This document shows, piece after piece, positions 1 to 64,000 of a stretch of 64,000 nt of DNA. The stretch is taken from positions 1,433-65,432 of the forward strand of contig CALRFQ010000002.1 of assembly GCA_943356675.1 (NCBI GenBank), given 5' to 3'. Source of the stretch: Candidatus Nomurabacteria bacterium. Lineage in GTDB: Bacteria > Patescibacteriota > Minisyncoccia > Phycocordibacterales > UBA9973. The notes under the pieces were generated by a model. That model was not told the DNA's origin. It saw only the letters and a program-made list of their open reading frames with translations, and did no database searches. Each line of letters opens with the position of its first letter. The stretch's first letter is position 1. Position numbers and translations under genes: made by a program.

Positions 1-194
1 GAACTGCTCAGGTGGGCTATGGTAACACAAATACAAACTCTTGGATTATAGGCTTCTTCCCATACAAGAATCCTCGCTACGCGTTCGCTGTGCTTATGGA
101 GCGCGGTCCGAAAGCTGCCTCTGGTAACGCCACACGCGTAATGGCCGAAACACTCGACTACATGAGCGTCTACGCTCCGGAATATATAAAATAA
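1..194 (+). CDS. partial CDS: C-terminal end of a class B penicillin-binding transpeptidase (PBP2/MrdA-like); 5' end outside window
   Basis: Open frame runs from the window edge to a stop at 192-194. The tail ...WIIGFFPYKNPRYAFAVLMERG... resembles PBP transpeptidase C-termini. Confidence 0.4.
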   Translation, partial: TAQVGYGNTNTNSWIIGFFPYKNPRYAFAVLMERGPKAASGNATRVMAETLDYMSVYAPEYIK

Positions 195-208
195 GGGATT
201 TTTATCTA

Positions 209-238
209 TTGACAAAATAGGCTTATTTATGCTATAAT
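209..238 (+). promoter_or_regulatory. sigma70-like promoter (TTGACA, 18-nt spacer, TGC-TATAAT)
   Basis: Consensus -35 TTGACA at 209-214 and extended -10 TGCTATAAT at about 230-238. It lies upstream of the ORF at 348. Confidence 0.5.
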
Positions 239-347
239 ATAATTAATAAGTTTTTTTGATATTGGATTTTATTTTGTGTGTTGCTCTCTGGATGTCAGTT
301 TACTGGTTTCTATAGAGCAATAATGCAAAATAAATAATTAAAATTAT

Positions 348-752
348 ATGTGGCTAGACAAATTAATCCCAGACCTGGACACTTGCTTTAGTGTCCAACA
401 CCAATTTGACGAATTTGGAGAATATTCTTCAGGTTCAAGTGTAAATTTTTATCTTGAAGATGGAAGTTATCTCGAAATGAGAGTTAAGTTTTCACCCGAA
501 GATAAATCTATTGCACCTAATCTCGACCTAACCGATTGTAGTAACGAAATAGAAGAGTTGGCATCAAGAAATCAACTTGAAAAAATTATTCGTTGCACAA
601 CCGACGGCTTTACACATTGGGTTAATAATAACCCCGATCCTGTAATTGGAGGATTTCTAAACAGCGGCAGAAAAGCTATCGTAGCTGTAAAGAACGGCGG
701 AGGTGGATTAATTTATGTTGCCAATAATGTTCATTATTTTATACAACCATAA
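348..752 (+). CDS. hypothetical protein (134 aa)
   Basis: Intact ORF preceded by a promoter-like sequence and followed by a hairpin plus T-tract. No recognisable motifs. Confidence 0.4.
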   Translation: MWLDKLIPDLDTCFSVQHQFDEFGEYSSGSSVNFYLEDGSYLEMRVKFSPEDKSIAPNLDLTDCSNEIEELASRNQLEKIIRCTTDGFTHWVNNNPDPVIGGFLNSGRKAIVAVKNGGGGLIYVANNVHYFIQP

Positions 753-764
753 GCAATTTAAATT

Positions 765-804
765 ACCCACCTTGGAAAGTCCATCTTTCTTGGGTGGGTT
801 TTTC
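765..804 (+). terminator. rho-independent terminator-like hairpin plus T-tract
   Basis: acccacc...ggtgggttttt directly after the stop of the 348-752 ORF. Confidence 0.45.
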
Positions 805-899
805 ATTATTTAGGGGTTTACTTATCCTCCTATTCCGTATATAATACGTGCTACTGACGGATACGAAATGGCAGTTTTACACATTAATTTAAACATAAA

Positions 900-1358
900 A
901 TGGACTATATAACAGAAGAAAAAAAGAAGGCATTGATCGAAGAACTCGCGCACCTAAAAGGTCCTCGTAGAAAGGAGATTTTGGAGACTTTGGAATACGC
1001 CAAGAGTCTTGGCGATTTGTCTGAGAATGCAGAATACCACCAGGCTCGTGAAGATCAGGGTAAACTTGAGGACAGAATAAATCAGATCGAATACATGCTC
1101 CAGTCTGCGACTGTGGTAAAGAAAAAGGCTCACTCTACAAAAGTGGAAATCGGTGCGACTGTAGTTGTGAAGAAGGACATTTCAAAGACTCCAATGACAT
1201 TTCACATAGTAGGTGCAGAAGAAGCAGACATGGCTACTGGCAAGATTTCAAATCGCTCACCACTTGGGCAATCCCTTTTCGGTAAAGAGAAAGGAGCTGT
1301 TATTTCTATCTCCACACCAAAGGGAGTTGTGAAATACACTATACTTGAGATACAATAG
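900..1358 (+). CDS. greA: transcription elongation factor GreA
   Basis: 152 aa. N-terminal coiled-coil region (LSENAEYHQAREDQ) and C-terminal FKBP-like domain typical of GreA. Confidence 0.85.
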   Translation: MDYITEEKKKALIEELAHLKGPRRKEILETLEYAKSLGDLSENAEYHQAREDQGKLEDRINQIEYMLQSATVVKKKAHSTKVEIGATVVVKKDISKTPMTFHIVGAEEADMATGKISNRSPLGQSLFGKEKGAVISISTPKGVVKYTILEIQ

Positions 1359-1362
1359 TTAT

Positions 1363-2844
1363 ATGGCCTCACTTGAAGAACTAAGAAGCGTAAGACTTGA
1401 AAAATTAAATATTTTGAAAGAGTTTGGAATGAACCCGTATCCGGCAAATGTCGTGCGGGATTTTACTCTGCTTGAAGTCACAAATGATTTCAAGAAATTA
1501 GAAGCGGAAGGGAAGTCTATCTCTATTGTCGGACGCATTATGTCTATCCGCGGGCAGGGAGCTATAGTCTTCGTGTCACTCTTTGACGGCAGTGCGAAGT
1601 TCCAAGCTGTTTTCAAAAAGGATGAAATAGAAGAAAAGCTTTTTAAACTTTTCGCAGATGCAGTAGATATCGGTGACTTCATAGAAGTCACGGGCACACT
1701 CTTCGTCACAAAGGCAGAGCAGAATTCACTCCTTGTGAAGAGCTGGACAATGCTTACGAAAGCGCTACTTCCACTTCCAGATAAATGGCACGGTCTTCAG
1801 GATGTAGAAGAATCTTACCGCAAGCGATACCTCGATATCCTCATGGATGAAGAAGTGCGCAATCGTTTTATTACTCGCGCAAAGATTGTGAGTTATATTC
1901 GTAAATATTTAGATAATAAAAATTTCCTAGAAGTGGAAACTCCAATGCTTCAGAATCAAGCTGGTGGTGCTATGGCGAAAGTTTTCGACACGCATCACAA
2001 TGATTATGATTTGGATATGGTCCTACGCATTTCCATTGAGCTTGAGCACAAGATCCTCACAGTGGGTGGATATCCACGCATATACGAGATAGGCAAGAAC
2101 TTCCGCAACGAAGGCTCCGACCCTACTCACATCCAAGAGTTCACAATGCTTGAGTGGTACGCAGCGTATGAATCTCTCGAATCAAATATGGCTTGGACTG
2201 AAGAAATGCTAAGAGGAATAGCGAAAGATGTAATCGGCTCTGATACTTTCACAGTTTATGACAAGGAAGGAAATTCTACGGAAGTAGATTTCTCAAAAGA
2301 TTGGCCACGCGTGAAATTTGGTGATTTGATAAAAGAAAATGCAGGCCTCGATATGGCGACAGCAACTATAGATGAAATAAAAAGTAAATGTGTAGAGCTA
2401 GGCATGGATAAGGGAGAGATGGAGAAGACTGGCCGCGGAAACTTACTCGACTTTATTTTCAAAAAGTCTTCAAGAGTAAAAATTATAAATCCTACATACG
2501 TGCTCGATTACCCAGGAGATCTTAAGCCTCTAGCACAGCAGAACGAGGACGGCACAGCGAAGGTAGCTCAGCTCATCATAGCCGGTGCAGAATTGACGAA
2601 TCAATACGCAGAGCTTGTGAACCCGATAGTTCAGCGTGAACTTCTTGAAGCACAAAGCAAAGCAAAAGATGGAGGTGACGAAGAAGCGATGGAAGTGGAT
2701 GAAAGGTTCCTCACAGCCATGGAGCACGGCATGCCACCTATGACTGGTTTCGGTCTTGGTATCGACCGCTTAGTTGCCATAATGACAAATCAAAAGAATC
2801 TTCGTGATGTTATCTTCTTTCCGATAATGAGACCAAAAGAATAA
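1363..2844 (+). CDS. lysS: lysyl-tRNA synthetase, class II
   Basis: OB-fold anticodon-binding N-domain followed by class II core motifs (GKNFRNEGSDPTHIQEFTMLEWY, GMPPMTGFGLGIDRL). Start chosen at MASLEEL (1363), just after the greA stop, rather than the ORF-track 1345. Confidence 0.9.
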   Translation: MASLEELRSVRLEKLNILKEFGMNPYPANVVRDFTLLEVTNDFKKLEAEGKSISIVGRIMSIRGQGAIVFVSLFDGSAKFQAVFKKDEIEEKLFKLFADAVDIGDFIEVTGTLFVTKAEQNSLLVKSWTMLTKALLPLPDKWHGLQDVEESYRKRYLDILMDEEVRNRFITRAKIVSYIRKYLDNKNFLEVETPMLQNQAGGAMAKVFDTHHNDYDLDMVLRISIELEHKILTVGGYPRIYEIGKNFRNEGSDPTHIQEFTMLEWYAAYESLESNMAWTEEMLRGIAKDVIGSDTFTVYDKEGNSTEVDFSKDWPRVKFGDLIKENAGLDMATATIDEIKSKCVELGMDKGEMEKTGRGNLLDFIFKKSSRVKIINPTYVLDYPGDLKPLAQQNEDGTAKVAQLIIAGAELTNQYAELVNPIVQRELLEAQSKAKDGGDEEAMEVDERFLTAMEHGMPPMTGFGLGIDRLVAIMTNQKNLRDVIFFPIMRPKE

Positions 2845-2859
2845 AATAGATAAAAATTT

Positions 2860-2897
2860 ACCCCGTACTAAAAATTAGTCCGGGGTTATTTTTTTTT
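2860..2897. terminator. bidirectional rho-independent terminator
   Basis: ccccgtact...agtccgggg hairpin followed by a T9 run. It sits between convergent lysS and the minus-strand ORF 2906-3091. Confidence 0.6.
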
Positions 2898-2905
2898 GAA
2901 GAGGT

Positions 2906-3091
2906 TTACATTTCCCACAGTACCATTCCGCGCATAGGATCTTTAAGAAATAATGCCTTTTTAAAAGCATATACTTTTTCACGATCTACACCAGAAAAAT
3001 TAACAGCACCTGGAAAGCATTTATCCCTTCGTAGACCAAATACATTAAGTACTTTTTCTACCTTTTCATTTTTAGGTATTTTTACTTTCAT
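2906..3091 (-). CDS. small hypothetical protein (61 aa)
   Basis: ORF only. It lies between the lysS terminator and the mraZ upstream region. No recognisable motifs. Confidence 0.25.
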   Translation of the reverse strand: MKVKIPKNEKVEKVLNVFGLRRDKCFPGAVNFSGVDREKVYAFKKALFLKDPMRGMVLWEM

Positions 3092-3184
3092 TGGGAGAAC
3101 TGGGTTTATAGTTCAAGGATAATAGTACAACAAATATTCTTAAATGTAAATGTTAATAAAAAAACTGTAAGTTATCCACAGAAT

Positions 3185-3256
3185 AGGGTGGGATTTGGTG
3201 ATTGTATTGTGGGATAAAGTGGCGTATAATATAGGGAAGTGGGATGAAGTGGGAAA
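3185..3256 (+). promoter_or_regulatory. mraZ promoter region with repeated GTGGG/TGGGA boxes (putative MraZ operator) and a TATAAT at about 3224-3229
   Basis: GTGGG-like boxes recur at about 3187, 3209, 3218, 3239 and 3249 with roughly 10-nt periodicity immediately upstream of mraZ. MraZ is known to bind direct GTGG(G/T)-type repeats in its own promoter. Confidence 0.45.
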
Positions 3257-3290
3257 AGAAAAATAATCTTCATTTTACTTAATAAATACA

Positions 3291-3725
3291 ATGCTTATTG
3301 GCGAATACATACACACCCTAGATGATAAGAATCGGTTGTCACTACCGATGAAATTCCGTAAAGAAATAGGGAAGCGTGTAATCGTTGCTCCGTACCTCGA
3401 TTCTTGTCTTGCACTTTTCACAGAAAAGGAATGGGAGAATATTTCTGGAAAGCTTTCTGAGAGCTCAATGCTCCAGAGCGACAATCGCTCATTCTCTCGT
3501 TTTATGTTCGGACAGGCTGTCGACACTGATGTAGATGCAAACGGAAGAATTTTAATTCCTCCACACCTACGCCAGCGTTCAGGACTTGGTGAGAAGGTGG
3601 CTGTGATCGGAGTGCAGAACCGTGTTGAAATTTGGAATGAATCTGCTTGGGCGAAATACAAACAAGTTGTAGAAACGCAGGCGGATACATTAGCAGAGAA
3701 GCTAGGTCAAGTAGGAGTACTTTAA
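3291..3725 (+). CDS. mraZ: transcriptional regulator MraZ
   Basis: 144 aa with the tandem MraZ/SpoVT-AbrB-type fold signature (DDKNRLSLP...RILIPP) and its position at the head of the dcw cluster. Confidence 0.85.
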   Translation: MLIGEYIHTLDDKNRLSLPMKFRKEIGKRVIVAPYLDSCLALFTEKEWENISGKLSESSMLQSDNRSFSRFMFGQAVDTDVDANGRILIPPHLRQRSGLGEKVAVIGVQNRVEIWNESAWAKYKQVVETQADTLAEKLGQVGVL

Positions 3726-3726
3726 T

Positions 3727-4632
3727 ATGGCTAAATTTATTTTGCATATTCCGGTACTTCTCAAAGAAACAGTTGATGGACTTAACATCAAGAGTGGCGC
3801 AGTTCTTTTAGACGGCACACTAGGTGGTGGAGGTCATACAGCTGAGATAGTGAAGAGGCATGGAGATAGTGTGAAGATAGTGGGTCTTGATCTTGATTCT
3901 GGTGCGTTTCCGAGAGCAGAGGAAAAGCTTAAGGATATAAAGCACGACACAGTGTTCAAGGAAAGTGCATTCCAAAACGGAGATAAAGTTCTCGATGAAC
4001 TTGGAATCGAGAAATTGGATGGAGTGATGCTAGACCTTGGAATAAGTTCTTTTCAACTTGAGGAAGAAGGTCGCGGATTTTCTTTCATGCGTGATGAGCC
4101 ACTGCTCATGACTATGAAAAAGAATCCGGGAGAAATGGATGTAACAGCATACGACGTGGTGAATACTTGGGGTGAGGAAAGTCTTGCAGATATCATTTAT
4201 GGTTTTGGTGAAGAGAGGTATTCAAGAAGGATAGCGAAAGCAATAGTAGAAGCAAGGGAGAAGAAGGAGATAAAGACGACGGGTGAATTATCAGAAATTG
4301 TGAACGCTGTGGTAGGGAGGGAATACAAGAGACTAAAAATAAATCCCGCTACAAAAACTTTCCAAGCTATCCGCATCGCAGTAAACAGTGAGCTTACAGC
4401 AGTAGAGCAAAGTATACCGAAGTATTTCGAACGATTGAGTATCGGAGGAAGAATGGTGATCATATCATTCCACTCGCTCGAGGACAGGATTGTGAAGAAT
4501 GAATTTAGAAAGTTAGCGGATGAAGGAAAAGGAAAATTGATAACGAAGAAGCCGATAGTACCAAGTGATGAAGAAATAAAAATTAATCCAAGGAGTAGAA
4601 GTGCAAAGCTAAGAATAATAGAAAAAATATGA
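3727..4632 (+). CDS. rsmH: 16S rRNA (cytosine1402-N4)-methyltransferase RsmH
   Basis: Motifs VLLDGTLGGGGHT, LDLGISSFQLEE and FHSLEDRIVK. It lies immediately after mraZ. Confidence 0.9.
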   Translation: MAKFILHIPVLLKETVDGLNIKSGAVLLDGTLGGGGHTAEIVKRHGDSVKIVGLDLDSGAFPRAEEKLKDIKHDTVFKESAFQNGDKVLDELGIEKLDGVMLDLGISSFQLEEEGRGFSFMRDEPLLMTMKKNPGEMDVTAYDVVNTWGEESLADIIYGFGEERYSRRIAKAIVEAREKKEIKTTGELSEIVNAVVGREYKRLKINPATKTFQAIRIAVNSELTAVEQSIPKYFERLSIGGRMVIISFHSLEDRIVKNEFRKLADEGKGKLITKKPIVPSDEEIKINPRSRSAKLRIIEKI

Positions 4633-4952
4633 AAACATTAGCATTTACAAAACAAATAGTTGACGACAATCAAACACGAAAGCAGATCTTTCGAGTGCTA
4701 ATGTCTATTACAATTATTTTGAGTATTTGCTACGTCTATTTTATAGGCTCAATAACATTTAGTATTGTAGCTAGGAAGACTCTAGAGTCCACAATGCGCG
4801 AGACATCAAGCCGTGTTAGCTCACTTGAGGTGGAATATCTTACATTGTCGAATAAGGTTGATGTGCCTACTGGAATCGCTCGTGGATTCGTCGATCCGCA
4901 CAATACGATATTTGCAACTCGTACGACAGAGAGTCGAGTGGCTATGCGCTAA
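4629..4952 (+). CDS. FtsL-like small bitopic cell-division protein
   Basis: 107 aa with a single TM helix. Its position between rsmH and ftsI matches ftsL. Overlapping start and stop codons indicate translational coupling. Confidence 0.4.
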   Translation: MKTLAFTKQIVDDNQTRKQIFRVLMSITIILSICYVYFIGSITFSIVARKTLESTMRETSSRVSSLEVEYLTLSNKVDVPTGIARGFVDPHNTIFATRTTESRVAMR

Positions 4953-6667
4953 TGAATAATACTACACCTTTCCATTCTCGAATTCGCATCGTAGCAGGTG
5001 CTTTTTTTGTATTTGCTTGCATACTCGCTGCCAAGCTTTTCCTTGTGCAAGTAGTTCACTCTAGCTCATATGCAGACCGCGCAGACAAGCAGTATGCTAC
5101 ACCTATCGGTGATATGTTTGAGAGAGGAAGTATCTTCTTTGCAAATCGTGACGGCACACTAGTGGCAGCTGGCACTGTGATGACTGGATTTAAAATTGCA
5201 ATAAATTCTAAAAATGTTGTCGATGCAGAATCGCTTTACACTTATCTTTCCTCATATACGAAGCTCACTCACGATGAGTTCATAGCTAAGGTTACAAAGA
5301 AAAATGATCCATACGAAGAAGTAGCAACTCATCTGAGTAAGGAGGTTGCGGATTCAATCACGCTTCTTAAAATTCCAGGAGTTTCCATTTATAAAGAGAA
5401 GTGGAGATTTTATCCCGGAGATTCACTTGCTTCACACACACTAGGCTTCGTGGCTTATAAAGGTGATGATAGAATTGGCCAGTACGGTCTTGAGAAATCT
5501 TATAATAATATTTTATCTAAGCCTGCAAATGAGGCATATATAAATTTCTTTGCGGAAGTTTTCTCCAACATCGGCAAAAGCTTTTCAGGTGAAAAGAATG
5601 GAGATATAGTGACGACCATAGATCCAGCAGTTCAGCATATGCTTGAAGAAGAAATGCGCAAAACTTTCACAGAGTGGAATGCAGACCAGATGGGCGCTAT
5701 AATAATGGACCCAAAGACTGGTGAGATATATGCCATGGCAGATATGCCAGATTTCAATCTAAATGATTTTCAAAATGTGAAGAATCCATACCTATATAGT
5801 AATCCGCTTGTTGAGAACGTCTTCGAATTTGGATCTGTTATCAAACCACTTGTGATGGAGTCTGCGCTCGATGCTGGTGTGATCACTCCGGAGACCACAT
5901 ACTTCGACGGAGGTAAGGTAATTGTAGACGGCAAGCCTATAAACAACTTCGACCTAAAAGGTCGCGGTAATGTAAACATGCAAACAGTGCTTGATCAATC
6001 GCTTAACACTGGAATGGTTTTCGTTGAAAATAAACTTGGTCACGATAAATTCAGAGAGTATATGAAAGCTTTTGAAATCGGCAAGAAAACTGGCATAGAT
6101 GTGCCAAACGAAACTGTGGGTTTGATCAAGAACTTGGAAAGTCCTAGGAATCTAGAATACGCGAACGCGGCCTTCGGCCAAGGTATAGCCCTCACTCCTT
6201 TTGAAGCGATAAAGGCATTCTCAAGCCTAGGGAATGGTGGAATACTTGTGACACCTCATTTAGTAAAGGAAATAAAGTACGATGACGGCACGAGTAAGAC
6301 ACTAGAGTGGCCTACAGGGAAAAATGGTATTACAAAGCCAGAAGTTTCAGGAGATACTATCACTCGCATGCTTGTGAATGTCTTCGACAAGGCTTACGGC
6401 GAAGGTAAGTACAAATTCGACCACTATAGCGTCGCCACGAAGACTGGTACTGCGCAAGTGGCAAAAGAGAATGGAAAAGGGTATTATGAAGACCGTCACA
6501 TGCACTCATTTTTTGGATACTTCCCAGCATATGACCCGAAGTTTATTGTATTTATGTATTTGAAAAATCCTAAACAAATCAAATACGCTTCGCAGACACT
6601 CATACCACCATTTGTAAATATCACAAAGTTTCTCATAAATTATTACAACTTACCACCAGATCGCTAA
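4952..6667 (+). CDS. ftsI: penicillin-binding protein, FtsI-like transpeptidase (class B PBP)
   Basis: N-terminal TM helix, PBP dimerisation domain and transpeptidase domain (SVIKP-like SxxK, KTGTA) in the dcw context. Confidence 0.8.
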   Translation: MNNTTPFHSRIRIVAGAFFVFACILAAKLFLVQVVHSSSYADRADKQYATPIGDMFERGSIFFANRDGTLVAAGTVMTGFKIAINSKNVVDAESLYTYLSSYTKLTHDEFIAKVTKKNDPYEEVATHLSKEVADSITLLKIPGVSIYKEKWRFYPGDSLASHTLGFVAYKGDDRIGQYGLEKSYNNILSKPANEAYINFFAEVFSNIGKSFSGEKNGDIVTTIDPAVQHMLEEEMRKTFTEWNADQMGAIIMDPKTGEIYAMADMPDFNLNDFQNVKNPYLYSNPLVENVFEFGSVIKPLVMESALDAGVITPETTYFDGGKVIVDGKPINNFDLKGRGNVNMQTVLDQSLNTGMVFVENKLGHDKFREYMKAFEIGKKTGIDVPNETVGLIKNLESPRNLEYANAAFGQGIALTPFEAIKAFSSLGNGGILVTPHLVKEIKYDDGTSKTLEWPTGKNGITKPEVSGDTITRMLVNVFDKAYGEGKYKFDHYSVATKTGTAQVAKENGKGYYEDRHMHSFFGYFPAYDPKFIVFMYLKNPKQIKYASQTLIPPFVNITKFLINYYNLPPDR

Positions 6668-6668
6668 T

Positions 6669-7964
6669 ATGAAAAATACATTCAAAAAAATAATAGTGAA
6701 AATTCTGACTTGGGAGTCCAAGTTAATTCTGGCACGCTACCATCCGAAGATAATTGCCATCACAGGCTCCGTGGGCAAGACTTCTACGAAGGATGCGATT
6801 TATTCTGTTATTTCAGAATTTTATACTGTAAGAAAAAGTGAGAAGAGTTTCAATAGTGAGATCGGATTACCGCTCACAATTCTCGGAGTAAAAAATGGTT
6901 GGAGTAATCCTGGTATCTGGATTGAGAATATTTTGCGTGGATTATTTTTAATATTATGGAAGAATAAATATCCAGAGTGGCTAGTGCTTGAGATAGGTGC
7001 AGGTAAACCTGGTGATATAAAAGGAGTGGCTCCATGGCTAAAGCCCGATGTAGTAGTGCTCACTCGTTTTCCTGATGTGCCGGTGCATGTAGAATTCTTT
7101 GGTACGACAGAGAAGATCATCGAGGAGAAGATGGCTCTTGCCCATGCTCTTAGAAAAAATGGAGTTCTCATTGTGAATCACGACGACCAGCGTGTATTTA
7201 ATTCTCATCAGATTGTGGATAGGCGCACAGTGTCCTATGGAGTGAACGATCATGCTACATATAAGGCTTCATATCCTATTATAAATATCGAGCCAATTGG
7301 CAATGATAATCCTTCAGGTCTTACTTTTAAGCTTGCGCATAATGGAAATACTTTTCCAGTTCACATGCCTCATATCATTGGGCAGACACATATGTACTGC
7401 GGTCTCGCTGCTATCGCAGTTGCTAGTGAAATTGGCTGTGACATATTGAAATCTATAGAAGCACTAAAGAATTATAAAACTCCGAAGAGTCGTCTTACAA
7501 TGATAGAAGGTGTAAACAAAAGTATCATAATCGACGATACTTACAATGCCTCACCGGTAGCTATGGAGGCTGCACTCTTTGTGCTTGAGACTACTCCAGC
7601 AAAGAGAAAGATCGCAGTCCTTGGTGATATGCTAGAGCTAGGGAAAAGGACAGAAGAAGCGCACAATGAAATAGGCTTGCAGGCATCAAGGGTGGCAGAC
7701 ATCATAGTGCTCGTTGGCCCCCGTGCGAAATTCATTGGTGACGGAGCGAAAGCAAATAAATTTAAAGAAAAAAATATTTACTATTTTGATAGCTCCATTA
7801 CTTGTGGCAAATTCCTTGCAGGAATAGTGGAAGAGGGAGATGTGATCTTACTCAAAGGCTCTCAAGGTGTGAGGCTTGAACGCGCAGTAGAAGCTATAAT
7901 GGCAAATCCTAGTGAGGCAAAGAGCCTTCTGTGTCGACAAGAGAAAGAGTGGAAGAGCAGATAA
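6669..7964 (+). CDS. murF: UDP-MurNAc-tripeptide--D-Ala-D-Ala ligase (MurF-like Mur ligase)
   Basis: Mur ligase P-loop ITGSVGKTSTKD and the MurF-type C-terminal motif IIDDTYNASP. Confidence 0.7.
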   Translation: MKNTFKKIIVKILTWESKLILARYHPKIIAITGSVGKTSTKDAIYSVISEFYTVRKSEKSFNSEIGLPLTILGVKNGWSNPGIWIENILRGLFLILWKNKYPEWLVLEIGAGKPGDIKGVAPWLKPDVVVLTRFPDVPVHVEFFGTTEKIIEEKMALAHALRKNGVLIVNHDDQRVFNSHQIVDRRTVSYGVNDHATYKASYPIINIEPIGNDNPSGLTFKLAHNGNTFPVHMPHIIGQTHMYCGLAAIAVASEIGCDILKSIEALKNYKTPKSRLTMIEGVNKSIIIDDTYNASPVAMEAALFVLETTPAKRKIAVLGDMLELGKRTEEAHNEIGLQASRVADIIVLVGPRAKFIGDGAKANKFKEKNIYYFDSSITCGKFLAGIVEEGDVILLKGSQGVRLERAVEAIMANPSEAKSLLCRQEKEWKSR

Positions 7965-7981
7965 TTTAATAATAATTACTG

Positions 7982-7997
7982 TGTTATAATGGACAAT
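7982..7997 (+). promoter_or_regulatory. extended -10 (TGTTATAAT) placed 7 nt before the ldh ATG: leaderless-type promoter
   Basis: TGTTATAAT at 7982-7990 and ATG at 7998. There is no room for a Shine-Dalgarno sequence. Confidence 0.45.
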
Positions 7998-8915
7998 ATG
8001 AGTAATGATAAATTAGAACAAAAAATAGCTATTATCGGTGCAGGTGCTGTTGGTTCTACTATTGCATATTCAGCTATGGTCAAGAACTTGGCTGCTGAAA
8101 TAATTCTGGTAGATTTAAATAAAGATAAAGAAAGAGGAGAAGTTCTTGATATGTGTGATGCATTGTCTTTCTGCGAGACGAATATTGTAAGAGTTGGTGG
8201 ATATAAAGATGTAGCAGATTCAGATATTATTATCCTTACCGCTGGTGTCGCTCAGAAGCCTGGAGAGAGCCGCCTCGATCTAGTAACGAAAAACAAATCC
8301 ATAGTTAGTTCAATATTTAAAGAAATTGGAAATATTAAATCTACAGCCATAATTGTTGTCGTAAGTAATCCAGTTGATGTAATTACATACTTAGTTCAAG
8401 AAATTTCAGGACTGCCTAAAAATCAAGTTTTTGGAACTGGTACCTGCCTTGATTCTGCTAGACTTCGTTCAAATTTAGCAAAACGATTAAGTGTGGATGG
8501 TAAGCAGATTGACGGATTCGTGCTCGGAGAGCATGGAGATGGAGAATTTGTCGCTTGGAGTACTGTAAGTGTTGCCGGTAAGCCTATTGCAGAAATACTT
8601 AGCCCTGAAGAAATGAATAATGTGTATGAGGAAGTGAAGAATGAAGTCTACGAGATAATTAAACTTAAAGGTGCCACATATTACGGTATAGCCATGGCAG
8701 TTGTGGACATACTCGAGGCACTGATTTTAAATCAAAATAAAATACTTCCTGTTTCTTATAGACTAGAAAATTATAATGGAGTAAGCGATATATGCCTTGG
8801 AGCTACTGCTGTGGTGGGATCAAATGGAATAATAAAGTCATGGCCAATAGAACTAAATGAGATCGAGCAAAATAAATTCCAAGACTCAGCTAAAAAGATT
8901 AAAGAGTATATATAG
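7998..8915 (+). CDS. ldh: L-lactate dehydrogenase (LDH/MDH family)
   Basis: Rossmann motif IAIIGAGAVG, LDH active-site signature LGEHGDG, and Gln at the substrate-specificity position (AQKPGESRLDL). Start moved to 7998 (MSNDKLEQKIAIIG); the ORF-track 7989 overlaps the -10 element. Confidence 0.75.
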   Translation: MSNDKLEQKIAIIGAGAVGSTIAYSAMVKNLAAEIILVDLNKDKERGEVLDMCDALSFCETNIVRVGGYKDVADSDIIILTAGVAQKPGESRLDLVTKNKSIVSSIFKEIGNIKSTAIIVVVSNPVDVITYLVQEISGLPKNQVFGTGTCLDSARLRSNLAKRLSVDGKQIDGFVLGEHGDGEFVAWSTVSVAGKPIAEILSPEEMNNVYEEVKNEVYEIIKLKGATYYGIAMAVVDILEALILNQNKILPVSYRLENYNGVSDICLGATAVVGSNGIIKSWPIELNEIEQNKFQDSAKKIKEYI

Positions 8916-8918
8916 TAT

Positions 8919-10196
8919 ATGCAAAAACAATGGTTTAAAAATTATGATGAATTAGCTACAAGTCCAAATCGTAAAATCGCTTTTGATATAGCAAACGCCG
9001 GATACAATGCCATTGATACAGAGCTCGTTGTCGCCAATCTTGTGCAGTTAGAGAATAATATTTTAACAATTGCTGATAAAAGCTTCGATTTAAATAATTT
9101 TAATAAAATAAAAGTAATAGGTTTCGGTAAAGCTTCCACTCTTGCTGCACTAGCACTCGAGAAAGTACTTGAGAATAGAATAAGTGAAGGTGCAGTCATC
9201 GGTCTACACAAGACACCTTGCAATTACATCGAGACTTTCGCCGGTACTCATCCGAAGCCGACTAGTGTAAATATCTTGCCAGGTCAGAAAATATTTGATA
9301 TTGCTGATAAGTCCGACGAGAACGATCTAATAATCGTAATAGTGTCTGGTGGTGGCTCTGCACTACTTTGTTATCCAGAAAGTGAATGTGATCAAAACAG
9401 CAGACTTTATGATGAATTTATAAAGTGCGGCAAAACTACAATAGAGATGAATACAGTACGAAAGCACCTGTCACTACTTAAGGGTGGAGGCTTGGCAAAG
9501 GTGGCATACCCAGCGACTGTTATTGGTTTGATATTCTCTGATGTACCTGGAGACAACTTCGAAGATGTGGCATCAGGTCCTACATATAAGGATATGTCTA
9601 CAGTAGACGATGTGAAAATGATTATAAAGAGTGACAACCTAGATGATTTTGATTTGATAGAAACAACGAAAGATGATAAGTATTTTGAAAAAGTTTTCAA
9701 CTTCGTACTAGTTTCCAATAAAACTGCAGTTGAGGCTATGCAAAAAAAGTCAGAAGAGTTAGGTTTGCGTGCGAAAATTATTTCTACGGAATTGTACAAC
9801 GAGACTCATCTAGCATTAAAAGAAATATTTGATGCGCAGAAAGATTTCGCGGGTGAAGTTATTCTCGCTGCAGGCGAGCCAGATCTTAAAGTGACAAAGA
9901 AAGGCGGTAGTGGCGGGCGCAACCTTTATATGGGTGCGCTTGCTGTGAAGATGGGAGTTATAGATGATAATTCTATTTTCTTACCTTTAGCATCTGATGG
10001 TATGGATAATTCTGATGCTGCAGGTGCGGTAGTAGATAGATCTACTATAGATAAAATAGTGGAATCAGGAATCGACCTCGATGAATATCTTGCGAACTTT
10101 GATGCATATCCTATCTTTAACAATACTAGTGAAATGATTATAACTGGTCCTACTGGCGCCAATGTTTCTGATTTAATGATTTTATTTAAAAAGTAA
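8919..10196 (+). CDS. glycerate 2-kinase, MOFRL family
   Basis: Motifs IVIVSGGGSALL, LLKGGGLAK, AGEPDLKVTKKGGSGGRNLYMGALAV and ASDGMDNSDAAGAVVD are characteristic of MOFRL glycerate kinases. Confidence 0.6.
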   Translation: MQKQWFKNYDELATSPNRKIAFDIANAGYNAIDTELVVANLVQLENNILTIADKSFDLNNFNKIKVIGFGKASTLAALALEKVLENRISEGAVIGLHKTPCNYIETFAGTHPKPTSVNILPGQKIFDIADKSDENDLIIVIVSGGGSALLCYPESECDQNSRLYDEFIKCGKTTIEMNTVRKHLSLLKGGGLAKVAYPATVIGLIFSDVPGDNFEDVASGPTYKDMSTVDDVKMIIKSDNLDDFDLIETTKDDKYFEKVFNFVLVSNKTAVEAMQKKSEELGLRAKIISTELYNETHLALKEIFDAQKDFAGEVILAAGEPDLKVTKKGGSGGRNLYMGALAVKMGVIDDNSIFLPLASDGMDNSDAAGAVVDRSTIDKIVESGIDLDEYLANFDAYPIFNNTSEMIITGPTGANVSDLMILFKK

Positions 10197-10197
10197 A

Positions 10198-11418
10198 ATG
10201 GAAAACATAATCACAAAAGTATTTGCAGAAGAAATAAAGGACTCAAGAGGAAATCCTACACTTAAGGTTACCGTTTACTGTGGCGACACGGATGCTAGCT
10301 TTTCTGTGCCGTCTGGCGCGAGTACTGGTATGCACGAAGCACACGAGCTTCGTGACGAAGATGGTAAAGGTGTAGAGAATGCCATCATGAAAATTAATGA
10401 AGACATTTCAAATTTACTTGTAGGTGAGAGTGTACTTGATCAAAATAATATAGATCATAAAATGATAAATTTTGATGGTACACCAAACAAGGTTAATTTA
10501 GGTGGAAATTCTATGATAGGAGTGAGTATCGCTTGCGCGAAAGTTGCTGCCAAGATTTCAGATTTGGAACTATATGAATATTTGCGTACTATTGCCGAGA
10601 TTAAGCCTTCAAGAAAGGTGCCACACTTATATATGAATCTTATAAATGGTGGTAAGCACGCAAAGAACAATCTGGCTTTTCAGGAGTATCATATTGTCAC
10701 TGACACAGATAATATAAAAGATGCTGTAGAGATAGGAATAAATATTCAGAAAACTTTAAACGAGATTATTGAAGAAGATTTAGGTGATGATTCCTTAACT
10801 CTTGGTGATGAAGGTGGTTATGCGCCACAAATATCAGATATAAGGCAGCCCTTAATGTATCTACAAGAATCTATAATTAGGAACAATCTGGAAGGTAAAG
10901 TGAGATTAGCTCTAGATGTGGCATCTTCATCCTTTTATAAGGATGGTAAGTATGAAGTTGATGGACAGCTAATTTCCAAGGAGGACTTGATGAATATTTA
11001 CGATTCACTTATATTGGAATTTAACTTACTTTCAATAGAGGATCCTTTTGATGAAGAAGATTTTGAAAGCTTTAGAAATCTTAAAAATGCTCATACAGAA
11101 ATTATCGTAATGGGGGACGATCTAACTGTTACAAATAAGACTTTACTTACTAAAGCCATAGAGAACAATTCCATAAATGCGATGATAATAAAGCCAAATC
11201 AAATTGGCACACTCACTGAGACACTCGATACAATGAAGCTAGCGAGAGAAAATAACATTGAGCTTATAGTAAGTCATAGAAGCGGGGAGACAGATGATGA
11301 TTTCATTGCAGATTTGTGTTATGCATTTTCTTGCTTTGGGCTCAAATCTGGCTCACCCATTAAATCTGAAAGAATGGTAAAATACGAAAGACTTATTAAA
11401 ATATCAGAAATTATATGA
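10198..11418 (+). CDS. eno: enolase (phosphopyruvate hydratase)
   Basis: [15 protein letters not shown], catalytic region [11 protein letters not shown], and SHRSGETDD. Confidence 0.85.
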
Positions 11419-12215
11419 ATTCAAAAGCACAAATAGTAGCGACAATAGGACCTGCCACAAAAGATAAAGAAATTTTAAAAGAAATGATTCTTCATGGTAT
11501 GGATGTGGCCCGGCTCAATTTCTCTTGGGGCACTTATGAAGAACATTCAAATTATATTAAAAATATTAAGGAGGTGTCGTTGGAATGCGGCAAAAATATT
11601 CCAATAATCCAGGATTTGTCAGGACCTCGAATTCAAGAAACGAATGGCCATGAATTCAACAATGAAGTAAGTCAAATTCTTACCGAAAAAGATTTAAATG
11701 ATTTGAAATTCGGAATCGAAAGTGGTGTGGATTATATAGCTATGTCATTCGTAGGTAGTGCTAGTGATGTGGTGCTCCTTAAGGATACAATGAATACGAT
11801 TGGGAAAGTTTTGCCAATTATTTCAAAAATTGAAAGAAAAATTGCTTTGAAAAATTTGGATGAAATCATAGCAGTAAGCGATGGAGTAATGATTGCTCGT
11901 GGAGACTTAGGGCATGAAGTTCCTATCGAAGAGATTCCATTTATTGAGAAGGATATTATTTCTAAATGTAAAGTTGCCAAGAAGCCAGTCATCGTAGCTA
12001 CTGAAATGATGCTCTCAATGGTGAAGAAATCTACACCTACGCGCGCTGAGATTACAGATATAGCATATGCAATTATAAACGGGGCAGATGCTGTCATGCT
12101 TTCGGAAGAGAGTGCACAGGGCGAGTACCCACTCGAAGCTGTGAAGATAATGGAGCTAGCTATAATAGAGGCTGAGAAGCACTTACCAAATTTCGATATT
12201 GTTAACTCATTGTAA
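11415..12215 (+). CDS. pyk: minimal pyruvate kinase (A-domain only; B-lid and C-terminal domains absent)
   Basis: IVATIGPA...[14 protein letters not shown] (the TKGPEIR equivalent), [21 protein letters not shown] and [12 protein letters not shown] are all present. The protein is only 266 aa, with the B-domain region reduced to about 15 residues and no C-terminal domain. Confidence 0.7.
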
Positions 12216-12218
12216 TTT

Positions 12219-13286
12219 ATGCTCCAAGTACCATTTTATGACCCAGAGAAGAGTTATGAAGAAAATCTTAGCGATGGTCCGTTTGGAGCTTTTGCAGATG
12301 GAGAAATTTTAGATCAAAAAGGAGAACCAAATTTTAATTTTTTCGGACACAAAGTGTACTCACCGTTTGGAATTCCTGCGGGCCCGCTTATAAATGGGAA
12401 TTTCGTGCAAGCTGCGCTCGATAAAGGATTTGATATTGTGACATACAAGACCGTCCGCACTGAGGCTCACGTGTGCCATCCTTGGCCGAACATCCTAGGT
12501 GTGAAGATTGATGGCGACCTTACACTTGAGAAAGCAAAAGAGAATTTAATAGGTATTACAAAATATGAAGAGCCACTTTCAATAACCAATTCATTTGGCG
12601 TGCCTTCACTTAGTCCAGAAATTTGGAAAGAAGATATAAAAAATTTAATTAAGAATAAAAGAGAAGGTCAAGTGATCGTGGGAGCATTCCAAGGAACGAA
12701 AAAAGGTGATGGGGATGTTGATTCTTATATCAATGACTTCTGCAATGCTGCTAGAATGCTAAAGGAAGTGGGAGTGGAAATAATGGAGGTGAATCTGAGC
12801 TGCCCGAACGAAGGCACAGATAATTTGCTTTGCTATGATGTGGAGCGAAGTGTGAAAGTAGCGGAGGCGATAAAAAATGAAATTGGAGAAATCCCGCTAA
12901 TAATTAAAATTGCATACTATAAGGACGAGGAAATGTTTAAAAATTTTGTGAAAGAAATAGGTAGTATTGTGGATGGAATTTCTGCTATCAATACCATCGC
13001 TGCACCGATAGTAAATGAGAATGGAGAGCAAGCGCTACCAGGCGAAGGCAGAATGAAGAGTGGTGTGTGTGGGCACTCTATAAAATGGGCAGGGATAGAA
13101 ATGGTGAAAAGATTAAAGAGCCTTCGGGAAGAATTTGGATATAAATACACTATTGTGGGTGTTGGTGGGGTTACAGCACCAGAAGATTTCTTCGATTACA
13201 GAAATGCTGGTGCAGACATAGTAATGAGCGCCACTGGCGCAATGTGGAACCCGTATTTGGCGAAGGAAATTAAAGAACTACTCTAA
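12219..13286 (+). CDS. dihydroorotate dehydrogenase-like flavoenzyme (class 1 DHOD/DHPD family)
   Basis: VNLSCPN active-site motif, GIPAGP N-terminal motif and C-terminal GGVTAPEDFFDYRNAGADIV FMN-binding region. Confidence 0.6.
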   Translation: MLQVPFYDPEKSYEENLSDGPFGAFADGEILDQKGEPNFNFFGHKVYSPFGIPAGPLINGNFVQAALDKGFDIVTYKTVRTEAHVCHPWPNILGVKIDGDLTLEKAKENLIGITKYEEPLSITNSFGVPSLSPEIWKEDIKNLIKNKREGQVIVGAFQGTKKGDGDVDSYINDFCNAARMLKEVGVEIMEVNLSCPNEGTDNLLCYDVERSVKVAEAIKNEIGEIPLIIKIAYYKDEEMFKNFVKEIGSIVDGISAINTIAAPIVNENGEQALPGEGRMKSGVCGHSIKWAGIEMVKRLKSLREEFGYKYTIVGVGGVTAPEDFFDYRNAGADIVMSATGAMWNPYLAKEIKELL

Positions 13287-13390
13287 TAATAATATTGTAT
13301 TACAACACATTTTATCAAAAATGTGCTTTTTTGACATAGCCTGATTAATGTTATAAACTTACAAAAAATCTCACTTTAACAAATATTAAT

Positions 13391-14719
13391 ATGACTGACA
13401 CAAATGAAGTAACTAGAAAATTGTTCGTACTAGATACGAATGTAATTTTGCATGACTCTCAATGCATTTACAAATTCAATGAACATGATATTGTGATTCC
13501 AATCCAATGTATTGAAGAACTTGATACATTTAAAAAAGGATTGGAAACTATAAATTTCCATGCGCGTGATTTTTGTAGAATTCTTGATGAGTTGTCTTCT
13601 GACCACATTTTTAATGGTGGTATTAGTCTTGGTAATGGATTGGGTAATTTGAGAATTGCCTTGGCCAAGAACTGGGATGAAAAAGTTAAAAGTAATTTAC
13701 GTAATCAGACTGTAGATGCGGAAATCATTAACTTAGCTTATTTGCTTAAAATTGAACATCCTGATACTCAGGTTGTTATTGTTTCCAAAGATGTAAACCT
13801 AAGAATGAAAGCAAAAGCATTAGGTGTACTTGCACAGGATTTTCTTTATGAGACAGTAATTAATACTGATATTCTCACTAGGAAAGTTGAAATCATTGAG
13901 GATGTGGAGCCTGAAACCATAAATTCATTGTACTCAAATAAAAACAAAAAGGTTGAGTACCTAATACCTAACGCAATGCCGAATCAGAATTACATTTTGA
14001 TGGGTGCAAATAAAACTGCTATGGTGGTCTACAAGGATAATTCAGTGAGAGTGATTTCTAAGGATAAGCAAAATGCATTCTCTGTTCACGCAAAAAATTC
14101 TGAGCAAGCTTTTGGTATTGACGCATTGTTTGATCCTGAAATCAGCTTAGTGACCATAGAAGGTAAGGCCGGAACTGGAAAAACTATTGTTTCTATTGCT
14201 TCTGCTTTACAGCAGTTGTATGAAAATACATACGATAAGATATTCTTTTCTAGGCAGACAATATCCGTAGGTAATCGTGAAATAGGATTTTTACCAGGCG
14301 ACGCGAAAGATAAAATTTCACCTTTTATGAACGGTATGTATGACAATCTCGACTATATTAAATCACTAAGCAAAAATAATGATGAGAGGATTAAATCTTA
14401 TGTTGAAAACGAGAAGCTATTGATTGAGCCACTAGCATTTATTAGAGGCCGAAGTTTGAATAAGGTATTCTTTATTTTGGATGAGGCTCAAAATCTTACC
14501 CCACATGAAGTGAAAACAATTGTGACTCGTGCCGGTGAAGGTACTAAGATTGTTCTCATTGGTGATACAAGGCAAATTGATCACCCATATCTTGACCAAA
14601 GATCAAATGGCTTTAGTTATTTGATACAAAAGTTTCAAGGTCAATACTGTTACAGTCATATTCATCTTATTAAAAGTGAAAGATCTCCATTGGCCGGATT
14701 GGCTGGTGAATTGCTTTAA
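13391..14719 (+). CDS. PIN-domain / PhoH-like ATPase (YlaK/PhoH2 family)
   Basis: N-terminal PIN (LFVLDTNVILHD) followed by a PhoH-like P-loop (EGKAGTGKT) and a DEAQ-type Walker B motif. Confidence 0.8.
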   Translation: MTDTNEVTRKLFVLDTNVILHDSQCIYKFNEHDIVIPIQCIEELDTFKKGLETINFHARDFCRILDELSSDHIFNGGISLGNGLGNLRIALAKNWDEKVKSNLRNQTVDAEIINLAYLLKIEHPDTQVVIVSKDVNLRMKAKALGVLAQDFLYETVINTDILTRKVEIIEDVEPETINSLYSNKNKKVEYLIPNAMPNQNYILMGANKTAMVVYKDNSVRVISKDKQNAFSVHAKNSEQAFGIDALFDPEISLVTIEGKAGTGKTIVSIASALQQLYENTYDKIFFSRQTISVGNREIGFLPGDAKDKISPFMNGMYDNLDYIKSLSKNNDERIKSYVENEKLLIEPLAFIRGRSLNKVFFILDEAQNLTPHEVKTIVTRAGEGTKIVLIGDTRQIDHPYLDQRSNGFSYLIQKFQGQYCYSHIHLIKSERSPLAGLAGELL

Positions 14720-14737
14720 TTAGCAACAAGTTTATAA

Positions 14738-14772
14738 AAAGCCCTTCTGTTACTCAGGAGGGCTTTTTTTTG
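14738..14772 (+). terminator. rho-independent terminator
   Basis: agcccttct...aggagggct hairpin followed by a T8 run after the PhoH-like gene. Confidence 0.6.
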
Positions 14773-14822
14773 ATATTATTTATGTTTTGTGGTAAATTGA
14801 AGAAAAAATAAATACCACTGCC

Positions 14823-15278
14823 ATGGAAACTAAAATTACCATCGTAAATCAAGGAAAAAAGAAGCTCTTTCTTTTTGGAGAGCAAGAATTTTTTGAATCA
14901 ATCGATATTGAGGATTTTGTCCCTCATGGGGCGGAAGACTTAATTTTAACTTTTTGTATTATTAGAGGTGAAATTATAATCGATAAAGGAAGTTTTGTGA
15001 CCAATTATCTTGGTCATCGGTACTTCAACTCAGAGAATATTTTTGCTTCAGCCTGGGGTGATGTTGCCGGTGATACAGTCAATTGCTCGCTCTGCTTTCA
15101 ACCAAGAATGTTTGAAGTAGGAGACACTATTGTCTTTAAGCACAACACTTCTTTTCATGAATTACTGAACTGTAATAATATGAAAGTTTTCGATGAGTAC
15201 ACATATAATGTTTTGCATTCTAATGCATACCATTTGAGAAGATCTATGCTATTACGGCGCAGAAAGGGTACAATGTAA
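14823..15278 (+). CDS. hypothetical protein (151 aa)
   Basis: ORF with its own terminator. No recognisable motifs. Confidence 0.4.
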   Translation: METKITIVNQGKKKLFLFGEQEFFESIDIEDFVPHGAEDLILTFCIIRGEIIIDKGSFVTNYLGHRYFNSENIFASAWGDVAGDTVNCSLCFQPRMFEVGDTIVFKHNTSFHELLNCNNMKVFDEYTYNVLHSNAYHLRRSMLLRRRKGTM

Positions 15279-15295
15279 TCCAACTAAAACAAAAC

Positions 15296-15325
15296 AGCCA
15301 GCTTCTATCGAAGCTGGTATTTTTG
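15296..15325 (+). terminator. rho-independent terminator
   Basis: ccagcttc-tatc-gaagctgg hairpin followed by TATTTTT. Confidence 0.6.
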
Positions 15326-15382
15326 TATGTTGCTCAAACAACCTTTTTGTGTTATTTTATATATGCATTTAATGATGTGTAT

Positions 15383-15455
15383 GGCCCTATCGTCTAACGG
15401 TTAGGACATCGCCTTCTCAAGGCGGTAATCAGGGTTCGATTCCCTGTAGGGTCAC
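15383..15455 (+). tRNA. tRNA-Glu (anticodon CUC)
   Basis: Hand-folded cloverleaf: acceptor GGCCCTA/TAGGGTC, D-arm GTCT/GGAC, anticodon stem TCGCC/GGCGG with loop TTCTCAA, T-arm CAGGG-TTCGATT-CCCTG, and discriminator A. No CCA is encoded. Confidence 0.85.
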
Positions 15456-15645
15456 AAATTTTTGCGGAGCACAAAATTTGTGATTTTTAAGCATAATCGG
15501 AATTATGTTTAAAAAGAATCGAAAGCCGGAGTGCGACGGCACGAGGCGGGGTCGCGAGCTTTTCTACGAAGAAAAGACTTGTGACCGAAAGCGTACTCGC
15601 GGTTCCCACAATCAGAAAAGTACCCGCGGCCGTAGGGCGAGATAC

Positions 15646-15670
15646 TCCCTGTAGGGTCACAAATTTTTGC
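15646..15670 (+). repeat. exact 25-bp direct repeat of the tRNA-Glu 3' end (tccctgtagggtcacaaatttttgc), about 190 bp downstream of the tRNA
   Basis: The same 25-mer occurs at 15441-15465 (inside and just after the tRNA) and at 15646-15670. The intervening 15471-15645 is conspicuously GC-rich. Confidence 0.7.
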
Positions 15671-15726
15671 ATTTGACTCCTTAAGATATCCTTGGTAGCA
15701 TTTAAGTAAATTAATAATTTCTATTG

Positions 15727-15897
15727 TATGGGTGATACTGAATTCGACAGTCACGCCTTGGATAGGGTGCCTACTGTCAACACTCCAAATGATGCAACCG
15801 ATGATGAAGATGAATTAGATGATTTACCGGTAAATCAAATTAGAGAAGAAGATGTGCCTCATAATGATATTACAAGGCACGATGATGATGACGATTA
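15727..15897 (+). CDS. small acidic hypothetical protein (56 aa, D/E-rich)
   Basis: Short ORF (MGDTEFDSHALDRVPTVNTP...HDDDDD) below the ORF-track cutoff, followed by inverted repeats. Weak call. Confidence 0.2.
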
Positions 15898-16023
15898 GGA
15901 GTAGTATAAAGACTACTCGTACTACATTAAATTTCCTGGGATTTACACTCCCGGGAATATTTATTTTAGGTGATTTTAATAAAAGTGCTATAATTATTTT
16001 ACTTATAAATTAATCCAAATTAT

Positions 16024-17076
16024 ATGGCCACAATAAAAGAAAAGGGTAAGGGGAGAAACAATGATCATAAGATACATTCGAAAGGTCGCGTGAATCAGCA
16101 TCCTATAGCAATGTTTGCCTACGGAGAGGACAATGATTTTGCAGAAGCTATAGCCAAGAATTTGAAGATAAATATTACTCCTCGTTCGTTTAAAAGATTT
16201 CCTTGTGGGGAAGTGCTTTCTCATCAAGCCGAGACTGTGCGTGATACAGATGTGTTCATAGTGTGCCAGCCTCGCATGGGTGAGAAGCTGATGAATGATC
16301 TCTTTGCTTGCGGACTTTTCGTAAATGCTGTGCGCCAAGGTTCACCATACAGAATCACAGTGATGATGCCATACCTTCCATTCTCTCGGCAAGATAAATC
16401 CACGAATCATCGTGAGCCTATCCTTGCGCGCTTTGTGCCTGAGCAGCTCCGTGCTGCAGGAGCTGATGCTGTAGTAGTATTCAAGCTTCACAATCCTGCA
16501 AGTATTTCCACATTCCCAGGAATTCATATGGACAATGTGGACACAAATGACATTGTCTTAAATTATATTCGTACGAATCCTAAAACTTTTATTTTGAAGA
16601 AATCACAAATCGGTGCGCCAGACCTTGGCTCCACAAAGTCTTGCAAGAAGTATGCAGACCAGCTTGGCATCGGCCTCGTAATCATAAATAAGTCTCGCGA
16701 CCACAAAGCTATCAGCGTTTCAAACACACTCGACGTGCATGGAGACCTTGCGGGTAGCGACATAATCTTCATCGACGACATGGCAGACACTTGTGGTACT
16801 GCCAAGGGTGCAGCCATAGCTGCCAAAGAGCGCGGTGCACACAAGATCTTCTTCTTCGCTACACATCCTGTGCTTTCAGGTAATGCAATTGCAAATATAA
16901 ATGAAGCAGGCTTCGATGGAGTATTCTTCACAGACACTATTCCGCTTACAGATGAGCAAAAGAAGGGGATTAAGAATATAAAAATAATTTCTGTTAGCAA
17001 GCTCGCAGCTCAAGTGATAGACAACATTCACAATGGGCACTCAGTATCCGGTCTCTGGAACGGTGACAGATACTAA
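16024..17076 (+). CDS. prs: ribose-phosphate pyrophosphokinase (PRPP synthetase)
   Basis: FPCGEV...DVFIVCQ N-domain and PRPP-binding loop IFIDDMADTCGT. It has a roughly 30-aa N-terminal extension. Confidence 0.8.
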   Translation: MATIKEKGKGRNNDHKIHSKGRVNQHPIAMFAYGEDNDFAEAIAKNLKINITPRSFKRFPCGEVLSHQAETVRDTDVFIVCQPRMGEKLMNDLFACGLFVNAVRQGSPYRITVMMPYLPFSRQDKSTNHREPILARFVPEQLRAAGADAVVVFKLHNPASISTFPGIHMDNVDTNDIVLNYIRTNPKTFILKKSQIGAPDLGSTKSCKKYADQLGIGLVIINKSRDHKAISVSNTLDVHGDLAGSDIIFIDDMADTCGTAKGAAIAAKERGAHKIFFFATHPVLSGNAIANINEAGFDGVFFTDTIPLTDEQKKGIKNIKIISVSKLAAQVIDNIHNGHSVSGLWNGDRY

Positions 17077-17111
17077 TTGACAAATATTCCTAAAGTAGTA
17101 GAATCCAAAAT

Positions 17112-17600
17112 ATGAAAAGATATATTATAGCTACAAGTATATTCGTACTCGTTTTAGGGATTGGCTTATTTGGCACTCCTAAAATTTCAAATGCATCATG
17201 GAGTATTAATCTAGGGTTTGGCGTAGGAGGTGGATCTTATGGTGGCTCATACAGTAATTACAACAATCCTTACTCATATGGTTCATATGGAAATAGTTAT
17301 TATGATCCATATTCTTACGGCAGTAGTTACTATGGTGGATCTGGATATTATGGAAGTAATTCAAATTCATATTACGGAAATAATTATGGAACTAGTTATG
17401 GTAATTATGGTAACTCTTATGGTGGTTATACTAATTCAAATAATTACGGAAATAATTACGGCACAAATTATGGTAACTCATATGGCAATTACTCAAATGC
17501 AAATAATTACAATCCTTACGGAGCCTATTCAAACTATTACGGATATTCATGCAGCGGTTGCAATGGTTCATACTACGGGCATCCTACAACAAACTATTAA
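17112..17600 (+). CDS. secreted low-complexity Gly/Tyr/Ser/Asn-rich protein
   Basis: N-terminal signal-peptide-like segment (MKRYIIATSIFVLVLGIGLFGTPKISNASWS) followed by about 130 aa of GSYG/NYG/SYY repeats. The overlapping ORF 17230-17643 is a repeat-driven frame artefact. Confidence 0.6.
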   Translation: MKRYIIATSIFVLVLGIGLFGTPKISNASWSINLGFGVGGGSYGGSYSNYNNPYSYGSYGNSYYDPYSYGSSYYGGSGYYGSNSNSYYGNNYGTSYGNYGNSYGGYTNSNNYGNNYGTNYGNSYGNYSNANNYNPYGAYSNYYGYSCSGCNGSYYGHPTTNY

Positions 17601-17601
17601 T

Positions 17602-17634
17602 AAAAAATCCCCACAATATTGTGGGGATTTTATA
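17602..17634. terminator. bidirectional terminator
   Basis: aaaaaatccccacaat-att-gtggggatttt lies between convergent genes. Confidence 0.6.
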
Positions 17635-18678
17635 TTATTCTAATTCGTGAGGCTTCTCTATTGTAAATGTTTCAAGCCCTGCGGATTCTCCTGTGATGCG
17701 GAGCACGTCTTTATCGAGCTTTTTAAATTCCTTTCCTGAGGCAGTGTAGTGGTTCACTACAGTCGCAAGTGATGTGCCGAGCTTTGAGTGGTATTCTTCA
17801 TAGCTCTTTAGGTGCTTGCCGAGTTCTTCCACACGCTTGATTATGTCCTTTGCTGTGTCTTCGATGGCGAGCGCACGGAGACCTTGGAGCACAGTCTGTA
17901 GGTATGCGAGGAATGAAGTAGGCGAGACGATGATCACTTTGTATTTCGATGCTGCACGTTGAATCAGATTCTCATCATCTTCACTTATGGCACCGACTTT
18001 GTTTATGAGTAGGTCGTAGTATATAGCTTCGTGGGGGATGAACATGAAGGCGAAGTCCATAGTGCCTTCTTCTGGCTTTATGTATTTCGCAGTCTCAGTA
18101 ATTCTATTCTTCAAATCGCCGACGAAAACTTTCTCAAGTCTGTCTTTTTCTGTCTTATCAGTAGCTTCAATCATACGATTGTAATTTTCGAGAGAGAATT
18201 TGGAATCGATAGGAATCACTTTATCTTTCACGAAAACGGCTGCGTCCACTATGTCGCCATTTTTGAATGCATACTGCATTTGGTAGCTACCATTTGGCAT
18301 AATATTTTTTAAGAGCGTCTCAAGGTAGTACTCACCGAGAATTCCGCGCTGTTTTGGATTCTTCAGAATATCTTGCAAGCTTTGGAGCTGATCTGTGAAA
18401 GAAACTACTTGCTTGTTTGTCTCTTCAAGGCGAGTGATCTTTTCTGTGATGTCTGCCACAATTCTCGTCGTCTCTGTGGATTGGTATCGCATAGATTCAT
18501 TCATGCTCTTGTTAGTATCTGTGAGCTTGCTGTCCACAGTGCGTGCGAGTTCATTGATCTGCGTGAGTAGCATCTGTAGTGAACCATCATCTTTCTTTTC
18601 TTCCGGCTTCACTAGGAACATCTTCGCCGCAATTATGAGCACGATAACCCCAATAATGATTATAAGTATTGTTTCCAT
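17635..18678 (-). CDS. rmuC: DNA recombination protein RmuC
   Basis: N-terminal TM helix, long coiled coil and C-terminal RmuC nuclease-like domain (FAFMFIPHEAIYYDLL). Confidence 0.8.
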   Translation of the reverse strand: METILIIIIGVIVLIIAAKMFLVKPEEKKDDGSLQMLLTQINELARTVDSKLTDTNKSMNESMRYQSTETTRIVADITEKITRLEETNKQVVSFTDQLQSLQDILKNPKQRGILGEYYLETLLKNIMPNGSYQMQYAFKNGDIVDAAVFVKDKVIPIDSKFSLENYNRMIEATDKTEKDRLEKVFVGDLKNRITETAKYIKPEEGTMDFAFMFIPHEAIYYDLLINKVGAISEDDENLIQRAASKYKVIIVSPTSFLAYLQTVLQGLRALAIEDTAKDIIKRVEELGKHLKSYEEYHSKLGTSLATVVNHYTASGKEFKKLDKDVLRITGESAGLETFTIEKPHELE

Positions 18679-18802
18679 AGATATATTTTAGCATAAAAGT
18701 ATAAATCTTATTTGTTTATATATGTGAATACATAAGTATGTACTAATTGACTTTAAGTCATAATTATGATATAATATCAAAAAATTAACATATATTATAG
18801 TC

Positions 18803-19633
18803 ATGTCAGAAATTCAAAAAAAGGAAAATGATAACAGTGAGTTGTCATCCCAAAATCAAGCAGAAATCATTACTGTTCAGAAATTACAATCACCAACTTT
18901 TTTAAAAAAAATGTTGCATGAGTTAATTGAGATCATTAACAAAAGAAAAGTTACCGTAAGCGACATTGTCGTTTACACTAGAATTAAGCATCAAGAAGTA
19001 ATAGATGCAGTATCTATTGCAATCTCCGAAGCTGATGCTGAGACTGCCGCTTCTTTATTTAACTACTTGGATCACATGTTTAAAAGTGAGGTTCTTGTAA
19101 AGGATGGAACAGATTTAAATGTATCCGTCTTTAATAAAGTCGAGGAATTGTACCCGAGCGAACTACCGAAGTATTTTATGTACCACTACAAAAAAGTAGT
19201 ACAAAGTTTGTACACTTTTAAGTTTACTGAAATTTCTGGTGAATTTATTGAAAATTTCGTAAATTTTGTTAACCAGATGCCTGTACTTATCCGAAAGGAT
19301 ATCTTTAAGGAAATGAATATTAAAATGATCTATCTAATTGCAGTTTTTGAAATTAGCTGGGTCAACGGTGGAAACAAATCTGAAGAACAAGAATTATACA
19401 ATTTAATTCGTGGTCATCATATTATTCCAATCGATTTTAATTTTTTATTCCTGTTGCAGGAGATTGCTCCTGATAGATATGATGAACTTTGCCGAGAGCT
19501 CTTAAACAGCGATTGGGAATTTTTACGCAATATCTTCTATGAGGGACATGGTTTCGAAGAGTATAACGAAGCTATGGGTTCATTCGACAAAGATTCAAGT
19601 TCTGGTTCAATGGGTGAAATATTTACTAAATAA
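18803..19633 (+). CDS. hypothetical protein (276 aa), AT-rich
   Basis: ORF only. Predicted largely helical, with no motifs I recognise. Confidence 0.45.
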   Translation: MSEIQKKENDNSELSSQNQAEIITVQKLQSPTFLKKMLHELIEIINKRKVTVSDIVVYTRIKHQEVIDAVSIAISEADAETAASLFNYLDHMFKSEVLVKDGTDLNVSVFNKVEELYPSELPKYFMYHYKKVVQSLYTFKFTEISGEFIENFVNFVNQMPVLIRKDIFKEMNIKMIYLIAVFEISWVNGGNKSEEQELYNLIRGHHIIPIDFNFLFLLQEIAPDRYDELCRELLNSDWEFLRNIFYEGHGFEEYNEAMGSFDKDSSSGSMGEIFTK

Positions 19634-19640
19634 GCCGAAC

Positions 19641-21230
19641 ATGGAAGAGTTAAAAGAAAATACCGATAACTTTGCCTTAGAGAAGTATGTGTCTCAGGGT
19701 GTAGTTAATGTTGACGCTTATATATTGCATGCAAATTTATTATATAAGCGATTCTACTCTATCTTTGAAAAGAACACTCCAGGTGCACATTTAAGCAGAT
19801 TGGTAGCTGATCGAGACAAGGATATTCAAAAAAATCTCCGTTCGTTTATACTATTAGTACTTCAGTGTTCGATTGAGAATAAAATTGAGTTTACTAGTAT
19901 TACAGATATAAAGGAATGCCGAGGTATGCTTCGTAAATATAGTGGACTTGAAGATTTGCAAAAATATCTTCAGGAAGTTAAATCTAATTTGCAAAGAGAA
20001 AAATTGATACTGCTATCAAAGGTAAAATATTCCGTAAAAAGATTATGGGAATACCCAGAGAGCTATGATCGAATAGAGTATAAAGATAATCATTTTTCGA
20101 ACATGAAGGAAATCGTAAACGATATTACCATGTGGGTAAAAATTGTACGACATCTTTGTGAGTTTGGAAATGAAATCCTTATGAAGAAATTCATGCAAGA
20201 AAAAGTTGAATTTTCAAAAAGACATCTAAAAAAGGATAAGGTATTGTCTGCATTTATTATCAGTTCTATTATAGGAGAAGTTAAAGAGGTCCTTGATATT
20301 GATGATATTAAATTAATCTTGAATAAGGTTAGGGATAATCCCAAATGGAGTGATGATATTGAAAACCAGATCCATAATCTTTTAGGAAATTCATTTTCTG
20401 AGATTAATTTTTCAAGCATGATATCTTTCAAAGAATTAATACACTATTTAAACACAACCTATATACCTTCTTTCCTTCTAGGTAGGACTGATATATCAAA
20501 AGCTATTCATACCCAAATTAAGAATTTGGTAAATGCGTATAATTTAGCATTCCAAGTTTCAGTGAGATCCAAGGTTGGTTCGACAGATACTATGTCCTAC
20601 ATAAAGATTTCAGAGGATATGAATGTACTAGTTGAACGTCAATCGTGTGAAATATTCTTGAGGATGTATAATACAGATCCAATGCTGTTGCTGCATTTGA
20701 ATGAAACTCAAATCTATCGCTTGCTCTCATTTATTAGATTACATAACGTACTGGATGAAAATGAAGTAAAAAGCATTTTTATTAAAAGTCATAGAAAAGC
20801 CGATTTTGAAAAGGTTTTTGCAACTCTTAATGAGATAAAAGATTATTCTAGTTTTGTAGGTTTCCTATCAATGCAAAGAAATTTATCTATCCTTAAGGAT
20901 GTTAACAATTTCAAAAATGACAAAGTTGAAATTCAGGCTGGTATAAATGGTAATGTTTTTATTCACAGTGACCAAGTTACTGGAATTTTAAAACAGCTAA
21001 CAACATTGATGGCTATGGGTATGAAGGAAAAAGATTATTACAATCTTATCTTAAATATCTATTCTGAGTATAATTCTCTTCTGGAACCTGATGATGAATT
21101 AATGTACTTTTTATTCTTCTATAATAAACTCAAAAAAAAGAAGAATCTACCTAAAAAAGTATTAGATTTTGTTAAAAAACAAATCTGGTACGAATTATTT
21201 ATGGATGATATAAATCTTATCCTTAGATAA
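19641..21230 (+). CDS. hypothetical protein (about 530 aa), AT-rich
   Basis: Start chosen at MEELKEN (19641), just after the stop of the preceding gene; the ORF-track start 19539 overlaps that gene in another frame. No recognisable motifs. Confidence 0.45.
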   Translation: MEELKENTDNFALEKYVSQGVVNVDAYILHANLLYKRFYSIFEKNTPGAHLSRLVADRDKDIQKNLRSFILLVLQCSIENKIEFTSITDIKECRGMLRKYSGLEDLQKYLQEVKSNLQREKLILLSKVKYSVKRLWEYPESYDRIEYKDNHFSNMKEIVNDITMWVKIVRHLCEFGNEILMKKFMQEKVEFSKRHLKKDKVLSAFIISSIIGEVKEVLDIDDIKLILNKVRDNPKWSDDIENQIHNLLGNSFSEINFSSMISFKELIHYLNTTYIPSFLLGRTDISKAIHTQIKNLVNAYNLAFQVSVRSKVGSTDTMSYIKISEDMNVLVERQSCEIFLRMYNTDPMLLLHLNETQIYRLLSFIRLHNVLDENEVKSIFIKSHRKADFEKVFATLNEIKDYSSFVGFLSMQRNLSILKDVNNFKNDKVEIQAGINGNVFIHSDQVTGILKQLTTLMAMGMKEKDYYNLILNIYSEYNSLLEPDDELMYFLFFYNKLKKKKNLPKKVLDFVKKQIWYELFMDDINLILR

Positions 21231-21235
21231 AATCT

Positions 21236-21273
21236 TCAAAAAAGGCTGTCGTTTTATCGACAGCCTTTTTTTA
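21236..21273. terminator. bidirectional rho-independent terminator
   Basis: aaaaaggctgtcg-ttttat-cgacagcc followed by a T7 run, between convergent genes. Confidence 0.65.
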
Positions 21274-22002
21274 TTGCAATTTTCCTAAATGATATTTGAG
21301 TGTGTAAATCCAGTCTTCGTCGCCGGGTTCGTTGGTTTCCTTCGTATTTAGGAACCATTCGAGGTATCCGCGGTCAGCTTGGGCTACTTCCGACACAGTC
21401 TTCCCAGAATGCTTGCCGAAAGAGAATTTGTACATAAGTGATGGGCGAGAGGAGATGTCGAGCATGTGTTTAATGGCTTCACTATCATCGAAATTATTTT
21501 CTTCTTTAATTTTATTCATTAATCTTTCGAAAAGCTTTTCGAGTACGAGCACATCACCAAGTGCGTCGTGAGCTTGCGCCTCTATTTCAATATCTAAAAA
21601 GTAGCGTAGAAATTGGAGTTTGTGCTGGGGGAGTTTGTTCTCTTTATCAAGAGCTCTTGCTACACGTAGTGTACATATCACATTCTTCGGCTTTATTCCT
21701 TCACGCTCAATCATTCCCACATCAAACTTCGCATTGTGCGCAATCATTATGCTCTCCATATCTTCAAGCATTTCTTTAAGAAGAGGGTAGTCCTTACTCT
21801 CTTTAAATGCTGGTTTTCCTTCCACTATTTTATTTGATATATGAGTCACCGCGCTTGCTTCTGCTGGAATCCTGATTGGTGGCTTGTAAAGTTCGCAGAA
21901 TATTTCATCGCCAGATTTGTATGCCAATTGGCAAAGGAAGTCAGTATCATTTACACCTGTCGTTTCAGTATCTAAAAATATAAGTTTCTTCTCTTTATTC
22001 AT
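21271..22002 (-). CDS. DnaQ-like 3'-5' exonuclease (DEDDh family) with ExoX-like C-terminal extension
   Basis: Exo I motif LIFLDTETTG, Exo II HNAKFD and Exo III HDALGD. On the minus strand a TGCTAAAAT -10 sits 6 nt before the ATG. Confidence 0.75.
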   Translation of the reverse strand: MNKEKKLIFLDTETTGVNDTDFLCQLAYKSGDEIFCELYKPPIRIPAEASAVTHISNKIVEGKPAFKESKDYPLLKEMLEDMESIMIAHNAKFDVGMIEREGIKPKNVICTLRVARALDKENKLPQHKLQFLRYFLDIEIEAQAHDALGDVLVLEKLFERLMNKIKEENNFDDSEAIKHMLDISSRPSLMYKFSFGKHSGKTVSEVAQADRGYLEWFLNTKETNEPGDEDWIYTLKYHLGKLQ

Positions 22003-22038
22003 ATGGATATTTTAGCATATATTTGTTATAATAAAACC

Positions 22039-22494
22039 ATGTCATTACATGAAGATATAAAAAATGGAATAAAGGATGCTATGAAGGCCAAGGACGCTGT
22101 CCGCCTTGAGGTTATGCGTGGATTATCAACTGCATTTATGAATGAGCTTGTGGCTACTGGTCACACACCTCAAGAAATGCTGTCCGATGAGGACTGCCTC
22201 AAAGTCATTACTCGCACTGCGAAACAAAGAAAGGATGCCATTGAGCAATTCTTAGCTGGTGGCCGCCAAGATTTGGCAGATGAAGACACTGCTCAGCTCA
22301 AAGTTCTCGAAGTATATTTACCTAAACTTATGGAGAAGGATGAAGTGGTAAAAGTCGTGAAGGAAATATTGGCCAAATCTGGTGCTATAGATCCTACGAA
22401 GAAGGGAATGTTTATGAAAGAGGTTATGATGGAGCTTAAAGGCAAAGCCGATGGTGCTATGGTGAAAATAGTAGTCGATGAAGTTTTTGTTTAA
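22039..22494 (+). CDS. GatB/YqeY domain protein
   Basis: Start at MSLHEDIKNGIKDAMKAKD, typical of YqeY. TGTTATAAT at 22024-22032 lies 6 nt upstream (leaderless-type). Confidence 0.8.
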   Translation: MSLHEDIKNGIKDAMKAKDAVRLEVMRGLSTAFMNELVATGHTPQEMLSDEDCLKVITRTAKQRKDAIEQFLAGGRQDLADEDTAQLKVLEVYLPKLMEKDEVVKVVKEILAKSGAIDPTKKGMFMKEVMMELKGKADGAMVKIVVDEVFV

Positions 22495-22517
22495 TTTATT
22501 AATTAATTTTAATTAAG

Positions 22518-22865
22518 ATGAAAATAATTTTACATTGGATAATTCTTTCAGTTGCGATTTGGGGAACTACACGTCTCGTAGGTGGTATCACTGTGGACCC
22601 TGTATGGGTAGCACTCATAGTGGGAGCATGTCTCACACTATTTAATATGTTCCTAAAGCCTATTATCAATATCCTCACAATGCCGCTCAATATAATCACT
22701 CTCGGATTGTTCTCACTCATTGTAAATGGTGCAGTGCTTTGGTACTTGGGTAACGGAGTGATAAATGGATTCTCTGTAAAGACATTCACAGCTGCAGTAG
22801 TAGGAGCACTCATCGTGTCACTTCTAAACTGGCTCATCACAAAAGTATTTCGTTTCGATCTGTAG
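22518..22865 (+). CDS. small 4-TM membrane protein (phage-holin-4_2 / YvlD-like family)
   Basis: Four hydrophobic segments with a glycine-rich pattern typical of this family. Confidence 0.5.
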   Translation: MKIILHWIILSVAIWGTTRLVGGITVDPVWVALIVGACLTLFNMFLKPIINILTMPLNIITLGLFSLIVNGAVLWYLGNGVINGFSVKTFTAAVVGALIVSLLNWLITKVFRFDL

Positions 22866-22868
22866 TCT

Positions 22869-23492
22869 ATGAATATCACAATTAATCTTCTTAAACATTT
22901 TGTCGAAATGTATGCAATTGGTGCATACGTTTTGATTTTCCTCGGCGTAATTATTGAAGGGGAAGTTGTTGTGATTCTAGCAGGAATATTTGCGCATCTT
23001 GGTTCCATAAACATTTTCTTTGCATTCATTGCCACAATCCTCGGTGGATTCACGAAGTCCACTCTTGGTTATACTGCCGGATACTACCTCGAGAAGCATC
23101 ATTCGAAGCGCACATTCATCCAGCGCACAGAAAGTAAGATCGCGTATTTCCTACCGAAGTTCAAAGAGAAGCCATTTTGGTCCATATTTATATCTCGCTT
23201 TTTTATTCTTGGGCTCAATTGGTTCACACTTATATATTCTGGTTACAAGAAAATAAACTTAAGGACTTATATAAATGCTGAAGCATGCTCACTATTCCTC
23301 TGGTCTATAATTATGCTCGCCTTAGGATACATTTTCAGCTACACAGCACTCTCTGTCGGCCGTGATGTGAGGAAGTTCCTAGGGTTACTCGTGCTTTTCT
23401 TCATTGCATTCTTTATTCTAGAGAGAATAGTATCTTTTATTTTAGAAATTTTAACAGGAGTCGGCGAAGAAAGTAATATAGAGCAAAAATAA
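22869..23492 (+). CDS. DedA/VTT-family membrane protein
   Basis: DedA core (VILAGIFAHLG...GGFTKSTLGY) with multiple TM helices. Confidence 0.7.
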   Translation: MNITINLLKHFVEMYAIGAYVLIFLGVIIEGEVVVILAGIFAHLGSINIFFAFIATILGGFTKSTLGYTAGYYLEKHHSKRTFIQRTESKIAYFLPKFKEKPFWSIFISRFFILGLNWFTLIYSGYKKINLRTYINAEACSLFLWSIIMLALGYIFSYTALSVGRDVRKFLGLLVLFFIAFFILERIVSFILEILTGVGEESNIEQK

Positions 23493-23494
23493 TT

Positions 23495-24385
23495 ATGAAT
23501 ATTTTCAAAAAGAAAAAGTTATTGGTCACTCACAACGGCACATTCCATGCTGATGATATTTTCGCGACGGCTGCTCTCTCACTTCTGCTTGATGGCAATA
23601 TGAAGGTAGTCCGCACGCGCGATGAGAAAATGTTTGCAAAAGGAGATTTCGTCTACGATGTCGGTGGTGTTTATGACGAGGCGAATAATCGCTTCGATCA
23701 TCATCAGGAAGGTGGTGCAGGAAAGCGTGCAAATGTTGTGCCTTACGCGGCCTTTGGTCTTGTTTGGAAAACATATGGAAAAACAATTTGCGGAGGTAGC
23801 TCTGAAGTAGCAGATGCTATTGAGAATAAATTAGTTGTGCCGATAGATGCAGATGACAATGGCATGAGTCTTTTCAAGCTTACGACAGACTCACCGATCT
23901 ATCTTATTCAGACAATGCTATACACTTTCCGTCCGACATGGAAGGAAGTGCAGGATTACGACACTCCATTTTTCAAATGTGTAGATCTTGCGAAGGAAAT
24001 ACTGAAAAGAGAGATAATTCGTGCTAGGGATTACTTTTCTGCCCAATCTATAGTAGTATCGATGTATGAGAAGGCTTCTGACAAAAGAGCCATATATATG
24101 GATGGCCAATACCCTTGGAAAGACACGATAGATGGGTACAATGAGCCAATTTATGTAATCTCACCGAAAGATGGCAAATGGCGAGGTGAATGTGTCCGCA
24201 AGGAGAAATATTCATATGAGAATCGCAAGTCATTCCCAGAATCATGGGCAGGCAAGAGAGATGGAGCACTCGAAGAAGTGACTGGTGTGAAAGGTGCATC
24301 ATTTTGCCACAACGGGAGATTCCTAGTAGTCGCGAATAGTAAAGAAGCAATCGATAAATTAATAGAACTAGCGCTAAAGAATTAA
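23495..24385 (+). CDS. MYG1/UPF0160-family metal-dependent hydrolase
   Basis: THNGTFHADD, VRTRD, VYDVGGVYD and RFDHHQ motifs match the MYG1 family. Confidence 0.7.
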   Translation: MNIFKKKKLLVTHNGTFHADDIFATAALSLLLDGNMKVVRTRDEKMFAKGDFVYDVGGVYDEANNRFDHHQEGGAGKRANVVPYAAFGLVWKTYGKTICGGSSEVADAIENKLVVPIDADDNGMSLFKLTTDSPIYLIQTMLYTFRPTWKEVQDYDTPFFKCVDLAKEILKREIIRARDYFSAQSIVVSMYEKASDKRAIYMDGQYPWKDTIDGYNEPIYVISPKDGKWRGECVRKEKYSYENRKSFPESWAGKRDGALEEVTGVKGASFCHNGRFLVVANSKEAIDKLIELALKN

Positions 24386-24388
24386 AAA

Positions 24389-25378
24389 ATGTTTATAGAT
24401 GAAATAAAATTAAATGGTAAAGCAGGTCGCGGTGGCGATGGTGTAGTGCGTTGGCGCCGTGAGAAGTTTATCGACAAAGGTGGACCAAATGGTGGCGACG
24501 GAGGTCGCGGTGGTAGTATGTTTGCAGTTGCTGTTCAAGACATAAACCTACTTTCAAAATATAAAAATAAAAAAGAATTTGAAGCAGGCGATGGTGAGCC
24601 GGGTGCAGGAGGAAGCCGTCATGGAAAAGATGGAAAGGATTTGATATTGGAATTACCAGTCGGTTCAATTATTACAAACAGAGAAAATGGTGCATCGGTC
24701 GAGCTTACGAAAATCGGCCAGAAAGAATTACTCCTTAAGGGTGGAGTAGGTGGCTATGGCAACGAGCAATTCAAGAGTTCTATAAACACTACTCCAACTA
24801 CAGCTACAAAAGGAAAATTCGGCGAACAAGGAAATTTTAAAATTGAACTTCATCTTTTTGCAGATATTGGTCTTGTGGGTCTTCCTAATGCTGGCAAAAG
24901 TTCACTATTAAATGAAATAACCCATGCTCGAGCAAAAATCGGTAGCTATCAATTCACCACACTCGATCCAAACCTTGGAGATTTTTATAAATTCATCATT
25001 GCCGACATTCCAGGACTTATTGAAGGCGCAAGTGAAGGTAAAGGGCTTGGAACTAAATTCCTCCGCCACATTACTCGCACGAAAATGCTTGCGCACTTAG
25101 TGTCATTTGAGAATGGAAAAGATGGAGAAGATATGATGAAGGTTTACAAAGAAATTCGTAATGAATTAAAATCATATGGCGACGGCCTCGATGATAAAGA
25201 CGAGATTATCGTACTTACAAAGACTGATGTTATTGAAGATAAAAAGATTATCGAGAAAAGATTGAAAGAATTTACGAAGCTTAAGAAACCTGTATTTGTT
25301 ATATCTATATTAGATGATGCTTCGGTAAAAGATTTTATGGATGAGCTTGTGAAGCTTTTGCGTATACAAGATAAATAA
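24389..25378 (+). CDS. obg: GTPase Obg
   Basis: Glycine-rich Obg fold (AGRGGDGVVRWRREKF..GGPNGGDGGRGGS) followed by GTPase motifs GLPNAGKSS, DIPG and TKTD. Confidence 0.9.
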   Translation: MFIDEIKLNGKAGRGGDGVVRWRREKFIDKGGPNGGDGGRGGSMFAVAVQDINLLSKYKNKKEFEAGDGEPGAGGSRHGKDGKDLILELPVGSIITNRENGASVELTKIGQKELLLKGGVGGYGNEQFKSSINTTPTTATKGKFGEQGNFKIELHLFADIGLVGLPNAGKSSLLNEITHARAKIGSYQFTTLDPNLGDFYKFIIADIPGLIEGASEGKGLGTKFLRHITRTKMLAHLVSFENGKDGEDMMKVYKEIRNELKSYGDGLDDKDEIIVLTKTDVIEDKKIIEKRLKEFTKLKKPVFVISILDDASVKDFMDELVKLLRIQDK

Positions 25379-25392
25379 GATACATTATATAT

Positions 25393-26805
25393 ATGGAGAA
25401 GAAGTACTACACTACAATAGGATTGGAAATTCACGCGGAGCTCAACACTCTAAGTAAAATGTTTTGTGGTTGCAAGAACGATCCTGAAGAAGAGAGACCA
25501 AACTACAATATCTGCCCAGTGTGCATGGCGCACCCTGGCACACTTCCTGTACCTAATAAAAAGGCGATGGAGAGTGTGGTCCGCGTGGGTATGGCTCTCG
25601 GTGGCGAAGTTGCAGACTTTACAGAATTCGACAGAAAGAATTATTTCTATCCAGATATTCCGAAAGCTTATCAGATCTCTCAGCTCAAATATCCAATAGT
25701 GAAAGGTGGCAAACTTGCCGGTGTCGATGTGACTCGCGTGCACCTCGAGGAGGATACTGCCACATCATCTCACAAAGCTGGTGCTTCACTTGTGAACTTC
25801 AATCGTGCTGGTGTGCCACTCATGGAGCTTGTGACTGAGCCAGTCATTCACGACACAGATACACTTGTGAAATTCGCGAAGGAACTTCAGCTCGTGCTCC
25901 GCTACCTCGGAGTGTCTGATGCCAATATGGAGAAAGGTCAGATGCGCGTGGAAGTGAATATTTCAGTGTCTCCCGATAAAGATAAACTCGGTGTGCCAGT
26001 AGAGGTGAAGAACATTGCATCATTCCGCTCAGCCGAGAAAGCAGCCCTTTTTGAAGAGAAGAGAATGATTGCACTTTGGGAAGAAGGCAAAGAAAGTGAA
26101 ATTGTGAAGGAAACTCGCGGATGGGATGATGACAAGAACAAGACTTTCTCTCAGCGTACAAAAGAAACTGCCGAGGATTATCGCTACTTACCAGATCCAG
26201 ATCTTTCTAAGTTTTATCTTTCAAAAGTATTTGATATGGATGCTTTAAAGAATACTATCCCAGAACTTCCAGAGGATAAGCGAGTGCGTTATGCAAATGA
26301 TTATGGAATAAAAGCTGAAGATATCGAAAGCTACGTGACCGACATTGAGCTTGGTGGTTACTTCGAAAATGTTGCGAAGATTTTAAATAATAAGGATGCT
26401 ATTAAGACGGCATCAAACTACATCACTTCAGATTACCTAGGTCTCAAGAAAGCAAATGTTAATATAAAGTTGCCAAGTGCAGAGAATTTCGCCGAGCTTA
26501 TAAGCATGGCAGTAGAAGGCAATATTAACTCTCGCTCTGCGAAAGACATCCTTGCTATGATTGTAACTCTAGACGCAAGCCCAATGAAAATTGCGACAGA
26601 GAAAGATATGCTCCAGAAGAACGATGAAGGCGCGCTCAAGGCAATGGTAGAGATGGTGATTGATCGGAATCCTGAAGTTGTGGCAACTTTCAAAGGTGGT
26701 AAAGACAATGCTCTTATGTCACTCGTGGGTCAGATTATGAAAGAATCTAAAGGCTCTGCAAACCCAGCCATGGTGCAGAAATTGCTTCGAGAGCTCCTCG
26801 CTTAA
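25393..26805 (+). CDS. gatB: Asp/Glu-tRNA amidotransferase subunit B
   Basis: IGLEIHAELNT, CGC...CPVCMAHPGTLPV, and C-terminal GatB/YqeY domain. Confidence 0.9.
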   Translation: MEKKYYTTIGLEIHAELNTLSKMFCGCKNDPEEERPNYNICPVCMAHPGTLPVPNKKAMESVVRVGMALGGEVADFTEFDRKNYFYPDIPKAYQISQLKYPIVKGGKLAGVDVTRVHLEEDTATSSHKAGASLVNFNRAGVPLMELVTEPVIHDTDTLVKFAKELQLVLRYLGVSDANMEKGQMRVEVNISVSPDKDKLGVPVEVKNIASFRSAEKAALFEEKRMIALWEEGKESEIVKETRGWDDDKNKTFSQRTKETAEDYRYLPDPDLSKFYLSKVFDMDALKNTIPELPEDKRVRYANDYGIKAEDIESYVTDIELGGYFENVAKILNNKDAIKTASNYITSDYLGLKKANVNIKLPSAENFAELISMAVEGNINSRSAKDILAMIVTLDASPMKIATEKDMLQKNDEGALKAMVEMVIDRNPEVVATFKGGKDNALMSLVGQIMKESKGSANPAMVQKLLRELLA

Positions 26806-26906
26806 ATATAGATATTATATTTTTGGCGCAAGAACAGTTCTTGCGCCAATTACTTGTGCACAGGTCACCCTGTGTATTTTCCTTTTTAAGCGTATAATGT
26901 ATATAT

Positions 26907-27140
26907 ATGGAAACTAAAATAAAAGCAGGTCAAATTTATAAGCATTACAAAGGGGATAGTTATAAAATTATTTCATTAGCAAAAAGTAGTGAGACAGAAG
27001 AATGGATGGTGGTATATGAGCGCATTACAGACATCACTCATAATGGATGGAAGGTTTGGGCACGGCCGCTCGCAATGTTTTTAGATCATATAGATAAGTC
27101 AGATTATAAAGGCCCAAGATTTGAGTATATTAGTGAGTAG
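26907..27140 (+). CDS. DUF1653-family small protein
   Basis: YKHYKGDSYKI...WVRPLAMF pattern. GCGTATAATGT -10 lies 8 nt upstream. Confidence 0.6.
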   Translation: METKIKAGQIYKHYKGDSYKIISLAKSSETEEWMVVYERITDITHNGWKVWARPLAMFLDHIDKSDYKGPRFEYISE

Positions 27141-27156
27141 ATGATATAATAAAAAT

Positions 27157-28200
27157 ATGAAATTATTTAAATCCAAAGAAGAACAAAAAAAGGTTCGGGT
27201 TGCTATTAACGGTTTCGGTCGTATTGGCAGAGCATTTCTCAAGATTGCTTGGGATCGCCCTGAGATAGAGATAGTCGCAGTGAACGACCTCGGCTCACTA
27301 GAATCACTTGCATACTTACTCAAATATGACACAGTGTACCGCACATGGGGCCATGATGTATCCGTTGTAGAAGGCGGGATGACTATAGACGGCAAGCGGG
27401 TGTTGTTCATCGGCGAGAAAGATACCACCAAGCTACCTTGGAAAGATTTGAATATCGATGTAGTCGTGGAGTCCACTGGTCTTTTCACTGCATATGAGAA
27501 AGCTAAATTCCATATTGATCAAGGTGCTCGCAAAGTTGTGATCTCAGCACCAAGTAAAGGTGACGGCTCCGTTCCAGGTGAGATGATCCTTCTCGGTGTG
27601 AATGAAGAGAAATTCGGCACATGCGACATAACTTCAAACGCTTCTTGTACTACAAATGCAACGAGCCCACTCATCGGAATACTCGATGAAGCTATAGGAA
27701 TCGAGAAAGCACTTCTAAATACTACTCATGCATACACAGGCACTCAGGCACTAGTGGATGGCCCTTCAAAGAAGGATCTCCGTGAAGGTCGCGCTGCAGC
27801 TCAGAACATCGTGCCATCTTCCACTGGTGCAGCTATCGCCGTGGGTAAAGTGTATCCAAAGCTAGATGGGCTCTTCGATGGAATTTCTATCCGTGTGCCA
27901 GTGCCAGCAGGATCTATCGTAGATATCACATTTATCGCGAAGCGAAGTACTACAGCCGAGGAAGTGAACGCTATTCTTACGAAAGCCGCAAGTGAAGATC
28001 GTTGGAAAGGAGTCTTTGCGGTTACAAATGTGCCTCTAGTGTCTTCAGATATTCTCGGTGAAAGTCATGCATCTCTCGCAGACCTCGCTATGACTCGCGT
28101 CGTCGGTGGCAATCTCGTGAAGGTTCTCGCTTGGTATGACAACGAAATGGGCTACACCCACACTCTTGTAGAACACGTGATCAAAACTGGAAATAAATAA
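27157..28200 (+). CDS. gap: glyceraldehyde-3-phosphate dehydrogenase
   Basis: VAINGFGRIGR and SNASCTTN catalytic-Cys region. TGATATAAT lies 6 nt upstream of the ATG (leaderless-type). Confidence 0.9.
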   Translation: MKLFKSKEEQKKVRVAINGFGRIGRAFLKIAWDRPEIEIVAVNDLGSLESLAYLLKYDTVYRTWGHDVSVVEGGMTIDGKRVLFIGEKDTTKLPWKDLNIDVVVESTGLFTAYEKAKFHIDQGARKVVISAPSKGDGSVPGEMILLGVNEEKFGTCDITSNASCTTNATSPLIGILDEAIGIEKALLNTTHAYTGTQALVDGPSKKDLREGRAAAQNIVPSSTGAAIAVGKVYPKLDGLFDGISIRVPVPAGSIVDITFIAKRSTTAEEVNAILTKAASEDRWKGVFAVTNVPLVSSDILGESHASLADLAMTRVVGGNLVKVLAWYDNEMGYTHTLVEHVIKTGNK

Positions 28201-28204
28201 AATC

Positions 28205-28816
28205 TTGCAAAGTTTTACTAAAAAAGAAATAGCACTGTTTAAGAAATTAAATACGCCATCGAAGGTGCAGGATTTTCTTAATGGTTTAAATAATAATTTC
28301 GAGCACAATGGTAAGGACACTGTGAAGAGCCCGATAAGAGTAATAAGGGAGGGGAATGCGCACTGCATCGAAGGTGCGATTCTCGGAGCATACATACTCT
28401 CGCTCCATGGGCACAAGCCACTACTAATGCACCTCAAGACCACGAAGGCAGACCTCGAGCATATCATCATGCCATTTAAGGTGGATGGTTTCTGGGGTGC
28501 ACTTTCAAAGACCAATCACGCAGTACTGCGGTATCGCGATCCTATCTACAAGAGTATTCGTGAGCTCGCACTTTCATATTTCCATGAATATTATTTGGAC
28601 TCAGGCGTGAAGACTCTTCGCTCGTATTCAGTGCCACTAAATTTAAATATTTTTAAAGACGACTGGGCAACTTCAGAAGATAACCTTTTCGGTATAGACG
28701 AAGAGCTAGACAGGATCAAGCATTACGACCTCTTTCCGAAGAAGGTTTTGAAGAATCTGCGCAAAGCTGAGAAGATAGAAATAGAAGCAGGCAAACTAAT
28801 ACAATACAAAAAATAA
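28205..28816 (+). CDS. hypothetical protein (203 aa); possible Cys/His hydrolase-like
   Basis: ORF. The EGNAHCIEGAILGAYIL...HGHKP segment hints at a Cys-His catalytic pair, but I cannot assign a family. Confidence 0.35.
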   Translation: MQSFTKKEIALFKKLNTPSKVQDFLNGLNNNFEHNGKDTVKSPIRVIREGNAHCIEGAILGAYILSLHGHKPLLMHLKTTKADLEHIIMPFKVDGFWGALSKTNHAVLRYRDPIYKSIRELALSYFHEYYLDSGVKTLRSYSVPLNLNIFKDDWATSEDNLFGIDEELDRIKHYDLFPKKVLKNLRKAEKIEIEAGKLIQYKK

Positions 28817-28817
28817 A

Positions 28818-28851
28818 CTATTCTCTAATTCGCTCGAATAGGCGAATAGTT
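28818..28851. repeat. 34-bp repeat element C (ctattctctaattcgctcgaataggcgaatagtt), copy 1 of 6
   Basis: Exact or near-exact copies at 47383, 49172, 50517, 51033 and 51389. Confidence 0.8.
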
Positions 28852-28902
28852 CTTTACTTTACATATTTGAGTAGGCGTGTATAATAAGAGTACAACTAAA
28901 TA

Positions 28903-28990
28903 GTTTTATAAAGAGTGGTGGTAGAGAATTGGCTCCATGACCCCACAGCAACCCCGTTTACGGAAGGTGCTAATTCCAACCTTTATTAAC
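28903..28990 (+). promoter_or_regulatory. SAM-I-type riboswitch (SAM-I/IV-like variant without an obvious P4) in the metK leader
   Basis: Matches the SAM-I core: AGAGTGG...GGTAGAG...GGCTCC ATGA CCCC ACAGCAACC ... GGTGCTAATTCC. P1 pairs ATAAAG (about 28908) with CTTTAT (about 28981). It sits directly upstream of metK, with a GTGTATAAT -10 at about 28877-28885. Confidence 0.6.
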
Positions 28991-29052
28991 TTAAAGGAAA
29001 GATAATGTCATTATTTTTCCTTATTATTAGGAAATTTTTTTTGTTTAAATAT

Positions 29053-29994
29053 ATGAAAATCAAAACAGCAGAATTCGTGAGTCCAAAGCATCCAGACAAG
29101 ATTTGTGATTTTATCGCAGATTCTATTCTTGATGCATATTTATCAGGGGACAAGCGTAGTCGCGTAGCTATTGAAGTCATGGGCGGCCACAATCTTATTA
29201 CTATCAATGGCGAGGTTACTTCGCTTTCAGAGCCAGATATTGAAAAAGTAGTGAAGGATATTGTCGGCATAGATTACAGAGTGATTATAAATATCGTAAA
29301 GCAAAGCCCTGAGATCGCTCAAGGTGTAGACACTGGCGGTGCCGGCGACCAAGGTATAATGCTCGGCTACGCTACAAGTGAGACTGAAGAACTCCTACCT
29401 CTTGAATACAAGCTTGCAAGGAATTTGTGCGAGAAAGTTTACGAGAAGTATCCATACGATGGCAAGACTCAAGTGACTGTGAATGATGGCAAGGTGACGA
29501 CAGTCGTCGCAAGTTTCCAAAATTCTAAAAATGCAGATTTACTTCCTCTTGTGCAAAGTATCATCGAAGCAGATGAATACCTTATCAATCCTGCAGGTGA
29601 ATGGGTGCAAGGCGGATTCGATGCCGACACTGGTCTCTCCGGCCGCAAGCTCATAGTGGACAACTACGGTCCAGAAATTTCAATTGGAGGTGGTTCATAT
29701 TCAGGCAAGGATTATACAAAGGTGGATCGCTCAGGTGCATACATGGCTCGCAAAATTTCAGTTGATATTTTGAAAAAGCGAGGTGCCAAGGAAGTCCGCA
29801 CCAAGCTCGCATATGCTATAGGCAAAGCAGAGCCTGTAATGGCTATCTCAATAGTGGATGGAGTGGAAGAAGAGATTGCAGGCTACGACCTCACGCCAAA
29901 GGGTATTCGTGAATTCTTAAAGCTCGATGAAGTAATATATAAAGACACATGCACATGGGGCCACTATGGTCACAACTTCAATTGGGATAAATAG
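29053..29994 (+). CDS. metK: S-adenosylmethionine synthetase (compact MetK)
   Basis: HPDKICDFIADSILDA, GAGDQG and GGGSYSGKDYTKVDRSGAYMARK motifs. Start set at MKIKTAEF (29053); the upstream ORF-track extension MSLFFLIIRK... looks non-coding. Confidence 0.85.
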   Translation: MKIKTAEFVSPKHPDKICDFIADSILDAYLSGDKRSRVAIEVMGGHNLITINGEVTSLSEPDIEKVVKDIVGIDYRVIINIVKQSPEIAQGVDTGGAGDQGIMLGYATSETEELLPLEYKLARNLCEKVYEKYPYDGKTQVTVNDGKVTTVVASFQNSKNADLLPLVQSIIEADEYLINPAGEWVQGGFDADTGLSGRKLIVDNYGPEISIGGGSYSGKDYTKVDRSGAYMARKISVDILKKRGAKEVRTKLAYAIGKAEPVMAISIVDGVEEEIAGYDLTPKGIREFLKLDEVIYKDTCTWGHYGHNFNWDK

Positions 29995-29996
29995 CA

Positions 29997-30040
29997 ATTA
30001 TAACATTCTCACATTCTCAAGAATGTGAGAATGTTATAAT
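29997..30040. repeat. palindromic repeat element A (aacattctcacattctcaagaatgtgagaatgtt), copy 1 of 4
   Basis: Near-perfect 34-44-bp palindrome between metK and the next gene. Its right arm creates TGTTATAAT 9 nt before ATG 30050. Other copies at 47475, 49592 and 52471. Confidence 0.8.
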
Positions 30041-30049
30041 AAGGTACAC

Positions 30050-30562
30050 ATGAAAAATAAAATTGTAAAAGTAAATGACAAAATGCAAAAGGGGTATACA
30101 TATGAACTCTCTGCAAGAATAGGCAAGGATTTCGCCCCAGACTTCAAGCCGGACCTCACTCCCAAGCAAATGCTTGCGATGGGGATCTTCGGCGGAGTAT
30201 ATATGCGCGATTGTAAAAAAGAATTTCCGAAAGATTGGTTTACAAAAGCTAAATTTGCGAAAGGTGATGCTCACGATCCAGAATTAAATTATTTCAAAGT
30301 GAGTGCTAGTCAGTCACTTTCCGAGTGGAGAAAGAAAGGATGGGTGAGTGAAGTGGATCCTCGTGGATGGTTCCAGTGGTATTGCCGTTACTATATGGGT
30401 CGCAGGCTTCTAAAGGAGGATGCTCGCCAGATAAAGCGCTGGAATGCTATCCGCCGCCACATCGGCCAGATCGTGGCAAACTGCCGCCCTGGCGACACTC
30501 TCTGCCGTCCTCGCCAACGCCAAGCACTCCTTCACTGGGCTTACAATACAAAAAATATTTAA
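30050..30562 (+). CDS. hypothetical protein (170 aa)
   Basis: ORF. AT-rich 5' half and GC-rich 3' half. No family assigned. Confidence 0.4.
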   Translation: MKNKIVKVNDKMQKGYTYELSARIGKDFAPDFKPDLTPKQMLAMGIFGGVYMRDCKKEFPKDWFTKAKFAKGDAHDPELNYFKVSASQSLSEWRKKGWVSEVDPRGWFQWYCRYYMGRRLLKEDARQIKRWNAIRRHIGQIVANCRPGDTLCRPRQRQALLHWAYNTKNI

Positions 30563-30705
30563 TCGTTATGTTATAATCAAAAAATGGATCCCGTTAGAAA
30601 TCGCGGTCACAATTTATTTCTAGTAGGATTTATTTATTAATTTAATTTTAGTAGGTATATACGCGGGTATCTTTATTTTATGATCGCGACCTATTTCTAA
30701 TCGGG

Positions 30706-31269
30706 ATGGATATTTTAGCACACACATTATGGGCCAATTATGGTTCACGTAAGGCGAACCGCATGATAGATAAGAGGAATGAGAAGAAGCCGGAGGCGAA
30801 GCCGGTAAAGAAATTAAACGTAGTAGCTACATCAATCTTTGGAGTTGCTCCAGACTTTTTTGCATTTACTTCGCCGTTTATTTTAATGCTTTGGAATTTG
30901 CTGTCTGGTAAAGCCACACTCTCTTCATTCTCTCACCACGGTCCACCCACCGAAGGTCTCGACCTTGCATCATATTTATACCAATTCAGTCATAGTCTTG
31001 TGATTTTTGCTATTGTGTTCATTCTCGTATGGGTCCTTTACAAGCGCCCACGATTCGAGCTCCTCGGCTGGGCTCTGCACATACTTATCGACATTCCTTC
31101 ACACGCAATTTCATTTTTCCCGACACCATTTCTTTTCCCAATATCAGAATACCGATTCCCATATGGAGTGTCTTGGGGTAATAAGTGGTATATGATTGTG
31201 AATTATTCATTGCTACTCATCTGCGCGGCATATATGATGCTTTCGCAAAAGAAATTAGACAAAAAATAA
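30706..31269 (+). CDS. hypothetical membrane protein (187 aa)
   Basis: ORF with a Lys-rich N-terminus and several hydrophobic helices. Confidence 0.4.
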   Translation: MDILAHTLWANYGSRKANRMIDKRNEKKPEAKPVKKLNVVATSIFGVAPDFFAFTSPFILMLWNLLSGKATLSSFSHHGPPTEGLDLASYLYQFSHSLVIFAIVFILVWVLYKRPRFELLGWALHILIDIPSHAISFFPTPFLFPISEYRFPYGVSWGNKWYMIVNYSLLLICAAYMMLSQKKLDKK

Positions 31270-31270
31270 T

Positions 31271-31504
31271 ATGATATACATAGACGTGCGTACGAAAGGT
31301 GAATACGATAGTGGTCACAAGGAAGATGCCACAAACCACGACATTATGGATATGATGTCTGGCAAGTTTCCAGACTTTCCTAAAGATACTGAAATCACTT
31401 TATATTGTGAGTCCGGCAACCGCTCAATGATGGCAAAGGCTATGATGGAGCAAGCAGGATTTACAAAAGTCACCGATGGTGGCGGAGTGGATAACTTTAT
31501 CTAG
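31271..31504 (+). CDS. single-domain rhodanese-like sulfurtransferase
   Basis: IDVRTKGEY...LYCESGNRS active-site loop with the Cys characteristic of rhodanese domains. Confidence 0.7.
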   Translation: MIYIDVRTKGEYDSGHKEDATNHDIMDMMSGKFPDFPKDTEITLYCESGNRSMMAKAMMEQAGFTKVTDGGGVDNFI

Positions 31505-31530
31505 ACAAGTTTAATAAAATGGTATAATGG

Positions 31531-32502
31531 ATGCATATGAAAAAATATAAAACATATGCATTTTTGTTTGTCTTAAGTTTATTAGTAACAACAAGTGTGG
31601 TATTAGCAGAAGATAATGGTGTTGAAGGAGATAGTAATCTTCCTCCTAGGCCAGAACTTCGTGGTGGTGAATTAAAAGATGCTAGAGAAGCTCTTAAGAA
31701 TGATCGTGAAGCATTAAGAGAAGCTGATAAAGCAAAGGCTGAAGCAATGCGTGAACAGCTTAAGAATGATCGCGAGAAAGCAAAGGAAGAGATAAAGAAA
31801 TCTCGTGATGAATTCAAAGCAGGTATTAAAGAGGATAAAGAGAACGCAAAGGATCTTATCAAGGCTAAGCGTGAGGACCTTATAAATGCAACAGTAGAGA
31901 ACCGTGAAGCATTCAAGAAAGAGATTGAAGACAAGAAGGAAGAAATGAAGCAATCTCGTGAAGAAATGAAGGCTAAATTCAAGGATGAACTTGGCAAGAT
32001 TAAGGATGAAGCCAAGAAGGTAAAAGCTGAGAACATCGCAAACAACATCGCGACAGTAAATGAAAATTTGATTGCGAAGAATACAAAGCTCGTAGCAGAC
32101 ATCGAGACAGTACTCGTAGCTATCGAATCTCGTGCAGATAAGGCAGCAGCAAATGGTGCAGATGTAGCAGCAGTGCGTAGTGCTATTACAAGTGCGGAGC
32201 AAGCTATAGCCGATGCTCGTGCTGCAATAGCAGTGCAATCAGGCAAGACTTACACAACTACAATCAGTAGTGATGCTACAGTAAAGACTGATCTTCAAGC
32301 AGTTCGTGATTTGTTCCGTGCAGATGTAAAGGTGATGAATGCGGCTGTAAAGGCAGCTCATAAGGCTACAAGAGGTGCTGCAGAATTATTAAAAGAAATT
32401 CCAAAGGTTGATGAAGCTGAAGTAGAAGACTCTGCATCTGCTACAAGTACACCAGCAGCGACAGACACTACAGCAACTACAACTACTACAACAACTAACT
32501 AA
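31531..32502 (+). CDS. secreted coiled-coil repeat protein with Thr-rich C-terminal tail
   Basis: Signal-peptide-like N-terminus, degenerate repeats (REALKNDREALREADKAKAE...) and a terminal TATTTTTTTN run. Confidence 0.5.
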   Translation: MHMKKYKTYAFLFVLSLLVTTSVVLAEDNGVEGDSNLPPRPELRGGELKDAREALKNDREALREADKAKAEAMREQLKNDREKAKEEIKKSRDEFKAGIKEDKENAKDLIKAKREDLINATVENREAFKKEIEDKKEEMKQSREEMKAKFKDELGKIKDEAKKVKAENIANNIATVNENLIAKNTKLVADIETVLVAIESRADKAAANGADVAAVRSAITSAEQAIADARAAIAVQSGKTYTTTISSDATVKTDLQAVRDLFRADVKVMNAAVKAAHKATRGAAELLKEIPKVDEAEVEDSASATSTPAATDTTATTTTTTTN

Positions 32503-32510
32503 TAAATTAT

Positions 32511-32747
32511 ATGAATAAAAATACAACACTTACAATTTTTGCAGTTATCGTTATCGTTTTACTTGGCTTGGTTGTTTGGAAATATTCTGCAAAGAAGGAA
32601 GTTCCACTTACTCCAGCACAAGAGCTAAATAGTGCAACACAGTCAGACACAACTACTTCTATCGATGAAAGTCTTAATTCTATAAATACAGATAGTACTA
32701 TAGACGCAGACTTAAATTCTGTAGACGCAGATTTGAAAACTCTTTAA
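32511..32747 (+). CDS. small membrane-anchored protein (78 aa)
   Basis: ORF with an N-terminal TM helix. Confidence 0.35.
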   Translation: MNKNTTLTIFAVIVIVLLGLVVWKYSAKKEVPLTPAQELNSATQSDTTTSIDESLNSINTDSTIDADLNSVDADLKTL

Positions 32748-32943
32748 TTTTTATTAGGACATATGGGTTTATTAGTATATACTCCTCCAGTCGGTTTAGT
32801 ATAACTAATTTCTTAAATACATATGTCAGACGAAATAATAAAAGAAGACGAAGTAGTAGTAGAAGTTCCTGTGGAAGCTCCAGAGGAAACACCTACAGAG
32901 GAAACTCCTTCTGAAGAGACTCCTGCATAATAATAAATGCTTT

Positions 32944-32976
32944 AAAATGCCCCGCGGACTACCGCGGGGCATTTTA
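32944..32976. terminator. strong bidirectional rho-independent terminator
   Basis: aaaatgccccgcgg-acta-ccgcggggcatttt. Confidence 0.7.
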
Positions 32977-32977
32977 A

Positions 32978-33006
32978 TTGACAAAAATCCATTAATATCC
33001 TATTAT
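32978..33006 (+). promoter_or_regulatory. sigma70-like promoter (TTGACA, 17-nt spacer, TATTAT)
   Basis: Consensus -35 with optimal spacing immediately after the terminator. Confidence 0.45.
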
Positions 33007-33101
33007 TTCTTGATACAGTTCTTTAAATTTTGAGTAGTTTAGTTTGTGGCTCTTTGGATATCAGTCTCTGGTATCTAGTGAGCCACAAGGCTAAACATTA
33101 T

Positions 33102-33620
33102 ATGACACAGTTAACAAACGCAAAAAAAGAAGAAGAGGTAAAAGTAAAATTACCCGACGGAAGAATTTTAAGATTCTATCCTGTAGAATCAGATGAAGGT
33201 GTAGAGCAGAAGTATTCATTCGATATCGAAGGCGATGCCGAAATGACTACAAAGCTGCTTAATGCGACAAAAAAACATCGTATTAAGTACAGCTACATCA
33301 AAACCTATGCCGATAAGTTATCGAACCTGATTACTGAAGACAAGTTGACCGCCATCGTAACGGGTGAACAGATTTCAAACTATTATGAAGCATTCCGTAA
33401 GAAATTCGGTTGCCAGCCAGAATTTGAATTTTCTGAGGACAATTCAAAACCCGTAACTTCTTTTACTGCGAAATTAATTAACTCACAAATTGTTGATCAG
33501 AGCATTACCGGTTCCGGCCGAAGGAAGGCATGCGCAAAGGTAAACGCTATTAAAATCGCCCTCGGCGAAGAAAATGCCGATGAAAATGTTCAGCATGAAA
33601 ACACTCAAACCGACCACTAG
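33102..33620 (+). CDS. hypothetical protein with C-terminal dsRBD-like motif
   Basis: GSGRRKACAKVNAIKIAL resembles the C-terminal helix motif of double-stranded RNA-binding domains. The start is ambiguous; the ORF track begins at 33030. Confidence 0.4.
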   Translation: MTQLTNAKKEEEVKVKLPDGRILRFYPVESDEGVEQKYSFDIEGDAEMTTKLLNATKKHRIKYSYIKTYADKLSNLITEDKLTAIVTGEQISNYYEAFRKKFGCQPEFEFSEDNSKPVTSFTAKLINSQIVDQSITGSGRRKACAKVNAIKIALGEENADENVQHENTQTDH

Positions 33621-33643
33621 TATTAGTGGTACGCTAAAATAAA

Positions 33644-33676
33644 AAGCGAAGACCTTTATGGCCTTCGTTTTTTTGT
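33644..33676 (+). terminator. rho-independent terminator
   Basis: gcgaagacc-tttat-ggccttcg followed by a T7 run. Confidence 0.6.
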
Positions 33677-33712
33677 ATTCATATTAATCCAAATTAAGCG
33701 TATAATGTACTC

Positions 33713-34150
33713 ATGCAAATACTTTCACTTTTTATTTTAGTCGCTGGGTTCATCATCGGCCTCGGTGCTGTGACCGTGATCGACCTACACGGCTTCCTCG
33801 GCCGCAAGAGTGAGTATTGGACCCTCGCCACGACTCGCACGCACAAGGTCACCAAGCCTCTCATCTGGATCGGCATGTTCCTAGTCGCGCTTGGAGTCAC
33901 ACTACTTTACCGCATTCACTTCCTCTCATATTTCGAAATGAACATCATGATGGACATCGTAGGTATGCTCGTGGTGAATGGCTTCTTTTTATCATTCGTT
34001 ATCAGTCCGTATTTATTAGCTAAGGAGAAAGAAGGCAAGTCGAGCGAACTACTTCCCCAAGTAATGCAGAATAAAATTATTTTTAGTTTTATTGTGTCAT
34101 TCCTCGGCTGGTGGTCATTAGTATTATTATTCGTTAATTCTATAAATTAA
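33713..34150 (+). CDS. hypothetical membrane protein (145 aa), GC-rich
   Basis: ORF with TM helices. GCGTATAATGT -10 lies 6 nt before the ATG. Composition differs markedly from the neighbours. Confidence 0.4.
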   Translation: MQILSLFILVAGFIIGLGAVTVIDLHGFLGRKSEYWTLATTRTHKVTKPLIWIGMFLVALGVTLLYRIHFLSYFEMNIMMDIVGMLVVNGFFLSFVISPYLLAKEKEGKSSELLPQVMQNKIIFSFIVSFLGWWSLVLLFVNSIN

Positions 34151-34151
34151 A

Positions 34152-34550
34152 ATGAACAACTTCACAAACTACGCAGAACTTATCAAGCCCACTTGGGCGC
34201 CACCATCATGGGTATTTGGCCCAGTGTGGACAGTTTTATATATCATTATCTTTTTCACTTTTGGCAAGGTTTTCTTAATGGCATATCAGAAAGTTATTCC
34301 TCTCGTTGTCGCTCTGCCATTCTTCCTTAATCTTGTATTTAATTTTGCTTTTACTCCGCTCCAGTTTGGCCTCAAGAACAACATCCTCGCCGCCGCAGAC
34401 ATCCTCCTCGTCCTCATCACACTAGTCTGGGCACTCATCGCCATTTATCCATACATGAAGTCCATCACGTATTGGAACATCCCTTACACACTTTGGGTAT
34501 CATTTGCCACAGTTGTCCAGCTCACAATTACATATTTGAATTTTAAATAA
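34152..34550 (+). CDS. tspO: TspO/MBR family tryptophan-rich sensory protein
   Basis: KPTWAPPSWVFGPVWTVLY is a TspO N-terminal hallmark. 132 aa, 5-TM-like. Confidence 0.75.
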   Translation: MNNFTNYAELIKPTWAPPSWVFGPVWTVLYIIIFFTFGKVFLMAYQKVIPLVVALPFFLNLVFNFAFTPLQFGLKNNILAAADILLVLITLVWALIAIYPYMKSITYWNIPYTLWVSFATVVQLTITYLNFK

Positions 34551-34552
34551 TT

Positions 34553-35071
34553 ATGAATAAATCCATAAAGATAATTTTAGGTATAGCCGTAGGGTTAGTA
34601 TTGCTTGTTGCTATAGCAGGCTTTGTTCGTTTTAATTTCACAAATGGGGGAGATGTCGTAATAAAGGAAGAGACTCCTGCTGTAACAATACTTACAGCAA
34701 AATATATTCACTCGGAGACACCATGGCCACCGAAGGTAACATATTCAAAAGAAGCATTTATATGCAATGATCCCGAATGGAAATCGTCTGATGAAGTTGC
34801 GAAGATGACTAATATTGGATGGACGATAATGATTAGTGGTAAGAAGTATTGTGTAAATGAAGAAGCAGAAGGAGGAGCTGGGAGTACATACATTACATAT
34901 GAATACAGTACTTTAGTAAATACACAACTCGCAAAAGTCACTTTTACACTTAGACATATATCCTGTATGAATTATGATGAACCAGAGAGGTCAGAATGTG
35001 TCGCGGAGCAGAACTTGTATAATGCCGATTCAATTGCAAATGATTTGATTTTAGCCGATAATAAAAATTAA
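34553..35071 (+). CDS. hypothetical exported protein (172 aa)
   Basis: ORF with N-terminal TM/signal segment. Confidence 0.4.
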   Translation: MNKSIKIILGIAVGLVLLVAIAGFVRFNFTNGGDVVIKEETPAVTILTAKYIHSETPWPPKVTYSKEAFICNDPEWKSSDEVAKMTNIGWTIMISGKKYCVNEEAEGGAGSTYITYEYSTLVNTQLAKVTFTLRHISCMNYDEPERSECVAEQNLYNADSIANDLILADNKN

Positions 35072-35074
35072 TAT

Positions 35075-35569
35075 ATGAAAAACGAAATCATCACAAACCA
35101 CCCCGAGACTACCGTCGGACACATTCACCTCACAGTGTCGGACCTCGACCGCGCACTCACTTTCTACCGCGACCTTCTTGGCTTCACCGTTTCCGCTCGC
35201 TATGGCGACTCTGCCGTATTCCTCTCCGCTGGTGGCTACCATCATCACATAGGGCTCAACACTTGGGCGGGGAAAGGCGCTACACCTGCGCCCCAAGGCC
35301 ACACCGGCATGTATCATGTGGCATTCCTTTACCCATCGAGGAAGGAGCTTGCTCGCGTGCTCAAGCACATCCTAGACTCCGGCTATCCACTTGAAGGTGC
35401 ATCGGACCATATGGTGTCGGAAGCTATTTACCTCCGCGATCCAGACGGCAATGGCGTCGAGATATATGTGGATCGCCCACGTAAGGATTGGAAAGTTTCA
35501 AACGACGGCCTAGTCGAAATGGACACCCTCCCTCTCGATATGGAGGATTTACTTAAACAAGCAAATTAA
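35075..35569 (+). CDS. VOC-family (glyoxalase / extradiol dioxygenase-like) protein
   Basis: Tandem beta-alpha-beta-beta-beta modules with His/Glu metal ligands (HIHLTVSDLDR ... HHHIGLN). GC-rich. Confidence 0.7.
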   Translation: MKNEIITNHPETTVGHIHLTVSDLDRALTFYRDLLGFTVSARYGDSAVFLSAGGYHHHIGLNTWAGKGATPAPQGHTGMYHVAFLYPSRKELARVLKHILDSGYPLEGASDHMVSEAIYLRDPDGNGVEIYVDRPRKDWKVSNDGLVEMDTLPLDMEDLLKQAN

Positions 35570-35572
35570 TAT

Positions 35573-36196
35573 ATGCAAACCATCATCACCATACTCATCA
35601 TTGTCATACTGTGGTCCCTCTGGGGCTACTTCACTTCACGCGTCGAGCAAGCCGATTACAAAGTCCTGTCGAAGAATGCCGATTACGAAGTGAGAGAGTA
35701 CTCCGAGCATATCGTGGCAGAGACCGCGGTGTCTTCTTCATCATTTCGTGGTTCTATGAATTCTGGTTTCTCTATCGTCGCTGGATACATTTTCGGCGCC
35801 AATACGAAAAGTGCAAAGATCGCCATGACGGCACCCGTCGTCGAGCAGGCGAGATCCTCCGAGAAGATCGCCATGACTGCGCCTGTCACAGTAAATACGA
35901 AAGGTGACTCTAGGGTCATAGCTTTCGGCATGCCTCGCTCATACACCATGGACACTCTTCCTACTCCCACAGACCCTCGTGTGAAGCTCCGCTTAGTACC
36001 CAAGGCCAAGGTGGCTGTGCTCCGTTTCTCTTGGTCCCGCTCCGAATCCCGCGTGGAGAAGATGAAGGCCAAGCTCGCAGAGTACTTAAAGCGTGATGGC
36101 GTGGAGACCGTCGGCATTCCTAGCTACGCCGGCTACAATGCTCCTTGGACCCCACCTTGGATGAACAGGAATGAAATTTTAGTAGAAATAAAATAA
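35573..36196 (+). CDS. SOUL heme-binding-family protein
   Basis: ADYEVREY start and a duplicated IAMTAPV motif typical of the SOUL/HBP family. GC-rich. Confidence 0.6.
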   Translation: MQTIITILIIVILWSLWGYFTSRVEQADYKVLSKNADYEVREYSEHIVAETAVSSSSFRGSMNSGFSIVAGYIFGANTKSAKIAMTAPVVEQARSSEKIAMTAPVTVNTKGDSRVIAFGMPRSYTMDTLPTPTDPRVKLRLVPKAKVAVLRFSWSRSESRVEKMKAKLAEYLKRDGVETVGIPSYAGYNAPWTPPWMNRNEILVEIK

Positions 36197-36200
36197 TTTT

Positions 36201-36689
36201 ATGAATAAGAAAATGTACATTGCGGGTGGGTGCTTCTGGGGGCTTGAAGACCTTATGCGAAGGGAGATCGGCGTGAAGGATATCACCGCCGGCTACGCCG
36301 GCGGCACCACCCCGAGCCCTACCTATGAGCACCACGGCGACTACGCCGAAGCCATCGAGATAGCCTACGATCCCTCGCAGACTTCCTTCTGGAACCTCCT
36401 CGACTTTTTCTTCCAAATTCACAACCCCACCACACTCAATCAGCAGGGGAACGACATCGGCATCTCATACCGTAGCGCCATTTTCTACCAGGACGAAGAC
36501 GAGCACAAGCAAGCCGAGGACTTTATTAAAATAGTGAATGATTCCCATCGCTGGCCGAACCCCGTCGTCACCACCCTCGAGCCCTTTACCAATTTCTTCC
36601 GCGCCGAGGAATACCACCAAGACTTCCTAGAGAAGAACCCCGGCGGCTACACCTGCCATGCCATCTATTTCGATTCATATTTAAAATAG
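36201..36689 (+). CDS. msrA: peptide methionine sulfoxide reductase MsrA
   Basis: YIAGGCFWGLE catalytic motif. Confidence 0.9.
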   Translation: MNKKMYIAGGCFWGLEDLMRREIGVKDITAGYAGGTTPSPTYEHHGDYAEAIEIAYDPSQTSFWNLLDFFFQIHNPTTLNQQGNDIGISYRSAIFYQDEDEHKQAEDFIKIVNDSHRWPNPVVTTLEPFTNFFRAEEYHQDFLEKNPGGYTCHAIYFDSYLK

Positions 36690-36719
36690 ACTAATCAAAC
36701 TTCGCTCTTCGGAGCGCGT

Positions 36720-36914
36720 CTACTGTAGCTTGTCCGTAGTCTTTTTATCTCTTATATTCTCTTTTTCTGCATGTTCTAGCATTTCTTTCCAATGCTGACC
36801 AACATCAAATCCATATTTGGCTGAAATTTCTTTTTGTTTTAATAGACTCTTTTTAATTCTTTCCATTTTTTCATCTGTGCTCATTTGATTGATTTGTTTT
36901 TTACTTAATTTCAT
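36720..36914 (-). CDS. small hypothetical protein (64 aa)
   Basis: ORF only, lying at the left edge of the AT-rich island. Confidence 0.25.
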   Translation of the reverse strand: MKLSKKQINQMSTDEKMERIKKSLLKQKEISAKYGFDVGQHWKEMLEHAEKENIRDKKTTDKLQ

Positions 36915-37261
36915 ATTTGTATTATTTTTAAAATTTAATAATACTCTTTGGGCTCAAATCTGCTGACTGGGCAAAGAAAAAAGCGACTAAGAGTTTTGAT
37001 CAAGATTCGACAATCTTAATGAAATCTCCCAATCGCCTTTGGCAATCAGTCATGATAAGGTATTTGGATCCTCGCAGATTTCCCAATTCACCTACCCATT
37101 CAAGGGAACCTCACATGGTCTACAGTCTGGCAGACTCAGTGTTACCTTTAAGGGCAACAATTATATTATATAACATATATCATTTACTGACAAGTTTTTT
37201 GTCGCCATATGAGTTTCTCATATTAATGATATACTTATGAAAGTTACCTACATACAAGATT

Positions 37262-39712
37262 ATGGAATTTTCAAAAAGTGATTATCTTTTAAAAATAAAA
37301 GGAATTATAATAAACGATTTAGGAATCAATGCAAATGAATATATTTCATGTTTTTTTGATGAAAATGAACCATATATTGAAATTAAAACTAGTTATGTTA
37401 AATATAAAATTATAATTGATAGGAGTGATTGTGGTTCTAGATATACAACAGAAAATACTAAAATAATAGTTATAGGGTCTAGTTTTTTAGAGCAAGAAGA
37501 TAAGGTTAAGTTTTTCCTAAGAAGGCAGTTTATAGCAGATGAAGAGCTTTTTAACTTATATCTTAAAAGAGGTAAAGAAATTAATCCGCATGAGGCACAA
37601 CATGTTGCCCTTTTAAATTTAGAAAACACTAGAAAAAGTGGGAACAATAAGGCATTAGCAGTACTTGCAACAGGTCTAGGTAAAACGATTTTATCAGCTT
37701 TGGATGTAAAAAATACAAAATCAGATAAAGTATTATTCATTGTTCATATCGATGAAATTTTAAAACAAACAAAGGAATCGTTTGAAATGGTTATGCCAGA
37801 AAGAAAAAATGATATGGGTTTTTTTACTGGAAAACAAAAGGATCGTGATAAAAAAATATTATTTGCCTCGATCCAGACTATTGGTAGGCAGAAACACATT
37901 GAATCATTTTCTCCGAATCATTTTGATTATATAATTATAGATGAAACCCATCACACTGCAGCACCCACATATAAAAAAATTTTTGACTATTTTCACCCTA
38001 ATTTCTTTCTTGGTTTAACAGCAACACCTGATAGAATGGATAAAAAAGATATATTGAATTTCTATGATCATAATGTTGTATTTGAAATGAATCAAGAAGA
38101 TGCAATAGAGCAAGGATATTTAACCCCATTTCAGTATTTGGGATTTAAGGATAATATTAACTATTCAAATATATTTTTTAACGGTTTCAAGTATGATATT
38201 AAGGATTTAAACAAGCATCTACTTATAGATGCACGTGATAATGAAATTATAAAAAAATATAAAGAATCAGCTGGTAATAGAAAAACTATAGGTTTTTGTG
38301 CCTCAATAGAACATGCAGAGAGGTGTGCTAAGAAGTTCAACGAGGCAGGGATAGATGCAATCTCAATTCATTCTAAAAGTGTTGGTCTAGATGGTTTTAA
38401 TGAAAAAGGAGTAAAGACTTTAATAAATCATTTCAGGCAAAATAAATGCCAGATTGTTTTTGTTGTAGATATGTTTAATGAAGGAATTGATATTCCTGAT
38501 GTTTCTTGTTTGTTATTTTTACGACCAACAGAGTCAAAGACAGTTTTTGTTCAACATATGGGTCGTGGTTTAAGAATATCTCCAGGCAAGGAAAATGTTT
38601 TAATTTTAGATTTTATTGGAAACTATCGTACTGCTAATTTAATTATTGAAGGATTGAATTTAAAAAATAATATTAGAGATTTAAAGAAATCAAAAAGGGA
38701 AGGCAAGGATGTATTTGCTTATAGTATTAATAATTGTGAAATAATTTTTGAATCTGAAGTGATAGATATTTTTAAAAATAATGAAGCTGCATATTCAGAA
38801 GAAATAAAAAATGAATTTATCTCAAAAGAGTGGATCGAATATTCTACTTATTTAAATAAATGGACAAAAGATAATTTATATTGGAAAAGGGGACAGCAAA
38901 ATCAATACTTTGAAGTTAACCTTGAGGCTATTAGGGTAATAAAAGATAATCCTAAAATAACAGAAAAAGATTTTATCGAAAAAATACAAGAAATTGTAAA
39001 AGAGAAATACCCCGGCAAAAATATGACTGCTGGATTTCGTGGATTAATGCTTTCAAAAATTAGTGGCTTTATTTCTGCTAATACACCGCTTAAACCAATG
39101 GAACCATTTATGAAAATTTGTGAAAAAACAAAAGATTTTAAAAACATTGAATTATACCGAGATGTTCTTACTTCACAGTTAGAAAAGATATTATATTGGA
39201 ATCCAATTTATGGCTCATATAATAAATACGTTGATTTATCTCATAGGGTGTCTTTTAATGACTTTAAAGTATATCCATTCTTCTTCATCTATGATGTATT
39301 GATTAGTCTTATTGATGACTATGGAGAAACAGAGCCATTTGTTAGTAGATTTGAATTTAATACTTTTATGGCTATCACTAAAGAGCATTCAGAGTCTAAA
39401 GATGTGCTAGAAAGGATCCTTCGTTTTAGGAAAGATGAGGAAATTCATCAAACCAAAAAATTATTAGACAAAAATAACAACATCGACCCGCGTTTTTATG
39501 GGATTGTGCATTATAATAAATATATTGAAAAAACAAAAATAGGTATAAAAATCAAGGACAAATACGTGGACGAGGTAAGAGAAAAAGTAAAAAAATTTAA
39601 AGAGCTTTACAATTCAGGTAAACTTATTTTCTATAAGGAAAATGACCAAGAATTATATGAAAATATGCTATACTCTAATCAAGATTTAATAAATTATTGC
39701 ACAGAGAAATAG
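37262..39712 (+). CDS. SF2 helicase (ResIII/DEAD-like core) with about 110-aa N-terminal and about 340-aa C-terminal domains of unknown function
   Basis: Motif I ATGLGKT, motif II IIDETHH, motif III LGLTATPDR, motif V VVDMFNEGIDIPDV and motif VI QHMGRGLR. The C-terminal extension may be DUF3427-like; I cannot verify that without a search. Confidence 0.75.
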   Translation: MEFSKSDYLLKIKGIIINDLGINANEYISCFFDENEPYIEIKTSYVKYKIIIDRSDCGSRYTTENTKIIVIGSSFLEQEDKVKFFLRRQFIADEELFNLYLKRGKEINPHEAQHVALLNLENTRKSGNNKALAVLATGLGKTILSALDVKNTKSDKVLFIVHIDEILKQTKESFEMVMPERKNDMGFFTGKQKDRDKKILFASIQTIGRQKHIESFSPNHFDYIIIDETHHTAAPTYKKIFDYFHPNFFLGLTATPDRMDKKDILNFYDHNVVFEMNQEDAIEQGYLTPFQYLGFKDNINYSNIFFNGFKYDIKDLNKHLLIDARDNEIIKKYKESAGNRKTIGFCASIEHAERCAKKFNEAGIDAISIHSKSVGLDGFNEKGVKTLINHFRQNKCQIVFVVDMFNEGIDIPDVSCLLFLRPTESKTVFVQHMGRGLRISPGKENVLILDFIGNYRTANLIIEGLNLKNNIRDLKKSKREGKDVFAYSINNCEIIFESEVIDIFKNNEAAYSEEIKNEFISKEWIEYSTYLNKWTKDNLYWKRGQQNQYFEVNLEAIRVIKDNPKITEKDFIEKIQEIVKEKYPGKNMTAGFRGLMLSKISGFISANTPLKPMEPFMKICEKTKDFKNIELYRDVLTSQLEKILYWNPIYGSYNKYVDLSHRVSFNDFKVYPFFFIYDVLISLIDDYGETEPFVSRFEFNTFMAITKEHSESKDVLERILRFRKDEEIHQTKKLLDKNNNIDPRFYGIVHYNKYIEKTKIGIKIKDKYVDEVREKVKKFKELYNSGKLIFYKENDQELYENMLYSNQDLINYCTEK

Positions 39713-39740
39713 ATAATTTATATATCTTAAATTTATTTTC

Positions 39741-41330
39741 ATGAAAAAAATCATTAAAAACATATCAGCTGAATCGCATCCTTCTCATTATATGATGCAT
39801 AAATATTGGGGACGAAAGCCACACAATGTTGTGAGTGATTATATTTTAAATTACACAAAACCAGGGGATGTGGTCCTTGACCCATTTATGGGTAGTGGTG
39901 TTGTTGTGATTGAATCCCTAAAGCATAATCGTAAAGCAATCGGGATAGACCTAAACCCGATGGCTTGTTTTATTACGGAAAACACAATCAATAAAGTTGA
40001 TCTTGAAGACTTTGAAAAAACTTTTTTTCAGATCTACGAGCATAATTACAAAAAATTTATCGATTTATATGATACGAAATGTCCAAAGTGTGAACATCAT
40101 GTACCATTTGAAAACTCAATCTGGGACCTCGACGAATTTGTAAAAGTTAGAGCAATTTGTCCTATACACGGTAAATTTATAAAAAAAACAGATTCATACG
40201 ATCAAAAAGTTTTAAAAAAATCCTTAGAAACTTTCCATAAACTCGACAAAGAAAATAAAATATTCTATCCAAAAGATGAGATTCTAAAATTCGTAAAAAG
40301 AAATGGTAAGAGTAGGCTCGATGAGTTTTTTTCAGAGAGAGCGCTTTCTGTGCTTGGCTCAATAATAAAAGATATAGATACTGTTGAAAATCCTGAGACA
40401 AAGAGTCTTCTTCTTTTATGTTTTACTTCTATGTTGCCAAACGTATCAAAAATGATTCCTGGCAATACTGAGTCTGTGAACGGTAAATCAGGATGGGTAA
40501 TAAGCAAACTATGGGCTCCAAAAGTGCACACTGAAAAGAATGTTTTTAATAGTTTCAAACACAGATTTACAAAAGTTAAAAAAGGAAAACAAGAATTAGT
40601 TGGAGTTTTTGAGTCAAAGAACGCTAAAATATTAAATATTGACGCAACAAATCTTAGCGCAGTTAAATCTGAATCAGTAGATTATATTTTTACTGACCCT
40701 CCTTATGGAGACAGTATTGCTTATTTTGGACTCAGTATGTTTTGGAATGGATGGCTTAAAAACAAAGTCAATTATGAAAGCGAGATTATATATGACCCAT
40801 ATCGTAATAAAAAATACGAGGATTATTCTTCACGAATGAAAAAAGTATACTCCGAATTATTCAGGGTTTTGAAGGATGAAAAATATCTTTCTTTCACTTT
40901 CCATAATAGAAACTTAAATATCTGGAAAGCAGTAATGGATGCTGTTACTGGTGGTGGGTTTCATCTTGTGAATTTGGTCTATCAAGAGCAGGCTGTTGCG
41001 TCAGGGACACAAGGCTTAAACCGAAATAACACCCTGCGTGGAGACTTTGTATACAACTTCACTAAGAATACAAAAATAAAAACTATCGATAAGATATATG
41101 ACCATATGGATAGTAAAAAAGAGATCGTAAAAAAAGTTCAGTTGTGGATACAAAAAAATGATGGTTTTATAACCTCGGATTCTTTATACGAGAAACTTAT
41201 TCCATTTATTGTTGAAAAAAATTTGTACAGCGACGAAGATGGACAGGTCATGAACATTGAAGGCTTACTCAAGCAGAGTTTTAATTATAAGCAACTCCAC
41301 ACAGAAGAATATGGCTGGCAAGAAAAATAA
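39741..41330 (+). CDS. DNA amino-methyltransferase (N6-adenine or N4-cytosine) with internal Cys4 zinc-ribbon
   Basis: N-terminal HPSHYMMHKYWGRKP (motif X-like) and DPFMGSGVV (motif I, FxGxG). TDPPYGD (motif IV) lies about 270 aa downstream. CPKCEHH...CPIHG sits in the intervening target-recognition region. Confidence 0.75.
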   Translation: MKKIIKNISAESHPSHYMMHKYWGRKPHNVVSDYILNYTKPGDVVLDPFMGSGVVVIESLKHNRKAIGIDLNPMACFITENTINKVDLEDFEKTFFQIYEHNYKKFIDLYDTKCPKCEHHVPFENSIWDLDEFVKVRAICPIHGKFIKKTDSYDQKVLKKSLETFHKLDKENKIFYPKDEILKFVKRNGKSRLDEFFSERALSVLGSIIKDIDTVENPETKSLLLLCFTSMLPNVSKMIPGNTESVNGKSGWVISKLWAPKVHTEKNVFNSFKHRFTKVKKGKQELVGVFESKNAKILNIDATNLSAVKSESVDYIFTDPPYGDSIAYFGLSMFWNGWLKNKVNYESEIIYDPYRNKKYEDYSSRMKKVYSELFRVLKDEKYLSFTFHNRNLNIWKAVMDAVTGGGFHLVNLVYQEQAVASGTQGLNRNNTLRGDFVYNFTKNTKIKTIDKIYDHMDSKKEIVKKVQLWIQKNDGFITSDSLYEKLIPFIVEKNLYSDEDGQVMNIEGLLKQSFNYKQLHTEEYGWQEK

Positions 41331-42435
41331 ACTAAAAATTATAGACCTATTCGCGGGGGTGGGAGGCATCTCATCTGGCTTTAAAAAGGCTGGTTTTAAT
41401 GTTGTGTCAGCGAACGAGTATAAATTTGAGATTGCGAACACTTATATTAAAAATCATCCAGGTACAAAGATGATTGTCGAGGATATAACGAAAGTGAAGT
41501 CAAAGGATTTGCTTAACGGAGAGCATAATATTGATGTGATTGTTGGTGGTCCACCATGCCAAGGGTTCAGTATGGCTGGTAGGCGTATACGAGGAGGAGG
41601 GGGTGCATTCCTAAAGGACCCTCGCAATGAACTCTTTAAAGAATTTATACGGATAGTAAAGGAGATTAAGCCAAAGGTATTTGTAATGGAAAATGTAGCA
41701 GCAATGCTTAATATACACGGTGGTGCTGTTCGAAATGAGATAATCAAGAAATTTAAGGAAATAGGATATGAGACAAAAGTTCATGTTCTTCTTGCAGCAG
41801 AATACGGAGTACCTCAGATGAGAAAGCGTGCCGTATTCATTGGAAACAGAATAGGAGTAGACCCTGAAGAATTCTTCCCAGAAAAAACTCACGGTCCCAA
41901 GAATGCAAAACCATATGTAACCGTGGCCGAAACCATTCTTGACTTACCGAAAGTGCTATCAGGAGAAGGAGAGTTTGAATCAGAATACGGTCCGGTTAAA
42001 GCACTTTCTGAGTATCAACAGGAAAGACGTGGAAAGAGCGAAAAATTATACAACCATCAAGCTACTCACCACGATCCACGCATTGTCGAATTACTCAAAA
42101 ATATCAAGGAAGGAGAGGGTAGAACAAGCTTACCGAAGGAGCTACAGACGAAATCGGTGCATAGTGGCGCGTTTGGTAGAATGAATAGAAACAAGCCCGC
42201 ATATACGATCACAACGCGTTTTGACACCCCTTCCGTTGGTCGTGTAACTCATCCATCACAGCACCGGGCTTTAACTCCACGAGAGGCTGCGCGAATCCAG
42301 TCCTTCGATGATGATTTTGTATTTTATGGTAGCAAGAGTTCCGTTGGGATACAGATAGGAAATTCTGTACCTCCATTATTAGCCTATGCGATTGCTCAAA
42401 AAATTTTAAAAGTTTTAAATAAAAATCATGATTAA
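41314..42435 (+). CDS. DNA (cytosine-5)-methyltransferase
   Basis: Motif I IDLFAGVGG, motif IV GGPPCQGFS, motif VI ENV, and C-terminal QIGNSVPP. The start at MAGKKNKLKIIDLFAG overlaps the upstream gene's end (coupled). Confidence 0.85.
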   Translation, partial: AGKKNKLKIIDLFAGVGGISSGFKKAGFNVVSANEYKFEIANTYIKNHPGTKMIVEDITKVKSKDLLNGEHNIDVIVGGPPCQGFSMAGRRIRGGGGAFLKDPRNELFKEFIRIVKEIKPKVFVMENVAAMLNIHGGAVRNEIIKKFKEIGYETKVHVLLAAEYGVPQMRKRAVFIGNRIGVDPEEFFPEKTHGPKNAKPYVTVAETILDLPKVLSGEGEFESEYGPVKALSEYQQERRGKSEKLYNHQATHHDPRIVELLKNIKEGEGRTSLPKELQTKSVHSGAFGRMNRNKPAYTITTRFDTPSVGRVTHPSQHRALTPREAARIQSFDDDFVFYGSKSSVGIQIGNSVPPLLAYAIAQKILKVLNKNHD

Positions 42436-43780
42436 TGACTATAAAAAATATTTAGAAGGGAAAGGCACTAAAAACTTTTGGAAAAAAGCAAAGCAAAAGG
42501 AATACACTAGAGATGTTGTAAATAAGATTTACAAGGAATTGACGTCTGGTTTTAGTAAATTAACAACTCGTAGCAGCATTACTTTACGATACTTAGGTTT
42601 AATAATTAATCTAGGCGGAGACAAGCTTCAAATCTCAAATGCGGGAGATACTTTTCTAAAATCATTATACAAACAAAAAATTCTTGACGAGCAGGTCATG
42701 AAAGTTTATCTAGATTGCCCTGAATTAAATGAAAATCTTTCAATAAAGATTGCGCCAATGGAGGTTCTTTTGAAGATTCTTTATTCGGTAGACTATGTTT
42801 CATTTGAGGAGTATCAATTATTTGTATGTTGGACGAATGATAAGAGCGAAATATCTCTTGTTATTGATTTAATTGAGGAATATAGAAATAGTGATTCAAA
42901 AGAGTCTTATTTAGAAATTTTAAAAGATAAAAGTCAAGAATTAAGTATCGTAGACTTCGCCGATGCTGTAAAAAGATTTTTTAATACACTGATTATTTCT
43001 TCATATATTCAAAAAGAAAGTGACAAGATCATCCCAAAACTTTCAAAGAAAGATATTGAATTAATATTAGAAAGTTTTTCTTTGAGAGATTTTAGCGAGG
43101 AGGGATACTTTGATTATTTAAATACGAATGATGGATGGCAAATTTACACAAGTAATCCTAATTATTTAAGAGTTATAGAGAGTTTAGAGCAAAAAACAAC
43201 GGAAGAACAAGAAGAAATTGTAAATAAAATAACTGGAGGATTAAGTTTTCCAGATCTTTCTAAAGTTAAACCACAGATATTAGAAATGCAGATTGATGAA
43301 AGCATTGAACCAACAATAAAAACAAAAAGGGTAAAAAGTGGTACAGCAAAAAAAATCGATTTTGAATTAAGAGATAGTAATAATCGGGCAGCAGGTGATT
43401 TTGCAGAGAAGATAGTTATCAAACATGAAATCGAAGAATTAAAAGAAACAAACCCTGAGCTTATTAATCGTATTAAACAAGTGTCCTTAGAAGATGATAC
43501 ATTAGGATACGATATCTTATCTTTAACGTCAGATTCATATGAAAAACACATTGAAGTGAAAGCTGTAAGATATAGACCAGCAATAAAATTTAGATTTTTT
43601 ATTTCCGAAAATGAAGTATCGATTGCAAAAGAAGATCCTAATTATTATCTATATATTGTTTTTGATTATTTGTCGGAATCACCTTTTATTTATATGATGC
43701 CTAATCCTTTCATGAATAAAATTCCTGGAGTACAGATCGACCCAATAAAATATCTTGTGACAGTAAAAATTAAAAAATAA
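42428..43780 (+). CDS. hypothetical protein with C-terminal DUF3883-like (PD-(D/E)xK-type) nuclease domain
   Basis: The C-terminal 130 aa carry AAGDFAEKIVIKHE...GYDILSL...IEVKAV...FFISENEVSIAKEDPNYYLYIV, matching my recollection of the DUF3883 core (GYDI...IEVK). The N-terminal 300 aa are unassigned. Its start overlaps the upstream gene's stop. Confidence 0.5.
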   Translation: MINDYKKYLEGKGTKNFWKKAKQKEYTRDVVNKIYKELTSGFSKLTTRSSITLRYLGLIINLGGDKLQISNAGDTFLKSLYKQKILDEQVMKVYLDCPELNENLSIKIAPMEVLLKILYSVDYVSFEEYQLFVCWTNDKSEISLVIDLIEEYRNSDSKESYLEILKDKSQELSIVDFADAVKRFFNTLIISSYIQKESDKIIPKLSKKDIELILESFSLRDFSEEGYFDYLNTNDGWQIYTSNPNYLRVIESLEQKTTEEQEEIVNKITGGLSFPDLSKVKPQILEMQIDESIEPTIKTKRVKSGTAKKIDFELRDSNNRAAGDFAEKIVIKHEIEELKETNPELINRIKQVSLEDDTLGYDILSLTSDSYEKHIEVKAVRYRPAIKFRFFISENEVSIAKEDPNYYLYIVFDYLSESPFIYMMPNPFMNKIPGVQIDPIKYLVTVKIKK

Positions 43781-43785
43781 ATTTT

Positions 43786-44640
43786 ATGGAAAATATAAGT
43801 AAAAAAATAACATTATTTTTAAATGATGGATTACCAAAAGGTATTCGTGAAGTATCTATTGATCAATGGAGTGGTGGGGCAATTTGTGGACCAAGAAATA
43901 AAATTGAGGAAATTTTAAAATTTGAACAGTTGAATGGTCCTTGCGTTTATTTTTTAATTGGTGAATCTGATGAAAGTGACTTATTGAATGTATATGTGGG
44001 TGAAGCTGACTCATTTAGTCAAAGAGTTAAAGATCATTTAAGAAAAAAAGATTGGTGGCAGAACGTGGTGGTCTTTTTTGGTTATAATAATAACCCAAGT
44101 AAGACTGGTATTGAATATCTCGAGTCTTTTATCTACTCAGATTTAATAAATGCAGCTAGGTGTATTTTGGAGAATGGAAATAAGCCCGCTCTGCCCAATA
44201 TATCTAAACATGACATACCTGGACTGCATATATTTTATGAAAATATTAAATTAATTATGCCAGTTATGGGTTTTGATATTTTTGCAGTAGATATAAAAGA
44301 AGATAAAATAAATGAAAGCCAACATATTTTTTGTGAAGGTAAAGGTTCAAAATCTGAAGCTATTCTTTTGGATGATGGGAAGGTTCTTGTTTTAAAAGGT
44401 TCAACTGCAATAAAAGAAAATGCTCCAAGTTTTGAAAAACATAATTATAAAAAAATCAAAGATAATTTATTAAAAATTGATAGACTTGTTGAGGTTGGTG
44501 ATTATCTATCTTTTTCAGAAGATTATCTTTTTGATAGTTTAAGCGCCGCCGCTGCGGTAATATTAGCAAGGTCTGCACAAGGGCCAAAAGAGTGGAAATT
44601 TAAGACTGGTAAGTCTGTTAAAGATTTTATCGAGAATTAA
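43786..44640 (+). CDS. GIY-YIG-like nuclease domain protein with DUF4357-like C-terminal domain
   Basis: N-terminal CVYFLIGESD...LNVYVGEADSFSQRVKDHL resembles a GIY-YIG core. The C-terminal VLVLKGS...SAAAAVILARSAQGPKEWK resembles DUF4357. Confidence 0.5.
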   Translation: MENISKKITLFLNDGLPKGIREVSIDQWSGGAICGPRNKIEEILKFEQLNGPCVYFLIGESDESDLLNVYVGEADSFSQRVKDHLRKKDWWQNVVVFFGYNNNPSKTGIEYLESFIYSDLINAARCILENGNKPALPNISKHDIPGLHIFYENIKLIMPVMGFDIFAVDIKEDKINESQHIFCEGKGSKSEAILLDDGKVLVLKGSTAIKENAPSFEKHNYKKIKDNLLKIDRLVEVGDYLSFSEDYLFDSLSAAAAVILARSAQGPKEWKFKTGKSVKDFIEN

Positions 44641-46221
44641 ATGAAACTTCTAACCAAAACAGATTTTATACTATATCGTGAATGTCCGAATAATGTTTGG
44701 GTTAAAATTCATATGCCCGAGGAGTATTCTAAATTCCCAGTATCAGATTTTGAAAAGTCTTTAGGGGTAATGGGTAACGAGGTTGAAGAGCTTGCTCGGG
44801 GTATGTTCCCAGGTGGAGTCATGGTAGCGGGTCGCGGAGACGAGGCTCGTGAATATACAAAGAAGTTGATTGCCGAGAAAGCTCCTGTGATTTTCCAAGC
44901 TGTGTGTGCTACGGATAAATACTTGGCTGCGGGTGATGTCTTGGTCTGGAATACTGATGCCTGCATGTATGACTTGTATGAAATAAAAATGTCTTCAACT
45001 AAGGAAGAGAATGACGATGAAGAAGAGGAAGGCAAACCAAAAAAGGTAAATAAGAAAAAGGAATTGCAATACGAATACGATATTGCTTTCCAAACCAATG
45101 TATTTTCTATGTGTGGTGTACCATTGAATAATAAATATCTTGTCCGACTAAATAAAGAATATATTAAAATAGGTAATTTGGATTTTTCAGAAAATAAACT
45201 TTTTATCATAGAAGACAAAACTGAGTCAATAAATGAGATGATAGAAAATGTAAAATTTGAAATGGGTCAAGCTTTTGAGTATCTTTCTCACGATGCAATT
45301 CCAAGTGGTCATTGTCCTTGCTATTACAAAGGGCGTAGCTCTCATTGCACAACTTTTACTTTTACGAACCCTGATGTGCCAGCATATAGCGTGCATGATT
45401 TGAATAGAATTGGTAATAGTAAAGCTTATTTGAAAGAACTTCTTGATGCAAATATTTTAACAATAGATAATGTAATTGAGTCTGAAATACCAAAACCTTC
45501 AAAAACAAAAGACGGAAGACCTGGTAAACCAAGAAAGTTGAACCAAGTAGTAATTCACAAGTCTAAAGAGCCCATTATTGATCTTGATGCGATAAAAGCT
45601 GAATTAAATTCTTTAACATTTCCGCTTTATTTCCTGGATTACGAGACGTATCCAACGGCTATACCAGTTTTTGATGGATATCATCCTTATCAGCACATCG
45701 TATTTCAATATTCTATTCATGTACTCAAAGATAAGGATGCCGAATTAGAACATTATGAAATGCTTGTTTTAGAAGGGGATCCAGCGGAGAAAATTGTCGC
45801 CGGTTTGAGGGAAGTCATAGGTGACACAGGTAGTGTAATATCTTGGTACAAAGCATTTGAAAATGCGAGAAATAGAGAACTGTCCCGTTTGGTTCCACTT
45901 CAATTTGAATTCTTGCAAAGTGTGATAAGTAGAACTTATGATCTGATGGATATTGTAGAACAACAGTATTATGTCCATCACGGTTTTAAGGGTAGCTCGT
46001 CGATCAAAAAGGTGCAACCTATTTTAGCCCCAGAATTTTCATACAAGGATTTGGATGTTCAGAGTGGAACTGATGCAATAGAATCGTATCGGCAAATAGC
46101 ACAAGGGGAATTGGATGGTAAAGATTTGGAGGAAAAGAAAAGGCAAATGCTGAAATACTGTGGTTATGATACTGAGATAATGTATATCTTGTGGAAATTT
46201 TTTACAGACTTAGTTAAATAA
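44641..46221 (+). CDS. DUF2779-like protein (Cas4/RecB-like N-terminal nuclease fold with Cys cluster, plus RNase-H-like C-terminal region)
   Basis: FILYRECPNNVW start, Cys cluster HCPCYYKGRSSHC, and central LYFLDYETYPTAIPVFDGYHPYQHIVFQYSIH block. Its start follows the upstream stop with no gap. Confidence 0.55.
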   Translation: MKLLTKTDFILYRECPNNVWVKIHMPEEYSKFPVSDFEKSLGVMGNEVEELARGMFPGGVMVAGRGDEAREYTKKLIAEKAPVIFQAVCATDKYLAAGDVLVWNTDACMYDLYEIKMSSTKEENDDEEEEGKPKKVNKKKELQYEYDIAFQTNVFSMCGVPLNNKYLVRLNKEYIKIGNLDFSENKLFIIEDKTESINEMIENVKFEMGQAFEYLSHDAIPSGHCPCYYKGRSSHCTTFTFTNPDVPAYSVHDLNRIGNSKAYLKELLDANILTIDNVIESEIPKPSKTKDGRPGKPRKLNQVVIHKSKEPIIDLDAIKAELNSLTFPLYFLDYETYPTAIPVFDGYHPYQHIVFQYSIHVLKDKDAELEHYEMLVLEGDPAEKIVAGLREVIGDTGSVISWYKAFENARNRELSRLVPLQFEFLQSVISRTYDLMDIVEQQYYVHHGFKGSSSIKKVQPILAPEFSYKDLDVQSGTDAIESYRQIAQGELDGKDLEEKKRQMLKYCGYDTEIMYILWKFFTDLVK

Positions 46222-46265
46222 CCTATGAATATTCAGTAAAGATGCTATAATAGAAACGTGCGACA

Positions 46266-46395
46266 ATTTAATAGTTTATATTAAGAGTGGTGGTAGAGAA
46301 TTGGCTCAATGACCCCACAGCAACCTGCATTTGTAAGGTGCTAAATCCAACCAGACGCGAAAGCGTCAGGAAAGATAAGTCTTGCGTCTAGTCCA
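46266..46395 (+). promoter_or_regulatory. second SAM-I-like riboswitch copy (core near-identical to the metK leader) with its own TGCTATAAT promoter at about 46243-46251
   Basis: AGAGTGGTGGTAGAGAATTGGCTCAATGACCCCACAGCAACC...GGTGCTAAATCCAACC differs from the metK copy by 1 nt over 42 nt. It is followed by a GACGC-GAAA-GCGTC hairpin. I could not unambiguously pair the P1 3' strand. Confidence 0.45.
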
Positions 46396-46437
46396 CGCTT
46401 GAAAATCTTTCCTCATTATTTGAGGAATTTTTTATTT

Positions 46438-46701
46438 ATGGAAATAATTAAAAAGGAGATAAAGTTGTGCGTAGTTTGTAATAATTTTAGGGGATTGGTT
46501 GAAGAGAGGTATAATGGAGAGGTTCCAGTACATTGTGCTTGTGATCTAGAGAAAGAAAGGATGAATTATGGTAAATGGCGTAGTCCTTGCATGATAAGTC
46601 CTAATGGGGATAAGCTTTGGTGGACGCCTATTTCAGATCATAAAAAGGCCGATGGTAGATGGTATCATGTCGCATACTTCGCCAGACCCGCATTAAATTA
46701 A
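46438..46701 (+). CDS. small Cys-rich hypothetical protein (87 aa) downstream of riboswitch copy 2
   Basis: Start taken at MEIIKKEIK, preceded by GAGGAA 8 nt upstream; the ORF track gives 46399. Contains CVVC...HCAC and WW motifs. No family recognised. Confidence 0.35.
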   Translation: MEIIKKEIKLCVVCNNFRGLVEERYNGEVPVHCACDLEKERMNYGKWRSPCMISPNGDKLWWTPISDHKKADGRWYHVAYFARPALN

Positions 46702-47156
46702 TATCGAATATAAATATTGATTTAGATAAATTACGTAAAAAAATTGAAGAGGAAGAAAAAAATACTAAAAGTAATATAGAAATTTTTAGGGATAATGTTC
46801 ACAAAAAGGAGATTAAAGAAATTTCAGAGAATAAGGAGGTATTTGAAAATGAATTTATAAAGGAGCTTGAGATTGAAATATATTCAAAAGAGCCAACAAG
46901 AAAAGATAAATTTATTTTAAAATTTGCTGAATTAATTAAAAAACTAGGATTATTTAATTTTCTAATTGAATTTGCGTACCTTCACGAAAAAATTGTAAGC
47001 GAAATTCAACATAAATTAAATTTGTCTAAAACTGATTTAAAGGAAAATTTTAAAATTAGGACTATAATATTGCTATGTTTTCAGTTTGTAGTAGCATTAG
47101 TTCTAGTTTTATTAACTAAAATCATTAAAATTATTTTAATTCATTTATTTAAATAA
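46659..47156 (+). CDS. hypothetical protein (165 aa), Lys/Glu-rich with C-terminal TM helix
   Basis: ORF overlapping the previous one by 43 nt. Confidence 0.35.
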   Translation: MVSCRILRQTRIKLISNINIDLDKLRKKIEEEEKNTKSNIEIFRDNVHKKEIKEISENKEVFENEFIKELEIEIYSKEPTRKDKFILKFAELIKKLGLFNFLIEFAYLHEKIVSEIQHKLNLSKTDLKENFKIRTIILLCFQFVVALVLVLLTKIIKIILIHLFK

Positions 47157-47188
47157 GTTTTTGTGATTATCAAGGACCGTCCTTGCTA

Positions 47189-47406
47189 AAGTTGATGACA
47201 AATCTCATGATAGGGAAGACAGGATAGAACGCGATGGTATAGTAGAAGGGATTTTGAAAGACGCTGGGATGCCACTTTTACGATTTGAAAACCATGGATC
47301 ATTTAGCAAAGATGAAATAGAAAAAACATTCTGGTATTCTGCAGAATACCAGAATGTTTTTTATTTATCTATCTATCTATTACTATTCTCTAATTCGCTC
47401 GAATAG
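47189..47406 (+). pseudogene. remnant 3' fragment of a DUF2726-family gene (copy 1)
   Basis: In-frame translation VDDKSHDREDRIERDGIVEGILKDAGMPLLRFENHGSFSKDEIEK matches the conserved DUF2726 C-terminus (SHD...ERD...AGIPLLRF). There is no start codon or N-terminal portion. Confidence 0.4.
47325..47358. repeat. perfect 34-bp palindrome element B (aacattctggtattctgcagaataccagaatgtt), copy 1 of 3, flanked by an A6 and a T6 run
   Basis: Its reverse complement is identical. The A-tract/T-tract flanks make it terminator-like. Other copies at 49114 and 49940. Confidence 0.8.
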
Positions 47407-47416
47407 GCGAATAGTT
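47383..47416. repeat. repeat element C, copy 2
   Basis: Identical to 28818-28851. Confidence 0.8.
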
Positions 47417-47474
47417 CCCGAATATTTTCCAAATAGCCCCACGCCACCAACCCTCACCAAGCACAATACCAAAA

Positions 47475-47512
47475 ATAACATTCTCACATTCTCAAGAATG
47501 TGAGAATGTTAT
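47475..47512. repeat. palindromic repeat element A, copy 2
   Basis: aaaaataacattctcacattctcaagaatgtgagaatgttatttt. Confidence 0.8.
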
Positions 47513-47915
47513 TTTGTTGTAATATTTTCTCAACGTACCCGTCTTTTAATATGTAAGTACTTTGTTATTTTTTATAGGAAATGGCAGAAAAATATCCTCG
47601 GACAAGGATGTAATGCATACCCACATAGCGAAAGGGCTGTAAGGGTAGTTAGGAGGCCTTATTACAAAGGTATTGTTCAAAAGCGGGTGTAGATAAACTG
47701 AACCACCCCCTATTTATTAAACATATATAAAATAAACTGCAGTGCGTTTTGTATATGAAATAGGTCAGACAAGTAGCGTATGTTGGTCGCTAGTCTCTCA
47801 AATATCAAGTGGGCTTGATCTTTGTGCAAAAATAAAAGCTGAAGCAACACCTCTTTTGCGAGTAAAACCTATTCTCGTTTTCCTATAAAAGGTAATAAAA
47901 TGTTATAATATTATT

Positions 47916-48914
47916 ATGAAGAAGAAGGTAATTAAAACTAAAGACAAAAATCAAGGCATGGTTATATATCAGGCTAAATCCGGAGCAATCGAACTTCGCG
48001 GGGATTTTAAGCATGAGACAGTATGGGCAACACAGGATCAAATTGCTGAACTTTTCATGACTACAAAGCAAAACATTAGTCAGCACTTGAAAAGTATTTT
48101 TGAAACAAAAGAATTAAATCAGAATTCAGTTGTAAAGGATTTCTTTACAACTGCTAAAGATGGTAAGCAATATAAGGTTAAATTTTATAATTTAGATGTT
48201 CTACTTTCTGTCGGGTATAGAGTTAATTCCAGAAATGCAACCCAGTTTCGTATTTGGGCCACAAAGACACTGAAAGAGCATTTAGTGAAAGGCTACACTA
48301 TAAACAAGAAAGTCATACTTAAAAATTATGATTCTTTTATTGAGACAGTAAATAGCATTCAGGCACTCCTTCCAGAGCACGTAGTCCTTGATCCGAAAGC
48401 AATTCTTGATTTGGTGAAGGAATATTCGGTCACATGGGCTAAGCTTGATGCTTATGATAAAGACCAATTGTTTACCAAAGGCCAAACAAAGAAAAAAGTA
48501 AAACTTGCCGGACAAGAACTATTGGACGCTATTTCAGAATTGAAAAATGAATTAATGAAGAAAGACGAAGCTACAGATATGTTTGCAATGGAGAGGTTTG
48601 CTGGTGGCGTGGAAGGTATAGTGGGTAACGTGATGCAAGCATTTGGCGGGCAAGATGTGTATCTTACTGTCGAAGAAAAGGCAGCTCACTTACTATATTT
48701 TATGGTAAAGAATCATCCGTTCACAGATGGTAATAAACGTTCGGGTGCTTTTGCGTTTATTTGGTTCCTGCGGAAAGTGGGTGTGCTTGGTGCTAAAAAC
48801 ATAAATCCTTCAGGCCTAACAGCTATCACACTCCTTATTGCTGAAAGCGATCCAAAGCATAAAGACAAAATGGTTGCCCTAGTTGTTGAGCTTTTGCAAG
48901 TAAATAAAAAATAA
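47916..48914 (+). CDS. RhuM-family N-terminal domain fused to Fic/Doc domain (putative AMPylating/phosphorylating toxin-like protein)
   Basis: The N-terminal YNLDVLLSVGYRVNSRNATQFRIWATK is RhuM-like. The C-terminal HPFTDGNKRSG matches the Fic motif HPFx(D/E)GN(G/K)R. TGTTATAAT lies 6 nt before the ATG. Confidence 0.75.
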   Translation: MKKKVIKTKDKNQGMVIYQAKSGAIELRGDFKHETVWATQDQIAELFMTTKQNISQHLKSIFETKELNQNSVVKDFFTTAKDGKQYKVKFYNLDVLLSVGYRVNSRNATQFRIWATKTLKEHLVKGYTINKKVILKNYDSFIETVNSIQALLPEHVVLDPKAILDLVKEYSVTWAKLDAYDKDQLFTKGQTKKKVKLAGQELLDAISELKNELMKKDEATDMFAMERFAGGVEGIVGNVMQAFGGQDVYLTVEEKAAHLLYFMVKNHPFTDGNKRSGAFAFIWFLRKVGVLGAKNINPSGLTAITLLIAESDPKHKDKMVALVVELLQVNKK

Positions 48915-48950
48915 ACTTAATTAAGATAATGTTTAGTAAGGACCGTAGTT

Positions 48951-49195
48951 GCTAAACAGAACGCGATGGTATAGTAGAAGGGATTTTTTAAAGACGCTGG
49001 GATGCCACTTTTACGATTTGAAAACCATGGATCATTTAGCAAAGACGAAATCCAAAAAATAATTTTATCAAAATTATCCTAAACATCTCCCACCACCACC
49101 TCTCCTCAAAATAAACATTCTGGTATTCTGCAGAATACCAGAATGTTTTTTATTTATCTATCCATACATTACTATTCTCTAATTCGCTCGAATAG
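48951..49195 (+). pseudogene. remnant 3' fragment of a DUF2726-family gene (copy 2, internally deleted and frameshifted)
   Basis: About 90% identical to 47213-47330 at the DNA level (...ERDGIVEGI...), but with a 1-nt insertion and a missing upstream segment. Confidence 0.35.
49114..49147. repeat. palindrome element B, copy 2
   Basis: Exact copy. Confidence 0.8.
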
Positions 49196-49205
49196 GCGAA
49201 TAGTT
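49172..49205. repeat. repeat element C, copy 3
   Basis: Exact copy. Confidence 0.8.
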
Positions 49206-49256
49206 ATATAAAAAAGGGCAGAACAAATTTGTTCCACCCTTTTTAAGCCGCAATGG

Positions 49257-49526
49257 TTATTTGAGATCGAATTGACCGGATTTTACTCCTTTAATAAATG
49301 CATCCCACTCATCGTGTTTAAAGTATTGTGTTGCCTTAGTTTCATCTTTCGAATCACGTATAGCTACACCTTCCTCCTTTATTGCAATCATTACACAGGT
49401 TTGCGGATTGTTTTTTGACCATTCCGACTTTTTAAAATCCTGCTCTTCAACATCAAAACCAAAAGGCTTTTTCTTTTTTTTATCTAACACTTCGCTATTC
49501 TCCTTTCTGAAATTTGTGTTATTCAA
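49257..49526 (-). CDS. DUF397-domain protein
   Basis: WSKNNPQTCVMIAIKEEGVAIRDSKDETKATQYFKHDEWDAFIKGVKSGQFDL fits the DUF397 pattern (W.KSS...CVEVA...VAVRDSKD...F...EW.AF..GVK.G.FD). Confidence 0.5.
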   Translation of the reverse strand: MNNTNFRKENSEVLDKKKKKPFGFDVEEQDFKKSEWSKNNPQTCVMIAIKEEGVAIRDSKDETKATQYFKHDEWDAFIKGVKSGQFDLK

Positions 49527-49591
49527 GAACTATTCTTGAAATCATTTTCAATTATTATAATACCATAATATACACAAATTGCAACCCTAAA

Positions 49592-49626
49592 ATAACATTC
49601 TCACATTCTTGAGAATGTGAGAATGT
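49592..49626. repeat. palindromic repeat element A, copy 3 (variant centre)
   Basis: ataacattctcacattcttgagaatgtgagaatgt. Confidence 0.75.
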
Positions 49627-49653
49627 CGTTTTGGACTATTTTGTTTCTAAGCA

Positions 49654-49884
49654 CTATGCCTTTTTGATAAATTCAGTGCGGAGGACAATGCCTTTCATAC
49701 CGTCGATATTGCACTCCACTAGCTCTTCATCATCTGTCAGGCGGATATTCTTGGCCTTGGTGCCTTTCTTGATCACTATTGAGCTACCTTTTATTTTTAA
49801 ATCTTTTATAAGGGTGATACTGTCGCCATGGGCTAGTATCGTGCCGTTCGCATCGCGAACTATTACTTCATCTTCTGTTTCCAT
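49654..49884 (-). CDS. PhnA/YjdC-like C-terminal-domain protein (76 aa)
   Basis: DANGTILAHGDSITLIKDLKIKGSSIVIKKGTKAKNIRLTDDEELVECNIDGMKGIVLRTEFIKK aligns with PhnA-protein C-terminal domains. The ORF-track start 49944 lies inside palindrome B, so the internal Met at 49884 is preferred. Confidence 0.5.
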   Translation of the reverse strand: METEDEVIVRDANGTILAHGDSITLIKDLKIKGSSIVIKKGTKAKNIRLTDDEELVECNIDGMKGIVLRTEFIKKA

Positions 49885-49939
49885 ATAACTCAAAGTATAC
49901 ACAATTTTAAAATTTCTGCACCTATCAATTTTATTTAAT

Positions 49940-49973
49940 AACATTCTGGTATTCTGCAGAATACCAGAATGTT
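49940..49973. repeat. palindrome element B, copy 3, in a divergent promoter region
   Basis: Exact copy between the minus-strand PhnA-like gene and the plus-strand EVE gene. Confidence 0.8.
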
Positions 49974-50006
49974 ATTTTGCATTATTTCATATGATATAAT
50001 AACTCT

Positions 50007-50492
50007 ATGAACTACTGGCTAATAAAATCCGAGGCGTCGTGCTACGGCATCGACGATTTGAAGAAAGATAAGAAGACGAGTTGGGAAGGCGTGAGGAACT
50101 ACCAAGCGCGGAATTTCATGACGCAGGGGATGAAGGTGGGGGACAAGATACTTTTCTATCATTCAATAGGGTCAGACAAAACACCTGCGGGTGTGTACGG
50201 CGTCGCGCGCGTGGCGAGGGGAGCCCATGCCGACGAAACTCAGTTTGATAGGAAAGACGAACATTACGATCCCAAGGCTATTAAGCCCAAAGCTAGCAAT
50301 ACTGGCAAAGTCATATGGCAATGCGTAGACGTGGCATTTGTATCGAAGTGGAAGCATCCCGTCACCCTCGCAGAAATCCGCCTCGACCCCGCCCTCTCCG
50401 GCATGCCCCTCCTCGCCCCCGGCCAGCGCCTCTCCATAATGCCCGTGTCCGAAAAGCATTTCAATCATATTCTTAATTTATCCCAATCCTAA
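50007..50492 (+). CDS. EVE (PUA-like, DUF55) domain protein
   Basis: YWLIKSEA...W.GVRNYQARNFM...GDKILFYHS...GVYGVARV pattern. TGATATAAT lies 6 nt before the ATG. The 3' half is strikingly GC-rich. Confidence 0.75.
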   Translation: MNYWLIKSEASCYGIDDLKKDKKTSWEGVRNYQARNFMTQGMKVGDKILFYHSIGSDKTPAGVYGVARVARGAHADETQFDRKDEHYDPKAIKPKASNTGKVIWQCVDVAFVSKWKHPVTLAEIRLDPALSGMPLLAPGQRLSIMPVSEKHFNHILNLSQS

Positions 50493-50516
50493 TTTCCTTC
50501 CTCTCGCATCCCGTAT

Positions 50517-50550
50517 CTATTCTCTAATTCGCTCGAATAGGCGAATAGTT
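50517..50550. repeat. repeat element C, copy 4
   Basis: Exact copy. Confidence 0.8.
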
Positions 50551-50672
50551 GTGCACTATATTATATTTGCGAAATATCATTTTTATGGTATAAGTAATAT
50601 GAATAGTGTGTTTAGCATTATTTATTATAATAACCTACATAATAAAGTAGGAAAATAAAAAAATTTTAAACT

Positions 50673-50975
50673 ATGAGTTCTTTAAACAGAAACCAGAGAA
50701 GCTTGTCCAGAGCGAAAGCTTTTCTAAAACCGTTCCTTTCATCGAAAAAGGATCGTAAAGTAATTACAGCAGTCTACAAGGCTTGCTCAAAAATTTACAA
50801 TCTTGAATTATCTAATTCAGGATTCAGTAAAAAATTTTGTGACTTAGGTATTAGTCAACAGCAATTAAATCAAATCATTGATGACATTCAGTTTAGTACT
50901 GGCAAAATTTACAACTATAAACAACGCGATCTTCGTGAAAATGCGTTCGACCTTATGGTAATGGTAATGCTTTAA
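50673..50975 (+). CDS. hypothetical protein (100 aa)
   Basis: ORF only. Confidence 0.3.
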   Translation: MSSLNRNQRSLSRAKAFLKPFLSSKKDRKVITAVYKACSKIYNLELSNSGFSKKFCDLGISQQQLNQIIDDIQFSTGKIYNYKQRDLRENAFDLMVMVML

Positions 50976-51032
50976 AACAAAAATTAATGGGACCCGCACT
51001 TTGTGTGGGCCTTTTAATTTGCATGTTAGTTC

Positions 51033-51066
51033 ATATTCTCTAATTCGCACGAATAGGCGAATAGTT
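51033..51066. repeat. repeat element C, copy 5 (2 mismatches)
   Basis: catattctctaattcgcacgaataggcgaatagtt. Confidence 0.7.
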
Positions 51067-51130
51067 GCGTTGCGTTAGGGTTGTATCGGCATACTATATA
51101 CATAGAAATATTTTATGATATAATTTATTT

Positions 51131-51412
51131 ATGAAAATCGGAGAATATGAAAAAGTATTCAAAGCACTAGCAAACAAGAGGAGACTTGAGATAATTAAAT
51201 TTTTATCTGAAAAGTCTGAAGCCACAGTCGGCGAAATAGCAAAAAAGATTAAGCTTTCGATCAAAGCAACATCCAAACATTTGATAATACTCGCGAACGC
51301 TGAGGTATTAGAAAAGGACCAAAGGAATCTACTCGTGTTTTATCAGAAATCAAAAGCAATGCCCAAGAAATTACAATCTCTTATTAATCTATTCTCTAAT
51401 TCGCTCGAATAG
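51131..51412 (+). CDS. ArsR/SmtB-family HTH transcriptional regulator
   Basis: KALANKRRLEIIKFLSEKSEATVGEIAKKIKLSIKATSKHL winged-helix region. The last 7 codons and the stop codon are supplied by repeat element C. Confidence 0.7.
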   Translation: MKIGEYEKVFKALANKRRLEIIKFLSEKSEATVGEIAKKIKLSIKATSKHLIILANAEVLEKDQRNLLVFYQKSKAMPKKLQSLINLFSNSLE

Positions 51413-51422
51413 GCGAATAGTT
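51389..51422. repeat. repeat element C, copy 6 (overlaps the ArsR stop)
   Basis: Exact copy. Confidence 0.8.
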
Positions 51423-51435
51423 TAATTCATAATCT

Positions 51436-51816
51436 ATGATTATTAAAATAATTGAAAATTATATTTTGGGGTTTGCACTAGGAGTTATGCTTGAATGCGC
51501 GTATCGATCCATCAATGCGCGGAGGTTTGTACTGCCGGATTTTTTTAGCACTCAAATATATGCATTTAGTACTATGTTCTTGTATTTGTTAAGTTTTCTT
51601 TATTTACCCATAGCTTATTTGGTAATTGTAATTGCTGTAATTACTTCAGGTCTAGAATTTATAATTGGATATGCGTATTTAAAATTTAAGAATGTGATGC
51701 TCTGGGATTATTCGAAAGAGTTTATGAATTTCAAGGGATTGATTTGTTTGAAGTTTTCTATTCTCTGGGTAATACTTTCACTAATCTATTATTATCTAAT
51801 CATTCCATTTATTTAA
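51436..51816 (+). CDS. hypothetical membrane protein (126 aa)
   Basis: ORF with 3-4 TM helices, downstream of arsR-like gene. Confidence 0.35.
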   Translation: MIIKIIENYILGFALGVMLECAYRSINARRFVLPDFFSTQIYAFSTMFLYLLSFLYLPIAYLVIVIAVITSGLEFIIGYAYLKFKNVMLWDYSKEFMNFKGLICLKFSILWVILSLIYYYLIIPFI

Positions 51817-52098
51817 ATGTTTAAGAAAAAATTTATAATTAACGCAAAAGTTTGGCGGTGGCCGGGGGATGGAGGCTGGCATTTCGTGACGTTCGAGAAG
51901 AAGCTATCAGAGAGCATAAGAAAGGTATATACGAAAGGCTTTGTGAAGATTGAAGCGAAGGTGGGTAAGAGCACTTGGAAGACTTCGCTTTTCCCGCATA
52001 AGGAATCTGGCTATTTGCTTTGTATAAGTAAGAAGATTCGCAAAGCTGAAGACATAGTGGAAGGTGACGAAATTAAAATCTCAATTGTGATACAATAA
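51817..52098 (+). CDS. DUF1905-domain protein
   Basis: WRWPGDGGWHFVTF...GKSTWKTSLFPHKESGYLLCI...GDEIKISI matches the DUF1905 pattern. Confidence 0.55.
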   Translation: MFKKKFIINAKVWRWPGDGGWHFVTFEKKLSESIRKVYTKGFVKIEAKVGKSTWKTSLFPHKESGYLLCISKKIRKAEDIVEGDEIKISIVIQ

Positions 52099-52102
52099 AT
52101 TT

Positions 52103-52474
52103 ATGAAATTAAATGAGCTTACAGAAGAAGAGAAGAGAGTGATACTTGAGAAAGGCACAGAGGCGCCGTTTGTGGGTGAGTATACGAATACTAAAGAGAC
52201 TGGTGTGTATGTGTGCAAGCAATGCGAGGCACCACTATATAATTCGAAAGATAAATTTGAAAGTACTTGCGGGTGGCCAAGCTTCGACCAAGAGATTGAA
52301 GGAGCAATCAAAAGAGATTCATATATTGATCCATACTTCGGCCAAGAGATCACTTGTGCGAATTGCGGTGGGCACCTCGGCCACATATTTAAAGGTGAGC
52401 ACCTTACAGAGAAAGACACTCGCCACTGCGTGAATTCTATCTCGCTCAAGTTTGTGCCTGGAATTGAAAAATAA
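52103..52474 (+). CDS. msrB: peptide methionine-R-sulfoxide reductase MsrB
   Basis: Two CxxC pairs (CKQCEAPLY, CANCGGHLGHIF) and CGWPSF motif. Confidence 0.9.
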   Translation: MKLNELTEEEKRVILEKGTEAPFVGEYTNTKETGVYVCKQCEAPLYNSKDKFESTCGWPSFDQEIEGAIKRDSYIDPYFGQEITCANCGGHLGHIFKGEHLTEKDTRHCVNSISLKFVPGIEK

Positions 52475-52503
52475 CATTCTCACATTCTCAAGAATGTGAG
52501 AAT
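52471..52503. repeat. palindromic repeat element A, copy 4 (right arm truncated)
   Basis: ataacattctcacattctcaagaatgtgagaatttt lies immediately after the msrB stop. Confidence 0.75.
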
Positions 52504-52514
52504 TTTAAAAATTT

Positions 52515-53090
52515 GTGGAATATATAATTAAGAAAAATAAAAGATCGAAGAATTTGCGAATCATTGTGCATCAAGATGGCAGAGTGGTAGTGACGGCGCC
52601 TATACGTGCGCCACTTTACCTTGTGAAGAAATTCGTCGAGAGCAGGGAGGAATGGATAGAAGAGAGAGTGGAAAATTTCCTAAAGAAAAAGATAGAGGTG
52701 GAAAAAGAGAATGAAAAACTTGGAATACCGAAGAAGATGACGAAGGCTGAGCAAATGAAGGATTATAAAAAGTATAAGGAGAGTGCGAGAGAATTTGTTG
52801 AGAGTAGAATCATAGATTTAAATAAATTTTATAATTTTGAATATGGAAAAATCGCAATTAGGAATCAAAGCACAAGGTGGGGGAGCTGTTCAAGAAAGAA
52901 AAATTTAAATTTTAATTATAAAATTGTAAAACTTCCAAGTCATATGGCTGACTATATCATAGTGCATGAGCTGTGCCACCTCGCACATTTTAACCACTCA
53001 AAAAACTTTTGGGATTTAGTGGAGAGGATTGTACCAGACCATATAGAGATACGGCGTCAACTACACAAAATGGGACTTTCGTTTGATTAA
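52515..53090 (+). CDS. YgjP/DUF45-family metal-dependent hydrolase
   Basis: WGSCS...HELCHL zinc-binding region typical of the family. Confidence 0.7.
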   Translation: MEYIIKKNKRSKNLRIIVHQDGRVVVTAPIRAPLYLVKKFVESREEWIEERVENFLKKKIEVEKENEKLGIPKKMTKAEQMKDYKKYKESAREFVESRIIDLNKFYNFEYGKIAIRNQSTRWGSCSRKKNLNFNYKIVKLPSHMADYIIVHELCHLAHFNHSKNFWDLVERIVPDHIEIRRQLHKMGLSFD

Positions 53091-53199
53091 GTGTTTTCCC
53101 CTAGGGAAAAACTTGGTTCTCTAGGGAGAAAGGTGGTATAATATTCATATCGTTTTATTAATAATTAATCCTGACTTAAAAGGAATAAAATAAATTTAT

Positions 53200-53535
53200 A
53201 TGGCAGCAAAAAAAGCAGTAGCAAAAAAGGTGGTCGCAAAGAAAGTTGTAGCTAAGAAAGCAGCTCCAGCAAAGAAGGCAGCAGGGAAAGCAAATTCAGC
53301 TTTCATGAAGCCAATGACAATCAGTGCAGACTTAATGGCAGTAGTAGGAAAGAGTTCAATGCCTCGTTCTGAGGTTGTGAAGGCTCTATGGGTATATATT
53401 AAGAAATTTAATCTTCAAGATCCTAAGAACAAGCGAAATATCGTTGCCGATGCTAACCTTAAGAAGGTTTTCGGTGGTAAGGCTGTGGTAAACATGTTTG
53501 AAATGACAAAGCTTGTTTCAAAGCACCTTTCCTAA
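53200..53535 (+). CDS. SWIB/MDM2-domain protein with N-terminal Lys/Ala-rich histone-H1-like tail
   Basis: AKKAVAKKVVAKK tail followed by the SWIB core (RSEVVKALWVYIKKFNLQDPKNKRNI...LKKVFGG...MFEMTKLVSKHL). Confidence 0.7.
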   Translation: MAAKKAVAKKVVAKKVVAKKAAPAKKAAGKANSAFMKPMTISADLMAVVGKSSMPRSEVVKALWVYIKKFNLQDPKNKRNIVADANLKKVFGGKAVVNMFEMTKLVSKHLS

Positions 53536-53680
53536 ATTTTAACTTTCTCTATCTACAAAATGCGCCCAAATGGGTGCATTTTGTATTGATATTTGCTTTT
53601 TTAGTAAATTAGTGTTATTATATAAAGATAATAGCAAAATGCTTTCGAAAGCAATAATTTAACTATAACAAATATAATTT

Positions 53681-54274
53681 ATGGGAAATTTCCAAGGTGG
53701 TAGAGGAGGAGGTGGAGGATTTAGAGGTGGTTCATCTGGTGGCCGCCCAAGCTTCGGTGGACGCAAGAGTTTCGGTGGCGACCGCGGTGGACGCAGTGAT
53801 GGTCCAGCTGAAATGTTTAAGACAGTATGTAGTGAGTGTGGTAATTCTTGTGAAGTACCATTTCGTCCATCTGGTGACAAGCCAGTGTACTGTAACAACT
53901 GTTTCAGTAGTAAGCGTGAAGGTGTAGACCGAAAGCCAAGAAATGATTTCGGAGATCGTGCACCACGCCGTGAGTTTAACGACCGCCCAGCATTTACTCC
54001 AAAGCCATCATTTGATGCTAAGCCAGCCGGAAATTCTGGAATGGAAAAGCAACTTACAGAAATGAATATCAAGCTTGATCGTTTGATCCGCTCTATTGAA
54101 GTGCTTTCACTTCCTAAGCAAGCTCCAAAAGAAATTGCAAAAGAAGTAGTAAAGGCTCCTGTAGCAGCTCCAAAGGTAGTAGCGAAAGCTCCTGCAAAGC
54201 CAGTAGCAAAAGTAGCGAAAGTAGCTACAAAGGCTCCAGCCAAGAAAGCAGCTCCAGCAAAGAAAAAGAAATAA
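53681..54274 (+). CDS. RGG-rich / zinc-ribbon (CxxC...CxxC) protein with C-terminal Lys/Ala/Pro-rich tail
   Basis: Gly/Arg-rich N-terminus, CSECGNSCEVPFRPSGDKPVYCNNCF zinc ribbon (zf-trcl-like) and KAPVAAPKVVAKAPAKPVAK tail. The antisense ORF 53659-54243 is treated as a shadow. Confidence 0.5.
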   Translation: MGNFQGGRGGGGGFRGGSSGGRPSFGGRKSFGGDRGGRSDGPAEMFKTVCSECGNSCEVPFRPSGDKPVYCNNCFSSKREGVDRKPRNDFGDRAPRREFNDRPAFTPKPSFDAKPAGNSGMEKQLTEMNIKLDRLIRSIEVLSLPKQAPKEIAKEVVKAPVAAPKVVAKAPAKPVAKVAKVATKAPAKKAAPAKKKK

Positions 54275-54289
54275 TATTTTATTCTTCAC

Positions 54290-54318
54290 AAAAGCCCTCA
54301 TTTGAGGGCTTTTGTTTT
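54290..54318 (+). terminator. rho-independent terminator
   Basis: agccctca-tt-tgagggct followed by TTTTGTTTT. Confidence 0.6.
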
Positions 54319-54441
54319 ATTTGTTATAATAACGGAATGAATCCCGATAGAAATTTAACAGATCACAAATGTGATAAGTTATTTTATGGGATATTCGGTG
54401 CACTAAGTAATCACATTATAAATTAATAAATTTCACACGGG

Positions 54442-55116
54442 ATGAATAAGACATATACATTTTTAATTATTGCAATTGTTATGCTTGCTGGTGGGTATTT
54501 TGTATTTAAGAGTAATAGTACAGAGAACACACCTAAGTCGATAGAAGAAGCAAAAAATGAGCAAGATAAATTATTGAATTTAGTAGCGGGAGAGAAGGGT
54601 GAGTCACAAATTATTAATAAAGAAGTAACTAAGAAAAATATTATGAAAGCAACACTACACACAACAAAAGGAGATATCACTATAGAATTCGGTAGCACTA
54701 CACCAAACACAGTGGCAAACTTCGTAAAATTGGCAGGAGAAGGATTCTATGATGGTGTGAAGTTCCACCGCGTGATAAAAGGATTTATGATTCAAGGTGG
54801 AGATCCACTTACCAAGGATGATAGTAAGATGGCTATGTGGGGCACTGGCGGACCAGGATACAAATTTGAAGACGAACTAACAGCTACAAATAAAAACGAC
54901 GTAGGCACTATCTCAATGGCAAACTCAGGACCAAATACAAATGGTAGCCAATTCTTCATCAACGTAAATGCGAATAACTTCCTAGATGGAAAGCACGTAG
55001 TCTTCGGAAAGGTAGTAAAAGGCATGGATGTAATCACAGCTATCGAGAATACTCCGACCGCTCCTGGGGATAGACCTCTTGAAGCAATGGTTATAAAGAG
55101 CGTTACCCTAGAATAG
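54442..55116 (+). CDS. cyclophilin-type peptidyl-prolyl cis-trans isomerase with N-terminal signal/TM segment
   Basis: FHRVIKGFMIQGGDP and GTISMANSGPNTNGSQFFI cyclophilin signatures. Confidence 0.85.
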   Translation: MNKTYTFLIIAIVMLAGGYFVFKSNSTENTPKSIEEAKNEQDKLLNLVAGEKGESQIINKEVTKKNIMKATLHTTKGDITIEFGSTTPNTVANFVKLAGEGFYDGVKFHRVIKGFMIQGGDPLTKDDSKMAMWGTGGPGYKFEDELTATNKNDVGTISMANSGPNTNGSQFFINVNANNFLDGKHVVFGKVVKGMDVITAIENTPTAPGDRPLEAMVIKSVTLE

Positions 55117-55169
55117 TCTAGATATAAAACAGTAGCTAATTTAAAAAATTTGTGGTATAATTATCACAT

Positions 55170-55742
55170 ATGAATATCACTTCCGCTACGTTTGTGAAAG
55201 GTGTCGTCGGGATTGATAAAGCCCTTGAACTTGGTATTCCTCAGGTAGCGTTTATCGGCCGCTCAAATGTGGGCAAGTCTAGCACTATAAATGCGATTTG
55301 TAATAATAAAAATTTAGTAAAATCAAGCTCTCATCCTGGTAAAACTCAAGAAATAAATGTTTTCCTCGTAAATAAAAATCTTCACCTTATGGATCTCCCT
55401 GGCTACGGCTATGCGAAGGCCTCTTTCACTGGGCGTGAAGCACTGGAGAAATTGATTTATGGATACTTACTTGATTCTCATTATAGTCAGAGGAAAGTTA
55501 TCCTAATTATCGATGCATTCGTAGGTCCGACGAAAGATGACCTCGCCATGCTACGTGCACTCGGTGAACACAGCAAGAACATTGTGATAGTTGCAAACAA
55601 GATTGACCAAGTAAAAAAATCTGAATTAGCTATTCAAATAGAAAAGATTCAAAAAAAAGTAGGTCATCACACACTCATACCTTTCTCTGCTACAAAAAAA
55701 ATAGGAGTAGTTGAGCTTGTGAATGAAGTACTAAGCGAGTAA
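55170..55742 (+). CDS. engB: ribosome-biogenesis GTPase EngB/YihA
   Basis: G1 GRSNVGKSS, DLPGYG and NKID motifs. Confidence 0.85.
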   Translation: MNITSATFVKGVVGIDKALELGIPQVAFIGRSNVGKSSTINAICNNKNLVKSSSHPGKTQEINVFLVNKNLHLMDLPGYGYAKASFTGREALEKLIYGYLLDSHYSQRKVILIIDAFVGPTKDDLAMLRALGEHSKNIVIVANKIDQVKKSELAIQIEKIQKKVGHHTLIPFSATKKIGVVELVNEVLSE

Positions 55743-55782
55743 ATCTATACTCCAAAATTTGTTTGCATGTTATAATAGACAT

Positions 55783-56973
55783 ATGTCGCCTAGAGCAAAA
55801 AGGGAATTTTATTACATGATGAATACCATGCTTATTGTCATACTTTTTGCTATGGGTAAATTCATGCTTTATGATCCTTATATTAAAGGTCATGATGATG
55901 TAAATACAAATACTCTTACTGCACAAGCAAGCGATGTGGTAAGTGAAATGCCTACTGTCGTGCAAAGTAAAAAAATTACTCTGATCGCAGTCGGCGATGT
56001 GATGATGCACCAGAGTGAGCTCTCGGCTGGGTACGACAAGAAAACTGACACTTACAATTTCGATAATTTATTTACAAATATTAAATCGTATTTGGAAGGG
56101 GACATCGTCTATGCGAATTTGGAAACTCCAGTGGCAGGTAAAGAGCTTAAGTATTCTGGCTATCCGAATTTCAATGCACCAGCTGAATTACTAACTGCAC
56201 TTAAGAATAATAACTTCACACATTTATCTCTTGCCAACAATCACACACTCGACAGAGGTGCGAGAGGTCTTACAAACACTGTGAAGAATGTGACAGATAT
56301 GGGATTCACAGCATTAGGCACAAGGAGTGATAGTAAAAAGGTGAATTTTGAAATTACAGAGAAGAATGGACTTCGTGTCGGATTCCTATCTTACACATAC
56401 GGCACCAACGGCCTGAAGCTAAGTGATAAAAATTCATTTATGCTTTCTTATATAAATAAAGATCAGATAAAGAAAGATATTCTAGACTTGAAGAAAGAGA
56501 ATATCGATGCAGTTATTGTGACACTACATTTCGGAGAGGAATATAAACTCACACAAAATAAATTTCAAGAAGACATAGCGAAGCTAGCGTGTGATAACGG
56601 TGCAGACATTGTGCTTGGTTCACATCCGCATGTACTTCAGCCGATAAAGTATCTAAATAATGGAAAGTGCTTGGTGGCGTACTCACTTGGGAACTTCATC
56701 TCTGGTATGAGCGCAACTTATACTGACCTCGGTGGAATTTTGAAAGTAGAAATTTCTATAGAAAATGATCTTCTTAAGACTACTCCGGATTTTATAGGTA
56801 CATGGGTGAAGAGAAGTACAGATAGTAGTGGATTAAAGAATTTCACCATCGTGCCACTTGATGTAGATAAAATCCCAGAAAGTATAAAAATCACAAAAGT
56901 AGAGGAGGCTCGCCTTAAGAATTACCGGAATTTCATCGATACTAGGATTAAAACCTACACTTTAAAGCCCTAG
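55783..56973 (+). CDS. CapA-family metallophosphatase (poly-gamma-glutamate capsule synthesis-like)
   Basis: IAVGDVMMH start of the calcineurin-like domain and later GSHPHVLQP. Start set at 55783 (MSPRAK) because TGTTATAAT at 55768-55776 lies inside the ORF-track-extended frame. Confidence 0.65.
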   Translation: MSPRAKREFYYMMNTMLIVILFAMGKFMLYDPYIKGHDDVNTNTLTAQASDVVSEMPTVVQSKKITLIAVGDVMMHQSELSAGYDKKTDTYNFDNLFTNIKSYLEGDIVYANLETPVAGKELKYSGYPNFNAPAELLTALKNNNFTHLSLANNHTLDRGARGLTNTVKNVTDMGFTALGTRSDSKKVNFEITEKNGLRVGFLSYTYGTNGLKLSDKNSFMLSYINKDQIKKDILDLKKENIDAVIVTLHFGEEYKLTQNKFQEDIAKLACDNGADIVLGSHPHVLQPIKYLNNGKCLVAYSLGNFISGMSATYTDLGGILKVEISIENDLLKTTPDFIGTWVKRSTDSSGLKNFTIVPLDVDKIPESIKITKVEEARLKNYRNFIDTRIKTYTLKP

Positions 56974-57004
56974 AAATAGGACTTTTTTGTGCTATAATTC
57001 ATTT

Positions 57005-58030
57005 ATGACAAATAAAAATATTCAACTTTATTTCTTCCTCGGGTTACTTATATTAATATCCGTTTTTAATTTATTTATATTCTTACCATTCATAAAGCTT
57101 TTTGCTGTTGTGGGAATATTTGCAGTCGTGTTCTTCCCAATGTTTGAAAGGATTAAAAAGTATGTAGCGTCCAATGGCTCTATAGCTGCAGTGCTTACTA
57201 TCCTTGCGGTAGGAATAGTGGTTCTTATACCGGTTACATTCTTTACATTTCAGGTGTTTGGTGAAGCGAAAGTATTATATATGAATGTTGGAAATTTCCA
57301 CGACACATTAAATGTACTTTCTGCGAATTTGAATAATAGACTTGCAGACTTCGTGCCAGCTGGCTCCATCGATCTTTCCTCATACATGTCTTCAATGTTT
57401 AATAAACTACTAAATAATCTTGGAGGAATATTTTCTGGCATAGCTTCATCTATACCGATAATTTTCCTAAGTACGATTTCTTTATTCTTCTTCTTGCGCG
57501 ATGGTAGGGGGTTTGTCGAGAGAATGATAAAAATTAGCCCACTCGATGATACTCATGATGTTCAGATACTTACTAAATTAAAGAAAGCGATCAATTCTAT
57601 AGTTAAAGGTACACTTATGATGTCTGGCATACAAGGGCTTATGGCTTGGTTCGGATTTATGATGTTTGGCGTGCCATCTGCTGCACTCTGGGGTGCTCTT
57701 ACAATATTTGCTGCGCTTATCCCAGGTGTGGGTACTGCGCTCGTTGTTGTGCCTGCTATCGTTTACCTTATCTTTACTGGAGGAAGTTTGTTCTCAATCA
57801 TTGGTCTTGCAGTATGGGGCATATTTATCGTTGGCCTCGTGGACAACTTCGTCCGTCCAATACTCGTCGGTAAAGATGTCGACATACATCCATTCCTTAT
57901 TATGATGTCTGTGTTTGGAGGACTTATTGTATTTGGTGCACTAGGTTTTCTTCTTGGTCCACTAATACTCTCACTATTTTCAGCACTCATTGAGATATAC
58001 CCGATAGTGACAAAGAAAGTTCTACAATAA
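57005..58030 (+). CDS. AI-2E (PerM/UPF0118) family transporter
   Basis: 8-TM topology pattern and central GLIPGVGTALVVVP region. Start at MTNKNIQ follows TGCTATAAT by 6 nt. Confidence 0.7.
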   Translation: MTNKNIQLYFFLGLLILISVFNLFIFLPFIKLFAVVGIFAVVFFPMFERIKKYVASNGSIAAVLTILAVGIVVLIPVTFFTFQVFGEAKVLYMNVGNFHDTLNVLSANLNNRLADFVPAGSIDLSSYMSSMFNKLLNNLGGIFSGIASSIPIIFLSTISLFFFLRDGRGFVERMIKISPLDDTHDVQILTKLKKAINSIVKGTLMMSGIQGLMAWFGFMMFGVPSAALWGALTIFAALIPGVGTALVVVPAIVYLIFTGGSLFSIIGLAVWGIFIVGLVDNFVRPILVGKDVDIHPFLIMMSVFGGLIVFGALGFLLGPLILSLFSALIEIYPIVTKKVLQ

Positions 58031-58034
58031 TTTC

Positions 58035-58769
58035 ATGAATAAGAATACTATTAAATTCATAAAGTTACTTCATCTGAAGAAGTTCCGTAAAGAAGAGGGG
58101 ATGTTCCTCGTGGAAGGAGAGAAAAGTATAATTGAACTATCGAAGTCGGACTTCGATATTGTAAATATTTATATTACACGAGAAATATTTGAAAAGTATC
58201 GGGAAGAATTTCGGAAATTTGATGCTATATCTGAGATAGTTACAGAAGAAGATTTGACGAAAGCTAGCACTCTTGAATTCAACGATACTGGGATTGCTAT
58301 CGTGAGAGAAAAAGAAAATATAGAATTTGAAATCGGAAATGAGTTAGTGGTAATGCTTGATGAAATCCGTGACCCAGGAAATCTTGGTACAATTATCCGC
58401 ACTTCTGATTGGTATGGAGTAAAGAAAATTATTTGCAGTGAGACGACTGCGGAATTTTATAATCCGAAAGTGATTGCCGCATCTATGGGCTCGTTCACAA
58501 GGGTTAATATTTTCTATACAGATTTAAAAGACTATTTAGAGAAAAATAATAATGTGAAAGTCTTGGGAGCGCTACTCGATGGCAGTGATGCACACACTTT
58601 CTCATACCCTGATTCTGGAATACTACTCATGGGCAATGAATCAAATGGTATTCATGCTGACCTTACGCCATATATCACAGATAAGATTACAATCCCTCGC
58701 TACGGCAAAGCAGAATCGCTAAACGTATCCATGGCAACCGGCATCCTCCTCGACAACTGGAAAAGATAA
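58035..58769 (+). CDS. SpoU/TrmH-family RNA 2'-O-methyltransferase
   Basis: VMLDEIRDPGNLGTIIRT, LLMGNESNG and SLNVSMATGIL motifs. Confidence 0.75.
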   Translation: MNKNTIKFIKLLHLKKFRKEEGMFLVEGEKSIIELSKSDFDIVNIYITREIFEKYREEFRKFDAISEIVTEEDLTKASTLEFNDTGIAIVREKENIEFEIGNELVVMLDEIRDPGNLGTIIRTSDWYGVKKIICSETTAEFYNPKVIAASMGSFTRVNIFYTDLKDYLEKNNNVKVLGALLDGSDAHTFSYPDSGILLMGNESNGIHADLTPYITDKITIPRYGKAESLNVSMATGILLDNWKR

Positions 58770-58770
58770 T

Positions 58771-58802
58771 AAAAAATAGAGCCATATGGCTCTATTTTTT
58801 TT
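58771..58802. terminator. bidirectional rho-independent terminator
   Basis: aaaaaatagagccatatggctctatttttttt. Confidence 0.65.
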
Positions 58803-58992
58803 ATCTTCTTTCCCTGCGGCGTTCATAACGACTATCTTCTTCCTCTTCAATTTTTTCTTTAGTTATGCCGCAATTTGGGCATACTCCACCTACGAGTTTG
58901 ATATTACAATCGGGGCACATTATATCGTCGCCAGTATTTGCTACTGGGGCATCTTCGATCGACAAATTTTCCATATATTCTTCGTAATCCAT
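58801..58992 (-). CDS. small zinc-ribbon protein (63 aa)
   Basis: CPDCN...CPNCG pair followed by an acidic/basic tail. It is convergent with the SpoU gene and shares the terminator. Confidence 0.35.
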   Translation of the reverse strand: MDYEEYMENLSIEDAPVANTGDDIMCPDCNIKLVGGVCPNCGITKEKIEEEEDSRYERRRERR

Positions 58993-59036
58993 ATGAAATA
59001 ATATATCATATCCCCATATTTAATCAAAAATAGCCT

Positions 59037-61727
59037 ATGAATTATGGTATAATTACGACTATGGAATGGTACACACAAACTAGTGAGCAAATATTTACTC
59101 ATTTTGATTCAAATGAAAACGGGCTATCGAAAGAGCAGGTCCTGATCAAACGCGAGAAATACGGAGAGAATAAATTGCCAGTTGCTGAAAAGACCACATA
59201 CTTTGAAATTTTCCTTCGTCAATTTCAGAGCTCGCTCATATATGTGCTTCTCGCTGCATGCGTGATTGTATTCATCATGGGTGATTATGGTTCAGGATTT
59301 TTTATCGGCATAGTTTTAATTATTAATGCAATTATTGGAACAATACAAGAAGGTAAAGCTCAGAATACACTTGAAGCACTTAATCATCTTGTGGATACTG
59401 AAGCCACCGTACTACGCTCAGGGATTGAACTTATTGTAAAGGATAGTGAGCTCGTTCCTGGAGATATTGTTCTCCTAAAAGAAGGAGATAAAATTCCAGC
59501 AGACACGAGAATAGTGAGTGCAGAAGATTTTACTATAGATGAATCATCTCTTACTGGTGAATCAGCAAACATTCATAAAAAAAGCGGAACGATTATTGGA
59601 AGTAATCTAAATATTCAAGACCAAAACAATATGGTTTTCCGTGGGACTTATGTGCTTTCAGGGACGGCAAAAGCTATCGTTGTAGCGACAGGTATTTACA
59701 CATTCATTGGAAATATTTCTGTAAAATTAAAATCTCTCGATACTGATGTGCCGCTCAAAGCTGATATAAAAAGATTGTCGAATGTACTCATTATAATTGT
59801 TTGTGTAATTGTCGTCATAATGTTTTTCCTTGGAGTATACTCTGGTATTCCAGTGCGTGAGATGTTCTCAATAGCGGTGGCAGTGGCAGTATCTGCAGTG
59901 CCGGAGGGACTCCCTGTAGTGGTGACGCTAATACTCGCGACAGGTGTGAGTAGGATGAGTAAAAGAAATGCGCTGGTGAAGAATCTGCAATCAGTGGAAG
60001 CGCTCGGACAGGCAGACATAATCGCTGTGGACAAGACTGGCACTCTTACACTCAATCAAATGATGGTTACAGAGGTTTATACTGCAAATGGCCTTTATGA
60101 AGTCACTGGTAATGGCTATGAGCCGAAGGGTATGATAAAAGAATCTGGTAATCAAGTGGACTATACTTCACGTCCTGACCTAATGTATGTAGGCAAGATT
60201 TCTTCACTTACTGTGAGGGCTCATATTGCATACAATGAAGAGAAGGATTCTTGGCAGAGAGTTTCTGGAGATCCTACCGAAGTGGCACTACTCGTATTTG
60301 CACAGAAATTGGGACTAAATAAATTTGTACTAGAAGCAGAGAATCCAAAGATAAGTGAAATACCATTTAGTTATAAAAATAAATTCCATAGTACTTTAAA
60401 TGAAGTTCACGGGAAGAAAGTCTATTTCGTTGCTGGCTCACCGGAAGTAATACTTAAAGCTTCAAAAGAAATATTATTTAGTAATAAAAAGATTCCAATT
60501 ACTGATGAAAAATATAAGGAATTAGAAGTGGAACTAAGTAAAATGCTTGCGAAAGGACTCCGAGTACTTGGGCTTGCTGTTGCGGAGCATCACAATACTG
60601 AAGTAGATCAAAATGAGTTACCAAAGCTTACATTTGTAGGTTTCGTGGGCATAGAAGACGCGATAAGAGTGGAGGTGGCAGATGCTGTAGCACGCTCGAA
60701 GGCTGCTGGAATACGCGTGGTGATGATCACTGGAGACCATGTAGACACTGCGAAAGCTATTGGGAAAATTGTGGGAATTTATACGGATGGTGATGATGTG
60801 ATTACAGGTGATGAGCTAGACACTCTAAGTGCTACAGAAATAAAAAGTAGAATCGTGAAGACTAGCCTTTTTGCTCGCGTGAATCCAGAGCACAAGATGG
60901 CAATCATAAATGCATATAAAAGTGCGGGGCTCATCGTGGCTATGACTGGAGATGGTGTGAACGATGCGCTCTCACTTGCTGCAGCGGACCTAGGGGTGGC
61001 TATGGGTAAGATCGGTACTGAGGTGGCGAAAGAAGCCGCAGACATTGTGCTCCTCGATGACAACTTCGGAAGCATTGTATCTGCTGTGGAAGAAGGCCGG
61101 AATATTTACAATACAATTAAAAAGGTGGTGATGTATTTGCTCTCAACAGGACTCGGAGAAATATTTGCTATTGCGGGAGTGATGGTGCTTGGGCTTGATA
61201 TGCCATTTACTGCAAGCCAGATCATATGGCTCAATTTCGTGACAGATGGATTCCTTGTGGCGGCTATTGCACTTGAGCCAAGTGAGCCCGGCATCTTAAA
61301 TGAGAAGAAGAGAAAGGGGGATAGTAAGTTGCTCACTTTCCCTATGCTTGTGCGAATGTTCATCATGGGATTTGTGATGATGGCAGGCACACTATTCTTG
61401 TATAAATTCTATTCTGCTGATTTCCTGAAAGCTTCGACCGTGGCAGTGACAGTGCTCGCTGTGTATCAATGGATGAATGCGCTCAACTGCCGAAGTGAAA
61501 AGAAATCGATTTTCAAAATTAACTTTTTCTCAAATATATATTTGGTTTTGTCACTTATGGCAGTGTTCCTACTACAGTTCGCTGCAGTATACGTGCCATG
61601 GTTTAATAATTTCCTAAGTACTACACCGATTGGATTTTATGACTGGGTGATTATTATGATAGTCTCACTTTCTGTGATCGTGGTAGATGAAATTTACAAA
61701 TTCCTAGTATATGGTAGAATGCGCTAA
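59037..61727 (+). CDS. P-type cation-transporting ATPase (Ca2+/Mg2+ type II-like)
   Basis: TGES, DKTGTLT phosphorylation site, MTGDGVNDALSL hinge, PEGLP, and 10-TM layout. Confidence 0.85.
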   Translation: MNYGIITTMEWYTQTSEQIFTHFDSNENGLSKEQVLIKREKYGENKLPVAEKTTYFEIFLRQFQSSLIYVLLAACVIVFIMGDYGSGFFIGIVLIINAIIGTIQEGKAQNTLEALNHLVDTEATVLRSGIELIVKDSELVPGDIVLLKEGDKIPADTRIVSAEDFTIDESSLTGESANIHKKSGTIIGSNLNIQDQNNMVFRGTYVLSGTAKAIVVATGIYTFIGNISVKLKSLDTDVPLKADIKRLSNVLIIIVCVIVVIMFFLGVYSGIPVREMFSIAVAVAVSAVPEGLPVVVTLILATGVSRMSKRNALVKNLQSVEALGQADIIAVDKTGTLTLNQMMVTEVYTANGLYEVTGNGYEPKGMIKESGNQVDYTSRPDLMYVGKISSLTVRAHIAYNEEKDSWQRVSGDPTEVALLVFAQKLGLNKFVLEAENPKISEIPFSYKNKFHSTLNEVHGKKVYFVAGSPEVILKASKEILFSNKKIPITDEKYKELEVELSKMLAKGLRVLGLAVAEHHNTEVDQNELPKLTFVGFVGIEDAIRVEVADAVARSKAAGIRVVMITGDHVDTAKAIGKIVGIYTDGDDVITGDELDTLSATEIKSRIVKTSLFARVNPEHKMAIINAYKSAGLIVAMTGDGVNDALSLAAADLGVAMGKIGTEVAKEAADIVLLDDNFGSIVSAVEEGRNIYNTIKKVVMYLLSTGLGEIFAIAGVMVLGLDMPFTASQIIWLNFVTDGFLVAAIALEPSEPGILNEKKRKGDSKLLTFPMLVRMFIMGFVMMAGTLFLYKFYSADFLKASTVAVTVLAVYQWMNALNCRSEKKSIFKINFFSNIYLVLSLMAVFLLQFAAVYVPWFNNFLSTTPIGFYDWVIIMIVSLSVIVVDEIYKFLVYGRMR

Positions 61728-62227
61728 TGAAAATAACGCTGAAAGAAATCATTAAAAAGACCGAGAAGAACGAGCATTCCTGCGTGGTGATACTCGATGA
61801 GCTTACAGATGTGCACAATGTGGGAGCTATTATCCGTAGCTCTGTGGCTTCTGGCGCTGATGCAATCGTGGTAGGCAAGCACAATCAAGCTCCGATCAAT
61901 GAAACTGTGGCTCGCACTTCTGCAAACACTGTGGGTATGATTCCGATAATTGAAATGAATGTGAATGATGCAATACGCACACTCAAGGACAATAAATACT
62001 GGGTCCACGGGCTCTTCATGCAAGGAGGAAGTACTCTCTGGAGCAGTGACCTCACAGGCAAGGTGGCGATAGTAGTGGGCTCTGAAGGTGAAGGCATAAA
62101 TGACCTTACGAAAAAATTATGTGACTTCTCGCTCTCTATACCGATGGATAAAAAAGTGGAATCACTCAACGCTTCCGTCTCCGCAGCTATCGCACTCTAC
62201 GAACGCTTACGACAAATATCAAAGTAG
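61727..62227 (+). CDS. SpoU/TrmH-family RNA methyltransferase (short, TrmL/RlmB-like)
   Basis: VILDELTDVHNVGAIIRS, VVGSEGEGI and SLNASVSAAIALYE motifs. Confidence 0.7.
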   Translation: MKITLKEIIKKTEKNEHSCVVILDELTDVHNVGAIIRSSVASGADAIVVGKHNQAPINETVARTSANTVGMIPIIEMNVNDAIRTLKDNKYWVHGLFMQGGSTLWSSDLTGKVAIVVGSEGEGINDLTKKLCDFSLSIPMDKKVESLNASVSAAIALYERLRQISK

Positions 62228-62384
62228 TGTATAATATAAATATATTATTAATTTAATTTAAATAAATTATATGGGAAAAGGAGATCATAGAGTAAAAAAG
62301 GAAGTGAAGAAGCCAAAGAAGGATAAGAAGAAATAGTTTTCATGAAGTCACCCGAAAGGGTGATTTTATGTTATAATAGCTCTT

Positions 62385-63386
62385 ATGATAATGATTGGAA
62401 TATTTATACTACTGATGGCTTCAGGCTTCTTCTCGGCCCTCACACTCGCTTATATGACCTTTGACATGAGTGTGCTTGAGCGCATGGCAAAGCAGAAGAA
62501 TAAAGATGCCATAGCCGTACTTTCTATTCGTAAACATGGTATGAAGCTCCTGGCGACGCTTATTCTGGGTACAAATCTCGCAAACGCTTTTGCTACGGTG
62601 CTCATTGGTGACCGCTTCAGCGGCTTTGTGACGGGTATAGTTTCTGCTGCACTCATCTTCCTGCTTGCAGATGTTTTCCCTCAATCTTTCGGTAGTCGGC
62701 ATGCACTCAAGCTCGGTAGCTTCTGTGCACCATTTATGAAATTGCTCTTATTTATTTTTTATCCTATCACTGCACCTATTGCATACTTGCTTAAGAAAAT
62801 TCTTGGTGAAGAAAAGATTAATAAACTTTCAAAAGTTGATTTGCTTTCCATACTAGACGAAGATGAGAAAAATAATGTCCTCGGGGTTGATCATGATGAG
62901 CGCCGTATCGCTCGCGGATCACTCTCATTCTCGACACGCAGAGTTTACAACACAATGACTCCAAATACTGTAGTGAAGACTATTTCCTCAGGTGCAGTGC
63001 TCGACCAAGTAGCGCTCCTTGAACTTCGTGATACTGGATACTCACGTATACCTGTGTATGAGAATGACCACAATAATTTCATAGGAATTTTATATTTGAA
63101 AGATCTGATTGGCATACCAGTACCAAGTAATGTGAAAGATGTAATGGACCGCACTGTGCACTTTGTGCACGAACAAGATCCACTTGATAAAGTGCTCGGT
63201 GAATTCATATCAACGAAGATGCATCTTTTCGTGGTGCTCGATGAATTCGGCGGATTTACTGGAGTGATTACAGTGGAAGATATTCTTGAAGAAATCATTG
63301 GCCAAGAAATAATGGATGAAGATGATGTGATTCCAGACCTCCGCTCCTTCGCTCGTGCCCGCCAGAAAAATAAGATGGATAAATAA
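62385..63386 (+). CDS. CNNM/CorC-type DUF21 + CBS-pair domain protein (HlyC/CorC family)
   Basis: N-terminal 4-TM DUF21, then tandem CBS (RIPVYENDHNNFIGILYLKDL ... HLFVVLDEFGGFTGVITVEDILEEI). TGTTATAAT lies about 7 nt before the ATG. Confidence 0.8.
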   Translation: MIMIGIFILLMASGFFSALTLAYMTFDMSVLERMAKQKNKDAIAVLSIRKHGMKLLATLILGTNLANAFATVLIGDRFSGFVTGIVSAALIFLLADVFPQSFGSRHALKLGSFCAPFMKLLLFIFYPITAPIAYLLKKILGEEKINKLSKVDLLSILDEDEKNNVLGVDHDERRIARGSLSFSTRRVYNTMTPNTVVKTISSGAVLDQVALLELRDTGYSRIPVYENDHNNFIGILYLKDLIGIPVPSNVKDVMDRTVHFVHEQDPLDKVLGEFISTKMHLFVVLDEFGGFTGVITVEDILEEIIGQEIMDEDDVIPDLRSFARARQKNKMDK

Positions 63387-64000
63387 TATGGACAACAGCC
63401 AAGAACAATTTGACGTGATAGTTATCGGTGGTGGTGCGTCTGGCATGATGGCAGCGGCTGTAGCAAGCAAGGAGAAGAAGACAGTGCTCGTGATCGAGAA
63501 GAACTATATGCTCGGTGCGAAGCTAAGGATTACTGGCGGCGGCAGATGCAACATCACAAATGATGAGGACGACATAAGAGTCTTTATGAAATACTATGGG
63601 AAGGCTGAACCATTCCTTTATTCTGCATTTTCAGAATTTGATAAGAATGACACTTTTAAATACTTCGAAGAGCGTGGGCTGCCACTCGTGGTGCAGGCAA
63701 GGAAGCGCGCATTCCCGCATACAGAGCGCGCAGAAGATGTGTGCCAAGTGATGGAAAAGGATTTGAATAATGCATATGTAAAAATCAAATTAAATACTCG
63801 CGTCGAGAAAATTCTCCACGATGGCAAGAAGATCACAGGAATACTCACAAACAAAGGTAGCTTCACAGCCGGCTCATACATACTCGCAACTGGCGGGCTC
63901 TCACACCCAGAGACTGGTGCGACTCGTGACGGATTCGACTTTATGAAAGATTTAGGTCACACAGTAAAGGAGCCTACACCTAGTATCGTGCCGCTTGAAG
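63387..64000 (+). CDS. HI0933/YhiN-family FAD-dependent flavoprotein, 3' end outside window
   Basis: FDVIVIGGGASGMMAA dinucleotide-binding motif and LGAKLRITGGGRCNITN family signature. No stop codon before the window end. Confidence 0.65.

Follow-up and report, generated by a model that had tools for sequence, protein, structure and literature searches.

RESULTS

Organization of the locus

The DNA analyzed here (hereafter, the window) is the whole 64,000-nt stretch of contig CALRFQ010000002.1 from a Candidatus Nomurabacteria bacterium. It contains two full-length matches to the SAM-I (S-box) riboswitch family RF00162, at 28903-29008 (73.4 bits) and 46275-46381 (59.5 bits). The former lies in the leader of metK, and the latter precedes an open reading frame (ORF) that runs from an ATG at 46438 to a stop codon at 46701 and specifies 87 amino acids with two cysteine clusters, C11xxC14 and H32-C33-A-C35. 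This small gene is located downstream of a defense-type block with genes for a ResIII helicase, N6/N4 and C5 DNA methyltransferases, a NOV_C nuclease, a GIY-YIG/DUF4357 protein, and a DUF2779 protein, and it overlaps a further ORF of 165 amino acids. The relevant features, all on the forward strand, are collected in Table 1. An earlier inspection of the letters and ORFs (hereafter, the sequence-only reading) had pictured the second riboswitch as a recently duplicated and possibly decaying copy of the metK leader that brought the Cys-rich ORF, and perhaps the next one, under SAM control, perhaps in connection with the nearby defense locus. The recurrence of the core segments and promoter context and the predicted control of the small ORF were borne out by our analysis; the history and the connection were not.

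Table 1. Predicted features of the two SAM-I loci (positions in the window)
Feature	Position	Strand	Basis
Paralogous SAM-I aptamer, metK leader (metK, 29053-29994)	28903..29008	+	RF00162, 73.4 bits; metK domains recognized
Extended -10 promoter element TGCTATAAT (TATAAT, 46246-46251)	46243..46251	+	Sequence and leader alignment
SAM-I (S-box) riboswitch aptamer	46275..46381	+	RF00162 match and covariation
Antiterminator hairpin, AGGAAAGAU (46368-46376) with AUCUUUCCU (46405-46413)	46368..46413	+	ViennaRNA
Intrinsic terminator, UUCCUCA-uuauu-UGAGGAA and U6	46409..46433	+	Terminator scan, MFE and constrained folds
Gene for 87-aa zinc-ribbon-like protein of an uncharacterized family	46438..46701	+	Homologues, dN/dS, AF2
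Downstream ORF, 165 aa as called	46659..47156	+	ORF list; L001 homologue

Architecture and covariation of the second aptamer

In the Rfam scan of the whole window, the second aptamer scored well above the RF00162 gathering score of 44.4 bits (E = 3e-11), and its alignment spanned model positions 1 to 108 of 108, i.e., it is not truncated. Competition within clan CL00012, which pits SAM-I against SAM-IV and SAM-I/IV, left RF00162 as the best family; the covariance-model check that the sequence-only reading had proposed thus ended with acceptance of the second copy.

The cmscan alignment placed all four helices, P1, P2, P3, and P4, around a four-way junction. P1 (46277-46282 with 46374-46379) is short, AU-rich, and weak: UAUU (46279-46282) and GAUA (46374-46377) pair without interruption over four positions, one being U.G, beyond which come an A.A mismatch and a U.G pair. 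In the sequence-only reading P1 could not be paired cleanly; it does close, over 46279-46282/46374-46377. P1 of the metK copy is similarly short. P2 and P3 fall within 46288-46345, and P4 (46351-46370) is capped by a GAAA loop. This last helix is the GACGC-GAAA-GCGTC hairpin that had been taken for an additional element of the expression platform; the genuine extra hairpin lies farther downstream, within the antiterminator (see below). The pseudoknot pairs UUGG of the P2 loop (46301-46304) with CCAA of J3/4 (46347-46350). The core nucleotides of the SAM pocket and kink-turn region (AGAG, AUGA, GCAACC, GGUGCUAA, and GAAAGAUA) are present, the kink-turn being recognized by its sequence and not as a geometry. 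Every upper-case position of the RF00162 consensus is matched by the second copy, and these positions are invariant or nearly so in the orthologue alignment (A4).

Covariation among 18 orthologous aptamers provided evidence for this architecture. The SAM-I structure, including the pseudoknot, was paired in 92.5% of the alignment cells, with 13 pairs showing compensatory changes, against 28-42% of cells in slid-register controls on the same aptamers. By helix, pairing amounted to 89.8% in P1, 81.9% and 100% in the two segments of P2, 99.1% in P3, and 81.5% in P4, and each of the four helices contained compensatory changes. The pseudoknot was paired in 100% of cases, three of its four pairs covarying, as seen in the variants UUGG/CCAA, CUGG/CCAG, CUAG/CUAG, and CUGA/UCAG. 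All the SAM-I hallmarks that can be examined in this way are thus found in the second copy, which is predicted to bind SAM.

Promoter and expression platform

An extended -10 element of the type TG-n-TATAAT stands upstream of both riboswitch copies in the window, in line with the earlier observation that the promoter context recurs, and equivalents are kept in the orthologous and metK leaders. The element at 46243-46251 is the putative promoter of the leader; as it lacks a good -35 hexamer, it was not listed by a simple sigma-70 scan.

Folding of the platform with ViennaRNA yielded two mutually exclusive hairpins downstream of the aptamer. The antiterminator (-16.2 kcal/mol) overlaps the 3' strand of P1 with its 5' strand and the 5' arm of the terminator with its 3' strand. 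It encloses a small hairpin (46384-46398) with a CUAGUCC loop, which is invariant among eight related leaders while the hairpin stem covaries. The terminator scan delimited a hairpin proper at 46409-46427 followed by a T-run. Its 3' arm contains GAGGAA (46422-46427), located 10 nt 5' of the ATG (11-12 nt if the GAGG/GAGGA core is considered), which is likely the Shine-Dalgarno sequence of the small gene. Since this ribosome-binding site would be embedded in the terminator arm, transcription termination and masking of the site are expected to coincide. The terminator/antiterminator layout is common to all 19 orthologous leaders compared. Constrained folds without ligand gave -43.2 kcal/mol for the antiterminator conformation and -40.9 kcal/mol for that with P1 and terminator. 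In these models, such a slight ligand-free preference for the antiterminator is as expected of an OFF switch that SAM tips toward termination. Thus, a terminator-versus-antiterminator expression platform is present in the leader by modeling, and it is predicted to control the small gene in vivo.

The lower score of the second copy compared with the metK copy (59.5 versus 73.4 bits) and three noncanonical positions at the outer end of P1 might be read as signs of a decaying, nonfunctional aptamer followed by a constitutive or silent ORF; the sequence-only reading had likewise raised a variant or a decaying copy. Decay is scarcely tenable as an explanation, given that the score remains 15 bits over the curated threshold, that orthologues of the same architecture score 48-66 bits, that the helices and the pseudoknot are maintained by compensatory changes in the 18 leaders, and that the alternative terminator and antiterminator folds are both intact and conserved. 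The shortness of P1 is equally a trait of the metK copy. The second copy is therefore better regarded as a predicted functional switch.

The 87-amino-acid protein

Twelve close homologues of the small protein (60-100% identity) were retrieved, all of them full length and with the N terminus MEI(I/L)KK. C11, C14, C33, and C35 are invariant in this set, and E23, N26, W62, and H77 show little or no variation. When 1.84 billion cluster representatives were searched with a profile, the family grew to 60 members, in whose wide alignment C11, C14, N26, C35, and H77 are invariant. Comparison with orthologues (57 pairs) gave dN/dS values of 0.06-0.17, with a median of 0.12 and synonymous sites near saturation, a pattern indicating that the ORF is under strong purifying selection. 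A noncoding ORF, which the sequence-only reading had named as a possible refutation, is ruled out by the twelve full-length homologues together with dN/dS of about 0.1. Regarding the start codon, an internal TTG following AAGGAG (46452-46457) was also considered and ruled out, because residues 1 to 10 (MEIIKKEIxL) are conserved in all close homologues and modeled as a confident strand. N-terminal extensions or apparent signal peptides in some high-GC homologues were disregarded as probable overextensions of ORF calls through the leader.

AlphaFold2 models built from alignments of 12 and 20 sequences reached pLDDT values of 72.7 and 72.5, respectively. The N-terminal half is predicted with confidence as three strands around the CxxC and CxC motifs followed by a helix; the Trp-rich C terminus is poorly defined (pLDDT below 50). 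The protein is zinc-ribbon-like in this respect, and the paired cysteine motifs suggest that it would bind zinc.

Database searches placed the product in no characterized family. It matched no Pfam or PADLOC family at an E value of 0.1 or lower and no PHROGs family, and comparison with NCBIfam returned noise only (E = 0.11-0.2, far below the cutoffs). The distant family members similarly lacked matches in Pfam, PADLOC, NCBIfam, and PHROGs, except for one of them (P0061), which is fused to a DUF123/GIY-YIG-type domain. Foldseek retrieved nothing at an E value of 1e-3 or lower among PDB or viral models, the best PDB hit having an E value of 2.0. A profile search of PDB sequences gave a single, insignificant match (E = 0.68) to the mitochondrial ribosomal protein bL36 (6ywe_0). 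A phage origin was considered and rejected, as no relatives were found in IMG/VR or, by tblastn, in GenBank phages.

Small size and a strand-CxxC-strand-strand-CxC arrangement resembling a zinc ribbon nonetheless invite comparison of the 87-aa protein with bL36 and with Lar-type restriction-alleviation proteins. Lar is a small Cys-rich protein, and the likeness extends to the frequent siting of the 87-aa protein near restriction-modification (R-M) genes. However, neither comparison holds at the level of families: the bL36 match lacks significance and is not accompanied by a fold match, and the Lar family was not recovered among the Pfam searches at the above threshold. Furthermore, neither bL36 nor Lar has a counterpart to the Trp-rich C-terminal half of the 87-aa protein (WRSPCMISPNGDKLWWTPIS..DG.WWH.P.F).

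A conserved riboswitch-gene pair

SAM-I aptamers at or above the gathering score were found upstream of, and on the same strand as, small-gene homologues in a range of genomes. Among close relatives, these were loci L001-3, L007, L011-13, and L014. Beyond them, the pair occurs in Candidatus Falkowbacteria (L017; 48% protein identity) and Candidatus Kuenenbacteria (L018; 45%), in 16 of 19 nonredundant metagenome loci, including the high-GC L038, and in L041/42, where protein identity drops to 32%. Counting one locus per organism, we arrived at about 19 loci with the riboswitch, 2 without it, and 1 in which it is disrupted, with protein identities from 100% down to 32%; this tally covers Nomurabacteria, Falkowbacteria, Kuenenbacteria, and metagenomes and rests on short metagenome contigs, some of them from closely related organisms. 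In L008 and L033, the contig begins with the terminator tail and the aptamers are cut off, and in L021 there is too little upstream sequence for a call.

The two loci without SAM-I, L032 and L040, have adequate upstream sequence and a different leader, in which neither an Rfam family match nor a clear common fold was found (n = 2). The motif GCGGTGAGYTAGAT is present in the leaders of both. The divergent alignment (A2) proved too variable for pattern-based retrieval of loci.

The small gene also appears in the company of metK. In L006, the order is riboswitch, metK, 66-aa ORF, and small gene, and L004 and L005 share this operon. In L015, a 3' remnant of metK lies immediately upstream of the small gene. 

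Kinship of the two leaders in the window

The suspicion of a recent duplication arose from short stretches that the two leaders share. The 42-mer AGAGTGGTGGTAGAGAATTGGCTC(C/A)ATGACCCCACAGCAACC is found at 28912-28953 without mismatches and at 46284-46325 with a single mismatch, where none would be expected by chance, and GGTGCTAA(T/A)TCCAACC recurs at 28966-28981 and 46337-46352, again not expected by chance. The same promoter type and a common ACAAYTDAATAG motif in the 5' leader argue for a shared ancestry of both leaders. They are alike, in addition, in riboswitch class, in the near-identical P2 and 5' strand of P3, and in a terminator whose 3' arm holds the ribosome-binding site, but unlike in distal P3, P4, and the expression platform, the metK leader being devoid of the CUAGUCC hairpin.

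Comparison with leaders of other genomes separated age from likeness. Over the whole leader, promoter through start codon, the small gene of the window shares 84-85% identity with its counterparts in L001 and L003 and 77% with the L011 leader, versus only 57% with the metK leader located in the same genome. If only the aptamers are considered, identity is 88-89% to the L001/L003 orthologues versus 72% to the metK copy. P3, P4, and the platform match the orthologues where they differ from the metK leader. Three features found in orthologues, i.e., a CGTGC insert after the -10 element, the P4 sequence CCAGAC-GNRA-GUC-GG, and the CUAGUCC hairpin, are absent from the metK leaders of the window and L006; L001 and L003 are the only ones to share the 5-nt insert. 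In L003 and L029, the small-gene leaders contain the 42-mer without change, even though the L029 protein is only 66% identical, which points to the 42-nt core as a consensus of the clade.

These comparisons bear on the recent duplication suggested by the sequence-only reading and on the view that a copied metK leader landed by accident in front of an unrelated small ORF downstream of a defense operon. A core that differs by one base, set in a common TGnTATAAT and ACAAYTDAATAG context, speaks for this view and shows common ancestry at some depth. Against it stand a leader closer to those of other genomes than to its presumed parent, with orthologue-like P3, P4, platform, and insert, a 42-mer that is unchanged elsewhere, and a pairing with the same gene down to 32% protein identity. 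Recent duplication is thus largely refuted by the sequence comparisons, and we consider it barely credible. The metK and small-gene leaders are instead best seen as old paralogues, whose split is older than the divergence of these lineages.

Neighboring defense genes

Downstream of the methyltransferase-rich operon, a SAM-responsive leader readily suggests a functional tie between the two. Genes flanking the small gene in other genomes tell a different story. The window shares only the DUF2779 flanking gene (81.6% identity) with its nearest relative, L001. Elsewhere, the small gene has as neighbors metK and an S49 peptidase gene (L004), an AlwI-type R-M module (L008), MutH-like and C5 methyltransferase genes (L014), a PLD/SNF2 helicase and an Eco57I-type enzyme (L007), HsdR, GmrSD, and PDDEXK genes (L041), or HsdR, YgjP, and DUF2779 genes (P0052 contig). 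In relatives, the gene is therefore located behind metK or beside different R-M/defense genes, and the proposed tie to this particular methyltransferase operon found no support. Since unrelated defense modules occur on either side of a conserved gene, often with tRNA genes nearby, the adjacency is best explained as positional, i.e., defense genes would insert at a variable island locus that includes the small gene.

Of the 10 annotated contexts, 6 nevertheless have clear R-M/defense genes within ~5 kb (the window, L007, L008, L014, L041, and the P0052 contig). Such enrichment might reflect a functional link beyond a mere insertion hot spot, so we keep such a link as a minority hypothesis. In its most explicit form, the small protein would act as a safeguard or alarm under low SAM in R-M-rich CPR genomes (candidate phyla radiation): a drop in SAM caused by starvation or by a phage SAM-degrading enzyme would leave host DNA undermethylated, and the riboswitch would induce a factor that shields this DNA from the host's own restriction enzymes, raises methylation, or activates a defensive response. 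Expression exactly at low SAM is what an OFF switch would deliver, L008 carries two methyltransferase genes and an AlwI-type nuclease gene only 10 nt after the small gene, and the distant homologue fused to a DUF123/GIY-YIG-type domain fits the same notion. Nonetheless, we judge this role unlikely. The neighboring systems belong to unrelated types, some on one side of the gene and some on the other, as would be expected of a variable island; L004-6 carry the gene within the metK operon, next to an S49 peptidase gene and without R-M genes nearby; and the protein has neither PADLOC or PHROGs matches, nor homologues in phage/viral collections, nor likeness to the restriction-alleviation families in Pfam. 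Moreover, no paper linking SAM riboswitches to R-M was found in the literature searched. A milder, related version would make the 87-aa protein a hitherto unrecognized accessory subunit of the truncated CPR MetK.

The downstream ORF

The small gene and the 165-aa ORF overlap, no terminator separates them, and a homologue of the latter (39% identity; E = 1e-25) occupies the position directly after the small gene in L001. The overlap and the conserved position suggest that both genes are probably cotranscribed, as the sequence-only reading had considered possible. The start codon of the 165-aa ORF is uncertain, as the homologue aligns only from residue 20. The deduced protein has coiled-coil character and a hydrophobic segment at its C terminus, and its only PADLOC match was a weak one to LeoC (E = 1.8e-4).

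These traits, and the frequency of transport genes in SAM-I regulons (PMC3766115), leave some room for a downstream membrane-anchored protein as the main regulated product, or for the pair as an accessory of methionine/SAM uptake, with the small protein in a minor role. We regard this alternative as very unlikely. By tblastn, the downstream product matched only in L001-3 and L016, i.e., the closest relatives, and elsewhere the small gene precedes genes for S49 peptidase, HD_4, methyltransferases, or unrelated ORFs. The genes that share the operon elsewhere (ORFs of 66, 71, 76-83, 124-150, 130-166, 139, and 143 aa) yielded no informative family matches. It is the small gene itself that forms the conserved partner of the riboswitch.

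DISCUSSION

The evidence gathered here makes it likely, with good confidence, that 46243-46437 is a functional SAM-I OFF switch, inherited vertically as the orthologous leader of a small zinc-ribbon gene family, that the encoded protein is the second member of a minimal SAM regulon, and that the adjacency to methyltransferase genes is positional. The RNA mechanism is well supported computationally and would operate as follows. Transcription would start at the extended -10 promoter of the leader. When SAM is bound, P1 would close and withhold GAUAAG from the antiterminator, allowing formation of the terminator, which would both stop the transcript and conceal the ribosome-binding site GAGGAA. 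At low SAM, formation of the antiterminator would instead allow transcription and translation of the 87-aa gene, probably along with the next ORF. The 87-aa protein would thereby be produced together with SAM synthetase at low SAM.

This predicted switch resembles the Firmicutes SAM-I riboswitches, such as the Bacillus subtilis metK/yitJ leaders, in its four-helix junction, its P2-loop/J3-4 pseudoknot, and its core nucleotides, and likewise in the mutually exclusive antiterminator and terminator that use the 3' strand of P1 to build a transcriptional OFF switch. In contrast, it resides in a Patescibacteria/CPR host, its P1 is very short and AU-rich, and within the antiterminator this subclade has an additional hairpin whose CUAGUCC loop is invariant. 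The target also differs, with an orphan 87-aa zinc-ribbon protein taking the place of a known gene for the metabolism or transport of methionine, cysteine, or SAM. The SAM-I regulons described so far cover metK, transport, and methionine/cysteine metabolism, and where a gene under a SAM riboswitch has no assigned role, it is generally assumed to act in these same pathways (PMC3766115). In the literature searched, no paper was found linking SAM riboswitches with CPR/Patescibacteria, as was the case for R-M. Our findings thus assign to a familiar riboswitch class a target gene that is new and deeply conserved.

Patescibacteria (CPR) are ultra-small bacteria characterized by tiny genomes, few regulators, and many proteins of no known function. 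They would hold the small zinc-ribbon family under SAM-I control either directly or within the metK operon. By virtue of this placement, we infer that the 87-aa protein aids SAM/methionine homeostasis, e.g., by associating with the unusually short MetK (313 aa) or by binding a SAM-related ligand. The less favored low-SAM alarm, if true, would be the first riboswitch-based coupling of a cofactor level to restriction control.

To conclude, our analysis corrects the tempting reading of the second riboswitch as a recent local duplicate tied to the neighboring methyltransferases. It depicts instead a riboswitch of known ligand that is fixed to an orphan protein family across several CPR lineages, sometimes within the metK operon, such that metK and the small gene would make up a minimal SAM regulon in these reduced genomes. 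The label "needed when SAM is low" thereby gives an orphan protein a physiological context without cultivation, for which there are few other ways. The 87-aa protein becomes a concrete target for biochemistry and a handle on a CPR "dark matter" protein.

Expression platform and leader variants

The antiterminator that forms part of the small-gene leader's expression platform encloses a small hairpin whose CUAGUCC loop is invariant in the window and in seven other loci carrying homologues of the small gene. Its 4-bp stem covaries among these leaders (GCGU/ACGC, ACGU/ACGU, AUGC/GCAU, and GUGU/ACAC), and the CUAGUCC hairpin was found neither in metK leaders nor in the other class of expression platform.

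Among loci with sufficient upstream sequence, SAM-I is missing ahead of the small-gene homologue only in L032 and L040. Their leaders combine a sigma-70-like promoter with a terminator, share the motif GCGGTGAG[T/C]TAGAT, and match no Rfam family. They may represent an undescribed cis-regulatory RNA preceding the same gene family.

Loci L007 and L008 carry a second conserved small ORF (MKN(I/F)KEY...AQREL.L.F.EVFELFINN), for which no protein family match was found. In these two lineages it separates the zinc-ribbon gene from the riboswitch, and it too is therefore predicted to be under SAM control.

Features of the riboswitch-gene loci (L-numbers, other loci with small-gene homologues; P0052, a homologue protein cited by its contig)
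Feature	Coordinates	Size or position
Inner hairpin	window 46384-46398; equivalent positions in L001, L003, L007, L011, L014, L024, L029	within antiterminator
Non-SAM-I leader	L032:385-545; L040:1-225	~150-190 nt
Second small ORF	L007:1623-1853; L008:339-590	76-83 aa; between riboswitch and zinc-ribbon gene
Defence-type island	window 37262-46221 and 47916-48914	
DUF2779 protein	window 44641-46221; L001:567-2147; contig of P0052	upstream of riboswitch-gene pair
HD_4 (RelA/SpoT-type HD hydrolase) gene	L017:2978-3757; L041:4001-4795; L007:2431-3225 (minus strand); contig of P0052	adjoining small gene
DUF2726-type remnant	window 47161-47330	
19-bp palindrome	window 47321-47362	between A6 and T6
Related hairpin	window 47486-47509	
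Window metK	window 29053-29994	313 aa
metK 3' end	L015:3344-3505	37 aa; directly upstream of small gene

Gene neighborhood

The window island encodes a ResIII helicase (PADLOC type IV-like), N6/N4 and C5 methyltransferases, a NOV_C/PD-T4-1-like nuclease, a PDC-S14 GIY-YIG/DUF4357 protein, and DUF2779, with a RhuM/Fic protein (PDC-S23) in its downstream part. DUF2779 precedes the riboswitch-gene pair in three lineages, in one of which the small protein is only ~34% identical; the window and L001 proteins share 81.6% identity, while the remaining flanking genes differ. This arrangement may reflect conserved synteny or a functional link. Four divergent lineages have the HD_4 gene beside the small gene; the window has no counterpart.

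Downstream of the window pair, a DUF2726-type gene remnant, whose C-terminal part matches Pfam at E 7e-6 and which has an in-frame stop close to its start, suggests gene decay at the island edge. The perfect palindrome nearby (AAAAAACATTCTGGTATTCTGCAGAATACCAGAATGTTTTTT), to which a further hairpin is related, looks by its sequence like a bidirectional terminator.

metK in the window and in L015

In L015, the surviving metK 3' end (59% identity to the C-terminus of window MetK) lies behind a 1113-aa gene, which suggests a former metK-small-gene operon in which metK was destroyed by an insertion. Window MetK is itself unusually short, with N-terminal and central domains shortened according to Pfam coordinates, a feature possibly relevant to a proposed role of the small protein as a MetK partner.

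Follow-up and report, generated by a model that had tools for sequence, protein, structure and literature searches.

Several described systems resemble the locus reported here. ArsR/SmtB autorepressors (SmtB, CzrA, HlyU, NolR, SdpR and PagR) are small winged-helix proteins with an HTH_5 domain, and an inverted-repeat site lies ahead of the gene at its own promoter. REP/BIME elements with RAYT genes (REPIN-RAYT) are short palindromes outside genes, present in several almost identical copies that prefer gene 3' ends, and a dedicated gene has its own palindrome subtype on either side and covaries with it. In RTP/Ter of Bacillus subtilis or in Tus-Ter the gene of a small winged-helix protein adjoins its own sites of about 30 bp and is autoregulated, there are two dimers per site and additional sites are spread through intergenic DNA. 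In integron attC cassettes and in the pdif modules of XerC/D, each small gene, unrelated to its neighbours, has at its boundary an inverted repeat, perfect or imperfect, that recurs along the array, and the content varies between strains. Each of these systems is in part similar to an array of palindromes (A, B and C) and small genes in the window, i.e. the 64,000-nucleotide stretch of Candidatus Nomurabacteria DNA that was analysed. Ter sites are asymmetric, polar and clustered at the terminus, whereas the palindromes here are symmetric, and the cumulative GC skew of the window rises steadily without a terminus-marking reversal.

The palindromes were located by exact or near-exact sequence search of the window (Table 1). 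All 13 copies listed in the sequence-only reading were recovered, compared with a chance expectation of 0 copies in 100 shuffles for each element, and 11 of them are clustered within 47325-52506 (5.3 kb). The three B copies are all perfect. The A copies also exist, but their starts had been placed 2-5 nt upstream of the 34-mer (29997, 47475, 49592 and 52471), roughly at the onset of a flank-extended palindrome whose arms begin at 29997, 47472, 49589 and 52472; at the first copy, element and flanks form a perfect palindrome (29997-30040). The pattern ATTC-N4-ATTC-N4-GAAT-N4-GAAT is matched without mismatch by 13/13 copies, and when up to two mismatches were allowed it was found 13 times in the window against 0.08 expected, with no further match. 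Since all copies fit the same four-box architecture, A, B and C belong to one element class, and what had been described as three separate elements are subtypes of a single family. With 13 copies in the window, 11 of them in 5.3 kb, the palindromes are low-copy and do not follow most genes.

Table 1. Positions of the palindromes and associated features in the window
Feature	Position	Strand	Remarks
Element C copy 1	28818..28851	+	2 nt past stop of ORF 28205-28816
Element A copy 1	30002..30035	+	7 nt past metK-like stop; right end forms TGTTATAAT
DUF2726-like gene 3' fragment	47167..47324	+	putative, read from translation ...IERDGIVEGILKDAGMPLLRFENHGSF...
1789-bp segment	47325..49113	+	B, C, A, ~400 nt non-coding, RhuM-Fic, second DUF2726-like fragment
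Element B copy 1	47325..47358	.	perfect palindrome
Element C copy 2	47383..47416	+	
Element A copy 2	47477..47510	+	
RhuM-Fic gene	47916..48914		within 1789-bp segment
Element B copy 2	49114..49147	.	
Element C copy 3	49172..49205	+	ordinary GC hairpin terminator (49211-49244) directly after
Element A copy 3	49594..49627	-	inverted, 1 mismatch; downstream of PhnA/YjdM (minus), upstream of DUF397 (minus)
Element B copy 3	49940..49973	.	between divergent PhnA (minus) and EVE (plus)
Element C copy 4	50517..50550	+	24 nt past EVE stop
Element C copy 5	51033..51066	+	2 mismatches; upstream partner of ArsR-like gene; follows ordinary terminator 50993-51009
ArsR/SmtB-family winged-helix gene	51131..51412	+	93 aa, recognition helix KATSKHL (type 3)
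Element C copy 6	51389..51422	+	encodes ArsR-like C-terminus (..LFSNSLE) and stop; 13 nt before next gene
Element A copy 4	52473..52506	+	1 mismatch; overlaps MsrB stop; 8 nt before YgjP-like start

The cassette-like array is real, with single small genes bounded by the palindromes, and the proposed gene content (Fic/RhuM, DUF397, PhnA/YjdM, EVE, ArsR with HTH_5, and MsrB/SelR) was borne out by Pfam. What had been placed after Fic is in fact a DUF2726-like 3' fragment that occurs twice, with B and C behind it; the fragment at 47167-47324 is the first copy of this direct repeat of about 250 bp. Some copies lie at promoters. The first A copy does create TGTTATAAT, which had been suggested as a -10 for the next gene, and the first C copy ends just upstream of the -35 of a promoter (TATAAT 28880-28885) for a SAM riboswitch and a metK-like gene. 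The B copy assigned to a divergent promoter indeed directly adjoins the -35 of the EVE promoter (TGATATAAT; TATAAT 49995-50000, 6 nt, ATG 50007), of which it spans about -67 to -34.

The ArsR-like gene is bracketed by C copies in a unit that extends over 51033-51422. Judging from its matches to Pfam HTH_5 (5e-10) and NCBIfam HTH_metalloreg (above cut-off), and from its sequence similarity to the PDB structures of HlyU, NolR, CzrA and SmtB, the product is a bona fide member of the ArsR/SmtB family. Its promoter has an extended -10 (TGATATAAT; TATAAT 51119-51124) 6 nt from the ATG, a leaderless geometry; the upstream C copy does not overlie the promoter but lies 48 nt ahead of the first base of this hexamer, and the stop codon (51410-51412) falls inside the downstream copy. 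The protein differs from the known autorepressors in having no cysteine and only one histidine, so that neither a Cys-based nor a His-rich classical metal site is possible (histidines are slightly more numerous in type-1 and type-2 relatives). Further differences are that the site is a four-box palindrome of 28-34 bp with 8-bp box spacing, that a second copy lies over the stop codon of the gene, that additional, almost identical copies occur at scattered places, often where a gene ends or where two genes converge, and that a single genome can contain three specificity classes.

Palindromes of this family occur widely among Patescibacteria genomes. A four-box scan of GTDB species representatives gave at least 120 records, with 159 matches among those listed. 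Among the matches listed, most record titles gave Patescibacteria-group or Candidatus Saccharibacteria (both CPR), some read just 'bacterium' and about 17 named other phyla. Self-complementarity was 26-28/28 in 106 of the 159 matches listed, as compared with mostly 16-20/28 for chance matches in viral contigs; the variable (non-box) positions remain self-complementary across the family, and the AT-rich site is kept even in contigs of 52-65% GC. The largest neighbour cluster was an ArsR-like protein of 88-105 aa, a small ArsR/SmtB-type winged helix without metal-site cysteines, which was present in 31 of the 120 element-selected 8-kb tiles among the matches listed and in 10/15 metagenome loci. 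The geometry at its gene is constant, with one palindrome upstream at the promoter and another over the stop codon, and because of the latter the C-termini (KTF, RILE, TFQHS or NSLE, followed by the stop) are palindrome-encoded. In a reverse test, seven ArsR-like homologues were chosen by protein alone, blind to the element, and both palindromes were present in 8/8 loci. A diverged relative (L061) has a different palindrome, yet an identical one is found at both positions. Compared with REPIN-RAYT, the flanked gene encodes a DNA-binding domain of about 90 aa without an HUH nuclease, the copy number appears low, and the core is conserved over many CPR lineages and is not lineage-specific.

The subtype of the palindrome and the type of the protein are also correlated. 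Sites flanking genes with a type-3 helix have an inner ATTCG box in 13/13 cases, and sites flanking genes with a type-1 helix have ATTCT in 44/46. The C-type palindrome occurs with a type-3 helix in the window and in L045, L100, L162, L165, L170 and L172, the last two of which encode the same protein. L082 has a diverged copy, with one box mismatch upstream. In these comparisons recognition-helix type tracks palindrome subtype, and co-inheritance of the gene with its flanks could explain part of this pattern. The type-3 protein of the window is predicted to recognise C and not B. The sequence-only reading had considered both as possible targets of the locus-encoded ArsR, and the comparative data do link the palindromes with ArsR-like genes. 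A and B belong to the type-1 site class and should have their cognate gene elsewhere in the genome; no type-1 arsR gene was present in the window, and the sequence match came from another species. No coherent regulon was seen among the palindrome-neighbouring genes.

Alternatively, the palindromes could simply be strong bidirectional intrinsic terminators or mRNA-stabilising hairpins with an incidental link to arsR. Copies are found 0-15 nt past stop codons and are enriched between convergent genes, and the A and B hairpins (16-20 bp, -24.6 to -27 kcal/mol, with A- and T-tract flanks) are terminator-like, so the suggestion of bidirectional terminators stands for these two subtypes in this genome. 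It does not extend to C, the commonest subtype in the window, which folds weakly (-9 to -11 kcal/mol, z -0.3 to -2) and lacks a T tract. The other terminators of the genome are unique GC-rich hairpins, and two C copies adjoin such conventional terminators (49211-49244, which serves DUF397 on the minus strand, and 50993-51009). Nor does it extend to the family as a whole: in the family survey more than half of the copies had no T or A run of at least 4, the runs had no orientation to transcription, and sense-strand mismatches were G·U in 29 cases and A·C in 39, i.e. without a bias towards G·U. Conserved boxes across many lineages, or in DNA of 65% GC, are not needed for termination, which also gives no reason for a palindrome at the arsR promoter, as present in 8/8 loci of the reverse test. 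An RNA terminator role for the family is thus poorly supported, and we regard this explanation as distinctly improbable.

A comparison with a sister strain that is 99.9% identical (GCA_947475745.1) showed that the 1789-bp Fic segment is absent there, and the crossover lies within a tract of at most 55 bp. Since this tract contains the first B copy, the array does turn over at these repeats. It could be that the palindromes serve first of all in recombination or mobility, as portable sites (cruciform/hairpin hot spots or short homologies) at which single-gene cassettes, the arsR-like gene among them, go in, drop out or are swapped, with the arsR-like gene as a passenger or accessory factor. Consistent with this, two arsR modules that share a scaffold show 100% identity between their palindrome midpoints and divergence in the outer arms and flanks, chimeric palindromes with arms of different subtypes occur in L148 and L152, conserved palindromes enclose different genes in the window and in its relative L148, and the EVE, MsrB and RhuM-Fic families are palindrome-flanked in other lineages too. 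Copies favour gene 3' ends, and in the family survey 37 were located between convergent genes versus 11 between divergent genes, a preference that would not be expected of a pure promoter operator; many are squeezed 0-15 nt from neighbour genes on both sides. Within one genome, copies have sharp boundaries and are near-identical, and are identical over 34 nt, which together with the self-complementary non-box positions fits copied repeats or hairpin-forming DNA better than operators that arose independently. However, no recombinase, transposase or HUH nuclease was recurrent near the elements or present among the annotated window ORFs, copies inspected by eye had no target-site duplications (the flanks extend the palindrome and are not direct repeats), and the core is conserved over many CPR lineages, unlike in REP or MITE families. 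Ordinary RecA recombination between repeats explains every event seen, the repeat at the crossover in the window being about 250 bp and not B alone, and the fixed promoter and stop-codon geometry at the arsR-like gene would remain unaccounted for. A primary role in recombination is in our view unlikely.

A further reading would be an integron-like cassette array in which the palindromes are attC-type sites of an integron integrase. One gene per palindrome does resemble a cassette array, and A and B start with AAC and finish with GTT. The likeness failed on each attC or intI feature tested. The previously reported lack of intI was confirmed, as the annotated window ORFs include no integrase, and no tyrosine recombinase was present among them or recurrent near the elements. 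The sites are perfect or near-perfect palindromes of 34 bp without extrahelical bases or variable spacer and with a strongly conserved primary sequence, whereas attC sites, which are 57-141 bp, bulged and sequence-poor, are the opposite on each of these points; dif sites are 28 bp with a 6-bp spacer. The flanks are at odds with RYYYAAC/GTTRRRY, an Rfam search of the elements gave no match, and the sites here are tied to a DNA-binding regulator. The integron reading is effectively refuted, and we assign next to no probability to it.

Because the palindromes bracket the gene of an ArsR-type protein across Patescibacteria/CPR, they are most likely its binding sites, here multiplied among exchangeable accessory genes, and we consider it rather probable that ArsR-like repressors use A, B and C as their cognate operators or roadblocks, with the copies doubling as homology for recombination. 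Alongside the observed shared architecture, taxonomic spread, gene-site geometry, subtype covariation, lack of RNA-level signals and strain junction at B, we infer binding of the protein to the site, a resulting repression or blockage of transcription, and a more than incidental role of the sites in recombination. Against this reading count the possible co-inheritance of gene and flanks, the preference for convergent gene pairs, the tight spacing of many copies to both neighbours, the lack of a coherent regulon, the distance of the upstream C copy from the arsR promoter, the repeat-like identity of copies within a genome and the type-1 gene not found. The four-box palindrome of about 34 bp would be a specific double-stranded DNA binding site of small ArsR/SmtB-type proteins, and the basic unit would run from palindrome to promoter, arsR-like gene and second palindrome. 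The upstream site, which coincides with or slightly precedes the -35/spacer of a promoter with an extended -10 (often leaderless), would have the position of an autorepressor operator, and the stop-codon site may act as a roadblock or looping partner as well as a boundary toward the next gene. In the window, the C copies fall in the site class that goes with the type-3 protein encoded there. Dispersed extra copies may bring neighbour genes under the control of this protein, or act as insulators for them. Given that copies are near-identical and dispersed, the palindromes may act as short portable homologies, at which single-gene segments would be gained, lost and exchanged by recombination, resulting in a cassette-like array.

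Searches with the three 34-mers recovered all copies of the recurring palindromes A, B and C that the sequence-only reading had listed, with none expected in shuffled sequence; the positions listed there for A lay 2-5 nt early and roughly correspond to the starts of the flank-extended palindromes. A single architecture, ATTC-N4-ATTC-N4-GAAT-N4-GAAT, was common to A, B and C and exact in 13/13 copies, and even with as many as two mismatches allowed the window held no further match to these four boxes (13 matches versus 0.08 expected). Within these 64 kb of genome, 11 of the 13 copies were clustered. A and B were perfect 34-bp palindromes without bulges and with a strongly conserved core, and five of the six C copies were identical to each other, imperfections included. 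The neighbouring genes named from sequence alone all matched Pfam families (RhuM-Fic, DUF397, PhnA/YjdM, EVE, ArsR HTH_5 and MsrB), and a CmpB-like membrane protein, DUF1905 and YgjP could be assigned in addition. The stop codon of MsrB overlaps an A copy. The B and C copies placed after Fic are present there, but as part of a direct repeat of about 250 bp that also holds a DUF2726-like 3' fragment.

Positions in the window of the palindromes and of the features around them
Feature	Position	Remark
Element A	30002, 47477, 49594 (opposite orientation), 52473	34-mer search
Element B	47325, 49114, 49940	34-mer search
Element C	28818, 47383, 49172, 50517, 51033, 51389	34-mer search
ArsR-like unit	C 51033-51066; arsR-like gene 51131-51412 (+); C 51389-51422	gene stop inside C
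TGnTATAAT, exactly 6 nt, ATG	47904-47916 (Fic), 49995-50007 (EVE), 51119-51131 (ArsR-like)	
Segment absent from sister strain	47325-49113	1789 bp
First SAM-I riboswitch (RF00162)	28903-29008	73 bits; precedes metK-like gene
metK-like gene	29005-29994	
Restriction-modification/defence island	37262-46221	GC 0.29-0.35; immediately 5' of array
Second SAM-I riboswitch (RF00162)	46275-46381	60 bits; precedes Cys-rich ORF
Cys-rich 100-aa ORF	46399-46701	no family match
Stretch between A and Fic promoter	47511-47900	about 400 nt, no convincing ORF
Gly/Tyr/Ser/Asn-rich repeat protein	17112-17600 and 53200-54274 (positions given jointly with the SWIB and zinc-ribbon proteins)	repeats D5, D11 (D13 for the SWIB and zinc-ribbon proteins)

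Among the other repeats of the window, the direct repeat D9 is explained by the two SAM-I riboswitches, D5 and D11 belong to the Gly/Tyr/Ser/Asn-rich repeat protein, and D13 corresponds to histone-H1-like Lys/Ala-rich stretches, one of the AKKAAPAKK type near the N-terminus of the SWIB protein and a similar one in the C-terminal tail of the adjoining zinc-ribbon protein. The island next to the array encodes a ResIII helicase-type enzyme, an N6/N4 methylase, a C5 methylase, and NOV_C, DUF4357 and DUF2779 proteins. The stretch 5' of the Fic promoter may be what is left of a gene, or may encode a non-coding RNA.

When a slightly tightened four-box pattern was run against one genome per GTDB species (120 rows listed), most records among the matches listed were titled Patescibacteria-group or Candidatus Saccharibacteria, and the lineages named there included Nomura-, Zambryski-, Yanofsky-, Lipton-, Sung-, Wolfe-, Campbell-, Nealson- and Berkelbacteria; some were titled merely 'bacterium' and about 17 stood under other phylum names, GC-rich contigs included. 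The variable positions were self-complementary at 26-28 of 28 in 106/159 matches listed, versus 16-20 for most viral chance matches. Viral contigs gave 41 matches to the general pattern, which were taken as chance because all were single and most were poorly self-complementary. Several loci carried 3-5 copies in 1-2 kb with one small gene between successive copies, so the array of the window is an enlarged case of a layout that recurs elsewhere, more general than could be seen from the window itself. Family palindromes also occurred in contigs of 49-65% GC (L053, L100, L102, L109, L126, L144 and L161; L-numbers denote loci from other genomes or metagenomes) with bin labels Verrucomicrobiota, Bdellovibrionales, Gammaproteobacteria, Planctomycetaceae and Phycisphaerae, and the first four of these contigs held arsR-like genes too; they are either mis-binned CPR contigs or a sign of spread outside Patescibacteria.

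The biggest ORF cluster in the element-bearing tiles was an ArsR-like winged-helix protein of 88-105 aa, detected by profile search in 31/120 element tiles listed and in 10/15 metagenome loci retrieved by a B/C-specific pattern. From its presence in 26% of the element-bearing tiles listed, roughly ten element copies per genome can be estimated. The geometry was constant, with one palindrome just 5' of the gene and a second over the stop codon, the latter encoding the C-terminal residues (KTF*, RILE*, TFQHS*, NSLE*). In loci with a readable -10 (e.g. L092, L104, L124, L142, L162, L170, L185, L186 and L187) the upstream palindrome ended 0-25 nt before an extended -10 box, which often lay 6 nt from the ATG of the arsR-like gene, a leaderless geometry; in the window, which shows this unit too, the upstream C ends 52 nt before the -10 hexamer. 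An inverted repeat at the regulator's own promoter is thus present, as in ArsR/SmtB repressor-operator pairs. The 6-nt spacing was seen 5' of the arsR-like genes in L162, L170, L186 and L187 and at three genes of the window, where TGnTATAAT at exactly this distance from ATG suggests leaderless mRNAs for Fic, EVE and the ArsR-like protein.

Since the first loci had been chosen via the element, a reverse test was run from the protein side. At least 6316 family members came up in a profile search, of which six were chosen solely on the length of their contig and one by similarity to a relative; both palindromes were at the expected places in 8/8 loci, the upstream one within about 25 nt of the ATG in all eight. 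In L187, with A-type flanks, the upstream site was an exact A 34-mer and the downstream site had the identical 28-bp core. At L061 (5100-5520) a diverged arsR-like gene has a different palindrome (AACATCCTTAAAAACTGGAGTTTGTAAGGATGTT) at its promoter and again at its stop codon, which shows that the layout with two sites persists even where the boxes have changed.

By its sequence, the protein of the window is a clear member of the ArsR/SmtB family (Pfam HTH_5, 5.3e-10; NCBIfam NF033788, HTH_metalloreg, 58.2 bits versus a cut-off of 55), and in the PDB comparison its nearest solved structures were HlyU (1.2e-6), NolR, CzrA and SmtB. A metal or metalloid site (alpha3N Cys or alpha5 His/Asp/Glu) was not found in this protein, which has no Cys and one His, and an ELCVCDL-type motif was absent from the aligned family. 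Among 46 distinct proteins the type of site followed the type of recognition helix: type 3 (K[AS]TS[KR]H), the type of the window, was flanked by the inner ATTCG/CGAAT box of the C class in 13/13 sites, and type 1 (KT.S.H[TA]) by ATTCT/AGAAT of the A/B class in 44/46. Such covariation is what cognate recognition predicts and is supportive, not decisive, as co-inheritance of the gene with its flanks would contribute too. It leads to the predictions that the ArsR-like protein of the window recognises C and that a type-1 paralogue, encoded in another part of the genome, serves A and B. A type-1 arsR-like gene of the window's species was looked for and not found; one candidate, P0128, was rejected because it belongs to another assembly. 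In two lineages (L148, 5259-5854; L188, 6001-6551) a type-1 arsR-like gene is directly followed by a small MGMT-like gene (DNA_binding_1, ATL-type), and Fic, GIY-YIG, DUF1905 and NUDIX genes recur near loci of this kind.

The palindromes could act as RNA hairpins or as double-stranded DNA. Rho-independent terminators combine a stable hairpin with a U tract after it on the transcribed strand, and the earlier proposal that A and B could be bidirectional terminators agrees with their folding energies of -25 to -27 kcal/mol, their A and T tracts and terminator calls by a consensus scan; this agreement does not reach C or the family as a whole. C folds weakly, at -9 to -11 kcal/mol (z -0.3 to -2), and lacks a T tract; T or A runs are missing from more than half of the family copies, and where present they are independent of the direction of transcription. 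In tandem-gene contexts there was no preference for G·U (29 G·U versus 39 A·C sense-strand mismatches), the ordinary terminators of the organism are unique GC-containing hairpins, two of them directly beside C copies, and the AT-rich core is kept in GC-rich contigs (52-65% GC). Taken together, these observations speak against the family acting as RNA. DNA uptake sequences (DUS/USS) are short motifs over-represented genome-wide, coding DNA included, and often paired in terminators; this explanation was rejected, as single boxes, half arms and 7-mers occurred at expected frequency outside full elements. The evidence against an RNA role and the lack of enrichment of isolated boxes favour a double-stranded DNA site that would be read by a protein. 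The outer AGAAT box was also considered as an outward -10 and rejected, its distance to the start codon being broad (3-20 nt) with no sharp peak. At the Rfam gathering score only SAM riboswitches and one tRNA were found, and at an E-value threshold only spurious matches to miRNA hairpins.

The one-gene-per-palindrome arrangement had been likened loosely to integron cassettes, with the reservation that the palindromes are short, perfect and unbulged and that intI is absent, and this contrast was upheld in every integron feature tested. attC sites are 57-141 bp long, with R''-L''...L'-R' boxes (RYYYAAC/GTTRRRY), extrahelical bases and little conservation of primary sequence; the elements are 34 bp long, A and B are unbulged, the core is conserved and the flanks (e.g. 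AAAATAAC) are unlike RYYYAAC. Integrons have an intI tyrosine recombinase with attI beside the array; a recombinase associated with the elements was found neither among those ORFs of the window that were annotated, in keeping with the reported absence of intI, nor among the Pfam families of 162 element-adjacent proteins from other genomes (25 most frequent families per scan). REP/RAYT or MITE families would be recognised by many copies dispersed through one genome, by an HUH (RAYT) or other transposase and by target-site duplications or the terminal inverted repeats of a parent IS; near the elements there was no cluster of transposases, the main neighbour being the ArsR-like protein, and around the A copies no direct duplication was seen by eye, the flanks extending the palindrome instead.

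Comparison with other genomes shows turnover of the array at the repeats or close to them. The window corresponds to scaffold_804 of ENA assembly ERZ28612985. The sister strain GCA_947475745.1 (L178, contig CANJNA010000063.1), with 99.9% identity, lacks exactly 1789 bp, which comprise B, C, A, RhuM-Fic and the second DUF2726-like fragment and lie between two copies of the repeat of DUF2726 fragment, B and C. Left of B, its sole B-C module agrees with copy 1, whereas from the B-C spacer on it agrees with copy 2, which places the crossover in an identical tract of at most 55 bp holding palindrome B. In L183/L184, from another organism (ENA ERZ23499028 scaffold_163, 28.3-39.1 kb), two arsR-like modules separated by 4.5 kb lie on either side of a PLD-like gene, a Fic gene and a transporter pair of a classical ArsR and SBF (PF01758). 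The modules show 100% identity only between the centres of their 5' and 3' palindromes and differ beyond these points, a pattern that resembles a conversion tract or a composite unit. Chimeric palindromes with arms from different subtypes were also found, and the related genome of L148 keeps the synteny EVE...MsrB...SWIB with other genes and another arsR-like type between the palindromes. To explain this turnover, ordinary homologous recombination between repeats is enough.

Other observations, on the scattered copies, do not fit a simple operator. More copies lay between convergent than between divergent genes (37 versus 11), many were wedged 0-15 nt from both adjoining genes, and copies within a genome were near-identical across the full 34 nt. 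The adjacent genes were mixed in function (Pfam; 76 starting and 86 ending beside elements), with the ArsR-like gene and a few NUDIX genes as exceptions, and homologues of the cassette genes of the window were few in the fetched loci (element-adjacency baseline 25%). The convergent bias, tight wedging, mixed neighbours and near-identity indicate that the scattered copies probably do more than, or something other than, promoter repression; they may be roadblocks or insulators at gene boundaries, support looping between bracketing sites (315-356 bp apart) or serve as recombination substrates.

Among known systems, the ArsR/SmtB autorepressor with its palindromic operator is by our reading the closest in working; the present system differs in that its site has four boxes and 34 bp, that a second site over the stop codon is obligatory, that near-identical copies are dispersed and that a sensor site is lacking. 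REPIN-RAYT is similar in having a gene between its own palindromes and in subtype covariation, but no nuclease is present here, and RTP-Ter is similar in layout, but the sites here are symmetric and the window has no sign of a replication terminus. In the literature searched (CPR palindromes, ArsR motifs, core sequences) no description of the element or of the regulator-site pair was found. As the best-supported explanation, we consider it reasonably probable that the palindromes are the cognate binding sites of a widespread family of small ArsR-like proteins, which would regulate their own genes at the promoter site and act at the gene end through a second site, and that in this genome the number of sites has grown among accessory genes, for which they double as homology in recombination; protein binding and the regulatory outcome are what we infer from this arrangement. 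A further-reaching reading, which we regard as rather unlikely, is that palindrome and ArsR-like protein form an integrase-free modular system widespread in Patescibacteria, a functional integron analogue in ultra-small, naturally competent bacteria, in which the portable ~34-bp protein-controlled operator/insulator is also an exchange point where single-gene cassettes (Fic, EVE, MsrB, NUDIX, DNA-repair, defence) are captured, swapped and at once brought under host control.

Patescibacteria have tiny genomes with very few transcription factors and, to our knowledge, almost none of their regulation has been studied by experiment. A widely conserved regulator-site pair with a fixed and unusual layout (sites at both gene ends, leaderless promoters, several specificity classes per genome) would make gene regulation in these bacteria directly accessible to tests, and the material required is small, a protein of about 90 aa and a 34-bp duplex. 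If the sites mediate cassette turnover, this would explain how stress, repair and defence genes stay fluid in reduced genomes without integrases or transposases, and the sites would be a simple genomic marker of such variable islands in metagenome-assembled genomes.
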